A DNA stretch of 64,000 bases, taken from Anaeramoeba ignava BMAN. Lineage: Eukaryota; Protista; Anaeramoebae. How positions within the stretch are numbered: position 1 is the first letter of the stretch; each line of letters begins with the position of its first letter. Below the pieces are notes generated by a model, which was given only the letters and a program-made list of their open reading frames with translations, was not told where the DNA came from and ran no database searches. The translations under genes were made by a program, and so were the position numbers. The stretch covers positions 149,491 through 213,490 of the forward strand of contig JAPDFW010000106.1 of the NCBI GenBank assembly GCA_028826165.1. Direction: 5' to 3'. This document shows positions 1 to 64,000 of this stretch, in pieces.

Positions 1-1573
1 GTTTAAAGATTTCAGATGATAAACAGGTAAATTTATTTTATATAAAAAAATCTATTTAAAAATCTCATTTAAAAATTTAATTAAAAATCTAATTAAAAAT
101 CTCAATTAAAAATCTCAATTAAAAATCTCAATTAAAAATTTCATTTAAAATTTAATTTAAAAATTTATTTTTGTTTTTATTAGGTTTGTTCTGAACAAAT
201 TGAAAAATGTTTCCCAGATGGTTTAGATCCTGAAATTGGAGAATGTATTGCAGAATTATGGGAGGATAAATCAATTAAAATTACATTTGAAAATCGATCT
301 CTTTTTCAAATACCAGATCAAGCTTCTTAGTAAATTATAAATTTAATTATTAAATTATTCAATAATTCAATTAAAAAAAATAACTTTATTGATGTTTTTT
401 TTTTGATTTATTAAGAATTTGATCATTTATTTATTTATTTATTTTCTTTTTATCTTTATTTTTTAAAGTTTTTTTGATAATGTTAAAAGAGTTTCTTCTG
501 ATGATTTTGTACCTAATGATGAAGATATTATTAATTGTAGAATCCCCACAACTGGTGTTAGTAAAATTAATTTTGAAATTGAAGGAAGGCCTTGGGAGTA
601 TGTTTACCTGTTTAATTTTAGAATGAAATGAAATGAACTCATAATTAAACTCAGCTTTTTATTTAAAATTAAAATTCATTTATAAAATTAAAATTAAAAT
701 TAAAATTAAAATTCATTTATAAAATTAAAATTAAAATTAAAATTAAAATTAAAATTAATTTCTAAATTAAAATTAAAATTAAAATTAAAATCTAAATTAA
801 AATTCATTTATAAAATTAAAATTAAAATTCATATAAAATTAAAATTAATTTATAAAATTAAATTAAAATTAAAATTAAAATTAAAATTCATTTATAAAAT
901 TAAAAATAAAATTAAAATTAAAATTAAAATTAAAATTAAAATTAAAATTAAAATTCATTTTGAAAATTAAAATAGAGTTGTTGATGTTGGAGGTCAAAGA
1001 TCAGAAAGAAGAAAATGGATTCATCAATTTGATAACGTAACAATTGTGATATTTGTTGTTGCATCAAATGAATATGATCAAAGATTAACAGAAGAAGTAC
1101 AAGTTAATCGAATGCATGAAGCAGTTTCACTTTTTAACAAAACAGTGAACAATTCATATTTTAGAGAAAAAAATATATTGATTCTATTCAATAAATGTGA
1201 TCTTTTTGAAGAAAAAATCCAAAAAGTGGATTTAAATGTTTGCTTTCCAGAATATAATGGTGGTTTGAATTATGAAAATGGAATCAATTTTTTAAAGAAA
1301 AAATTTGTTGATCTTGGAACAAATTCAAAACGTTCAATTTTTTCTCATGTTACTTGCGCAATTCAAACTGAAAAAATCAAAGCAGTTGTTGTAATTATTT
1401 TATTAATCTTTTTTTAATCTTTTTATTAATATTTTTATTAATATTTTTATTAATCTTTTTATTAATATTTTTATTAATCTTTTTATTAATATTTTTATTA
1501 ATCTTTTTTAAAATAGGATGTTGTTAATTCAACTATTCTCGAAAATACTTTGAAAAAAAAGGGATATTTATAA
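1..1573 (+). CDS. Heterotrimeric G-protein alpha subunit, 5'-truncated by the window; exons ~1-26, 184-329, 469-597, 976-1390, 1517-1573
   Basis: GT-AG spliced translation gives switch I CRIPTTG, G3 DVGGQRSERRKWIH, G4 NKCD and G5 TCAI; TAA at 1571-1573. Confidence 0.93.
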
Positions 1574-1630
1574 GAAATAATTCAAAAAAGAAAAAAAACT
1601 TTCAATAAAAAAACTTCAAAAATAAAAACA

Positions 1631-1850
1631 AATTTTTTATTCAAATGAATTCCAAAAAAAACAAAGAAATTTATTCCAAATAGAATTTGGTTTGTTCAAA
1701 AAAAAAATCCGATTTTTATTCTTTAAAAAAAAAATAAAAATAATTTTTATTCAAATGAATTCCAAAAAAAACAAAGAAATTTATTCCAAATAGAATTTGG
1801 TTTGTTCAAAAAAAAAATCCGATTTTTATTCTTTAAAAAAAAAATAAAAA
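1631..1850. repeat. ~110-bp tandem duplication (2 copies) in the G-alpha 3' region
   Basis: The block 'ttttattcaaatgaattccaaaaaaaacaaag...ctttaaaaaaaaaataaaaa' occurs at ~1631-1740 and ~1742-1850. Confidence 0.85.
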
Positions 1851-1942
1851 ATAATGAAATAAAATTCAAAAAAAAAAACATCAAAATTTTTTAATTTCAT
1901 TTTTTTTCATTTTTTTCATTTTTTTTTTAAAATTTTATTTTT

Positions 1943-3330
1943 ATGGACGCAACAACAATTTATAAAGCAGCTACAACTAAATTTTCTAAATATGCGAGAT
2001 GGATTTGTAAAATATGAATAAAATATGAATAAAATATGAATAAAATATGAATAAAAATTAAATATAAAAATTAAATATAAAATTAAATATGAATTTTTTT
2101 CATAAATAAAAACAGGTTTAGTTGCAGCAGTTGCTTTTTTAATTTGTGGAATTATTGATTGCTTTTATTTACTTGGAGTTGGGATTTTTTGCATGTGAAT
2201 TTTATCAAGAAAAAATTATATCAAGAATGAATTTTTAAGAACAAATTTTATTAATAAATAATATATTTAATATTATATTTAATTTTATATTTAATTTTAT
2301 ATTTAATTTTTATATTTAATTTTATATTTAATTTTATATTTAATTTTATATTTAATATTATATTTAATATTATATTTAATATTATATTTAATATTATATT
2401 TAATATTATATTTAATATTATATTTAATATTATATTTAATATTATATTTAATTTTATATTTAATTTTATATTTAATATTATATTTAATATTATATTTAAT
2501 ATTATATTTAATATTATATTTAATATTATATTTAATATTATATTTAATATTATATTTAATATTATATTATATTTTTATTATTATATATAATTTTATATTT
2601 AATTTTATATTTAATTTTATATTTAATATTATATTTAATATTATATTTAATATTATATTTAATATTATATTTAATATTATATTTAATATTATATTTAATT
2701 TTATATTTAATATTATATTTAATATTATATTTAATTTTATATTTAATATTATATTTAATATTATATTTAATTTTATATTTAATATTATATTTAATTTTAT
2801 ATTTAATATTATATTTAATTTTATATTTAATATTATATTTAATTTTATATTTAATTTTATATTTAATTTTATATTTAATTTTATATTTAATTTTATATTT
2901 AATTTTATAATGAAATTTAGTGTTTTTTCAATTCCTCTTGCAATGATTGAAGTTCCTTGGCCAGCATGTTTTAGTTCACTTTTAGGAGATATTGTTGGTG
3001 ATTTCAGATTTAGAGGAGTTATTTACATTGTGTATTTATATTCTAATTTGAATTTAAATTGATTTGAAAATTTTTTTAAATTTAATCTTTTCAAAATTTA
3101 GATTGTCAATTCCACCATTTTTCTCAAAAGTAACTGTTGTTTGTGGAATAATTTTGATTATTGGGGGAATTCGTAAATAATCCAAAAAAAAAACAAAATT
3201 TATTTATTTTGATTTAATTTTTGATTTAATTTTTAATTTATTTATTTTTAATTTAGTTTATGTAATTTCTGGTTTCAAAGGAGAAAAAGCTACAGAAAAA
3301 AAATCAGGTCATGTTGCTGGATTGATTTAA
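1943..3330 (+). CDS. Small multipass membrane protein, TVP18/Flower-like; 5 exons; not in ORF track
   Basis: Spliced MDATTIYKAATTKFSKYARWIGLVAAVAFLICGIIDCFYLLGVGIFCI...IEVPWP...RGVIYIV...LYVISGFKGE...GLI*. FSxYxRW, IEvP and RxxxY match my recollection of Tvp18. Confidence 0.7.
2265..2908. repeat. Intronic 11-bp minisatellite (TTATATTTAAT/A)
   Basis: Direct reading; fills intron 2 of the TVP18-like gene. Confidence 0.9.
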
Positions 3331-3517
3331 ATCAAAAAAGAAAAAAAGAAAAGAAAAAAAGAAAAGGAAAAAGAAAAAGAAAAATTCCCAAAAAGAAAAA
3401 AATTTTTTTTTTGATTAATCCAAAAAAAAAAATAAAAAAACCAAATCAAATTTTTTGTTTTAATTTTATAATGAAAAAAAAAATATTCAAAAAAGAAAAA
3501 AGTTTTCTAGTGAAAAA

Positions 3518-5578
3518 TTAAGCAATTAATTTAAGAACAATTGCAACACGAGAAGGTAAATAAACTTTTAAAGAATAAGGCCTTTCATTCCAAGATTTAT
3601 TTTCAGTAAAATATTCCGATCCATTTTTAAGACGATCAAAACCGCCAAAAGAGATCAAATCTGTATTAAGTATATCAACGAATTTTCCTTGCCAAGAAGA
3701 TCCAAGACGATAATCTGTGTAACTTTCTGAAGGATGAAAATTGAACAAAAAAATAAAACTGTCAGAACGTTCAAAAAAAAGAAGCTTTTTATCCTCGTGA
3801 ACAGAAATAATCTTAACAAAGGGGTTTGAAAATAGATGGTACTCGGCATCAAGACGAAGCATAGCTGTGTCGAAGTTGAGCAAGTGGTGGTAGCGAAGGA
3901 GCGGGTCTTGGGCAAGATCCCATCGACGACGACAAAAATGAAATGAGTTTGAATTTTGCTCTCTTGGGAAATCGATCCATTCAGGATGTCCAAACTCGTT
4001 TCCCATAAAATTCAGGTATGCATCTCCACCGAGGGAGAACGTGATGAGTCTTATGATTTTATGAAGGGAAATGCCGCGGGAAACTTGAGGAGAAATAGGA
4101 TCGAGAATGGACATGCCTTTGTACATGTATTTGTCCATAAGCCAGAAGGATATTGTCTTATCCCCGACAAGAGCCTGGTCATGGCACTCTGCATAGGCAA
4201 TGACTTTCTCGCCGGTTCGACGGTTGAGTAGGGATCCTACTATGTCCCCAATGTTCCAATTTTCATCTTTTTTGGATTTCAATAAATTTTTCCAAAGATC
4301 AGGAATATTCATTGCAAATCTGTAGTCGAATCCGATCCCTCCTTGATCGAGTTTGAGACAGAGCCCGGGATAGCCGCTCACATCCTCGGCAATTGTGATG
4401 AGGGAGGGATCCAAAGAATGGACAAGATCGTTGACAAGCATGAGATAAACAATGCCGTCAAGATCGGCGTTTGATTGAAATTTTGTATCGAAATAATCAT
4501 CGTAAGAATTGAATTCGTGGTTTATTCCGTGGTGGGAATACATCATTGATGTAACTCCATCGAAGCGGAGTCCATCAAAATTGAACTCCTCAACCCAATA
4601 TCGGGCATTACTAAGAAGTAGCCGAAGAACCTCATATTTTGCGTAATTGAAGAGTCTTGAATCCCAAATGGGATGGATACCCTTTTTGCCGCTGTGGAAA
4701 TACTGGTAATCTGTGCCGTCGAATTTATTGATTCCGTCCTCAACATTCATAGAAACATGACTGTGAACAATATCCAAAATGACAAGTAATTTTCGTGCAT
4801 GAGCTTCATCAATCAGCAATTTCAGGTCCTCAATCGAACCGAAACGGGACGACGGAGCGAACGGGTGTGTAATTTGATATCCAAAACTCGCGTAATAAGG
4901 ATGTTCCATTATGGCCATTAACTGGACACAATTATATCCTAATTGTGCTATGTATGGCAAAATGTCTTTTCGAAACTCATTATAACTCGACACCTTGGGT
5001 TCTTTAGAAGACATCCCTACGTGCGCCTCATAGATCCTGAGACCCCCCTCAAGAACCGCTTTGCGCGGACTTCGACTCACGAATTTATACTTATTTTCAT
5101 TAACAAATTTCCCTTCAAAAAGTGGATTTCCCAAATCTTGTGTCGTCCTGCGTGACCACACAGGAATACGATAAAGCTCCTCGCCACTCTTTGTCTTCAT
5201 ACGAATCTTGATCTTCGAATCATCGCGTATTTGTGGCTGTTTTGGTTCTCCTTGATCTTCCACAATGACGCTGAATACCCCATACTCGTCCTTTATGCAT
5301 ATGTGTTTTGTCGGATCCCATCCGTTGAATTCTCCAACTAGACTCATTTCCGTTGCGTTGGGAGCCCACTCTCTAAATATAATGCCGTTCGTTATTCTTT
5401 GGAATCCAAAATAACGATATGCACTTGCAAATTTGATCAGACTAATTTCTTGTGATATTATTTTTTGTTTTGTTTCTTCATATTTTAAATTTCTTTGAAT
5501 AAGATGCTCTTCATAAGGTTTAAGCAATGGATCTTTTTCGATAAGTTTCTTGATTGTTTCTTCTGCTTTTTTTTGCAT
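3518..5578 (-). CDS. GBE1: 1,4-alpha-glucan (glycogen) branching enzyme, GH13, intronless
   Basis: EWAPNA, IYEAHVG, DIVHSH, RFDGVTSM (nucleophile Asp), AEDVSG (acid/base Glu), ECHDQALVGDKT, FMGNEFGHPEWIDFPR. Confidence 0.97.
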   Translation of the reverse strand: MQKKAEETIKKLIEKDPLLKPYEEHLIQRNLKYEETKQKIISQEISLIKFASAYRYFGFQRITNGIIFREWAPNATEMSLVGEFNGWDPTKHICIKDEYGVFSVIVEDQGEPKQPQIRDDSKIKIRMKTKSGEELYRIPVWSRRTTQDLGNPLFEGKFVNENKYKFVSRSPRKAVLEGGLRIYEAHVGMSSKEPKVSSYNEFRKDILPYIAQLGYNCVQLMAIMEHPYYASFGYQITHPFAPSSRFGSIEDLKLLIDEAHARKLLVILDIVHSHVSMNVEDGINKFDGTDYQYFHSGKKGIHPIWDSRLFNYAKYEVLRLLLSNARYWVEEFNFDGLRFDGVTSMMYSHHGINHEFNSYDDYFDTKFQSNADLDGIVYLMLVNDLVHSLDPSLITIAEDVSGYPGLCLKLDQGGIGFDYRFAMNIPDLWKNLLKSKKDENWNIGDIVGSLLNRRTGEKVIAYAECHDQALVGDKTISFWLMDKYMYKGMSILDPISPQVSRGISLHKIIRLITFSLGGDAYLNFMGNEFGHPEWIDFPREQNSNSFHFCRRRWDLAQDPLLRYHHLLNFDTAMLRLDAEYHLFSNPFVKIISVHEDKKLLFFERSDSFIFLFNFHPSESYTDYRLGSSWQGKFVDILNTDLISFGGFDRLKNGSEYFTENKSWNERPYSLKVYLPSRVAIVLKLIA

Positions 5579-5758
5579 AATTTTTTATTTTTTTTAATGA
5601 GAAAAATGAAAAAAATGAAAAAATGAAAATTAAAAAAAATTTTTTAAATTAATTTTTTCATTTTTTTCTTTTCTTTTGATAGTTTTTTTTTCTAAATCAT
5701 TTATATTTAATTTTCTTCCATTTTTTAATTAATTAATTAATAAATAAATTAATAAATA

Positions 5759-7269
5759 ATGGCAGATTCTGAAGATAATGCAGTTGTTTTATGTTTTAAT
5801 TCTTTACAAGAAATGATTGGAAATCGAATTTTTACAAAAAAAGAAAATTATGAAAAAAAAGAAAAAGAAAATATAGAAGTTAATTTAATTTTTACTAAAT
5901 TACCATCAGAAAGTAAAAATAAATTAAAAATTCAATTAAAAAATTCAATTAAAAATTCAATAATTAAATTTTAATTTTAATTTTTTTAGTTATATTATTA
6001 ATCTGTAAATTTCTTTCTCCTGGAGAAATTATTAAATTCGGAATGACATGCAAAATTGCTCACTTTATTACAAATGAAACATATCTTTGGAGAATCAAAT
6101 CAATGGAATATCATACTTACTTTATTTGGAAAAAAATTCAAATCATAACTCATTTTAATGAAAAAACTATAATAGGCTTTCAATACGATATTCAATCAGA
6201 AATCAAAAAAATAACCGCAAAAAAAAACACTCCAAATCATAATAAATTCTATTTGCAAGACAACGAAGAAAAAATCAAAAACAAACATCGAAAATCACCT
6301 CCTATTTTTTTAAACGGAAAAATTGGAAAATTTTTTTCATCCAAAAAACAAAGAATCAAATATATCCAATTACTCAAGGATCCACAAAGCGAACTACTTG
6401 GAAGGGCACAGAAACTTTTCTTGAAATTAAAAGAACTTAAAGAAATGAAGCGAGTTCAAGAAATAATCGATACCAGAAAAAGAATAGCAGATTCAAAAAA
6501 AAACTTACTAATCAAATATTTGACAATTTTTGCTGGCTTGGTTCCTTCTGCTTTCTTAATAACATTAATCATCTTTAACTTTACACTTTCATACGAGATA
6601 AATCACAAAGCAAAATTCGCAATATCTCCACTAGTGATATTAGGGTTGGGTTTTGTTGTTATTCTGGGAAAACACATTTTCTTCCAGTCATTTGACACGA
6701 CTTTTTTCTTGCTTTTCTTGATCGCCTTTTCTTGGGTGTTTGGCTTCATTTCTTTTTCACTGAAACACGACGAGATTGTTGATATGCGGTGGATAGCCAT
6801 ATTCCTTCCCATTTGGGTTACATTGGCAATAATTTTTTGGATTGTTTACAAAGACCCGTACTTATCAATTCTCACAAGATTCGAGCAAATATTCTACTTC
6901 GGCTTCTGCGTATCATTCGCATCAAGCTTTTTCCTGCTTTCTTTGCGCCTTGATTGGGGGTTGCTTATTCCCTATTTCTATATATTTGCTCCAATTATTT
7001 TATTATTTTTAATAACGCTTGTTAGAATTACTGCTCCTCAAACCATTCGTCTAAGGACTACAACCTCCCCTGATATCGTTTTGGTCGGGATTTTCATGTG
7101 TCTTTTGTCTGTCGTCGTTCTTGTCTTCAGACTCCATAACTTCTTTCATAATTTCACGTTGGCTTTTCTTCCCTTTTACTTGATTTTACTTCCTGTTTCC
7201 TTTCTTTTCTGCTTTTTTTTATTACATTTTTCAGCAGTTGAAATGAGTGAAGATGATGATTATGACTAA
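5759..7269 (+). CDS. F-box protein with C-terminal multipass membrane domain (TMEM185/TMEM60-like); intron 5913-5989
   Basis: A phase-1 intron joins the two ORFs and creates LPSEIILLICKFLSPGEIIKFGMTCK...LW (F-box pattern). About 7-8 hydrophobic segments follow, with WIAIFLPIW and LSLRLD motifs. Confidence 0.7.
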
Positions 7270-7473
7270 TTCTTCTTTTGCAAAAATTTTGTTTGTCAAA
7301 AATGAAAAAACCCCTTTTTATTAAATCTTCTTTTATTGATTCAAAAATGAATAAAAAATAATTTTACTTTTTTTTTTTTTTTTTTTAAATCTTATTGAAA
7401 ATTTTTTTTTTTCATTTTTTTTTTCATTTTTTCTTTCATTTTTAATTTATTAAATAAAATAACAAAATCTAAA

Positions 7474-8771
7474 ATGATTAATAATAAAGAACAATCATTA
7501 AATAATCAAATAAATCTTCAAAATAAACAAGGTTTAAAATTTATTTCATTTATTTTTCAATTTAAATCAAAAAATTTTTTATTCATTAAAAATTTTTTTT
7601 TTCTTTTTTTAAATAAATAAAATTTTTCTTTTAAAAAAATTTCAATAAAAATCAATTTAAAAAGATAAATCTATTCCATTTAAACAAAATGATTTAATTT
7701 CTGATGATGATTTAGAAAGTTGTAGTCTTGAAATTGATGAAGAACAATGTAGAAATTCAAATCAAGAAATTCCAAAATCAAAATCAAATTCCAATCCAAA
7801 TTTAAATTTACATCCAAATTTAAATCCAAAATCAAAATCAAATTTAAAATCAAAATCAAATTCAAATTCAAATCCAAAATTAAATTTAAATTCAAATTCA
7901 AAATCAAAATTAAATTCAAAATCAAATTTAAACTCAAAATCAAAATCAAAATCAAAATCAAATTCCAATCCAAATTTAAATTCAAATTTAAATTCAAAAT
8001 CAAAATCAAATTCAAAATCAAAATCAGATCCAAAATTAAATTTAAATTCAAATTCAAACTCAAAATCAAAATTAAATTTAAATTCAAATTTAAATTCAAA
8101 ATCAAATTTAAAATCAAAATCAAATTTAAATTCAAAATCAAAATCAAATTCAAAATCAAATTTAAATTCAAATTTAAATCCAAAATCAAAATTAAATTCC
8201 AATTTAAAATCAAAATCAAATTTAAATTCAAAATCAAATTTAAATTTAAATTCAAAATCAAATTTAAAATCAAAATCAAAACCAAAAAGAAGAAGAAAAA
8301 AAACAAATCAAAAAAATCAAAAAGAAAAAAAAATCAAAAGCAATTCCAAAAATCAAAAATCAAAATCAAAATCAAAATCAAAATCAAAATCAAATTCAAA
8401 ATCAAAATCAAAATCAAATTCAAATTCAAATTCAAAATGAAAATCAAAATGAAAATGAAAATCAAAATGAAAATGAAAATCAAATTCAAAATAAAAATCA
8501 AAATCAAATTCAAAATAAAAATCAAAATCAAAGTGATTTAGAAAGTGATTTAGAAAGTGATTTAGAAAGTGATTTTGAAACTGAAGATGAAAGTGATTCT
8601 GAAGAAGATAATACTTTATATTGTATTTGCCAAAAACCAAGCCATGGAAATATGATCAAATGTGATAATCCTTCTTGTGAAAAAGTTTGGTTTCATTTTG
8701 AATGTGTTGGAATTAAAAATACTCCTCCAGAAGGATCTTGGTTTTGTCCAATTTGTTCTTCCAAAAAATAG
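7474..8771 (+). CDS. Low-complexity protein with C-terminal ING-type PHD finger; intron 7532-7664; apparent frameshift in A-runs at ~8285-8430
   Basis: C-terminus LYCICQKPSHGNMIKCDNPSCEKVWFHFECVGIKNTPPEGSWFCPIC*. The upstream KS/NS-repeat frame differs from the PHD frame. Confidence 0.75.
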
Positions 8772-8897
8772 AAATTAAAAAACAAAATCTTTTCATTTTC
8801 TATTTTTTATTTTCTTCTAATTTGTTAATTAAGAAATTTAATAATCCAAAATTATTTTTCATTTTTTCATTATTTTTCATTTTTTTCATTTTCAAAA

Positions 8898-10660
8898 ATG
8901 AATGAAATTATATTTTTTGGAAGAAATCAATATCCAAAACTTATCAAAAATGAACCAAATGCAATAACAAAACCAATTCAATTTGAAAATGAAAATGAAA
9001 ATGAAAATGAAAATGAAAAACAAATTAAACAAATTTCATCAAGTTATTTTTCAACAATTTTCCTTTTTAAAAATGGAAAAGCAACAGAATATTTACAAGA
9101 TTCAAATCAAAATCCTGAAAAAATCCAAATTGAAAATATTCAAAAAGTAACTGTTGGTGATCGAAATGAAGCTATTTTAACAATAGAAGGAAATGTATTT
9201 GCAAAAGGAAAAAATATTAATCCAAAAAATCCAAATGAATTTATCAATATTTCATCATTAATTGAAGATACAAATGATAGAGTAATTGAAGATATTGTTT
9301 CTGGAGAAACTTCAATTTACTTATTAACTTCAAATCAAAATGCTTATGGAATTGGTTCAAATCAATATGGTCAATTTGGTTTTGATTTTGAAACACTTCA
9401 AAAAACAGAAAAACCAATTTTAATGATGAAAAATGTTTCTAAAATATTTTCAGGAAATTCTTCACAATCTATTTTCCTTTTAAATTCAAATCAAGAATTA
9501 TTTGTATGCGGTGATAATTTTCATAGTCAGCTTGGATTAGGAAAGTTAATAAAAGAAAAACGAGTTGAAAAATTAACCAAAATCCAAAATATTCCAAAAG
9601 GCAAAATAATTGATATTCAATCTGGATATTATCATTCAATAATGTTGATTGAAAATGAAGATGAAAATCCAAAAAGAAAACTTTATTCATGTGGAGAACC
9701 TAAATTTAATGGTCTTTACAAAATGGGAAAAACAAGAGAATTTACTGAAATCAAATCATCTTTATTTGAAAATGATGATAATATTCTTGATATTTCTTGT
9801 GGAAGAAGTCATATTTTGATTTTAACTTCTAATTCAAAATTGATAGGATTTGGAAATAATTCTTATGATCAATTAGGAATTGAAAATACAACTTATCAAT
9901 TTATTCCTATTCAAATTGAACTTCCTAAATTAAGATTTAATGAAAATATTTCTAATTATCATATTTCTTGTGGATTTAATAAATCATTTCTTTATTATTC
10001 TCCTCCTTCTTTTTCCAATATTGAAGAAGATTTGATAAAATTATTTAAAAGAAAAGAATTTTGTAATATTTCATTTAAAACCAAAAATGGAGAAATAATT
10101 GAAGCTCATAAATTAATATTGAAATATAGATTAAATCAAAATGAAATTGAAATTGAAAAACTTAAAGAAATTATTTCAAATAAATCAATTCAAGAATCAA
10201 ATCAAATATTTGAAATGATTTATTCAAACAGAATTATAAATCCAAAATTATATTCTGAAATTAAAGAAATTATAAATTCCAATGAAAAAATTGAAGAAAC
10301 AATGAAAAGAATTTATTTAAATGAAAATGAAAATGAAAAAGATTTTATAATTGAAAGAAAAGAAAAACAATATAAATTTCCCAAATTAATATTAATAATG
10401 AGAAGTGAATTATATCGAGGAATGTGAGAAAATCTGTTACAAATGATACTTCTAATAAAGTTACAGATTATAGTGAATTAAGTAATAAATCATTTCAAAT
10501 ATTTGAATATTGGATTTATTCAAATCAAATTAAAGATGAAATTGAAATTACACAAGAAATTATTGATGAAATTCAAATTGGAATTGATTATTTTCAATTA
10601 AATCAAACAAATCCAAATTTATTTGATTTATTAATTAATAAATTTAATAATCAAAATTAA
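8898..10660 (+). pseudogene. RCC1-repeat + BTB-like protein disrupted near the C-terminus (stop/frameshift at ~10425)
   Basis: RCC1 repeats (GSNQYGQFG, SGYYHSI, SCGRSHIL, GNNSYDQLG) and BTB-like AHKLILKYR. RSELYRGM* continues in another frame as SVTNDTSNKVTDYS...IYSN. Confidence 0.65.
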
Positions 10661-10771
10661 AATCAAAATTAAATAAAAAATTAAAATTAAAAATTGAATT
10701 GTTTTGTTATTGTGGTTTTCATTTTTTCTTTTTTAAAAAATAGAATTAAAAAGAAATCCTTTTTTTTTTGC

Positions 10772-13700
10772 TTATTTTTCTAATCTTTCAAGTGTCCAAT
10801 TTCCTTTTTCTTGAATATCTTTATTATTTGGGAAATTATTCATTGCTTTTTTAATTAATTCATTTCCATTTAATTTTTTAATTTCTTCTTGATTTTCTTT
10901 TTATTTTTTTGTTATAAATTTGAAAAAATTAAATTAATAAATTTTAATTTAATTTTCATTTTTTAAATTGATAAAAATATTTTACCATCATTATTAAAAG
11001 AAATATTATTTAAAGCCCAAATTCCATGTTTTTGAATATCTTGATTATTTGGGAAATTATTCATTGATTTAATTATTACTGAAATTCCATCTTTTTTTCC
11101 AATTTCAATTTTATTTTCTTTTTATTTATTTTTGATTTGGATTTTAAATTAATAAATTAATAAATTATTTAATTATTCCAAAAAAGGTTTTTAAATTAAT
11201 AAAAATATTTTACCATTATTATTAAAAGAAATGTTTTTTAAAGCCCAACATCCTTGTTTTTGGATATCTTCATTATTTGGGAAATTATTCATTGATTTAA
11301 TTATTGTTGATATTCCTTCTTTTTTTCCAATTTCAATTCGATTTTCTTTTTATTTATTTTGATTTGGATTTTAAATAAATTATTTAATTATTTAATTATT
11401 TATTCCAAAAAAAAGGTTTTTAAATTGATAAAAATATTTTACCATCATTAAAAGAAATATTTTTTAAAGCCCAACATCCATTTTTTTGAATATCTTGATT
11501 ATTTGGGAAATTATTCATTGATTTAATTATTGTTGAAATTCCATCTTTTTTTCTAATTTCAATTTCATTTTCTTTTTATTTATTTTTGATTTGGATTTTA
11601 AATTAATAAATTAATAAATTATTTAATTATTCCAAAAAAGGTTTTTAAATTGATAAAATTATTTTACCATCATTTACAGAAATATTAATAAAAGCTTGAC
11701 AAGAATAATTTTGAATATCTTGATTATTTGGGAAATTATTCATTGATTTAATTATTGTTGATATTCCTTCTTTTTTTCCAATTTCAATTTGATTTTCTTT
11801 TTATTTATTTTGATTTGGATTTTAAATAAATTATTTAATTATTTAATTATTCCTTCCAAAAAAAAGGTTTTTAAATTAATAAAAATATTTTACCATCATT
11901 ATTAAAAGAAATATTATTTAAAGCCCAAATTCCATATTTTTGAATATCTTCATTATTTGGGAAATTATTCATTGATTTAATTATTGTTGAAATTCCTTCT
12001 TTTTTTCTAATTTCAATTTGATTTTCTTTTTATTTATTTTTGATTTGGATTTTAAATTAATAAATTAATAAATTATTTAATTATTCCAAAAAAAAGTTTT
12101 TAAATTGATAAAAATATTTTACCATCATTATTTGCAGAAATATTAATAAAAGCTTGACAAGAATAATTTTGAATATCTTGATTATTTGGGAAATTATTCA
12201 TTGATTTAATTATTGTTGAAATTCCATCTTTTTTTCCAATTTCAATTCGATTTTCTTTTTATTTATTTTTGATTTGGATTTTAAATTAATAAATTATTTA
12301 ATTATTCCTTCCAAAAAAAAGGTTTTTAAATTAATAAAATAGTTTTTACCATGATCTCCAACAGAAAAATTATGTAAAATAAAACATCCATTTTGTTGAA
12401 TTTTTTCATTTAATTGAAATTCTTTCATCCATTGAATTGTTTTTTCAATATTAATATCTTCTTCAATTTTAATTTCTTTTTTTTAAATTTAATTTTAATT
12501 TTAATTATAATTTTAATTTAGGAAATAAATTACCAGAAATTTTTCCTTCTTTTTGTTCTCGAAAATTTTGTAAATTAATTTGTATTTTTCTTTCTTCTTT
12601 TATTCTAACTTTGTTTTCTCTTTTTTCTAATTCAATTTTATTTTGATTTAAATCATTTTCTTTTTCTTCCAATTTTTGTTGTTTTTGATTCATTTCATTT
12701 TCTTTTTGTAAATTTTCATTTTTCTTTTGATTTAATTTTTGTTTTTTTTGATTTAAATGATTTTCTTTTTCTTGTATTTTTTGTTCTCTTTTTTCTAATT
12801 GAGTTTTATTTTGATTTACTTGATTTTCTTTTTCTTCCAATTTTTGTTGTTTTTGATTCATTTCATTTTCTTTTTGTAAATTTTCATTTTTCTTTTGATT
12901 TAATTTTTGTTGTTTTTGATTTAAATGATTTTCTTTTTCTTGTATTTTTTGTTCTCTTTTTTCTAATTGAGTTTTATTTTGATTTAAATGATTTTCTTTT
13001 TGTGTTAAATTTTTTGCAATTGATTTTAATGTTTCCACTTTTTCATCTAATAAATCAACAAAAAAATTAGATGGAAATAATTGAAATAATTGTGTTTTTT
13101 CAATTTTTTGAATTTCTTCTTTTGTAATTTGTTTCTTTTCTTGAATTTTAATTAAAATTTCATAAATAGTTTTTTTAATTGAATTTGATTTTAAATTTGA
13201 ATTTAAATTTGATTCTTCTTGAAAAGATTGATTAAAATTGAGTTTATTATTTTTCATCCATTCAATAATGATTTCTTGAATTAAATTTGTTTGATCTCTT
13301 CCAAAATTTGAAATTAAAAAATCAATAATATTTAAGAATTCATTTGTTTTTAATTTTGAAATTTCTTTTTTTTGAAGAAGATTATTGTAATTTTTAAGAA
13401 CAAATTTTTGACAAATTTCTAAAAGAAAATTTGAATGAATTTCTTTTGATTTTGAAAATATTTCAAATATATTATTTTGATTAATAATTGGTTCAATTTC
13501 TTTTTCAATTTTAATTTTTAATTTTTCTAATCTAATTATATCAGCAAATTTAAAATATTTTTCGAATTCTTGATGATTAATATTGATTTCACCTTCATAA
13601 ATATATTTGATTATTGGTTCAACAATTTCAAAATCGAATTCTTTAAAATAAATTTGATTTTCTCCTTTTTCTTTTGTAAATAAATCAAAAAATGAACTTC

Positions 13701-14022
13701 TTGTATTTAAAATGATTTTGTGGCATTTTATTGAGTTTTCTTTCTTATTTTCTTTCTTGTTTTCTTTTTCATTTTCTTTCTTATTTTCTTTCTTCTTTTC
13801 TTTCTCATTTTCTTTCTCATTTTCTTTCTTGTTTTGTTTCTTCTTTTCTTTACAATAAATTGTAAAATCTGTAAATTGTTTTTGAGTTTGATAAATTTTT
13901 GAAAAATTAAGTGATTGTTCTTTAAGTAAAATATTATTAATTTCTTTGATTGATAATTTGTATAATTCTTTTAAGTTTTCTGTGTTATTGTTATTATTAT
14001 TATTATTATTATTGTTATTCAT
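10772..14022 (-). CDS. BTB - coiled coil - armadillo repeat protein (gene A); exons 14022-12534, 12475-12350, 12254-12123, 12025-11894, 11796-11668, 11571-11443, 11345-11214, 11117-10986, 10896-10772
   Basis: BTB (TDFTIYC...CHKIILNTRSSFF...IKYIYEG). All introns are GT-AG phase 1 and internal exons are 126-132 nt, each encoding one repeat ENxIEIxKKxGISxIIKSMNNFPNNxDIQxxxxxAxxNIS. TAA at 10772-10774. Confidence 0.88.
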
Positions 14023-14115
14023 TTTGTAATTTTCTTTTTTTTTTTTAAAAGAAAAAAAATGAAAAAAAAAAGGAAAATTAGAAAAAAAGGAAAAAAAAGG
14101 AAAAAAAAGGAAAAA

Positions 14116-15215
14116 AATTTAAAAATATAATTTAATATTTAATTTAATGTTTAAAATAATAATTTAATGTTTTAGATTTAAATATTCTATTATTTAAATA
14201 TTTAACATATAAATATAAAAAATAAGAATAGATTTAATTTAATATTTAATTTATAAATCAATTTAAAAATATAATTTAATATTTAATTTTATGTTTAAAA
14301 TAATAATTTAATGTTTTAGATTTAAATATTTTATTATTTAAATATTTAACATAAAAATATAAAAATAAGAATAGATTTAATTTAATATTCAATTAATAAA
14401 TTAATTTAAAATTATAATTTAATATTTAATTTTATTATTAAAATAATAATTTAATGTTTTAGATTTAAATATTTTATTAATTAAAAATTGAAAATATTTT
14501 AACAAATAAATATAAAAAATAAGAATAGATTTAATTTAATATTTAATTTATAAATTAATTTAAAAATATAATTTAATATTTAATTTTATTATTAAAATAA
14601 TAATTTATTGTTTTAAATTTAAATATTTTATTATTTAAATATTTAACATATAAATATAAAAATAAGAATAAGTTTAATTTAATATTTAATTTATAAATCA
14701 ATTTAAAAAAATATAATTTAATATTTAATTTCATGTTTAAAATAATAATTTATTGTTTTAGATTTAAATATTTTATTATTTAAATATTTAACATATAAAT
14801 ATAAAAATGAAAATAGATTTAATTTAATATTTAATTTATAAAATAATTTAAAAATATAATTTAATACTTAATTTTATGTTTAAAATAATAATTTAATGTT
14901 TTAAATTTAAATATTTTATTATTTAAATATTCATCATATAAATATAAAAATAAGAATATATTTAATTTAATATTTAATTTATAAATCAATTTAAAAATAT
15001 ACTTTTAATTAATAATTTTATGTTTAAAATGATAATTTATTGTTTTAGATTTAAATATTTTATTATTTAAAAATTTAACATATAAATATAAAAAATGAGA
15101 ATAGATTTAATTTATAAATTAATTTATAAATTAATTTAAAAATATAATTTAATATTTAATTTCATGTTTAAAATAATAATTTAATGTTTTAGATTTAATT
15201 ATTTTATTATTTAAA
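14116..15215. repeat. AT-rich tandem repeat, ~145-bp unit, ~8 copies, intergenic
   Basis: Anchor 'aaaatataatttaatatttaat' (with variants) recurs at ~14121, 14266, 14408, 14563, 14708, 14851, 14994 and 15139. Confidence 0.85.
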
Positions 15216-15398
15216 AATTGATTTTTTTGAAATTAAAATTTTATCTTTTTTTTTGAATTAAATTGAATTAGTATTAATTTGGAAATTTGTTTTTAAAATT
15301 TAAATTTGTTAATAATTTTTAAATTCCAAATAATTAAAATAATTTTCCATTTTTTTTTCCTTTTTCATTTTTTTTTTGCTTTTTTTTTTTGTTTTTGA

Positions 15399-17700
15399 AT
15401 GTCTGGTCTTGATATTGAAGGATTTTCTATTTCAACATCACAATCTGAACAAGAAACACAAAAAGAAATTCAAAATCAAAATGAAAATGAAAATGATTTA
15501 ACAGGTAAATTTAATTAAAATTAATTAAAATAAATAAAATAAAATAATAATAAAATAATAATAAAATAATCAATTGAAGACACAAGTTTTAATGAAGATG
15601 ATATTCATTTACTTGAAGATAATCCAATTTTACCACAAAAAAATAAAAGAAATTTTGCAGTTAGTGAAATTCTTGATACTGAAAGATCTTATGTTGATTT
15701 TTTAACTATTATTGTTGAGGTTGATTTAATTAAAAAATTAAAATAAATTTAAAATATAAAAAAATTAATTTAATTTAATTTAATTTAAAAGGAAATAAAA
15801 CCAGATTTCGAAAAATTTATGAAGGAAAATAAAATAACAGAAATAGATACTCGTATTATTTTTGCAGATATTTTACCAATCTTTCAAGTTTGTGGAAATT
15901 ATTGTTTTTAAAAAAAAAAAGAAAAATCCAAAAATAAATTTAAATTAAATATTTTTTTAAAAAATATAAATTAATAATAAAAACAAAAAGGTAAATAAAT
16001 CACTTTTTGAACATCTTGAAAAATCATTTGAACGTGAAAAAGAAGATTGTCAAATTGGAGAAATTTTTTGTCATTTTGTAAGTTTTTTTTTTAATAATTA
16101 TATTTATTTTTATTTATATTTTTATATTTATTTTTAAAGATTCCTTTTTTAAAGATTTACAAAAATTATATTGAAAATTATACAACTATTGAAAACCTAA
16201 TTAAAGGATTCAAGAAAAAAGAACAATTTTCTACATGGTTACAAGTAAAAAAATTAATAAAATTTAAATTTAAAATTTTTAAAATTAATAAAATTTTCAA
16301 AAGTCAATTCCTCATAAATATACATTAGATTTAAGTAGTTTGCTTATTATGCCTGTTCAAAGATTACCTCGTTATAAACTTTTACTTGAAGTATTATTAT
16401 AAAAAGAAAATTTGATTAATTATTAATTATTAATTATTAATTATTAATTATTAGGAAGTTCTCAAAAAAACAGATAAAAATCATTTTGATTATGATAAAT
16501 TAATTGAAGCATTTGAAAAAATATCACTTGTTAATGAAGAAATTAATCATTCAATAACAAAAAAAGAACAAATGCAAAAAATTATTAAAATTCAAAAAAA
16601 ATTTAATAATTCACAACTTGTAAAATTTTTTAGAAAGAAAAAAAATTTATTTAAATTATGTTTTGTCTTGTTAAAATCAACTCTCTTTTTTTTACAAAAT
16701 GATTATTTTAATAGAATCTTGTTGAACCTCATCGAATATTTCTTCAAAAAGGAAATTTTTTGATAATTTCTCATAAAGAGGAATTAAAACGATATTATTT
16801 TATTTTTAATGATCTTCTTGTTATTGCATCAAGAAATTTCAAAATTTATCAATCTGAACATTCTTTTCCTTTTAGTTCAATTAAACTTAAAGATTCTGAT
16901 TCTTATGGTTTGATTTTTTTTTAAAAAACAAAAACAAAAATTTAGAAAAATGAATTAATGAATGAATTAATGAATTAAACAAATTTTTTTTAGAAAATCC
17001 AACTTCCTTTGAAATTTTAGGTCCAAAAACTTCAGTAATTGCAAAAGCAAATTCAATTCAAGAAAAAGATAGTTTTTTGGATACTGTTAGAAAAGCTGCT
17101 CGTGAATATTGGGAAGGACAAAAAAGTTTTAAGAGAATAAATCAAGAGAAAAGTAAATTAGCACCAATTTGGATTCCTGATAAAGATAAACTTTATTGTC
17201 AAATATGTGATATTTATTTTACAACATTTGTGAGAAAAGTAAAATTCAAAAATTTTTTTCCAAAAACATGAAATTTAAAAATTTTTCCAAAAACATGAAA
17301 TTTATAAAAAAAAAAGCATCATTGTAGAGTTTGTGGAGATATTATTTGTAATTCTTGTTCCAAAACAAGACTTATTATTCAAGAAATTAATTCTAAACCA
17401 GTTCGAGTTTGTGATAATTGTGCAGCTAAATTTAATACTGAAAAAAAAGTGAAATTTACAGAAACAGATTCACTTCTTCAACCTCAAAAAAAGAAATCAG
17501 TGAAAAATTTGAAACAAACATTTTCATTATTTGATATGTCTTGGGTAATTGTGAAAAATCCTAAAGTTCAAACAAAGGTTCAAATACAAAAAATGACTAG
17601 AACTATTTCTGAAAGTTTAGCAATTACTAAAGGTCTTTCTGAAAAAAGAGTTAAAAGAACTCCTTTAGATCTTGATTTTTGGGTTGATTTTCGATTTTAA
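15399..17700 (+). CDS. FGD/frabin-like RhoGEF (DH-PH-FYVE), many short introns
   Basis: DH motifs EILDTERSYVDFL and LLIMPVQRLPRYKLLL; PH YYFIFNDLLVI; FYVE WIPD...CQIC...RK|HHCRVCGDIICNSCS...VRVCDNC. Confidence 0.88.
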
Positions 17701-17769
17701 TTTTTTTCTTCTTCTTCTTTTAATTATTACTTTCTTTGAATTAAGGAAGATTATTTTAATTAAAAAAAT

Positions 17770-18270
17770 TTAATTTTAATTTTAATTTTAATTTTATTTC
17801 TAATTATGATTTTAATTTTAATTTTAATTTTAATTTTAATTTTAATTTTAATTTTAATTTTATTTCTAATTTTAATTTTGATTTTAATTTTAATTTTAAT
17901 TTTAATAATAATTTTAATTTTGATTTTGATTTTAATTTTAATTTTAATTTTAATTTTAATTTTAATTTTAATTTTAATTTTAATTTTAATTTTAATTTTG
18001 ATTTTAATTTTAATTTTAATTTTAATTTTAATTTTAAATTTTTTAATTTTAATTTTAATTTTAATTTTAATTTTAATTTTAATTTTAATTTTAATTTTAA
18101 TTTTAATTTTTAATTTTAATTTTAATTTTAATTTTAATTTTAATTTTAATTTTAATTTTAATTTTAATTTTAATTTTAATTTTAATTTTAATTTTAATTT
18201 TAATTTTTTTTATGATTTTAATTTTAATTTTAATTTTAATTTTAATTTTAGTTTTAATTTTAGTTTTATA
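17770..18270. repeat. (TTTTAA)n hexamer microsatellite between convergent genes
   Basis: Direct reading; source of the poly-IL ORF. Confidence 0.9.
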
Positions 18271-18272
18271 AA

Positions 18273-18302
18273 TTAATTTTGATTTGTATTTTGATTTGTA
18301 TT

Positions 18303-18342
<40 letters not shown>

Positions 18343-19214
18343 AAATAATTTCTAATAAAAGCTCTAGATCTTAAATCTGATTGTCTAATTGGTTCAGGAA
18401 CACGAAATTTACAACAACTCAAAACAATATCAATAGAAGAATCCAAATCAATATTATGACCAATAGAAACAAAAATAGGTTGAGTAATTTTAGGATTTGA
18501 TTGAACAGCAGCGCCATGAATAGTTCCAGAATTTCCAACCAATTTTAAAAACTTTAAATTATTTTTAATTAAATTTTCAAATTGAGGTTTAACTTGTGAT
18601 TTTTTCAATCCATCCATTTCAAATAATTTTTTTCCAACTCCAATTGTGGAAATATTCAATCCATTATTATCCAAAAGAACTCCCAAATGGGAAGCAAGGC
18701 CGAAGCCTCTTGGATGAAGAATTCCGTTGCCATCAACAAGAATAACTTCGGGAATATTTTTTGGATCGTTTTGTGAAAATTCATATATTAAATTATAAAG
18801 TGGTTCTGCCTCTCGAAATGCTAAAAATCCTGGAATATATGGTTGATCTAATGTTATCCATTGGTTTTTTTCATAAATTATTGTGTCTAATTCTGGATAA
18901 TTTAAAACTATAAAACTTGCAACTGCGTCTTTGTCATTTCCTTTAATAAAACTTATATCAACTCCTCCAATTCGTTTTATTTTTGATTTATCAATTTTTT
19001 GTGTTGTATTAAGTTTTTTTTTCAATTCTATTTGTTCTCTTTTTTAAAATGAAATTTTATTATTGAAATTTTTAATTTGATTTTTAATTAAAATTTTTAT
19101 TTGAATTTTTTTATTTGATTTTTTATTTGAATTTTTTAATTGAATTTTTAATTTGAATTCTTAATTTTACTTTTTCCATTTGTTTTTTGATAATTCAATG
19201 TTTTGTTTTGACAT
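18273..19214 (-). CDS. ENDOV: Endonuclease V; exon 1 19214-19171, exon 2 19038-18273
   Basis: GGVDISF, PYIPGFLAFRE, VDGNGILHPRGFGLASHLG, GVGKKL, PIFVSIGH, PEPIRQSDLRSR. Splicing gives MSKQNIELSKNKWKKEQIELKKKL. Confidence 0.95.
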
Positions 19215-19311
19215 TTTGTTTTTTTTTTAAAAATAAAAATGAAAATATTTTTTTTCATTTTTTTCATTTTTTTCATTTTTTTCATTTTTTTCTTTTTTTT
19301 ATTTTTAAAAA

Positions 19312-21670
19312 ATGAATGATGCTGCAATAAGAAAAAAATTTGGATTACCAAAAACAGAAAAAAAAATAGAAGATTATTCATGTGCATTAAATAGGAAGAT
19401 TCTTTTGCATGGAAGAATATATTTGACTACAAATTATATATGTTTTTATTCAAATGTATTTGGACATACAACTCAAGTTGTAATTCCAATTAAAGATATT
19501 GTTTCAATTAAGAAAAAACACTTAATCAAAATGCTTCCTAATTCAATTAAAATTACTACAAAATCTGAAAGTTTTTTTTTCACTTCTTTTTTATATCGTG
19601 ATCGTGCTTATAAAAATCTTGCTATGATTTTTTCTGCTTCAAAACATTTGCAAAATCAAGAAAATTTTTCTTTTAATTCTTTACTTGAAAGTTCAACTGA
19701 AAGTTCAATTCAAAATTTAAATCAAAATTTACTTGGAAATTTAATTCAAAATTCAAATGAAAATCTAATTCAAAAATCAAATTCAAATCAAAATCTAATT
19801 CAAAATTCAAATTCAAATCAAAATCTAAATTCAAATCAAAATTCAAATTCAAATCAAAATCTAAATTCAAATCAAAATTCAAATTCAAATCAAATTTTAA
19901 ATTCAAATCAAAATCAAAATTTAAATTCAAATCAAAATCTAAATTCAAATCAAAATCAAAATCAAAATCAAAATCAAAATCAAAATCAAAATCAAAATCA
20001 AAATCAAAATCAAAATCAAAATCAAAATCAAAATCAAAATCAAAATTTAATTCAAAATGAAAAAAATATTGAACAAAATGTTGATATGAAAAAATTGGAA
20101 AGAACTTTATCTACTAGACAACATATTTTTATTAAAAGTACAAAATCAATGACAAGAATTAGTCCTAGTTTAGTTACAATGAGTGGAGATTTAGAAAGAT
20201 TTGTAAAAAGAATAATTTTAATTTAAAAATAATTTCAATTCAAAAAAAAAATAATTTTAATTTAAAAATAATTTTTAGACAGAAAAATCAATTTGGAAAA
20301 AATCATTTTATGTTCTTGAAGGAATAAATCTTTTACATTTTGATAAAGAAAACCAAGAAAAACAAGGACAAATTAATCTTTTAGAAGCAGATATAAATAT
20401 TGAAGGAGATGAAACACAAAATGAAAGGAAATTTTTTATAATTAAAACAAAGGAAAAAACATTAAAATTTAGAACACAAAATCAACAAGAAATGAAAACA
20501 TGGATTCAAGCAATAGAAGAATCCAAAAAGGAATTTATTCAAAACAGAAAAAACTTCAAACGAACTAAATTAACAAATCAAATAAATCTTTCAAAAGATC
20601 AAAATAAACAAGAATTGAAAGATGAAGATTTATTAGTTTTTGGAGCAGAATTTGTTGAAAATGGCAAAACAGATAGCGTTTCTGATTCAGATGAAATTAA
20701 TAGCCAAAGTATTTTTGATGAAAGTGAAGATCAAAGTGAAAGTGAAAGTGATAATCAAATGGAAAATGATTTGGAAAATTTTCAATTCCCAGAATTTGTT
20801 TCAGCTGAATTTCAACCAATTACACTTCCAAATCCACGAGATATTTTATCACAAGAATTCGATACATCTTTAAAATTTATTTTTGAAAAAATTTATTATA
20901 AAAACGAACAATTTTTGGAAAAATATTATGCAGAAATTGAGAATACTAACCCAAAATTTAACGAATGGGAATTAGAACCAACAAAAAAGATATTACAAAG
21001 AACAATAACATACACAAGCCCTATCAAAGGAGGTGGGCCTTTCATATCACAAAAGACAGCACAAGTGACAGAAATACAGAAGCTTTTTTTTTATTCAGAT
21101 AAAAGATTTGTAATTGAAATTTTAAATAATGTTAAAAATGCTCCTTATAGTGATAGTTTTGATGTTTATGCAATTCATGATATTCAAGAAATTGCACAAA
21201 ATCGTATTTTGATTGAAATTAAAGTTGATGTGATTTTTAAAAAATCAACTCTTATAAAAAAAATCATCGAGAAAAAAGCCCTTTCAAATCATCTTCAATT
21301 TTCTCAAAAATGGGCAAATATTGTTCAAATGGAAGTTATTAATTTCAATCAAATGATTTCTTCACAAAAACAAAATGAAATTTCTTCAAAAAAATCCAAA
21401 AAAACTTCAAATCGTAAAAAAAATAATCGTAAAAAAATTCAAAATGATGAAAAAATTAAAAATTCTATTCAAGAAAAAATTGGTTATGATTCTGATTCTG
21501 ATTCTTCTTTAAAAACTTTTTCTCTTGAAAAAGATCAACAATTAATTAAAGAAAATTTGGAAATACTTCAATCATCTTATCAAACTTTTAAAATTAGTAC
21601 AATTGTTTTATTTTCACTTCTTTTTTTAATAATAATTGAACTTATTTTTATGAATTCTTTTCATCAATAA
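19312..21670 (+). CDS. LAM/Aster (GRAMD1)-like lipid transfer protein: GRAM - PH - VASt - C-terminal TM; intron 20203-20278
   Basis: GRAM YSCALNRKILLHGRIYLTTNYICFYSNVFG; PH SGDLERF...WKNHFYVL...MKTWIQAI; VASt VKNAPYSDSFDV and FKKSTLIKKIIE; hydrophobic tail IVLFSLLFLIIIELI. Confidence 0.85.
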
Positions 21671-21774
21671 TTAAAAAAAAAAGAAAAGAAATTTATTTTT
21701 TGTTTTTGTTTTTTTTAATTTTGAAAGCAAATCAAAATTTTGCTTTTTGTTTTGTTTTGTTTTTTTAGAATTTT

Positions 21775-24700
21775 TTAAAATTTCTTTTGAATTTCTTTAA
21801 TTTGATTAAACCAAAGTTGATGTTCTGAATTATTTTGAAATGAAATTATTGTAATTGAATTATTATGAACCTTTTGAAAATTTATTACCATTAAATTTGA
21901 GTTTTTTGGATGTTTTGATTCAGATAATTTTATTCCTGAATGTAAACTAATCAATTCAAAAATTTCAATTTGTGATTCATTATCTAAAATTGCAATAAAA
22001 TTAAGTTTTAGCATAATAATTGCAGGTTTAAATTCTTTTGATAAATGATTTTTAAAAAAACAATTAGTTTTCAAAGTATGAGGAACTGCTCCTAATTGTT
22101 TCCAAACTTGTGATAAAAATATTAATTCATTATTTTCAATTTGATTTTGATTTTGATTTTCAATTTGATTTTGATTTTGATTTTGATTTTCAATTTGATT
22201 TTGATTTTGATTTTGATTTTGATTTTGATTTTGATTTTGATTTTGATTTTGATTTTCAATTTGATTTTGATTTTCAATTTGATTTTGATTTTCAATTTGA
22301 TTTTGATTTTGATTTTGATTTTCAATTTGATTTTGATTTTTGATTAGATTTTTTTTTGATTTTCGATTTTCTTTTTTTAACTTTGGATTTTCTTTTTTCG
22401 ATTTTTGATTTTGATTTTGATTTTGATTTTGATTTTGATTTTGATTTTGATTTTCAATTTGATTTTGATTTTGATTTTGATTTTGAATTTGAATTTGATT
22501 TTCTTTTGGTTTTTGATTTTGATTTTCTTTTGGTTTTTGATTTTCTTTTGGTTTTTGATTTTGATTTTCTTTTGGTTTTTGATTTTCTTTTGGTTTTTGA
22601 TTTTGTTTTGGTTTTTGATTTTGATTTTGTTTTGATTTTTCAACTTGATTTTCAATCAAATTTTCAGTGTTTTCAACAGACATTTTAGTTGCAAAATGAG
22701 AAATAGTTTCAATATTTTGAGAAATATTTCTTTCTTTTCTAAGTTTGAATTGCATTTCAACTTTTCCAATAATTTCTTGATAAATTTCTGGTAATTTTTC
22801 TAAATTTTGAGCAACATTTTCTGTAATTTGTTGAAATTCTTTTGCATTTTTTTGTAATTTTTGAGTCATATCTTCCATACAAAATGTTGATGATTTTGGG
22901 AAAAAAGTTGTTTTTGGTTTTAAAAAAGAATCTGTTTTCCATTTTAATTCTTTTGCAATTTTTTTGAAATTTAAAATTTCCATTTTTTGAGAATTTTTTA
23001 AATTCATTTGCTTTTCAAATTCTTTTAGTTCTTGAATTGGCTAAAAAATATAAATATAATTTAAAATATTTAAATGAATAATTATCTAAATCAACTCTTT
23101 TTTTTTGGAATAATTTTTTTTTTACAATTTTGACAGCTAAATTAAAACTTGTAAATTTTGGATATTTTTCTTGAATTAATTTATCAACTGGTTGCATAAA
23201 TTCTTTTTCAGGACCAAATTCAATTCCATAACCCCAATGTTGAAGAGCAGATGAAAGTAATAATAAACCTTGTCTTTGAGATTCTGAATATTCAACTTTT
23301 TATATCAAATATTTTAATTTTGAATTTTATAAATGAATTTGAATTTTATAAATGAATTTTATAATTGAATTTTAATTTTATAAATTCTTTTGAATTGAAT
23401 TTTATAAATTAATTTTATAAATTAATTTTACAATCTATTATCCCATATATTTGAGGTGATGCTATTGCTGGACATAAAAAACGAAGGAAAATAAATCCAT
23501 TCAAAATACTCTTAGTTTTTTGAGGATGATTTTCATGCGCTGCCTTTTGAAGATAATAACAAATAACCTTCAAATGAGGAGGAAAATTATCAAGATTTGA
23601 AACAATTGAATCCATAATTTTTTCAAAATATTCCAAAACATTTTTCATATTCTCTTCCTTCTCTTGATCTGAAAGATCGAGAGTATCAACCTCTAAATTC
23701 TTTCCACTTTTGAGTATTTCCTCCAAAATTGGCTTCAAATTATTGATTAAAAATTCTGATCCAAAAAATCTTGAAAATTTGGAAAGTAATTTTGAAGCAA
23801 GATTATTTGCACGAAATAGAGTTCCTGATAAAACATTTGTGATGCATTCTCCAAAAATCATTCCTTTTAAAAATGGCAACAATAAATGAGTTTTATAAAG
23901 AATATCAAATAGTAAATTAATAAGATAATCAGGTGAATATTCAAGTGCATTTGGATTCGAAATTGCAACACAAAGCTTGATAATATCCATTGAATCCAAA
24001 CATTTACTGAGCATTTTGTTGGTTCTTCTAAGTGTTTTTTGATAATTAATAAAATCCCTTTCTTCTCTTGATAAATCATCTTTTTGAATGATTTCTTTGA
24101 AATTTTCTGAATCTTTAATAAATTTTTCAATTTTATCAATTTTTTCCATTTCAAAAGTAGAAATCAATATTTTCTTGAGAATTTCCTCAACTGAAATTTT
24201 TTTACTTTTGGAAACAATTGATTCCACAATCTAAATTTAATTTAATCAATTAATTCAATTAAAAAAAAATATTTTTTTTGATTTTTTTTTTTTTAAATCA
24301 AACTTCTTTGGAATCTTTTTTGTAGATCATTTTGAAATATTTGATTAAAATATCTTGTAAATCATCCAATTCATAATCTTCTTTCTCAATTTTACTAAAA
24401 GTAGCAATAATTTTCTTTTTCAAATTTTGATGTTCTTTATCTAAATTTAAATCAAAAAAAATCAATCAATTTAATTTTTTTCAACGGAAATTTCAATAAA
24501 TAAATAAATAATATTAAAACCTTCTATTCCATTGAAAAGTTTATCCTCTTCAAATTTAATAATGATTTGATTAACCAACTTTTCTTCAAACATTTTTTGA
24601 TATTCAAGAAAAAATATCAAACTTGAAAGTGAATAAAATTCATCAGATTTTTTTGAAATTGAAATTTTGTTTTCTTCCAAAAATTCAACTAATTTTTGAA

Positions 24701-25262
24701 CAAGAATATTTGATTCAATCCATTTTTTCATCCCAAAATATTGTTTTATAAATTCAACCATTTGGAAAATTATTTTTGGCTTTTTCACTTTTGGATATTT
24801 TGTAATCAAAATGGATTGAATTTTTTTCAAAATAAAAAGATGTTTTTTTTCAACAAAAAAATCCTATTTAAAAAGAAAAAAAAAAGTTATCAAAAAATAA
24901 AGGGGAATAAATTATAAAAATATTGAAAATACATTTTCAGAAAGACTTGAACTGTTACAAATGATCTTCATCAGTTTTTTTTGTTTTGGATTTTGAAAAA
25001 GGAAATTCTGATCCATAAATTCAAGAATAGAATATAAATCGCATTTCAAATTGCGAAAGTTATCTAGCATATCTTCACTTAATGAACAGAAATCAATTAA
25101 ATCAATTTGGTTTTTTTCATTTGAAATTGTTTTTTTTATTGATTTTTTTGCTTCTTTTTTTTTTTTCTTAAAAGTTTTTTTTGCATTTTTCTTTTTTTCT
25201 TCACTTTCTGCAAGAATTTCTTCAAGAATTTGAATTTCAAAATCTAAATCATTTGTTTCCAT
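21775..25262 (-). CDS. RasGAP-domain protein with QN tract and probable C-terminal PH domain, multi-exon
   Basis: LFRANNLASKLL (arginine-finger region) and FIFLRFLCPAIASP signature; C-terminal helix SEHQLWFNQI; ORF pieces are joinable by GT-AG introns. Confidence 0.82.
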
Positions 25263-25423
25263 TTTTTTTTAAAAAAAATAAATTAAGATAAATTAAGAAA
25301 ATAAAAGCAAAACTTCTTTTTTTTTTTTAAATTAAATTTTTTTTTTAAAAATGATAAAAAAGTGAGAAAAAAAATGAAAAAATGAAAAAATGAAAAAATA
25401 AAAAAAATTTAATTAATTTTTTT

Positions 25424-28400
25424 TTATAATAATGAAGATATTTTGATTGAATGTTTAACGGCATTTGTAAATCCTTCATGAAAATGATAAATAATTTCTG
25501 GTAATTTTTGTTTTTCTTCTTGAATTTCGTTTTCATTTTTTTTGATAAATAAATTTTGATTTTTTTGTTGAATAAATTGATTTGAATTTTGGTTCAAATT
25601 TTTTTTATTATTTGAAAATAAAGATCGAAAATTGGATTGATTTTGAATATTATTTTTTTCATCAGGAAAAACTTGAGATTTTCTTCTAATTTTCTCAAAA
25701 TCAAGTTCGTGAGCAAAAGATTTTCTTAAAGAAAAGGGAATCACAAAAGAATTTGAAAAATTTTTAAATTGAACAATTTTTTCCAAATTTGGATCCATAA
25801 AAATAAAAGATCTGCCAGTTTTTTGTCTTTCAATAAATTTGACTGAATAAGAGATGAAAAGATCAAGAAGTCTTCTCATTTGATTCTGTTCATTTTCTGT
25901 CATTAAAGTGGGGTTTGTGCTTCTAAAATGAGGAGTTAAAATTTGCAAAAAAAACGGTACAAAATCAATAAATGAATTTTTAAAAGAAACAAAAGTGCGA
26001 ATTTGAGGTGGAATTTGAATAAGAAATCCTTTTGAAATTTGGGACATTTTCTTGGTTTTAAATCTTGTTTCGTTTTCTTTTTTTGGAAACACATATTTCT
26101 GTTTCGAAGGCGCATTTCCACAAACGGAACTGATTTTCATTGCTGAAAGTGGAAGATAACGAAGAAATGAAAAATCCTTGAATCTTGCAATTTGATTTGA
26201 TAAAATATCCTGATTCGACATCCATTCTTTGCATTCATATGTTTTCTCCAAAATTGGATCATGAATATTAATAGAAAGTAAATTTTCTGAAAGTCCTTGA
26301 GTAAACAAATCAATTTCCGAATTAGAATTTAAAGAATGATAAATTTTTCTCAAATATTGATTTTTTCCCGATAATTTTGATTTTTCTGTTTTTGTTTGAT
26401 TGTTTGGAATTTTTTGTGGGAAAAACACAAGATCGCATAACTGAAAATAGTTTTGAGTCATATCTTTTGATCCAATAACAGAATTTTTAATCAAAGAATT
26501 CGCTAAATTTTTATTTGAATAGCGAAGAAATTCAAGAGTGAATAAACAACTGCGGATATCATTATCAGAAATCTCGCACAATTGAATCAAACTCTGCAAA
26601 TCAGTCTGAACGCCTTCCAAGAGACAAATTTCCTTTAAACGTTGAGAAAGACGCATTGTTGATGGAGGCATCATTTTGATGATATAAGATAACTCCCGCA
26701 ATTTTCTTATTGAAGGCGAATAAAGATCGTTGCATATGCAAATAACTGGGTTTTTAAGCTTTGGAATTTCCTTTTCCAAAGAATTAACAACTCCTTCAAT
26801 TTCCGTTGAAATATTTGAACCATCAACTTCCTCAATCAATAATAAATTTGGATTATCATTCACACATCCTTTTAAAGTTTTCACAGAATCCAATCTGCTT
26901 CGTATTAATTCGCTTTGTCTTTCTTCACTCGCATTTATTTCTACTACATTATATCCGCATTGCTTTGCGATAATTTGAATTGATGTTGAATTGTGAGTTA
27001 CTGTAAAATTTCCCATTAAAAATCTTCCATTTCCATCCAATTCAAATCCATAAAAATTTGCAGGTTTTATTGTTAAAATTTCCTCAATTTTATTGAGTTT
27101 GAATTTCGTCATTTTTTCCTCCAATTTTCCAATTTTTCCATAAAATTCTTTCATCCGATTTTCAATTACAATTTGATTCCTTGTGTTTTCCATCAAAGAA
27201 AATTTCAATTCTAATATTTTCTTTTTGTTTTGATTCATTTGATTTTGTATTTTGGATTCAATACAAAGACTTTGCAAAATGAATTGGAAATCTTGAAGAA
27301 GTGATTCATTTTGGAATTCAATTTCCAAACCAGAAATTTCAAGAAAACCATGAATTAAAGATAATCTTTTTCTGTAAGAATTGAATTTGAATTGATCTGG
27401 AATTTTGTTGAAGTTTTGATTTGAATCAACAATTTTTTGGATTTGGATTTTGTTTTTGGTTGAATTTTCGATTCCAATTTCTTGAATAATTTGGTTTACA
27501 TTCAATAATGATTTGTTTTCAATAATTTTGGGTTTTTTTTTAGATAAATTATTAAATGCGCCCAAAATTAAACCAAATAAATAAGGATCAGTTGTTGTTT
27601 TTCTTTCTGGGAAATCAACAGAAACTTTGAATCCATAATATTTTTTTTGCTTTTCTTGAGGAAGTTTGAGGAATTTCTTGATTGGAATATCAACAACTTT
27701 GTAGAAAAAATGTGGGTATTTCTTTGCAATCAATTTGGTATAATTTTTTGCTTGATAATAATCATCAATTCCAAAAGTTTTGAGAGTGTTTTTGATATTT
27801 GCTTTATATTTAATAAGAGATAGAATGTGATATTCATTAACATCATAACTTTCTTGATTTTTTGTGATGATTCTGAACATTTTGCCGAATCCTTTTGTTG
27901 TTGAAATTACTGTTCTTTTGGAAGAATCATCACCCATTAAAAAATCACCTTCAATTACATCTTGAACTTTTTTAATATTTCCATCAAACATTAAAACAGG
28001 CTGATTATAAGCCAAACATTTTCCTATTCCTGGTTTACCCGAAATCAATAGAATTTTTGCGTTTTTATTTTTGAATTTGTTGAATTTTGATGATTTTTGG
28101 TCTGTGTTTGTTTCTTTTTTTGGATTTTTCCAATTTTGAATCCATGAAAGAATTTCTCTGTTTGTTCTTTCATCAGATAGAAGTTCCAAGTAATTTTTGG
28201 GTTTATATTTGTCTACCCACATTTGATTTTTTTTAAAATTATTTTTTTTAAGATTATTTTTTTTAAAATTTTGATTTTGATTTTGATTTTGATTTTGATT
28301 GATTTGAGGTTTTAATTCATCAAAATAATTTGATTGGAATTTTGAGAGATCCAAGTTTTTTAATTTGATTTGTTCAAGTGGTGTTTGGTTTATTTCAAAA

Positions 28401-29389
28401 TCTAAAGAGATTAAATTTTTTTGTCCACGAATTTGAATGAATTTTCTTTGATTTTCTTTTTTTTCTTTTTTCTTGATTGTTTTTTTGCGTTTTTGATTTT
28501 CTTGAGTAATTTTATGAGAGTAAGTTTTTTTGGGGAGATCATTTTGATTTTGAATAGAAGATGATTCTTTTCTTTTTTTATATTTTTTGTTTCCGATTTT
28601 ATTCTTCTTATTATTTTTATTTTCTATTTCATTTTCTATTTGAATTTGAATTTGATTTTGATTTTGATTTTGATTTTGATTTTGATTTTGAATTTGATTT
28701 TTATTTTTATTTTGATTTTCATTTTCATTTTTATTTTTATTTTTATTTTGATTTTGATTTTGATTTTCTATTTGAATTTGATTTTGATTTTGATTTTGAT
28801 TTTGATTTTGATTTTGATTTTGATTTTGATTTTTATTTTTATTTTGATTTTGATTTTCATTTTCATTTTGATTTTGATTTTGATTTTTATTTTCATTTTG
28901 ATTTTTATTTTCATTTTCAATTTGATTTTTATTTTGATTTTGATTTTCATTTTCATTTTCATTTTGATTTTGATTTTGATTTTCATTTTGATTTTGATTT
29001 TGATTTTTATTTTGATTTTGATTTTGATTTTGATTTTCAATTTGATTTTTATTTTGATTTTCTATTTCATTTTCTATTTCATTTTCTATTTGATTTTCTA
29101 TTTGTATTTGATTTTGATTTTGATTTTCTATTTGAATTTTATTTTCATTTTGATTTTGATTTTGAATTTGATTTTGAATTTGATTTTTATTTTGATTTTT
29201 ATTTTGATTTTGATTTTGAATTTCTATTTGATTTTCTATTTGATTTTGATTTTGATTTTCATTTTGATTTTGATTTTGAATTTGATTTTGATTTTGATTT
29301 TGATTTTTATTTTCATTTTGATTTTGATTTTGATTTTCATTTTGATTTTCTATTTCATTTTTATTTTGATTTTCTTTATTATCTTCCAT
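25424..29389 (-). CDS. CTF18: Chromosome transmission fidelity protein 18 (RFC-like clamp loader large subunit) precursor containing an intein
   Basis: WVDKYKPKNYLELLSDERTNREILSW, GKPGIGK|ST, EINASEER, PVICICNDLY, NDIRSCL, and the C-terminal YHFHEGFTNAVK typical of Ctf18. Confidence 0.92.
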   Translation of the reverse strand: MEDNKENQNKNEIENQNENQNQNQNENKNQNQNQNQIQNQNQNENQNQNQIENQIEIQNQNQNKNQNKNQIQNQIQNQNQNENKIQIENQNQNQIQIENQIENEIENEIENQNKNQIENQNQNQNQNKNQNQNQNENQNQNQNENENENQNQNKNQIENENKNQNENKNQNQNQNENENQNQNKNKNQNQNQNQNQNQNQNQNQIQIENQNQNQNKNKNKNENENQNKNKNQIQNQNQNQNQNQNQIQIQIENEIENKNNKKNKIGNKKYKKRKESSSIQNQNDLPKKTYSHKITQENQKRKKTIKKKEKKENQRKFIQIRGQKNLISLDFEINQTPLEQIKLKNLDLSKFQSNYFDELKPQINQNQNQNQNQNFKKNNLKKNNFKKNQMWVDKYKPKNYLELLSDERTNREILSWIQNWKNPKKETNTDQKSSKFNKFKNKNAKILLISGKPGIGKCLAYNQPVLMFDGNIKKVQDVIEGDFLMGDDSSKRTVISTTKGFGKMFRIITKNQESYDVNEYHILSLIKYKANIKNTLKTFGIDDYYQAKNYTKLIAKKYPHFFYKVVDIPIKKFLKLPQEKQKKYYGFKVSVDFPERKTTTDPYLFGLILGAFNNLSKKKPKIIENKSLLNVNQIIQEIGIENSTKNKIQIQKIVDSNQNFNKIPDQFKFNSYRKRLSLIHGFLEISGLEIEFQNESLLQDFQFILQSLCIESKIQNQMNQNKKKILELKFSLMENTRNQIVIENRMKEFYGKIGKLEEKMTKFKLNKIEEILTIKPANFYGFELDGNGRFLMGNFTVTHNSTSIQIIAKQCGYNVVEINASEERQSELIRSRLDSVKTLKGCVNDNPNLLLIEEVDGSNISTEIEGVVNSLEKEIPKLKNPVICICNDLYSPSIRKLRELSYIIKMMPPSTMRLSQRLKEICLLEGVQTDLQSLIQLCEISDNDIRSCLFTLEFLRYSNKNLANSLIKNSVIGSKDMTQNYFQLCDLVFFPQKIPNNQTKTEKSKLSGKNQYLRKIYHSLNSNSEIDLFTQGLSENLLSINIHDPILEKTYECKEWMSNQDILSNQIARFKDFSFLRYLPLSAMKISSVCGNAPSKQKYVFPKKENETRFKTKKMSQISKGFLIQIPPQIRTFVSFKNSFIDFVPFFLQILTPHFRSTNPTLMTENEQNQMRRLLDLFISYSVKFIERQKTGRSFIFMDPNLEKIVQFKNFSNSFVIPFSLRKSFAHELDFEKIRRKSQVFPDEKNNIQNQSNFRSLFSNNKKNLNQNSNQFIQQKNQNLFIKKNENEIQEEKQKLPEIIYHFHEGFTNAVKHSIKISSLL
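26990..28018 (-). mobile_element. Intein (343 aa, residues 458-800) in CTF18 Walker A, with degenerate LAGLIDADG region
   Basis: Block A CLAYNQPVLMFDG, block B VNEYHILSL, blocks F/G FYGFELDGNGRFLMGNFTVTHN, +1 Ser. Removal restores GKPGIGKST. Confidence 0.95.
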
Positions 29390-29545
29390 TATTTTAAAGA
29401 ATAAAATTATTAAAAATATAAAAAATTTTTTAACGAAAAGAATAAGAAGAAGAAGAAAAAAATGAAAAAAAAAAATTGAAAAAAAAAATTTTAATTTTTC
29501 ATTTTTTTTCTTCTTTTTATTTTTTATTATTTAAAAAAAAAACAA

Positions 29546-32500
29546 ATGGGAAATTTACAAGGTTCAGTTTATACTTTTGGAATGAATGATCAACAACAAC
29601 TTTGCCTTTCAGAAGATACACCAACAAATCATAAAACACCACATTCAGTGAATTTACCTGATGATATAACACCTAGACAAGTATCTATTCGTTCAAAACA
29701 TGTTGCAATTCTTGGAGGTAAAACAAAATTAATTTTAATTTAGATTTTAATTTTAATTATAATTTTAATTTTAATTTTAATTTTAATTTTAAATTTAAAT
29801 TTAATATTAATTTTAATTTTAATTCTAATTTTAATTATAATTTTAATTTTAATTTTAATTTTAATTTTAATTTTAATTTTAATTTTAATTTTAAATTTAA
29901 TTTTAATTTTAATTTTAATTTTAATATTGAATTATAATTTTAATTTGAATTTTTAATTTTAATTTTAATTCTAATTTTAATTTTAATTTTAATTTTAATT
30001 TTAATTTTAATTTTAATTTTAATTTTAATTTTAATTTTAATTTTAATTTTAATTTTAATTTTAATTATAATTTTAATTTTAAAAACAGAAAAAGAAGGAA
30101 AATATATTCTTTATTCTTGTGGTTTAGGCCATTCAGGTCAACTTGGTCATGGAACTTTACGTTCTTGTACAACTCTTAAAAGAGTTGATGCTTTACTTTC
30201 AAAAAATATTAGACAAATTGCTTGTGGAAAAAGTTTCACGTACTTTTTTTATTCAAATATTTTTTCTTATTTAGATTTTTATTCAAATATTTTTTTGCCA
30301 TTTCAAACTTATTTATAATTTTAATTTTAATTTTAATTTTAATTTTAATTATAATTTTAATTTTAATTTTTTAAATTTTTTAATTTTAATTATAATTTTA
30401 ATTTTGATTTTAATTTTAATTTTAATTTTAATTTTAATTTTAATTTTAATTTTGATTTTAATTTTAATTTTAATTTTAATTTTAATTTTAATTTTAATTT
30501 TAATTTTAATTTTAATTTTAATTTTAATTTTAATTTTAATTTTAATTTTAATTTTAATTTTAATTTTAATTTTAAATTTTAATATTAATTTTAATTTTAA
30601 TTTTAATTTTAAATTTTAATTTTAATTTTATTAATTTTAATTTTATTTATAATATTAATTATAATTTTAATTTTAATTTTTAATTTTAATTTTAATTTTT
30701 AATTTTGATTTTAATTATAATTTTAATTTTGATTTTAATTTTAATTTTAATTTTGAGTTTGATTTTAATTTTAATTTTAATTTTAATTTTGAATTTTAAT
30801 TTTAATTTTAATTTTAATTTTAATTATAATTTTAATTTTGATTTTAAATTTTTAATTTTAATTTTAATTTTAATTTTAATTTTAATTTTAATATTTAATT
30901 TTAATTTTAATTTTAATTTTAATTTTTAATTTTAATTTATAATTTTATTTTTTTAATTTTAATTTTATCTCTTTTTAATTTTATTTATTTTATATCATTG
31001 AAAATTTTTTTGATTTATATTTTTATGTTTTAATATATTTATTTTTTACATTTATATTTATATTTATATTTATGTTTTTCTCAATCTTTAATTTTTATAT
31101 TTAATTTTATATTTTATTTATTTGGATTTTATATTTTAATTATTATTAATTTTATATTTATTTATTATTTATATTTTATTTATATTTATATAATTATATT
31201 TTATTTATATTTATATTTATATATTTATATTTATAATTATGTTTAAATTTATATTTATATTTTAGTTATATTTATATTTATATTTATATTTATATTTATA
31301 TTTATATTTATATTTACATTTATATTTTATTTTTATGTTTATGTTTATATTTATATTTAGAAAAATTATATTTATATTTATATTTATATTTTATGTTTAT
31401 GTTTATGTTTATGGTATTTATTTATGTTTAGGTTTATATTTTATATTTATATTTATATTAATTATATTTATATTTATATTTATATTTATATTTATATTTA
31501 TATTTATATTTATATTTATGTTTATATTTATGTTTATGTTATGTTATATTTATGTTTTATTTTTATGTTTATGTTTATATTTATATTTTATCATTTATAT
31601 TTAAATTTATATTTATTTTATGTTTATTATATTTTATGTTTTATGTTTATATTTATGTTTATGTTTTTATATTTATATTTATATTTATATTTATGTTTAT
31701 ATTTATGTTTATGTTTATATTTATGTTTATGTTTATGTTTATATTTTATGTTTTATTTTTTTTAAATTTATATTTATATTTATGTTTATATTTTATGTTT
31801 ATTTATATTTTATGTTTATTTATGTTTATGTTTATGTTTATATTTATATTTATGTATTTATATTTATATTTATATTTATGTTTATATATGTTTTATATTT
31901 TATGTTTATGTTTATATTTATATTTTATATTTATGTTTCATTTTATATTTATGTTTATATTTATGTTTATTTTATTTATATTTATGTTTTTGTTTATGTT
32001 TATTTTATATTTTATTATGTTTATGTTTATGTTTATTTTTATGTTTATGTTTATGTTTTATATTTTATGTTTATTTTTATATTTATGTTTATATTTATGT
32101 TTATATTTTATTTATTTTATGTTTATGTTTATTTTTATATGTTTATGTTTATGTTTATGTTTATATTTTTTATGTTTATGTTTATTTATGTTTATGTTTA
32201 TGTTTATATTTTATGTTTATGTTTATGTTTATGTTTATGTTTATGTTTATGTTTATGTTTATATTTATGTTTATTTTATTTATATTTATGTTTATATTTT
32301 ATATTTATGTTTATGTTATATTTTTATGTTTATGTTTTATTTATGTTTATTTATGTTTATGTTTATATTTATATTTATTTAAAATTATTTATGTTTATAT
32401 TTTATGTTTATATTTATGTTTATATTTATGTTATATTTATGTTTATGTTTATGTTTATGATTTTATGTTTATGTTTATATTTATGTTTATATTTATATTT

Positions 32501-34611
32501 ATGTTTATGTTTATGTTTATATTTATGTTTATATTTATGTTTATTTATGTTTATGTTTATGTTTATGTTTATTTTTGTTTATATTTATGTTTTATGTTTA
32601 TGTTTATGTTTATATTTTTATTTTATGTTTATGTTTATATTTATGTTTGTTTTTTATATTTTATAAATTTATATTTTATGTTTATATTTATATTTTTTAT
32701 GTTTATGTTTATGTTTATTTTAATTTATTATTTTATATTTATATTTATGTTTATGTTTATATTTATGTTTATGTTTATTTATATTTTATATTTTTTTATG
32801 TTTATGTTTATATTTATATTTATATTTATATTTATATTTATATTTATATTTATATTTATATTTATATTTATATTTATATTTATATTTATATTTATATTTA
32901 TATTTATATTTATATTTATATTTATATTTATATTTATATTTATATTTATATTTATATTTATATTTATATTTATATTTAAATTTATATTTATATTTATATT
33001 TATATTTATATTTATGTTATATTTATTTATATTTATATTTATATTTATATTTATATTTATATTTATATTTATATTTATATTTATATTTATATTTATATTT
33101 ATATTTATATTTATATTTTAAATATTTAATTTATATTTTAAATATTTATATTTAATTTATATTTGAAATTAAAAACAAAAAAGTAACCGGAGATGTTTAC
33201 ACATGGGGAGGAGGATTATTAAAAATCCTTGGGCACGAACAAAACCCGAAGCGACCAATCCCACATATCATTGAAGAATTCGAAGGAACAAACATCATTC
33301 AAGTATGTTGCGGAGCACAATACACAGTCGCAGTGACATGTAAGTACCAACAAAGAACATAAAAAGGAATAGAGAAGAATAACCGGAATAAATTAACAAA
33401 CAAAAAAAGCGGAAGGGAAAGTTTATTCATGGGGAATAGGAAACGAAGGACAATTAGGACATGGAAATTTTCAAAACCAAGAAAAACCAAAATTGATTGA
33501 AGGACTTGGAGGAGAGAAGATAAGATACGCAGCGTGCGGGGAAACCCACACAGCACTTGTTGGCGTATCTGGTTCTGTTTACACTTTTGGCAACGGACAA
33601 TATGGACAGCTAGGAAACGGAAAAAAAGAACCATCAATGACCCCTTTTAAAATTGATCAATCCCATTTTAAAAACGAACCAGTGTACTCTATATCCTGCG
33701 GCACAGACCACACCATCGCCGTAACAAGATCCGGGCGTGTGTTTGTCTGGGGCTCAAATGAGTTTGGTCAACTTGGAATTGCTAAAATTAAGTCAACTTA
33801 CAATCCCACTGAACTTGTTATGAAAAATATTACTATTAGACAGGTCGCTTGTGGAGACAAGTCTTCCTTTCTTGTCTCAAGCGATCCTATTTTTGATAGC
33901 TTTTCAATCTCCAAAATTCAGCGCCCTTCTACTTTCCGTTATGTCGATCCTGATATTCAAAACCAAAAAAATTTACAAGTTAAACCTGCTTATTCTTCAA
34001 ATAAAATGCAATATTTTTATTCAAATATTTCTTTCGATTCTTTGCCTTCTCAATCTCAAAGTAATGAAAATTTGAATGTTGAACAACCTCAGAAAGAAGA
34101 GAAGAAAGAAGATAATCAACTTGATATTAATGCAGGTCCACCTGATGGTAATTCATTTATAAAATTCAATATAAAATTTAATATAAAATTCATTTATAAA
34201 ATTCAATACAAAATTCAATATAAAATTCAATATAAAATTAAATATAAAATTAAAATTAATATTAAAATTAAAATTAAAATTAAAATTAAAATTAAAATTA
34301 AAATTAAAATTAAAATAAAATTTAATATTAAAATTCAATATAAAATTCAAAATAAAATTAAAATTAAAATTAAAATTTAAAATTATAATCTGTTATTTTT
34401 AGAATTTCTTTGTGCAATTACTTTTGAAATTATGAAAGATCCTGTTTTTTGTTCTGATGGTTTTACTTATGAAAGATTTGCTATTGAATCTTGGCTTTCA
34501 GAAAATTCAACAAGTCCAATGACAGGACAAGAATTAGCTTCAAAAGAACTTATTCCAAATCATTCATTAAGAGAACAAATTAGAGCATCACCTTGGGGAG
34601 TAAATTTTTAA
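29546..34611 (+). CDS. RCC1-repeat + U-box protein; exons 29546-29717, 30089-30239, (missing piece?), 33184-33339, 33410-34147, 34403-34611
   Basis: RCC1 repeats [46 protein letters not shown]. The last exon encodes U-box [32 protein letters not shown]...SPMTG...[11 protein letters not shown]. Confidence 0.85.
30310..33160. repeat. Compound intronic microsatellite (TTTTAA)n then (TTTATA/TTTATG)n
   Basis: Direct reading; source of the IL/FM/YV/LC ORFs. Confidence 0.9.
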
Positions 34612-35113
34612 AATTCAAAAATTCAAAAATTAAAAAATTCAAAAATTCAAAATGGAAATTCTTTAAAAAAAAAATCTCAAACAAGAAAAGAAAACTTAAT
34701 TTGGATTTTTTTATCTTTTTTTTATCTTTTTTTTTTTTGAAATTCAAGTTAATGATTATTTATAATTCCAAAGAAAATAAATTAAGGAATTATCTTTTTC
34801 AATTTAAATTGTTTTTTTTTTTAAAAAGAAAAGAAAAGAAAAGAAAAGAAAAGAAATCTAAAAAAAATCTTTTACAGTTTATTGAAATTGTTATAAAAAT
34901 CAATTCCAATAAACTTTTTCTTTCTTTTTGTTTTTTTTAAAGAAATTTTAATTTTAAATTTTAATTTTTAAATTTTAAATTTTAATTTTAAATAATTGTA
35001 AGATTGAAAAATTATTTATTTATCGCATTAAAATTGAGATAGATTTAAATTTAAATTTAAATTTTAGATTAAATTTTAGATTAATTAAGAAGAAATTTGT
35101 TTTGATATTTTTT

Positions 35114-38100
35114 TTATATGAATTTGTTGCTCGGATTTTGACTTATTGCTTTTGATGTAGTTGGTTTAAGAATCTAAAAAAAAATTTTTGAATTAAAAAT
35201 TAAAAATTTAAAAATTTAAAAAAAAACAATTTACTTGAAAGGAACACATTAAAGATTCATCAACACTCATTAAAGCACCAGCATTATCAAATTCCTATTT
35301 AATTTAATTTCAAATTTTAATTTAAATTTTAATTTAATTTAATTTAATTTAATTTAATTTAATTTCAAATTTTAATTTAATTTAATTTAATTTAATTTAA
35401 TTTAATTTAATTTCAAATTTTAATTTAATTTAATTTAAAAATAATTTACTCCACAATAATTTGGTGCACTAAATATTGTAACAAGTCTTCTTTGTGCAAA
35501 AAAATCATAACCTTTTTCAACTACCTATTATATTAATTTTTTTTTAATTTTATTTTAATTTTATTTTAATTTGAATAAAAATAATACTTGATGTGCTCTG
35601 CAAATTAAATCAAAATCATTTTCTTTTAAAAATTGTGCAACAGCATCTGCTCCAAAAACACATGAAACTCCTCTATCATGATTTGGTCCAAATCCTTGAA
35701 TATTTGGATCAGGATCACTCCAAAGTAAATCACAAAGTAAACCTAATTTCAATTTAAATTAAATTCAAAATAATTTTAATCAAATTTAATATAAATAATT
35801 TATTTGTAAATAATTTTAATTAAATTTAATCTAATTTATTTGTAAATAATTTTAATTAAATTTAATATAATTTAATTGTAAATAGTTTTAATATAATTTA
35901 ATATAATTTATTTGTAAATAATTTTAATATAATTTAATATAATTTATTTGTAAATAATTTTAATATAATTTAATATAATTTATTTGTAAATAATTTTAAT
36001 ATAATTTATTTGTAAATAATTTTAATTAAATTTAATATAATTTATTTGTAAATAATTTTAATTAAATTTAATATAATTTATTTGTAAATAATTTTAATTC
36101 AATTTAATATAATTTATTTGTAAATAATTTTAATTCAATTTAATATAATTTATTTTGTAAATAATTTTAATTAAATTTAATATAATTTATTTGTAAATAA
36201 TTTTAATTAAATTTAATATAATTTATTTATAAATAATTTTAATTCAATTTAATATAATTTATTTATAAATAATTTTAATTCAATTTAATATAATTTATTT
36301 GTAAATAATTTTAATTCAATTTAATATAATTTATTTGTAAATAATTTTAATTCAATTTAATATAATTTATTTATAAATAATTTTAATATAATTTAATATA
36401 ATTTATTTGTAAAATAAATTTAATATAATTTAATATAATTTATTTATAAATAATTTTAATATAATTTAATATAATTTATTTGTAAATAATTTTAATATAA
36501 TTTAATATAATTTATTTATAAATAATTTTAATATAATTTAATATAATTTATTTATAAATAATTTTAATTCAATTTAATATAATTTATTTGTAAATAATTT
36601 TAATTCAATTTAATATAATTTATTTGTAAATAATTTTAATTCAATTTAATATAATTTATTTGTAAATAATTTTAATTAAATTTAATATAATTTATTTATA
36701 AATAATTTTAATATAATTTAATATAATTTATTTGTAAATAAATTTAATATAATTTAATATAATTTATTTGTAAATAATTTTAATATAATTTAATATAATT
36801 TATTTGTAAATAATTTTAATTCAATTTAATATAATTTATTTGTAAATAATTTTAATTAAATTTAATATAATTTATTTGTAAATAATTTTACCTTCATCAG
36901 GAATTTCTGTTGGTCTTGTTATTCTTTGAATTTGTTCAATAGATGTTAAATGAGGTGATAAACCTCCATGAACACAAAATATCTTATCATCAATAATTGC
37001 AGCAAGAGGAAGACAATTAAAACATTCAGAAAAAATTTTCCAGAGTTTAACTCTATATCTTTTTTTACCTATTTTTTTAAAATTAATATTTAAAAAATTA
37101 ATATTTAAATTAATATTTAAATTAATATTTAAAATTAATATTTTAATTAATATTTAAATTAATATTTAAAATGAATATTTTAATTTGATATTTATATTAA
37201 TATTTAAATTAATATTTAAATGAATATTTAAATTAATATTTAAATTAATATTAAAATTAATATTTAAATTAATATTTAAATTAATATTTAAATTAATATT
37301 TAAAATGAATATTTTAATTTGATATTTATATTAATATCCAAATTAATATTTAAATTAATATTTAAATTAATATTTAAATTAATATTTTAATTAATATTTA
37401 AATTAATATTTTAATTAATATTTAAATCAATATTTAAATTAATATTTATATTAATATTTTAATTGATTTGAAAAATTACATTCTTCAAAAAATCCATAAA
37501 GTCTATTAATTAAAGCACTTTCATGATTTCCACGGAGCATAAAGAAATTTTCTGGATATTTGATTTTATAAGCTAACAATAAACAAACAGATTCTAATCC
37601 ATTTAAACCACGATCTACATAATCACCCATAAAAAGATAATTAGCTTCTGGAGGAAATCCACCATATTCAAATAATCTTAATAAATCATAATATTGTCCA
37701 TGAATATCTCCTTTAAAAATTAAAATTCATTTATAAAATTAAAATTAAAATTAAAATTAAAATTAATATTAAAATTAAAATTAAAATTAAAATTAAAATT
37801 AAAATTAAAATTAAAATTAAAATTAAAATTAAAATTCAAAATTAAAATTAAAATCAAAATTATAATTAAATTTAAAATTAAAATTAAAATTAAAATTAAA
37901 ATTATAATTAAAATTTAAATTAAAATTAAAATTAAAATTAAAATTAAAATTAAAATTAAAATTATAATTAAAATTAAAATTAAAATTAAAATTATAATTA
38001 AAATTAAAATTAAAATTAATATTAAAATTAAAATTAAAATTAAAATTAAAATTAAAATTAAAATTTAAAATTAAAATTAAAATTAAAAATTAAAATTAAA

Positions 38101-38566
38101 ATTAAAATTAAAATTAAAATTAAAATTAAAAATTAAAATTAAAATTAAAATTAAAATTAAAATTAAAATTAAAATTAAAATTAAAATTAAAATTAAAATT
38201 AAAATTAAAATTAAAATTAAAATTATAATTAAAATTAAAATTAAAATTAAAATTAAAATTAAAATTAAAATTAAAATTAAAATTAAAATTAAAATTAAAA
38301 TTATAATTAAAATTTAAATTAAAATTAAAATTAAAATTAAATTGTAATGCAAAAATAACGAACAAAAAAAATTATTTAAATATTTTACCACAAATTTTAA
38401 TTGGTGCTTCAAGTTCTAAAAGAATTGGTTGACTTAGAAATATTTCTCTTGCTTTTTCACAAAGTGTTCTAATTTCTTTTTCAGTTAATCCTGGATCTTT
38501 TATTTTTGAGTCTTTCATTGCAACTAATCTTTCAATTATTGAATCAACATCAAAATCTAATTCCAT
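35114..38566 (-). CDS. PP1: Serine/threonine protein phosphatase 1 catalytic subunit, 7 exons, repeat-filled introns
   Basis: [12 protein letters not shown]|DIHGQ, GDYVDRG, RGNHE, HGGLSP, DLLWSDP, RAHQ, SAPNYCG, LMCSFQ|ILKP; TAA at 35114-35116. Confidence 0.95.
35775..36888. repeat. Intronic ~33-bp minisatellite in PP1
   Basis: Unit approximately 'aatttatttgtaaataattttaattcaatttaatat'. Confidence 0.85.
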
Positions 38567-38769
38567 TTAATAAATTTTCTTTTTAATTAATTTCTTTTTA
38601 AAAATGAAAAAAAAAAAATGAAAAAAAAATGAAAAAAATTTTTTTTTTAATTTCCTTTTTTTTTAATTTTGTTTTTTGTTTTGTTTTGGAAATGAGAATT
38701 TTTTTTAGGATTAAATTTTGATTTTAATTTTAAATTTCTTTCCAAATTATTTCTTTTCCAATTTTTTAA

Positions 38770-39310
<541 letters not shown>

Positions 39311-39316
39311 TGGAAA

Positions 39317-42300
39317 TTATTTGAAAATAAAATCAAAATCAAAATCAATTTCAATTTTTTCTAAACTTTCTAAAACCCATTTTCCTTTTTCTTGAATATC
39401 TTGATTGAATGGGAAATTATTCATTGCTTTTTTGATAAGTTCAATTCCGTTCAATCTTTTTATTTCTCTTTGGTTTTCTATTTTTTTTTGGGAATTTTAT
39501 ATTTTAAAAGAATTATTTGATTTGAATTAATAATGAATAAATATTTCCAATTTTTGTTTTTGAATATTGATTAATTTTGATTAATGATTGATAAATAAAA
39601 ATTGATTAAATTAGTTTTCTTAATTCATTTTTATTATTATTTGTATAATTTTTATTTTTTAATTTTATCTACCATCATTATTAAAAGAAATATTATTTAA
39701 AGCCCAAATTCCATTTTCTTGAATATCTTGATTATTTGGGAAATTATTCATTGATTTAATAATAGGTTCAATTCCTTTTAAATTATTAATTTCAATTTGA
39801 TTTTCTATTTTATTATTTTTATTTTTGAAAATAAATTTGAAATTGATTAATTTTTTTTTGGATTTTAATTAATAATTAATAATTAAATTATTTATTTATT
39901 ATTTTGTAAATTTATTTAATTTTGATTTATTTTTTTGGAATTATTTTTTGATATTTTTTGATTTAATTTTTAATTTTGAATTTCAAAAAAAAATGGAAAA
40001 TAAATATTATTTTGGATTTTTGGATTAATTTTTTATTTTTATTTACCTTTATTAACAGCAATATTCAATAAAGCTCCACATCCGTTTTCTTGAATATCTT
40101 GATTATTTGGGAAATTATTCATTGATTTAATAATAGGTTCAATTCCTTTTAAATTTCTTATTTCAATTTGATTTTCTATTTTAATATTTTTATTTTTGAA
40201 AATAAATTTGAAATTGATTAATTTTTTTTTTGGATTTTAATTAATAATTAATATTTAATAATTATTTATTTATTATTTTGTAAATTTATTTAATTTTAAT
40301 TTATTTTTTTGGAATTATTTTTTGATATTTTTTGATTTAATTTTTAATTTTGAATTTCAAAAAAAAATGGAAAATAAATAATATTTAGGATTTTTGGATT
40401 TATTATTTATTTATTATTTACCTTCATTATTAGCAGCAATATTCCATAAAGCTCCACACCCATTAATTTGAATATCTTGATTATTTGGGAAATTATTCAT
40501 TGATTTAATAATAGGTTCAATTCCTTTTAAATTTCTAATTTCAATTTGATTTTCTATTTTATTATTTTTATTTTTGAAAATAAATTTGAAATTGATTAAT
40601 TTTTTTTTGGATTTTAATTAATAATTAATAATTATTTATTTATTTATTATTTTGTAAATTTATTTAATTTTAATTTATTTTTTTGGAATTATTTTTTGAT
40701 ATTTTTTGGATTTAATTTTTAATTTTGAAATTCAAAAAAAAATGGAAAATAAATAATATTTAGATTTTTGGATTTATTATTATTTTTTATTTACCTTTAT
40801 TAACAGCAATATTCCATAAAGCTCCACATCCATTAATTTGAATATCTTGATTATTTGGGAAATTATTCATTGATTTAATAATAGGTTCAATTCCTTTTAA
40901 ATTTCTAATTTCAATTTGATTTTCTATTTTATTATTTTTATTTTTGAAAATAAATTTGAAATTGATTAATTTTTTTTTGGATTTTAATTAATAATTAATA
41001 ATTATTTATTTATTTATTATTTTGTAAATTTATTTAATTTTGATTTATTTTTTTGGAATTATTTTTTGGTATTTTTTGATTTAATTTTTAATTTTGAATT
41101 TCAAAAAAAAATGGAAAATAAATAATATTTAGGTTTTTGGATTTATTATTTATTTTTTATTTACCTTTATTAACAGCAATATTCCTTAAAGCTCCACATC
41201 CATTAATTTGAATATCTTGATTATTTGAGAAATTATTCATTGATTTAATAATAGGTTCAATTCCTTTTAAATTTCTAATTTCAATTTGATTTTCTATTTT
41301 ATTATTTTTATTTTTGAAAATAAATTTGAAATTGATTAATTTTTTTTTTGGATTTTAATTAATAATTAATATTTAATAATTATTTATTTATTATTTTGTA
41401 AATTTATTTAATTTTGATTTATTTTTTTGGAATTATTTTTTGATATTTTTTAGATTTAATTTTTAATTTTGAATTTCAAAAAAAAATGGAAAATAAATAA
41501 TATTTAGGATTTTTGGATTTATTATTATTTTTTATTTACCTTTATTATTAAAAGCAATATTCCATAAAGCTCCACATCCATTTTCTTGAATATCTTGATT
41601 ATTTGAGAAATTATTCATTGCTTTAATAATAGGTTCAATTCCTTTTAAATTTCTAATTTCAATTTGATTTTCTATTTTAATATTTTTATTTTTGAAAATA
41701 AATTTGAAATTGATTGATTTTTTTTTTGGATTTTAATTAATAATTAATATTCAATAATTATTTATTTATTATTTTGTAAATTTATTTAATTTTGATTTAT
41801 TTTTTTGGAATTATTTTTTGATATTTTTTAGATTTAATTTTTAATTTTGAATTTCAAAAAAAAATGGAAAATAAATAATATTTAGGATTTTTGGATTTAT
41901 TTTTTATTTTTTATTATTTTTTATTTACCATTATTATGCTTAGCAATATTCCTTAAAGCTCCACATCCATAATATTGAATAACTTGATTATTTGGGAAAT
42001 TATTCATTGCTTTAATAATAGGTTCAATTCCTTTTAAATTTCTAATTTCAATTTGATTTTCTATTTTATTATTTTTATTTTTGAAAATAAATTTGAAATT
42101 GATTAATTTTTTTTTGGATTTTAATTAATAATTAATAATTAATAATTATTTATTTATTATTTTGTAAATTTATTTAATTTTTGGATTTATTTTTTTGGAA
42201 TTATTTTTTGATATTTTTTGATTTAATTTTTAATTTTGAATTTCAAAAAAAAATGGAAAATAAATAATATTTAGGATTTTTGTATTTATTTTTTATTTTT

Positions 42301-45300
42301 TATTTACCTTTATTATTAATAGCAATACTCTCTAAAGCTCCACATCCATTTTCTTGAATATCTTGATTATTTGGGAAATTATTCATTGATTTAATAATAG
42401 GTTCAATTCCTTTTAAATTTCTAATTTCAATTTGATTTTCTATTTTAATATTTTTATTTTTGAAAATAAATTTGAAATTGATTAATTTTTTTTTGGATTT
42501 TAATTAATAATTAATAATTAATAATTATTTATTTATTATTTTGTAAATTTATTTAATTTTTGGATTTATTTTTTTGGAATTATTTTTTGATATTTTTTGA
42601 TTTAATTTTTAATTTTGAATTTCAAAAAAAAATGGAAAATAAATAATATTTAGATTTTTGTATTTATTTTTTATTTTAATTTTTATTTACCTTTATTATT
42701 AATAGCAATATTCCATAAAGCTCCACATCCATTTTCTTGAATATCTTGATTATTTGAGAAATTATTCATTGCTTTAATAATAGGTTCAATTCCTTTTAAA
42801 TTTCTAATTTCAATTTGATTTTCTATTTTAATATTTTTATTTTTGAAAATAAATTTGAAATTGATTAATTTTTTTTTTGGATTTTAATTAATAATTAATA
42901 TTTAATAATTATTTATTTATTATTTTGTAAATTTATTTAATTTTGATTTATTTTTTTGGAATTATTTTTTGATATTTTTTGGATTTAATTTTTAATTTTG
43001 AATTTCAAAAAAAAATGGAAAATAAATAATATTTAGATTTTTGGATTTATTATTATTTTTTATTTACCTTCATTATTAAAAGCAATAACCCCTAAAGCTC
43101 CACATCCATTTTCTTGAATATCTTGATTATTTGGGAAATTATTCATTGCTTTAATAGTAGGTTCAATTCCTTTTAAATTTCTAATTTCAATTCTGCTTTC
43201 TATTTTATTATTTTTATTTTTGAAAATAAATTTGAAATTGATTAATTTTTTTGGAAATAGGAATTTTGCCTATTTTGATCTACTGCCTACTATTGTCTAT
43301 TTTTCATCTTAAATAAAATATCAATTTTTTTCAATATGTTTAACTTTTTATTCAATTTCAAAATCTTCTTTATTTTTTAATTTAAAAACATTTTACTGCA
43401 CAATTTTTAATTTTACTTTTTTTATAAATCCAGAATAATAATAAAAAATAGCCAACTTTTTTTTCAAATATCCACAATAAGTAAAAATGAATAGGTCAAG
43501 AGGAATCTTTTTTGGATTAAATCAAAATTGAGATGTTTTATTTCAAATAAATTATTTATTTTATTTAAAATCAAAATTGATTTTTTTTTGATATCACAAA
43601 TTTTCAATTAAATTTTCCTTTTGTTTTTATGAAAAAATATTTTATCACAGATTAATGATTTTGGTAAAAAGGGTTATTTTTAAATAATTATAATTTTCTT
43701 AAATTTAATGATTTAAATGAAAAATATGAGGTCAATCTCAATTTATCTGAAATTGCCTAAAGTCTGAAATTGCCCAAATTTTTTGATAATCAAAATAACG
43801 ATTTTTTTCAATACATTTGAATGATTATTTAATTAATAAATTTCTTTTATTTAATGATCTTAATTCAAAAATAAAAATAATTTTGAATCTCCAGTTTTCA
43901 ATTTGATTTTTTCAAATTAGATTTTCTTTCACTCTCTGAAAATTATTCAGATTTTAAAAAGGTTTTAAACTTAATTCAAGATTAGATTTATTATCTATGA
44001 ATTCTTTAAATTTATATTTAAAGTTTAGAATTGAGAGAAACTTAACTCAATTTGAATTTGAAGAAAACTGAATTATTTTTTTTTTCTTAATTTTGTGGAA
44101 TTTTAGTGGAATAAACCTATCACTTTTTTTTTAATCATTTATATCTAATTAATGAATAAAAAAAGATCTAAGAGATATTTTTGAATTCATAATCAATTTT
44201 CTTATAAATAAAATATTAAAGGAATAATTTATTTTTTTTTTTTTTGGTTTTTTTCTCGTTTTCCAAAATGCTTTTTTTTTACAATTTCTTGGTTTGAGAC
44301 AATTGCAAATAAATAAAAATATCTCAAATTCCAAAATCAGTTCTCAACTTTTTATTTATTAATAATTGTAAAAAATTAATTTATTTTTTTTTTGATTGGA
44401 AAAAGAAAATTTCATTTTTTTTCTTGTTTCTTTTAAAAAATTTTTTAATTTAATTTTCTAAACTTTTTCAATTTCTCATTTTATTATGAATTCTTATTAT
44501 TTTATAAATTATTTGAATTTCAAATTTTGTTTATAATTTAAATTAAGAATCAAAAATAAAATGAAAATGAAAAATTAATTTAAATGTTTTTAAAATAATT
44601 TTTAATTTAAAATTAATAAATTAAACAAATATTCTTTTTTAAGAGAGTATTTTAATTAAAATTTATAAATATATTATAATTTAAAATTATTTAAAATAAT
44701 GGAAATAAAGTAATCAAATTAATTTAATATTTATTGAAAATGAATATTATTGATAATTTAAATATTAAAATTGAAATCATTAAAACTAAAAATCTAAATA
44801 AATAAACATTAACAATTTATAATTTAAAGAATCAATTTAATTATATTATCAAATATTTATTATCCAGGATAAACAATAAAATTAATATTAATTATTTTTA
44901 TTATAATAAACCAAATATCCATATTTTTGAATTAAATTGAATAAGTATTTTTCATTAAAAATTATATTCAGATAATTTTAAGAAAATTAAATTTTTTTTT
45001 TAAAAAGGAAAATTTAAATAAATAATTTAAAATCAAAAAGTTATTGAATTATTTTTTTTTAAGTTTTTTTTATATAAAATATTTAATTAATTTTGGAAAG
45101 TTTTTTAACTCTTTATTTCCTTTTAAATTATTGTTATTTTATAAATGATTTTATTTCCAAATTCTTTTTATAATTTTAATAAAAATCAAAATGAAAATTG
45201 GAATGAAAATTGCAAATTATTTTTTTTCATTTTTTAATTTAATTTCAATTATAAAACAAAGAATCAAACAAATATTCTTTTATAAATCAATGTTTTAATT

Positions 45301-48300
45301 AATATTTCTAAATATAATATTATTTGAAATTATTGAAAATTCTTCCAAAAAATTAGTTCCTTTTCTTTTTGATTTATTTAAATTAAAATTTATTTATATT
45401 TGGAAATAAAAAAATTAAAATCATTTTCATTAAATCTTAAGTTAATAAATATTCACAAATACAATCATTTCAATCAAAATATAAACCAATTCTTATCTTT
45501 TTAAAATAATTTTTTTTTACATTTTCTTATTTCAAATTATTAAAAAGGAAAAATTTGAAGATAATTTGTTTTATTTATAATCAAATAATAAATAATTAAT
45601 TATATTAAATTTATTTGAAAATCCATTTTTAAATAAATTTATGTAATTCTTATTCTTTATTGATGATTTCATTGATTTATTCCATAAATATAAAGAAAAA
45701 AGGTTCAATTTAAAAATTGTTTTTTTTTCTATCCAACAAATTTAACCACATTTGATTTTGATAATAAATTGATGAATAAAATAAAGAATAGATGAAATTT
45801 CTTATCAAAACTTCTTTAAAACAAAACCCAATAATTTTAATATTGTTTTAGTATATTTTCAACAGAAAAAATTTATCTTCAAAAAATGTTTCATTTTAAT
45901 TCTTTTTCTTTTTCCAATTTGATTTGAATAATTTCCATTTTGTTTTTTGAATTTTTGATTTAAATTCATTAGTATTATATATGATGTTCTTTTTATTTTT
46001 TCAGTTTGTTTTTTTAATTAAGATTTTTGTTTTCTGATCCAATATATTTACAGTTTTCTTTTTCCTTTTTCATCCTGATTATTCTTTACGAATTCATAAT
46101 TTACATTTTAATTCTTGTTTTCTTTTTCAAGCTTTTTTTGGATAATGATATAAGAATTCAATCTTGAAATTATTGAAAATAACATTTAGAATCAATTTTT
46201 TAAATTATTAATTAAATTATTTATTAAATTATTAATTAAATTATTTATTAAATTATTAATTAAATTATTTATTAAATTATTAATTAAATTATTTATTAAT
46301 TTATTAATTAAATTATTTATTAAATTATTTATTAAATTATTAATTAAATTATTAATTAAATTATTAATTAAATTATTTATTAATTTATTAATTAAATTAT
46401 TTATTAAATTATTAATTAAATTATTTATTAAATTATTAATTAAATTATTAATTAAATTATTAATTAAATTATTAATTAAATTATTAATTAAATTATTTAT
46501 TAAATTATTTATTAAATTATTTATTAAATTATTTATTAAATTATTAATTAAATTATTTATTAAATTATTAATTAAATTATTTATTAAATTATTTATTAAA
46601 TTATTTATTAAATTATTTATTAAATTATTAATTAAATTATTTATTAAATTATTTATTAAATTATTTATTAAATTATTAATTAAATTATTAATTAAATTAT
46701 TAATTAAATTATTTATTAAATTATTAATTAAATTATTAATTAAATTATTTATTAAATTATTTATTAAATTATTTATTAAATTATTTATTAAATTATTTAT
46801 TAAATTATTAATTAAATTATTGATTAAATTATTTATTAAATTATTTATTAAATTATTAATTAAATTATTAATTAAATTATTTATTAATTTATTTATTAAT
46901 TTATTTATTAAATTATTTATTAAATTATTTATTAAATTATTTATTAAATTATTTATTAAATTATTAATTAAATTATTAATTAAATTATTAATTAATTTAT
47001 TAATTAAATTATTTATTAAATTATTTATTAAATTATTTATTAAATTATTAATTAAATTATTTATTAAATTATTAATTAAATTATTTATTAAATTATTTAT
47101 TAAATTATTTATTAAATTATTAATTAAATTATTAATTAAATTATTAATTAAATTATTTATTAAATTATTTATTAAATTATTAATTAAATTATTTATTAAA
47201 TTATTAATTAAATTATTTATTAAATTATTAATTAAATTATTTATTAAATTATTTATTAAATTATTTATTAAATTATTTATTAAATTATTTATTAAATTAT
47301 TAATTAAATTATTAATTAAATTATTAATTAAATTATTTATTAAATTATTTATTAAATTATTAATTAAATTATTAATTAAATTATTTATTAAATTATTTAT
47401 TAAATTATTAATTAAATTATTTATTAAATTATTTATTAAATTATTTATTAAATTATTTATTAAATTATTAATTAAATTATTTATTAAATTATTAATTAAA
47501 TTATTTATTAAATTATTTATTAAATTATTTATTAAATTATTTATTAAATTATTTATTAAATTATTAATTAAATTATAATTAAATTATTTATTAAATTATT
47601 TATTAAATTATTAATTAAATTATTAATTAAATTATTAATTAAATTATTAATTAAATTTTATTAAATTATTAATTAAATTATTTATTAAATTATTTATTAA
47701 ATTATTTATTAAATTATTTATTAAATTATTTATTAAATTATTTATTAAATTATTTATTAAATTATTTATTAAATTATTTATTAAATTATTATTAAATTAT
47801 TTATTAAATTATTTATTAAATTATTAATTAATTTATTTATTAAATTATTTATTAAATTATTTATTAAATTATTTATTAAATTATTTATTAAATTATTAAT
47901 TAAATTATTTATTAAATTATTAATTAAATTATTTATTAAATTATTAATTAAATTATTAATTAAATTATTAATTAAATTATTTATTAAATTATTAATTAAA
48001 TTATTAATTAAATTATTTATTAAATTATTTATTAAATTATTTATTAAATTATTAATTAATTTATTTATTAAATTATTTATTAAATTATTTATTAAATAAT
48101 TTATTAAATTATTAATTAAATTATTAATTAAATTATTAATTAAATTATTAATTAAATTATTTATTAAATTATTTATTAAATTATTTATTAAATTATTTAT
48201 TAAAGAAAATGTTTATACAAATTCTAAATAAAACGAAATAAGTAAATCAAAGAATATGCACAAAAAAAAAGCACTGAAAACAAAAGAACACAAATAAAAA

Positions 48301-51300
48301 TGAAAAAATGAAAAAATGAAAAAATGAAAAAATGAAAAAATGAAAAAATGAAAAAATGAAAAAAATGAAAAAATGTTTTTTTTTGTAAAAATTTAGTAAA
48401 TGATTTAACTTGGAATTTAGAAAAGATTTTTTAAATGAATATCTATTCAAAAGATATTTCAATAACTATATAACTTTAATAACAATTTGAAAAAATAAAA
48501 AAATTTGGATTTTCAAATAAAACAATGATTAATGATTTTTTAATTACAAATAATATTATAAATTATAATTAAAAGTATATTTAAGAAAGAATATATTGAT
48601 TAGAATTATTATTTTTATAAGTAATTGAAGATATAAATTTGATAAACTATTTTTAGTTAGCAAAAAAATTGGGAAAAAATTGAGAAAAAATGGATTAGAA
48701 AAAATCAATATTTTGTTTTTTTTTTGTTCTGAATTCAACAAGAAATATTGGAAAATACTTGAATCTCTGATTAAAAATTGATTTATAGTTGTTCTATGTT
48801 AATTAAAACTAAATAATAACAAAATCCAATTTATGTTCTTTTCAATCCACAATTTAACAAAATTTGATTTTAATTAAATTTATTATTAAAGGAAGAAATC
48901 ATTGAAAGGATAATTTAAAACAAAATTATTGATTTATTATTGTTATTTCTTGAATAAAAATTTAATAAAAAATTAATCAATTTGGTTTTGGAATCTCTCA
49001 AATTTAAAATATTTTATTATTCGAATATCATTATTAGAATGATTAAATTATAATTCTAAATAAAGAAAATTCATCAATTCAAAATTTAAAAATGATATTC
49101 AATTATATTCTCAATTATTTATTATTTAAAGTATTCGAATAACTAAGATTTGAAATTTAACGGTTTGAATTTTTCCTTTTTTCGTTAATGATGATAAAAT
49201 TAAAAAAAACAAACAAAACAAATTTTGCAATAAAAATGAACTAAAATATCTCTCAAATCAAACTGAAAAAGCAATTCTAACAATTTCATTTTTCATTTTT
49301 TATTTTTGATTTTATTTTTCATTTTTGATTTTTGATTTAAAAAAATTTTTTTATGAAGAAATTCAAACCTCAAATTACAATTGACGGATATCCCTTTTCC
49401 AAGAATAGACACAACTCTACTAATACAACTGGTTGGTATAGATGTAGAAAAAGGTGTGGAATGACTGCCAAATTGTTCTATGATCCCGATCTCCAATGCA
49501 CTACAAATGGACAGCATAAACCAACTTGCCAAAGGATAAGTCAATCCAGAGAAGTTGCAGATTTGTGGAATTTAGTGGAGGAATTAGCGCTGGATAATAT
49601 TTTCACTCCTGATAGAGTATATAGAGAAATGTGTGTAAGAATTGATTCAGATTTAGAAAAAGCTTATATTACTCCATCTCATCAAGAAGTTAAGAACTAT
49701 GTAAAGAACATCAGATTGCCATCTGGAAAAAAGAAGAAGAAGAAGATTTCCAGAATTTCAAATCACCAAACTCTTTCCAAGACAGATTTTCTCAGAGTGG
49801 AGCAAATGTCACCATTTAATATTTATATATGGGCTAGTAGTTCTATGATTTACAATTTAAGCTTGGCTGAACAAATTTTCATAGATGGGACTTTTAAAGT
49901 GGCTCCAAAAGGATTTAAACAAATGATAGTCGTTATGGCCAAATTACCCAAACTCAATTTGTTTTATCCTGTCTTATATGGTTTAACTGAAACTAAATCA
50001 TACCAAAACTACTTAATTTTCTTTGCTCAGCTTCTCGGTCTAATTCCATATCTTAATCCAGATTATATAACGATTGATTTTGAATTGAATTTGAAAAAGT
50101 CACTGGATCGGATTTTTCCTAACTCAAAAATCATTGGGTGTTATTTTCATTATTGTCAATGTTTAAATAGAAAATTTCAAGAACTAGGATTGAATGAACC
50201 TATACATAAAAAATTAAAAAGAAAGTTACAAAAACTACCATTTGTGCCTCAAGAAAATATCTTAGATAAAGTAAAAAAGCTCAAAAAAAAATTTCCGAAT
50301 CAGGAAAGAGTGTTTAGATATTTCCGTACAACTTTTATGTCTGATCTCAGATCACAGATGTGGAACTATAGTGAACTGCCTAAGGAAATAAAAAGAACCA
50401 ATGGATGTGTCGAGCGTTATAACAGGAGATTAAATGATATTTTCCCCACACCAAGAACAAATTTGGAGTCATTCTCTGCGCATCTAGCACAAGAAGAAAA
50501 GTATTGGCAAACAAGATTGTCTACCACAATATCGAGAGATGGAAATTTTGATTTCAGTTCTGAAAATTCAAATTCAAATTCAAATTCAAATTCAAATTCA
50601 AATTCACTTTTTCTCAATCATCCATATTTAGATCCTGATTTTGAAATTGATGAAGATTTTGAATTTGATGAAGATTTTGAGTTTCTTTCAGATTCAGATT
50701 CAGATTCAGATTCAGATTCAGATTCAGATTCAGATTCAGATTATACGAATTCCCAAATATCCAAACAACAATTTGCAAAAGAAAATGAAAAAGAAAAATG
50801 AAAAAGAAAAAGAAAAAGAAAAAGAAAAAGAAAAAGAAAAAAATGAAAAACAAAATGAAAAACAAAAACAAAAACAAAAACAAAATGAAAAACAAAAACA
50901 AAATGAAAAAGAAAAAGAAAAAGAAAAAGAAAAAGAAAAACCCACAAGAAAAACAAGAAGCAAAACAATATCAAACCAAAAACAAAAACAAAAACAAAAA
51001 CAAAATGAAAATGAAAAAGAAAAAGAAAAAGAAAAAAAGAAAAAGGAAACAGATGTTGGTATTGAGTCTAATATTGATTTTAGTTCCATTTCGAAAACTA
51101 ATTCAATTTTAAAATCAAAAAAAATTCTACAAAGAAAATCAAAAAGAATCCCAAAAAGAAATGATGATTACAATTTAAATATTTTGAATTCAAATTCACA
51201 TTCAGAAAAAGGAAAAAAAAGAAAGCTAAAATTAAAACCAAAATCAAAATCAAAATCAAAATCAAAACCAAAATCAAAATCAAAATTAAAATCAAATTCA

Positions 51301-54300
51301 AAATCAAAATCAAAATCAAGATCAGAATCAGAATCAGATTCAGATTCAGATTCGAATTCAGATTCAAATTCAAATTCAGATTCAAATTCAAATTCAAATT
51401 CAGATTCAGATTCAGATTCAGATTCAGATTTCAAATCAAGATCAAATTCAAATTCTGAAACAGATTCAGATGAGGATTAAAAAGGGAAATCCCTTAGAAC
51501 ACAATCAATTTCTTCAATAATTTTAATGAATTTTCTTGGTTTTTAATCGGTTTTTTTTTGATTGAAATTCAAAATATTCTCGATCAATAATTCTTCATCC
51601 TTTTTTTTTAAAATTCATTTTCCTTTTTTTTTTTCGATTCATGGAATCAATTAATAAAATTCATCTTCAACAATTTTCTTTTTCCACTTTTTTTCTTTAT
51701 TAATTTAAAGGAGGAGAAGAATCAAATATTGGGATCATAACTGTGCAATAATAATAATAATAAATGAAGAAAAAGCTTCTAAGTTCTTTTGTTTTTTTTC
51801 TTCTTATGTTAACTCGAAATCAATTAATTGCATTTTTTTGTTGACTTTTCAATTTCTAGAGAAAATCATAAAGAAATAAGTTCTGCACAAACAGAAAACG
51901 TATTTATCAATTAAAATCGATTCAAAATTGAATTGAATTAAATTGAATTAAATTGAATTAAATTGATTTGAATTGATTTGAATATTTTAGGTAAAAAGTA
52001 AGATGAGATGATTTTCCCATAATTATTTGATTAGAAAAAAAAATGGAAAAGAGAAATAATGATAGATACATTGGAAAAACAGAAAAAAAAAGGATTGATT
52101 ACTCTCACTATTATATAATTTTATCATTTTGAATTGGGATAGATTTTTTTGATAAATTGATTTTTCTGGAATTTCATTTTCATCTTATTTTGATTCTAAT
52201 TGTAAAACGAAATTGGAATTAAAAATAATTTATAAAATAACATTAATTTAAAATAAAATTAAAAATTAAAAAACTTTCTAATTTTAATTAAAGATTTTAT
52301 ATAAAAAGAAATAAGAACAAAAAAGAAAGAAATAAAATTATTTTTAAATAGATTTTCTTTATTGAAAAAAAAATCTGGAATTAAAAATAATTTATAAAAT
52401 AACATTAATTTAAAATAAAATTAAAAATTAAAAAACTTTCTAAATTAATTAAAGATTTTATATAAAAAGAAATAAGATCAAAAAAGAAAAGAAATAAAAT
52501 TATTTTTAAATAGATTTTCTTTATTGAGAAAAAAAATCTGGAATTTAAAATAATTTATAAAATAACATTAATTTAAAATAAAATTAAGAATTAAAAAACT
52601 TTCCAAATTAATTAAAGATTTTATATAAAAAGAAATAAGAACAAAAGAAAGAAATAAAATAAAATTATTTTTAAATAGATTTTCTTTATTGAGAAAAAAA
52701 ATCTGGAATTTAAAATAATTTATAAAATAACATTAATTTAAAATAAAATTAAAAATTAAAAAACTTTCCAAATTAATTAAAGATTTTATATAAAAAGAAA
52801 TAACAAAAAAAAGAAAAGAAATAAAATTATTTTTAAATAGATTTTCTTTATTGAAAAAAAAATTTGGAATTAAAAATAATTTATAAAATAACATAAATTT
52901 AAAATAAAATTAATAATTAAAAAACTTTCTAATTTTAATTAAAGATTTTATATAAAAAGAAATAAGAACAAAAAAGAAAGGAAATAAAATTATTTTTAAT
53001 TAGATTTTCTTTATTGAAAAAAAAAATCCAAAAAAATCAAAAAAAATTCCAATTTTCTTAAAATTACTTGAATTTAATTTTTAATGGAAATTATTTATTC
53101 AATTTAAATCAAAAATTATGATATTTTTATAACTCAAAAAAAAATAATCAAATCCATTTTTTTTCTTTTTTTGGATAATAAATATTTTATATTAAATCAA
53201 ATTCAATTTTAAAATTATAATTAATGAATATTTATTTATTTTTATCTTAATTTTTATTCTTCCAATTCTTATATTCAAATGCTAAATATTATAAATTTTG
53301 AAAAGAAATCAAAAAAAATTAATAAATTTATTTCAACTATTTTTAATAATTTTAATAAATAATTAATTTGTAATTTGATTTCAGATATTAATTAAAATAA
53401 GAATTTTTACTTATTTAGGTATTTTTATATTTATCAGAATGAAAATTGATATTTTGAATAATTTTAAAAAAAGAATTTAAAAAAAATTTGGAATAAAAAA
53501 ATCAAGAAATATTTAAGGATTAATTTAATATATTATTTAAAAAATAAATATTAGAGAGTCATAAGAGATGTTTTAAATATATTTTATTTCTTAATTAAAA
53601 TCAAATTTATCAAAACAAAAGAATGAAATGGTTTCAATTCAATTATAAAATTAATAATAACAAAAGTGAAATTAGATTTTGATTCAGATTAAAATTGATT
53701 TAATTCTTTCTAATTCTCTAATTTGAAATATTAATTTTCAGAATTTTTAAACAATGAATGTAATATTAAACTGAATTCTATAAATTGATAAAATCTTTAT
53801 ATTTCTATCAAAGTAAATGAAAATTAAACTCCAAAAAAAATAAAAATGGAAACTTTAAATTAAAAACCAATTTTATTTTTTGAATTAAATAATTAAATAA
53901 AAAAAATTTATAATTTAAAATTCATTCAATCATAATAAAAATAGTTTTTTTTTGATTAAATTGGAATTTCTTTTAAATTATAAACTTTAAGAAAAATCTT
54001 TATTTTATTATTTTTTTCCGATTTTATTTTTTTAATTTAATTTTTGATTTGTGAAGATAAAAATTAAGATTAAATAAATAAAACATCCTAAAATAAATAA
54101 ATATAAAAAAATATTACAAAAAAACTTTTATGAATATAGAATTAATTATCGAAAATAATAAAAGAATATTTTAATAATTTATGAAATTATTTAATATCAT
54201 TTAATCAAGAAAATAAAACTTATAATTAAAGCTTCAGGAATATAACTCAATTAAAAATCAAATAATAAAAGAATATTTCTGGGAGATATTTATTAAAAAT

Positions 54301-57300
54301 ATTAAAACTTAAGATTTTATTTGAGACAACAAAAAAAAGAAAATATGAGTATTTTGAATTTACTCAATTTATTTTATTTTTGAATATAATAAAAAGTAGA
54401 GAATAAACAACAAAAATGAATTTCCAAAATTACTATTACATGTTTGTAATTAATATTTAAAAAAAGTAAATAAAAAAACTTGATATTTCTTTATTGAAAA
54501 AATGATGTTTTTTAGAGCTGAGTAATCAAAATTTAGAAAAAGAGAATTAAATTAAAAAGAGCAAGACATAAAATTAAGATTTAAATATCTTGAAGAAAAA
54601 ATTGAGAGCTTTTTGGAAATTTAAACTTGATAACTTTTTTGAATTATTGGAATAAAGGAAAAATTCATCTTAAATTTGTGAGATATTATTTGCAAATGAT
54701 CTGAATAGATTGATAAAATAATAAGTGAAAATAGAGTTGGAAAAGAAAAAATGAATTAAATGATAAAAAATAATCAAAAACAAAGATAGATGAAATATCT
54801 AATTTAAGAAAAAATATGAAAAAGAATAACAATTAAAAACAAAGAATTTTTTTTGAGAATGAAAAAGATATATTAAATAAAACAAAATGAGAAAAGTAAT
54901 TAGGAGAAGAAATAAGAAAAAAAGAAATTAAATCAAAAAAAAAGATAGTTAACTTGAAGAAAATGAGGATTTATGAAGCAGAAAAATATTTTAAAGAGAA
55001 TCAAAAAAATGAAAAAATGGGAATGAATATTTCAGTGTAATTATTTCGGGATTCTGAATTAAAAAAAGGAAAATTAAACATAATAATGAGAAGTAATTAT
55101 ATAAATAAAATTGATTTATGTTTGCTTCTAAATTGTTTGTACCAAAAAAAAAATAAAAAAGAGATCATAAATTTTTCATATTTTGAATTGTGATAAGGGA
55201 AATTGATGAAAAGAGAATTATTTTAATCAGAATTAAGCATCAAAAATGTGTTTAAAATGAAAATCAAAAAAATTGTAAAAAAAGTAGATAAAAATAGGCA
55301 GTAGATCAAAATAGGTCAAATTTACCCCTACCATTTTTTTTTGGATTTTAATTAATAATTAATATTTAATAATTATTTATTTATTATTTTGTAAATTTAT
55401 TTAATTTTGATTTATTTTTTTGGAATTATTTTTTGATATTTTTTTGATTTAATTTTTAATTTTGAAATTCAAAAAAAAATGGAAAATAAATAATATTTAG
55501 GATTTTTGGATTTAATTATTATTATTTTTTATTTACCTTCATTATTAAAAGCAATATTCCATAAAGCTCCACACCCATATTTTTGAATATCTTGATTATT
55601 TAGGAAATTATTCATTGATTTAATAATAGGTTTAATTCCTTTTAAATTTCTAATTTCAATTTGATTTTCTATTTTATTATTTTTATTTTTGAAAATAAAT
55701 TTGAAATTGATTAATTTTTTTTTTGGATTTTAATTAATAATTAATAATTAATAATTATTTATTTATTATTTTGTAAATTTATTTAATTTTTGGATTTATT
55801 TTTTTGGAATTATTTTTTGATATTTTTTGATTTAATTTTTAATTTTGAAATTTCAAAAAAAAATGGAAAATAAATAATATTTAGATTTTTGGATTTAATT
55901 ATTATTTTTAATTTTTATTTACCATTATTATCAGCAATATTCGATAAAGCTCCACATCCATTTTCTTGAATATCTTGATTATTTAGGAAATTATTCATTG
56001 ATTTAATAATAGGTTTAATTCCTTTTAAATTTCTAATTTCAATTTGATTTTCTATTTTAATATTTTTATTTTTGAAAATAAATTTGAAATTGATTAATTT
56101 TTTTTTTGGATTTTAATTAATAATTAATATTTAATAATTATTTATTTATTATTTTGTAAATTTATTTAATTTTAATTTATTTTTTTGGAATTATTTTTTG
56201 GTATTTTTTGGATTTAATTTTTAATTTTGAAATTCAAAAAAAAATGGAAAATAAACAATATTTAGATTTTTGGATTTAATTATTATTTTTTATTTACCAT
56301 CATTAATAGAAATACTCTCTAAAGCTCCACATCCATTAATTTGAATATTTTCATAATAATAGTAATTATTCATTGCTTTAATAACACATTTTATTCCATT
56401 TAAATTTCTAAGTTTATTTCGATTATCTTTAATTATTGAATTTTAATATTTATTTTGAATTTTGTTTTCATAATTAGAAATTAAACCAAAAAATAATTTT
56501 AATTTAAATTTTAATTTTGGAAAATAATAAAAAGATATAAAATTTTACATTCATTTTCTCCTGCAAATTTTAGTAAAATAAAACATCCATTTTCTTGAAT
56601 TTTGTAATTATTTGGGCATTGTTTCATATATTTTATTGTTTCTTCAATAGAATCTTTTTTAATTTAAATTTAAATTTGAAAATAATTTTTTAATAATTTC
56701 AAGTTCAAATTTAAAACAATTTACTTTGATTTAAATTTGAAATTTGATTTATAAATTTTTCTAAAGTTTGATTTCCTTTTTCAGAAACATTCATTTCTAA
56801 TTCTTGTTTAATTTCTTTGATCTTATTTTTTTGTTTTTGAATTTTGCTTTCTTTTTTTTGAATAGTTCGCTTAAGTTGTTTTATTTCTTTTTTTTTTTGG
56901 CGATTAGATTCATGAAGTTCATTAATTTCGTTTTTTTTTTTGACTTTAAATTGATGAAGTTGATTTATTTCTTCGTCTTTTTGTTGAATAGTTTGCTTTA
57001 ATTGATTTATTTCTTGATCTTTTTGTTGAATAGATTGATTAAGTTGATTAATTTCTGAATCTTTTTGTTGAATATTTCTTTTAAATTGATTAATTTCTGA
57101 ATCTTTTTGTTGAATATTTCTTTTAAATTGATTTATTTCTTGATCTTTTTGTTGAATATCTCTTTTAAATTGATTAATTTCTTGATCTTTTTGTTGAATA
57201 GATTGATTTAGTTGGTTAATTTCTTGATCTTTTTCTTCAATAGATTCTTCAAGTTTATTGATTTCTTGTTTTTTTTGACGTTTAGATTGATTTAGTTGGT

Positions 57301-59806
57301 TAATTTCTTCATCTTTTTCTTCAATAGATTCTTCAAGTTGATTTATTTCTTGATCTTTTTGTTGAATATTTCTTTTAAATTGATTAATTTCTTGATCTTT
57401 TTGTTGAATAGATTGATTAAGTTGATTAATTTCTGAATCTTTTTGTTGAATATTTCTTTTAAATTGATTAATTTCTTGATCTTTTTGTTGAATATTTCTT
57501 TTAAATTGATTAATTTCTTGATCTTTTTGTTGAATATTTCTTTTAAATTGATTAATTTCTTGATCTTTTTGTTGAATATTTCTTTTAAATTGATTAATTT
57601 CTGAATCTTTTTGTTGAATATTTCTTTTAAATTGATTAATTTCTTGATCTTTTTGTTGAATAGATTGATTAAGTTGATTAATTTCTTGATCTTTTTGTTG
57701 AATATTTCTTTTAAATTGATTAATTTCTGAATCTTTTTGTTGAATATTTCTTTTAAATTGATTTATTTCTTGATCTTTTTGTTGAATAGATTGATTAAGT
57801 TGATTAATTTCTTGATCTTTTTGTTGAATATCTCTTTTAAATTGATTTATTTCTTGATCTTTTTGTTGAATATTTCTTTTAAATTGATTAATTTCTTGAT
57901 CTTTTTGTTGAATAGATTGATTAAGTTGATTAATTTCTTGATCTTTTTGTTGAATATTTCTTTTAAATTGATTTATTTCTTGATCTTTTTGTTGAATAGA
58001 TTGATTAAGTTGATTAATTTCTTGATCTTTTTGTTGAATATTTCTTTTAAATTGATTAATTTCTGAATCTTTTTGTTGAATATCTCGATTAAGTTGATTA
58101 ATTTCTTGATCTTTTTGTTGAATAGTTTGTTTAAATTGATTAATTTCTGAATCTTTTTGTTGAATATCTCGATTAAGTTGATTAATTTCTTGATCTTTTT
58201 GTTGAATATTTCTTTTAAATTGATTAATTTCTGAATCTTTTTGTTGAATATCTCGATTAAGTTGATTAATTTCTTGATTTTTTTGTTGAATAGATTGTTT
58301 AAGTTTTTTGTTTTCTTTATTTAATTCTTGATTTTTTTGATTAATTAATTGAAGTTGATCAGTTGGAGATAAAATTGGATTATTTTGAGTTCTTGAATAA
58401 TTTGAAATAAATCCTTTATTTTTTATATTATCAATAATTAAATAAAAATCTTGAATTTCATTATTAATTTCTTGAATTTGAATTGGATCAATATATTTTT
58501 CTTTATTTATTAAATTTTTATTGCTTTTTTTAAATTTATTTTTCCAATCTTGAGCTAATTTCCAAATTAAATTTATTCTGTTTTCTTTTGGTGTTGATTG
58601 AATAATTTGAATAATTTCTGTTAATTCTTTATTATTAATTTTTCCAGTTTGATTTTCTTCAATAATTTTATTAATATTTTCTTTAATAAACTTTTCACAA
58701 AAATTTGTAAGATAATTTGATTCAATGGAAATACTTTTGAAATAAATTGGAATAACATTCTTTTTATTAATTTGTTCTGAAACTTCTTTTTCAATTTTGA
58801 TTATTAAACTTGTTAATTTAAAATATTTTGAAAGTTGAAAATATTTTTCAAATTTGTTTAAATCAAATTTAAATTCTGAATCATAAAGAAATGAAATGAT
58901 TGGTTTAACAATATCATATTCAAATTGTGGAAGATATAATTCTTCAGTTTCTGGTTCTTCATGATGATTTTCATAAAAAAATCTTGATCTTGAATTAAGT
59001 ATTGATTTATGACAAGGAATTTTTTGATTATTTTTTCCAGCATAAATTGTAAAATCACAATTTTCTTCATTTTGAAACATTATTTTATAATTTGAAAGAA
59101 GTTCACAAATTAAAAATTTATTCATTTCTTGTGGAGGAAATTGATATAATTTTGATATTTGGATTTTTTGTGATTTTTCTTTTGAATAAATTTCTTGAAA
59201 TGTAATTTTTTGGATTTGATTTTCAATTTGATTTTCAATTTGAATTTGAATTTGATTTTGTTGATGATGATATTGATGATGATGACGATGATGATGATGA
59301 TGATGTTTATTTAGATTTTGATTTTGATTTTGATTTTGGTTTTCATTTTGAATTTGATTTTGATTTTTATTTTGATTTTGATTTTGATTTTGATTTTGAT
59401 TTTGATTTTGATTTTGATTTTGATTTTGATTTTGATTTTGATTTTGATTTTGATTTTGATTTTGATTTTGATTTTGATTTTGATTTTGATTTTTGTTTTT
59501 ATTTTGATTTTGATTTTGATTTTGAATTTGATTTTGATTTTGATTTTGATTTTGATTTTGATTTTGATTTTGATTTTGATTTTGATTTTGATTTTGATTT
59601 TGATTTTGATTTTGATTTTGATTTTGATTTTGATTTTTATTTTGATTTTTATTTTGATTTTTGTTTTTATTTTGATTTTGATTTTTGTTTTTATTTTGAT
59701 TTTGAATTTGATTTTGGTTTTTATTTTGATTTTGATTTTGATTTTGATTATTTGATTTTGATTTTGATTTCTTTTTTGAAAATAAAGATGAGAAAAAAGG
59801 TCGCAT
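39317..59806 (-). CDS. BTB - coiled coil - armadillo repeat protein (gene B), 16 exons: 59806-56725, 56653-56549, 56426-56298, 56051-55923, 55668-55537, [MULE in intron], 43199-43068, 42822-42691, 42439-42308, 42060-41929, 41671-41540, 41293-41165, 40923-40795, 40553-40422, 40175-40047, 39804-39673, 39477-~39317
   Basis: Likely ATG at 59806 (MRPFFSS); BTB CDFTIYAG...CHKSILNSRSRFF; 14-aa coiled-coil repeats. All introns are GT-AG phase 1 and the internal exons are stop-free multiples of 3. The stop is at 39317 as sequenced, or at 39351 if one A was lost from an A-run. Confidence 0.85.
46201..48203. repeat. 12-bp minisatellite (TTATTTATTAAA / TTATTAATTAAA), ~2 kb, inside the MULE
   Basis: Direct reading; source of the IKLF/IKLL ORF. 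Confidence 0.92.
49353..51480 (+). CDS. MULE DDE transposase with N-terminal FLYWCH/WRKY-like zinc finger; frameshift in A-run at ~50795 before a low-complexity tail
   Basis: IDGYPF...WYRC...C...H; FIDGTFK (D), TIDFE (D), GCYFHYCQ (CxxH), RTNGCVERYN (E). The EK-repeat tail continues in the 50641-51480 frame. Confidence 0.9.
52215..53025. repeat. ~163-bp tandem repeat, 5 copies, inside the MULE
   Basis: 'ggaatt(a/t)aaaataatttataaaataacat' at ~52215, 52377, 52540, 52706 and 52866. Confidence 0.88.
56960..58290 (-). repeat. Coding 42-bp minisatellite: ~30 copies of 14-aa IQQKD(Q/S)EINQ(FKRN/LNQS)
   Basis: Visible in ORF 56711-59941; double-heptad periodicity. Confidence 0.9.
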
Positions 59807-60995
59807 GGTGTTTCCTTTGATGTGAAATGAGAAAAAAAAAGGAAAAAGAAAAAGTGGACATTTTGTTTTTTTAAAGGAATAAATAAAATAAATATTTATG
59901 AAATAATAATAAATTAATAATAAAAATATTTTATTTTTCATTTTTATTTGTAATTAAATTTAAATTGTAATTTTTTATTGATAATTTTTAAATAAAAAAT
60001 TTTGAATTTATTTTTTCTCTTTTTTGTTTATTTAAATAATATTTAAATAATATTAAATTAATAAGTAATTAATAATTATTTTGTTTCAATTTCATTTATA
60101 TTTTATATTTTTATTATTATTTATTATTAAATTTATTTTTATTTATGTTTTAAAATTAAGAAAAATATTTACTTAATTTTAAATTGTTTTTGAAAAGAAA
60201 AAATGAAAAAAATAAAAAATGGAATAAAGAATATTAAATAATTGAATTTAAAATTAATTCTATTTTATATATTTTATTAATATTTCTTTATTTAAAATAA
60301 TATAAAATTATTCCCAATAATTAAATAAAATTAATAAAAATATTTTTAATTAATTTATTTAAAAATGGAATAAAGAATATTAAATAATTAAATTTAAAAT
60401 TAATTCTATTTTATATATTTTATTAATATTTCTTTATTTAAAATAATATAAAATTATTCCCAATAATTAAATAAAATTGAAAAGAAAATTGAAATTTGTT
60501 AATAAAGATAAAAATTGAATTTTAATAATTTTTATCAATAATTTAAATTGAATTGAATTTATTTTCTATTTAAATAATATTTTCATTGCTTAAATTAATA
60601 TTTTTGAATATTTAGTAATCCAATTTTAATTATAATAAAATATATTGAAAATGAAAATTTAAATTGAAAATTGTTTAAAATATTTTAATAAAGATAAAAA
60701 TTAAATTTTAATAAGATTTAATAATAAATTTTAATTAATTTTTTCTTAAATTATCTAATAATAAATAATTTAAATTTAATTATTATTAATTTCTATTTTC
60801 AATTTTTATTTTTGTTTATTATCTTGAAAAAACAATTTTTCATTTTTTTTATTAAATTTTTAATAATAATTTTAAATTAATTTGAATTGTTTAAAATTTA
60901 GTTTCTTTTCCTATTTATTAATTTAAAGAAGTTAATTTAATTGAAAGTAAAAGAAAATAAAATTGAATTTTGAAAAAGAAATGAAAAAATATTTT

Positions 60996-62393
60996 TTAAA
61001 TGAAATAAGTTTCAAGTTCATCAACAATCCATTTATTCCAAGAACCAGCTAAATAATTTTTAGATTCATTTGTTCCATATTTAATTCCTTTAGGAAGATT
61101 ATAAGTTTTACCAAAATTTGAACCATCAAGTTGTAAATTAGAATTTAACCAAAAATCATGTCCATTTCCAAAAATTGCACCATAAATTGAATAAGATTTA
61201 ACAGCATATCTTTCTTCATCTTGATTAATTGTAAATTTTTCTGGTTTTCTATTATTCTTATCATTTCTTAATGAAAAAATAAAAGCATTTGGATCATTAC
61301 TATATTCTCCAATGATTGAATGTTTAAATCCAACTTGAGTAAATCCTCCAAAAATAAAATTATCTTTTGTTTTGATAATAATTAATGTTTTTCCTTTATT
61401 ATCACATTTATTATGCCATTTTTTACAATCAAATCCATCTCTTTTTGCTGAATATCCTTTTTTCATTTTATAAAAGAATTCATTATCATTTATCCATTCT
61501 TTTAATTTCTTGAAATATTTAAATTCTTTAATAATTTCTGAAGAATTTAAACCAAAATTTGATTTGAAAATTAATGAATTTTGATTTTGAATTTCTTTTT
61601 GAATAAATTGATTTAATTCTTTTTCATTTTCTTCAAGTTTTTGGAATTGAAATAATTTTTGTGAAATTTGATTTGGAATTAAATCTTCTTTCAAAGTATC
61701 TTTAAGTTCTTTATTTGAGAAATCAATAAATCTAATTTTTTGAATAATATTTGAAATTTGATTAATATTTAATTTATATTTTCCCCATTTTATTATTGTT
61801 TGGAAAAGTTCAAATTCATTTATTAAAATTTTATTATTTGATAAAATTAAATTTAAATGATTTTCTTCAAGTTCAAGAAAAAATGAAGTTTTAATAAATT
61901 TATCAAAATTTTTAGAAATAAATTGATAAGAATAATCTAATAATTGATTGAAGTTCATTGATTCAGATAATTTAAGAATATCAACAATAGTTTCAATTTG
62001 TAAATTATTTTTGATAAAATTTAAAGAAATTTCAATTAATTCATCAATTAAATATTTTGATGAAAAAATTAAAATTTCAATAACATTTTCTAAATTAATT
62101 TCAATTTTTCCTGAATAAAAATATTTCAAAATTGAAAATAGAATTGAATTTGAAACATCTTTAAGAATTAATTTATTTTCTTGAAATTCTTTCATTTTTG
62201 AATTAAAAAGAGATTTAAAATAATAATTTCTTGAAGAAAGAATTGATTTATGAGTTTTAAATGAAGATTTATTTTGTTCACAAATTATTTGAAAATCAAA
62301 ATAACTTTCATTTTGATTTTGATTTTGATTTTGATTTTGAAATAAATTTTTTAAATCATTTGAAAGTTTTTCTAAATTTAAATAAGTTTCCAT
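60996..62393 (-). CDS. BTB-BACK-TLDc protein; likely start METYLNLE at 62393
   Basis: THKSILSSRNYYFKSLFNSKMKE, EFELFQTIIKW, IRFIDFS; TLDc YSAKRDGF...WHNKCDNKGKTLIIIKTKDNFIFGGFT...FGNGHD...ELETY. Confidence 0.9.
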   Translation of the reverse strand: METYLNLEKLSNDLKNLFQNQNQNQNQNESYFDFQIICEQNKSSFKTHKSILSSRNYYFKSLFNSKMKEFQENKLILKDVSNSILFSILKYFYSGKIEINLENVIEILIFSSKYLIDELIEISLNFIKNNLQIETIVDILKLSESMNFNQLLDYSYQFISKNFDKFIKTSFFLELEENHLNLILSNNKILINEFELFQTIIKWGKYKLNINQISNIIQKIRFIDFSNKELKDTLKEDLIPNQISQKLFQFQKLEENEKELNQFIQKEIQNQNSLIFKSNFGLNSSEIIKEFKYFKKLKEWINDNEFFYKMKKGYSAKRDGFDCKKWHNKCDNKGKTLIIIKTKDNFIFGGFTQVGFKHSIIGEYSNDPNAFIFSLRNDKNNRKPEKFTINQDEERYAVKSYSIYGAIFGNGHDFWLNSNLQLDGSNFGKTYNLPKGIKYGTNESKNYLAGSWNKWIVDELETYFI

Positions 62394-62495
62394 TTTTGAA
62401 ATAAAAAAAATTAAAAAAAAAATGAATTTAAAAAATTTTTTCATTTTTTTCTTTCTTTTTTTAAAATAAAAACAAAAACAAAAACAAAAACAAAA

Positions 62496-64000
62496 ATGGA
62501 ATTTGGAATTTATCATGAAGTTCAAAAAGATGTATTTTCAATTAAAATTAAATTGAGAATTAAATTATAAAATATAAAAATATATAAAAATAATAAATAG
62601 GATGCATTATGTGCAGCTCATTGTTTAAATTCACTTTTACAAGGACAATATTTTTCAGCAGGAGAATTAACTGAAATAGCAGAAACACTTGATGAATTAG
62701 AAAGACAAACAATGGCACAAAATGGAATTGATTCAGTTGATTTTCTTAAATTTATGGCTCAAGATTCAAAAAATGTTGATCTTTCAGGAAATTTTAGTGT
62801 TCAAGTTTTAATTAAAGCTTTAGAAGCTTTTAATATTTCTTTAATTCCTTTATTTCATCCTAGTGAAAAAAATTCAAGAGAAAATCCTCATTTACAAAAT
62901 GCTTTTATTGCAAATTATATGAGTCATTGGTTTACAATTAGGAAGTAATTTTAAATTTTTTATCCGATTTTAATTTTAATTTTAATTTTAAATTTTAATT
63001 TTAAATTTTTAATTTAATTTTAATTTTAATTTTAATTTTAATTTTAATTTTAATTTTAATTTTAATTTTAATTTTAATTTTAATTTTAATTTTAATTTTA
63101 ATTTTAATTTTAATTTTAATTTTAATTTTAATTTTAATTTTAATTTTTAAATGAATTTTATAAAATGAATTTTTAATTTTAATTTTAATTTTAATTTTAA
63201 TTTTAATTTTTAATTTGATTTTGATTTTTATTTTAATTTAATTATAATTTTAATTTTTAATTTTAATTTTAATTTTAATTTCAATTTTAAATTTTTATCC
63301 GATTTTAATTTTAATTTTAATTTTAATTTTTTAATTTTATAAATGAATTTTAATTTTAATTTTAATTTTAATTTTGATTTTAATTTTAATTTTAATTTTA
63401 ATTTTCATTTTAATTTTAATTTTAATTTTAATTTTAATTTTAATTTGAATTTGAATTTTAATTTTAATTTTATAAATGAATATTAATTTTAATTTTAATT
63501 TTATAAATGAATTTTAAATTAAATTTAGATTTGGAGGTTCAATTTGGTTTAATTTAAATAGTTTATTTAAAGAACCAGAATATGTTTCATCAACATTTTT
63601 ATCACTTCTTCTTTCACAATTACAACAAGAAGGTTATACAATATTTGTTGTTAAAGGAATTTTACCAGAATCAAAAGCTGATCAATTTCTTGAAGGATTA
63701 ACTGAACTTCCAAATTATAAAAAATATCAAAAACCAAAACAAAACCAAAAATAGAAAAATGAAAAAGATTCAATTGAAATAAATCCAATTTTAAAAAGAA
63801 ACAATTGAAAAAGTAAAAGAGAAATGATAAAATAAAAAGAAGAATGTAAATTATAATTTTTAAATTAAAAATCGGATAAAAATTAATTTAAATTTTTAAT
63901 TTTTAATTTATAATTTTTAATTTAGTTGATGAACAACAACAAATGGAATTAGCAATTCAACTTAATTCTTCTTGAAATTAATAAAGAAGAGATAACACAG
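62496..64000 (+). CDS. ATXN3: Ataxin-3-like Josephin deubiquitinase, 3' end incomplete or frameshifted
   Basis: MEFGIYHEVQ...LCAAHCLNSLLQG (Cys), GNFSVQVL, SHWFTIRK (His), WFNLNSL (Asn), GYTIFVVKG; UIM-like DEQQQMELAIQL at ~63928-63963. Confidence 0.85.

What the first reader, a model, noticed from the sequence alone, without database searches (positions are those of the whole stretch)
39673..56426. Hypervariable codons fall on armadillo helix-3 ligand-contact positions
Seen: the scaffold ENQIEIRNLKGIEPIIKSMNNFPNNQDIQ..GCGAL.NIA is almost constant, while exons 3-15 read IN/ES/I, EN/SN/D, KY/WN/F, EN/GV/F, EN/WN/I, EN/ES/I, YY/RN/K, EN/WN/F, IN/RN/V, IN/WN/V, IN/WN/A, EN/LN/V, EN/NN/F at three sites (after DIQ, after AL, after IA/IS). 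Many changes are multi-nucleotide codon swaps beside near-identical introns, and the three sites recombine (W occurs with F, I, V, A; IN with E, R, W). Established: aligned to the consensus ARM helix 3 (NEQILQEALWALSNIASGG) these are positions 29/30, 36/37 and 40, the peptide-facing residues. Inference: diversifying selection plus sub-exon recombination on a binding surface, a TALE-RVD-like code.
Basis: partly seen in the sequence, partly recalled or inferred. Interest (0 to 1): 0.88.

Follow-up and report, generated by a model that had tools for sequence, protein, structure and literature searches.

The report
Diversifying armadillo-repeat ubiquitin-adaptor gene family
An amoeba that houses bacterial symbionts carries dozens of genes built from near-identical one-exon protein repeats whose only fast-changing positions line the groove such repeats use to grip other proteins, and most are fused to a module that typically tags proteins for destruction, suggesting an undescribed, rapidly diversifying recognition system.

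Summary
Observation confirmed. The minus-strand gene (59809-39317, Anaeramoeba ignava) is BTB-BACK + coiled coil + armadillo (ARM) repeats, one repeat per phase-1 exon. Within it, groove codons show pN 0.295, against 0.035 for other codons, 0.036 for scaffold synonymous sites and 0.033 for introns. It is one of at least ~50 arrays (563 motif hits). Diversifying selection is well supported; at ARM36 nearly every residue keeps a G-ending codon against the genome's bias. Sub-exon reassortment is likely but not formally proven. The multi-nucleotide swaps are better read as stepwise mutations reshuffled by conversion. A TALE-like code is untested. A 12-kb Mutator element splits this copy, which may be disabled; no read evidence was obtainable. 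Best reading: cullin-3-type substrate receptors with a diversifying binding groove. It works like fungal high-internal-conservation NLRs, brown-algal exon-per-repeat receptors and nematode MATH-BTB adaptors, but has no NTPase. I found no paper describing the family. This scan's first readers noted other arrays of it in this genome.

The parts
56725..59809 (-). Exon 1: low-complexity N-terminus, BTB-BACK (about 59209-58355), long coiled coil of 14-residue repeats
   Evidence: Pfam BTB 55 bits; profile matches KBTBD2, A55, KLHL11, SPOP over BTB and BACK; donor site
56549..56653 (-). Exon 2: N-terminal capping ARM-like repeat (105 nt, phase 1)
56298..56426 (-). Exon 3: first, divergent ARM repeat (IN/ES/I)
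55923..56051 (-). Exon 4 ARM repeat (EN/SN/D)
55537..55668 (-). Exon 5 ARM repeat (KY/WN/F)
43253..55332 (.). About 12.08-kb Mutator-like element in the e5-e6 intron: short terminal inverted repeats, A+poly-T target duplication of 8-9 bp, internal AT tandem arrays
   Evidence: ends read; the TIR core has 7 hits in the genome
49353..50801 (+). MULE transposase ORF (482 aa)
   Evidence: Pfam MULE 38 bits
43068..43199 (-). Exon 6 ARM repeat (EN/GV/F)
42691..42822 (-). Exon 7 ARM repeat (EN/WN/I)
42308..42439 (-). Exon 8 ARM repeat (EN/ES/I)
41929..42060 (-). Exon 9 ARM repeat (YY/RN/K)
41540..41671 (-). Exon 10 ARM repeat (EN/WN/F)
   Evidence: Pfam Arm 25.6 bits, over cut-off
41165..41293 (-). 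Exon 11 ARM repeat (IN/RN/V)
40795..40923 (-). Exon 12 ARM repeat (IN/WN/V)
40422..40553 (-). Exon 13 ARM repeat (IN/WN/A)
40047..40175 (-). Exon 14 ARM repeat (EN/LN/V)
39673..39804 (-). Exon 15 ARM repeat (EN/NN/F, with W at ARM33)
39317..39477 (-). Last exon: C-terminal capping repeat and stop codon
10800..14022 (-). Second family member in the window: BTB + coiled coil, six internal one-exon ARM repeats (97-nt introns) and a cap; the lower end is approximate

Best explanation
A member of a large A. ignava family of variable-specificity substrate receptors. Shown: each ARM repeat is one symmetric phase-1 exon; repeats and introns are homogenised within a gene; the helix-3 groove positions (ARM 4, 29/30, 33, 36, 40) change amino acid far faster than the neutral rate; the ARM array is joined to different N-termini (two BTB-BACK subfamilies, RING-kinase-SH3). 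Inferred: unequal crossover and short gene conversion copy, delete and reassort repeats and parts of repeats; the groove binds an extended peptide, held partly by the conserved Asn37; the BTB-BACK module recruits cullin-3, so bound proteins are ubiquitinated. The selective driver is most likely foreign, fast-changing proteins (symbionts, ingested or invading bacteria, viruses, selfish elements). This particular copy may be disabled by the Mutator insertion.
For: pN groove 0.295 vs 0.035 elsewhere vs intron 0.033 here; pooled over 20 arrays 0.321 vs 0.040, scaffold pS 0.058. ARM36 codons for S, G, E, R, L, K, Q are G-ending in 47 of 50 gene-codon pairs against a background of 0.6-12%. Positions that tolerate change in distant relatives are nearly fixed here unless on the groove (0.58 vs 0.09, p=4e-5). 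Periodicity 3.46 residues, p=0.005, 176 degrees from the conserved face. M2a over M1a: 2dlnL 24.8 here and 8.7-35.8 in five other genes; 180 family-wide. The BTB-BACK region has pN/pS 0.45-0.75. AlphaFold model of a paralogue's ARM region, pLDDT 96, best matches designed armadillo proteins, most of them peptide complexes or fusions; Glu30 and Trp33 are the peptide-site residues there (PMC4756613). BTB in 9 of 10 N-termini scanned, RING-kinase in the tenth; BTB-BACK matches cullin-3 adaptors; cullin genes present. 163 distinct 7-residue signatures among 187 repeats. Precedent: nematode F-box and MATH-BTB adaptors (as described in PMC4334554).
Against: No ligand, expression or cullin-binding data. 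The BTB model is low-confidence (pLDDT 57), and I did not identify which cullin is cullin-3. Tree-based site models are inflated by recombination: they also flag the two-state scaffold site at exon position 18. The window gene's own protein was not found in the protein collection. Several paralogue sequences are frameshifted (L036, L041, L045), by decay or assembly error. Position 36 is described as semi-buried when Gly in one designed protein.
Confidence: 0.5

Rival explanations
1. Diversifying recognition receptors, but not for ubiquitination: BTB and coiled coil act as an oligomerisation or signalling scaffold (self/non-self or symbiont sensing, as in fungal allorecognition).
For: The same array is joined to a kinase-SH3 N-terminus. 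Related ARM arrays in other protists carry DUF4062, kinase, ADP-ribosyltransferase or SH3 domains. The evolutionary pattern matches HNWD genes (PMC13449251).
Against: BACK/3-box helices follow the BTB. The kinase members also carry a RING, and relatives often carry a U-box, so a ubiquitin-ligase module recurs.
Confidence: 0.25
2. Ligands are the amoeba's own expanded protein families (for example the expanded membrane-trafficking regulators), and the groove diversified by paralogue specialisation rather than conflict.
For: Anaeramoeba genomes have many expanded families (PMC11550330).
Against: Fixed endogenous partners should stabilise repeat number and order. A recent duplicate (L041; flanking gene 96-98% identical) has 5 internal repeats instead of 12, with mostly different signatures, and members are being lost.
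Confidence: 0.13
3. No positive selection: surface positions are merely tolerant, and variants are imported from paralogues by exon-limited conversion while introns homogenise locally.
For: Eleven helix-3 blocks are nucleotide-identical between different genes; the scaffold is 91-97% identical between genes whose introns are about 50% alike; A/T codon bias depresses pS.
Against: Other tolerant surface positions are nearly invariant. ARM36 explores 12 amino acids while holding a disfavoured third-position G. Variable sites carry about one codon per amino acid.
Confidence: 0.1
4. Assembly artefact, or a targeted mutator (DGR-like) producing the variation.
For: Long-read errors are plausible in some paralogues (L036).
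Against: Changes are in-frame substitutions at the same codons in 20 arrays. The many scaffold Asn codons, which an adenine-specific mutator would hit, are nearly fixed. The public gene model of a paralogue has the same exons.
Confidence: 0.02

Closest known systems
Brown-algal ROCO-LRR and NB-ARC-TPR receptors (Ectocarpus; PMC3341825)
   Same: One repeat per exon, large birth-and-death family, diversifying selection on the repeat domain, repeat number differing between recent duplicates, intra- and intergenic recombination.
   Different: ARM rather than LRR or TPR; BTB-BACK or RING-kinase rather than ROC-COR or NB-ARC; introns are homogenised with the exons; no inverted exons found.
Fungal high-internal-conservation NLRs (HNWD het-e type; PMC13449251, PMC4986451)
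   Same: Near-identical repeats with a few hypervariable, selected positions; concerted evolution; repeat exchange between genes; N-terminal domain shuffling; association with transposons.
   Different: No NACHT or NB-ARC domain; ARM is not among the repeat types surveyed there (WD40, ANK, TPR, LRR, HEAT); repeats are separate exons.
Nematode F-box and MATH-BTB ubiquitin-ligase adaptors (as summarised in PMC4334554)
   Same: Cullin-adaptor domain under constraint, substrate-binding domain under positive selection, birth-death evolution, proposed degradation of foreign proteins.
   Different: The substrate-binding part here is a modular, recombining ARM solenoid.
ARM-containing ligase receptors: ARMC5, ZER1/ZYG11B, plant U-box-ARM, Dictyostelium aardvark (own knowledge; Pfam ARM_ARMC5 and ZER1-like hits)
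   Same: ARM substrate-binding region joined to a ubiquitin-ligase module; public annotation names paralogues 'aardvark'.
   Different: Those have divergent repeats and, as far as I know, no hypervariable near-identical arrays.
Designed armadillo repeat proteins (PMC4756613, PMC11228518) and TALE effectors
   Same: Constant scaffold with variable specificity residues; best structural matches are designed armadillo proteins. From memory, not checked: the library-randomised positions 4, 30, 33, 36, 40, 41 coincide with the variable ones here.
   Different: Natural system. A one-repeat-one-unit code as in TALEs is not shown, and ARM pockets span two repeats.

Membership tests
Armadillo repeat proteins | About 42-residue three-helix repeats in tandem | tested here: met
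   Pfam Arm over cut-off; paralogue model with three helices per repeat, pLDDT 96; Foldseek matches to designed ARM proteins and beta-catenin
Armadillo repeat proteins | Conserved helix-3 Asn37 that binds the peptide backbone | tested here: met
   Asn in 162 of 187 repeats; its binding role is inferred
Cullin-3 BTB substrate adaptors | BTB followed by 3-box/BACK helices | tested here: met
   Profile aligns over positions 25-223 with KBTBD2, also A55, KLHL11, SPOP; fold matches weak
Cullin-3 BTB substrate adaptors | Binds cullin-3 and drives substrate ubiquitination | not testable with these tools
   Cullin genes are present; cullin-3 identity and binding not tested
High-internal-conservation NLRs | Repeats at least 70-80% identical with a few hypervariable selected sites | tested here: met
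   Scaffold 96.5% identical at nucleotide level; selection tests
High-internal-conservation NLRs | NACHT or NB-ARC ATPase domain | tested here: not met
   Only BTB, RING or kinase found by Pfam; not filed as an NLR
Brown-algal exon-shuffling receptors | One repeat per symmetric exon | tested here: met
   the public model of a paralogue contains the same exon translations
Brown-algal exon-shuffling receptors | Inverted or silent repeat exons inside introns | tested here: not met
   All repeats lie on one strand in the window and in each locus
Brown-algal exon-shuffling receptors | Alternative splicing or somatic rearrangement | not testable with these tools
TALE-like coded repeats | Independent one-repeat-one-unit specificity code | not testable with these tools
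   No ligand known; variable sites covary
Diversity-generating retroelements | Adenine-specific variation from a template repeat | tested here: not met
   Scaffold Asn codons nearly invariant; changes involve all bases
Mutator-like elements (insertion) | MULE transposase, terminal inverted repeats, about 9-bp target duplication | tested here: met

The most novel reading that the evidence does not exclude
A natural, modular peptide-reading code: hundreds of interchangeable one-exon ARM cassettes, each defining part of a side-chain pocket, are recombined (possibly also by exon skipping or somatic rearrangement) into cullin-3 receptors that destroy symbiont or invader proteins, giving a protist an anticipatory repertoire and engineers a selected library of armadillo pockets.
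Probability: 0.2. Interest if true: 0.92.

Novelty: new variant of a known kind. Interest (0 to 1): 0.72.

Why it matters
How protists recognise and control intracellular bacteria is largely unknown, and Anaeramoeba is a model for symbiosome evolution. This family offers a concrete, testable candidate: at least ~50 arrays with selection focused on a known binding groove and a ubiquitin-ligase output. It extends the near-identical-repeat, few-hypervariable-sites strategy to armadillo repeats and to cullin adaptors. The 163 natural groove signatures sit at positions that protein engineers vary to build modular peptide binders, so they can be tested directly for pocket specificity.

Tried and rejected
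PHI-type test: not significant in this gene (p=0.68), significant in 4 of 9 genes. Clonal simulations: excess incompatibility at gamma 0.5 (p=0.003) but not at 0.1 (p=0.14) here. Adjacent repeats are barely more alike than distant ones. No RNA run was listed. The window's own protein was not found. The primary papers on nematode adaptors and on the designed-armadillo library were not held, so the library positions rest on memory. Paper searches found no description of this family. Rejected: single-event multi-nucleotide swaps, DGR-like mutagenesis, NLR membership, plain artefact.
Full report
Source. The assembly has 42.8 Mb in 147 contigs. The closest proteins are Anaeramoeba ignava entries, mostly named aardvark, and two lie on contigs whose lengths equal contigs of this assembly (198,387 and 1,651,858). 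The organism is therefore A. ignava, an A+T-rich anaerobic amoeba with bacterial symbionts (PMC11550330).

Anatomy. The gene runs on the minus strand: exon 1 (59809-56725; BTB-BACK and a long coiled coil), a capping exon (56653-56549), thirteen ARM exons of 129 or 132 nt, and a capping last exon ending at 39317. All introns between ARM exons are phase 1, so any repeat can be added or lost in frame. They are 241-257 nt and 96% identical, except e5-e6, which carries a 12.08-kb Mutator element with transposase, inverted ends and a short target duplication. All exons remain open with intact splice sites, so the insertion is recent or tolerated; whether the long intron is spliced is unknown. The public model of paralogue L042 contains exactly the exon translations I predict, which supports the splice reading.

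Observation. In exon numbering (split codon = 1) the sites are 30/31, 37/38 and 41, which are ARM 29/30, 36/37 and 40 by alignment to Vac8 and plakophilin-1.

Family. A helix-3 motif has 563 hits genome-wide and none for the reversed control; the listed places fall into about 50 clusters. I read 20 arrays with 187 internal repeats. Entropy peaks at ARM 36 (3.0 bits), 40 (2.65), 30 (2.4), 29 (2.1), 4 (2.0), 26 (1.6), 41 (1.5) and 33 (1.35); most other positions are below 0.6. Site variability in the other genes predicts that in the window gene (Spearman 0.63, p=8e-6), so the choice of sites is not circular. There are 163 distinct seven-residue signatures.

Selection. In this gene pN at ARM 4, 29, 30, 33, 36, 37, 40 is 0.295, against 0.035 at other codons, scaffold pS 0.036 and intron diversity 0.033; pooled values are 0.321, 0.040 and 0.058. 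The strongest tree-free sign is ARM36: Ser, Gly, Glu, Arg, Leu, Lys and Gln are almost always encoded by G-ending codons close to TGG, although such codons make up 0.6-12% of usage in neighbouring genes. Amino-acid changes have thus accumulated without synonymous drift. Relaxed constraint alone does not fit: positions that vary in distant relatives are nearly fixed here unless they lie on the groove (0.58 vs 0.09). My own codon-model implementation prefers M2a to M1a in 6 of 6 genes (2dlnL 24.8 here, sites ARM 36 and 40), and under both tree and star phylogenies family-wide. Those models also flag a two-state scaffold site, a sign of inflation by recombination, so I weight the tree-free tests more. 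The BTB-BACK region has pN/pS below 1.

Structure. A paralogue's ARM region folds as a regular three-helix solenoid (pLDDT 96) whose best matches are designed armadillo proteins, most with peptides. Variability along helix 3 has a period of 3.46 residues (p=0.005) and points 176 degrees away from the conserved small and hydrophobic face. Glu30 and Trp33 form the peptide site in designed proteins, and conserved Asn residues on the concave side bind the backbone (PMC4756613). The mapping to the groove rests on alignment and periodicity, not on measured exposure.

Recombination. In this gene the IN/EN and ES/WN alleles, each differing by three nucleotides and about 18 nt apart, occur in all four combinations (e3, e8, e12, e7). 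Similar cases occur between 29/30 and 33 in four genes. Eleven helix-3 blocks are identical between genes, but no whole exon is. Formal tests are mixed, as expected for very short tracts but also compatible with recurrent mutation. At nearly every variable site the codons form one single-step network, so multi-nucleotide differences arise stepwise and are then reassorted. At a larger scale the array moves as a module: L042 (RING-kinase-SH3) and L035 (a BTB only 35% identical) have introns 88% and 83% identical to this gene's. L041, a recent duplicate of this locus, has 5 internal repeats instead of 12.

Mechanism. Nine of ten N-termini scanned are BTB and one is RING-kinase. The BTB continues into BACK helices as in cullin-3 adaptors, and cullins are present. 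The most economical reading is substrate receptors whose groove is driven to diversify by changing, probably foreign, ligands (confidence 0.5). That the family is a diversifying recognition system of some kind is more secure (about 0.85). A TALE-like code is unproven: pockets span two repeats (PMC11228518) and W33 and W36 avoid each other.

Comparison and novelty. The pattern repeats that of Ectocarpus exon-per-repeat receptors (PMC3341825), fungal high-internal-conservation NLRs (PMC13449251) and nematode F-box and MATH-BTB adaptors (PMC4334554), but no NTPase is present, so it is not an NLR. Related ARM arrays with high internal identity and the same variable helix-3 positions occur in a picozoan, Salpingoeca, Hondaea and uncultured eukaryotes, joined to U-box, BTB, kinase and other domains; the one Salpingoeca gene checked has no introns. 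I found no paper describing the family, within the limits of the library. Earlier first-stage notes of this scan flagged other arrays in this genome; they are unchecked and not independent support. Verdict: real, a new variant of a known kind, interest 0.72.

Limits. About 30 arrays were not read.

Noticed in passing
window 43253-55332: A 12-kb Mutator element with a 2-kb AT tandem array and a second tandem repeat of about 160 bp inside; related ends on contigs C132 (about 11 kb apart) and C51.
   Followed up: partly
window 25424-29389 (-): A 1321-aa ORF resembling a Ctf18-type clamp-loader subunit, whose ATPase motif seems interrupted by a roughly 340-aa intein-like insertion starting with Cys and ending His-Asn; read from sequence only.
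   Followed up: no
window 10800-14022 (-): A second BTB-coiled coil-ARM gene with six one-exon repeats; further close arrays on the same contig (C107 24-61 kb) and on C89.
   Followed up: partly
L041 (G000:C102:200500-210499): Recent duplicate of this locus, including the upstream BTB-BACK-TLDc gene (96-98% identical), with 5 internal repeats, no transposon and apparently no BTB exon.
   Followed up: partly
L042 (G000:C110), P0001, P0152: The same ARM cassettes joined to RING-kinase-SH3; other A. ignava proteins join ARM repeats to RCC1-BTB.
   Followed up: partly
P0166, P0054, P0009, P0106, P0139, P0020, P0153: ARM arrays with 62-85% internal identity and the same variable helix-3 positions in a picozoan, Salpingoeca rosetta, Hondaea and unnamed eukaryotes: a possibly widespread, undescribed class.
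   Followed up: partly
L036 (G000:C61:557000-566999): An array full of frameshifts, next to a second more intact array; decay or long-read error.
   Followed up: no
window 56990-58300 (-): About 30 copies of a 14-residue coiled-coil repeat in exon 1; the length of this spacer differs widely among paralogues.
   Followed up: no
window 8898-10427 (+) and 60996-62525 (-): Neighbouring RCC1-BTB and BTB-BACK-TLDc genes; BTB adaptors seem broadly expanded in this genome.
   Followed up: no
window 3518-7269: A 2-kb stretch of higher G+C (35%) within a region holding an uninterrupted glycogen-branching-enzyme-like ORF and a membrane protein ORF.
   Followed up: no
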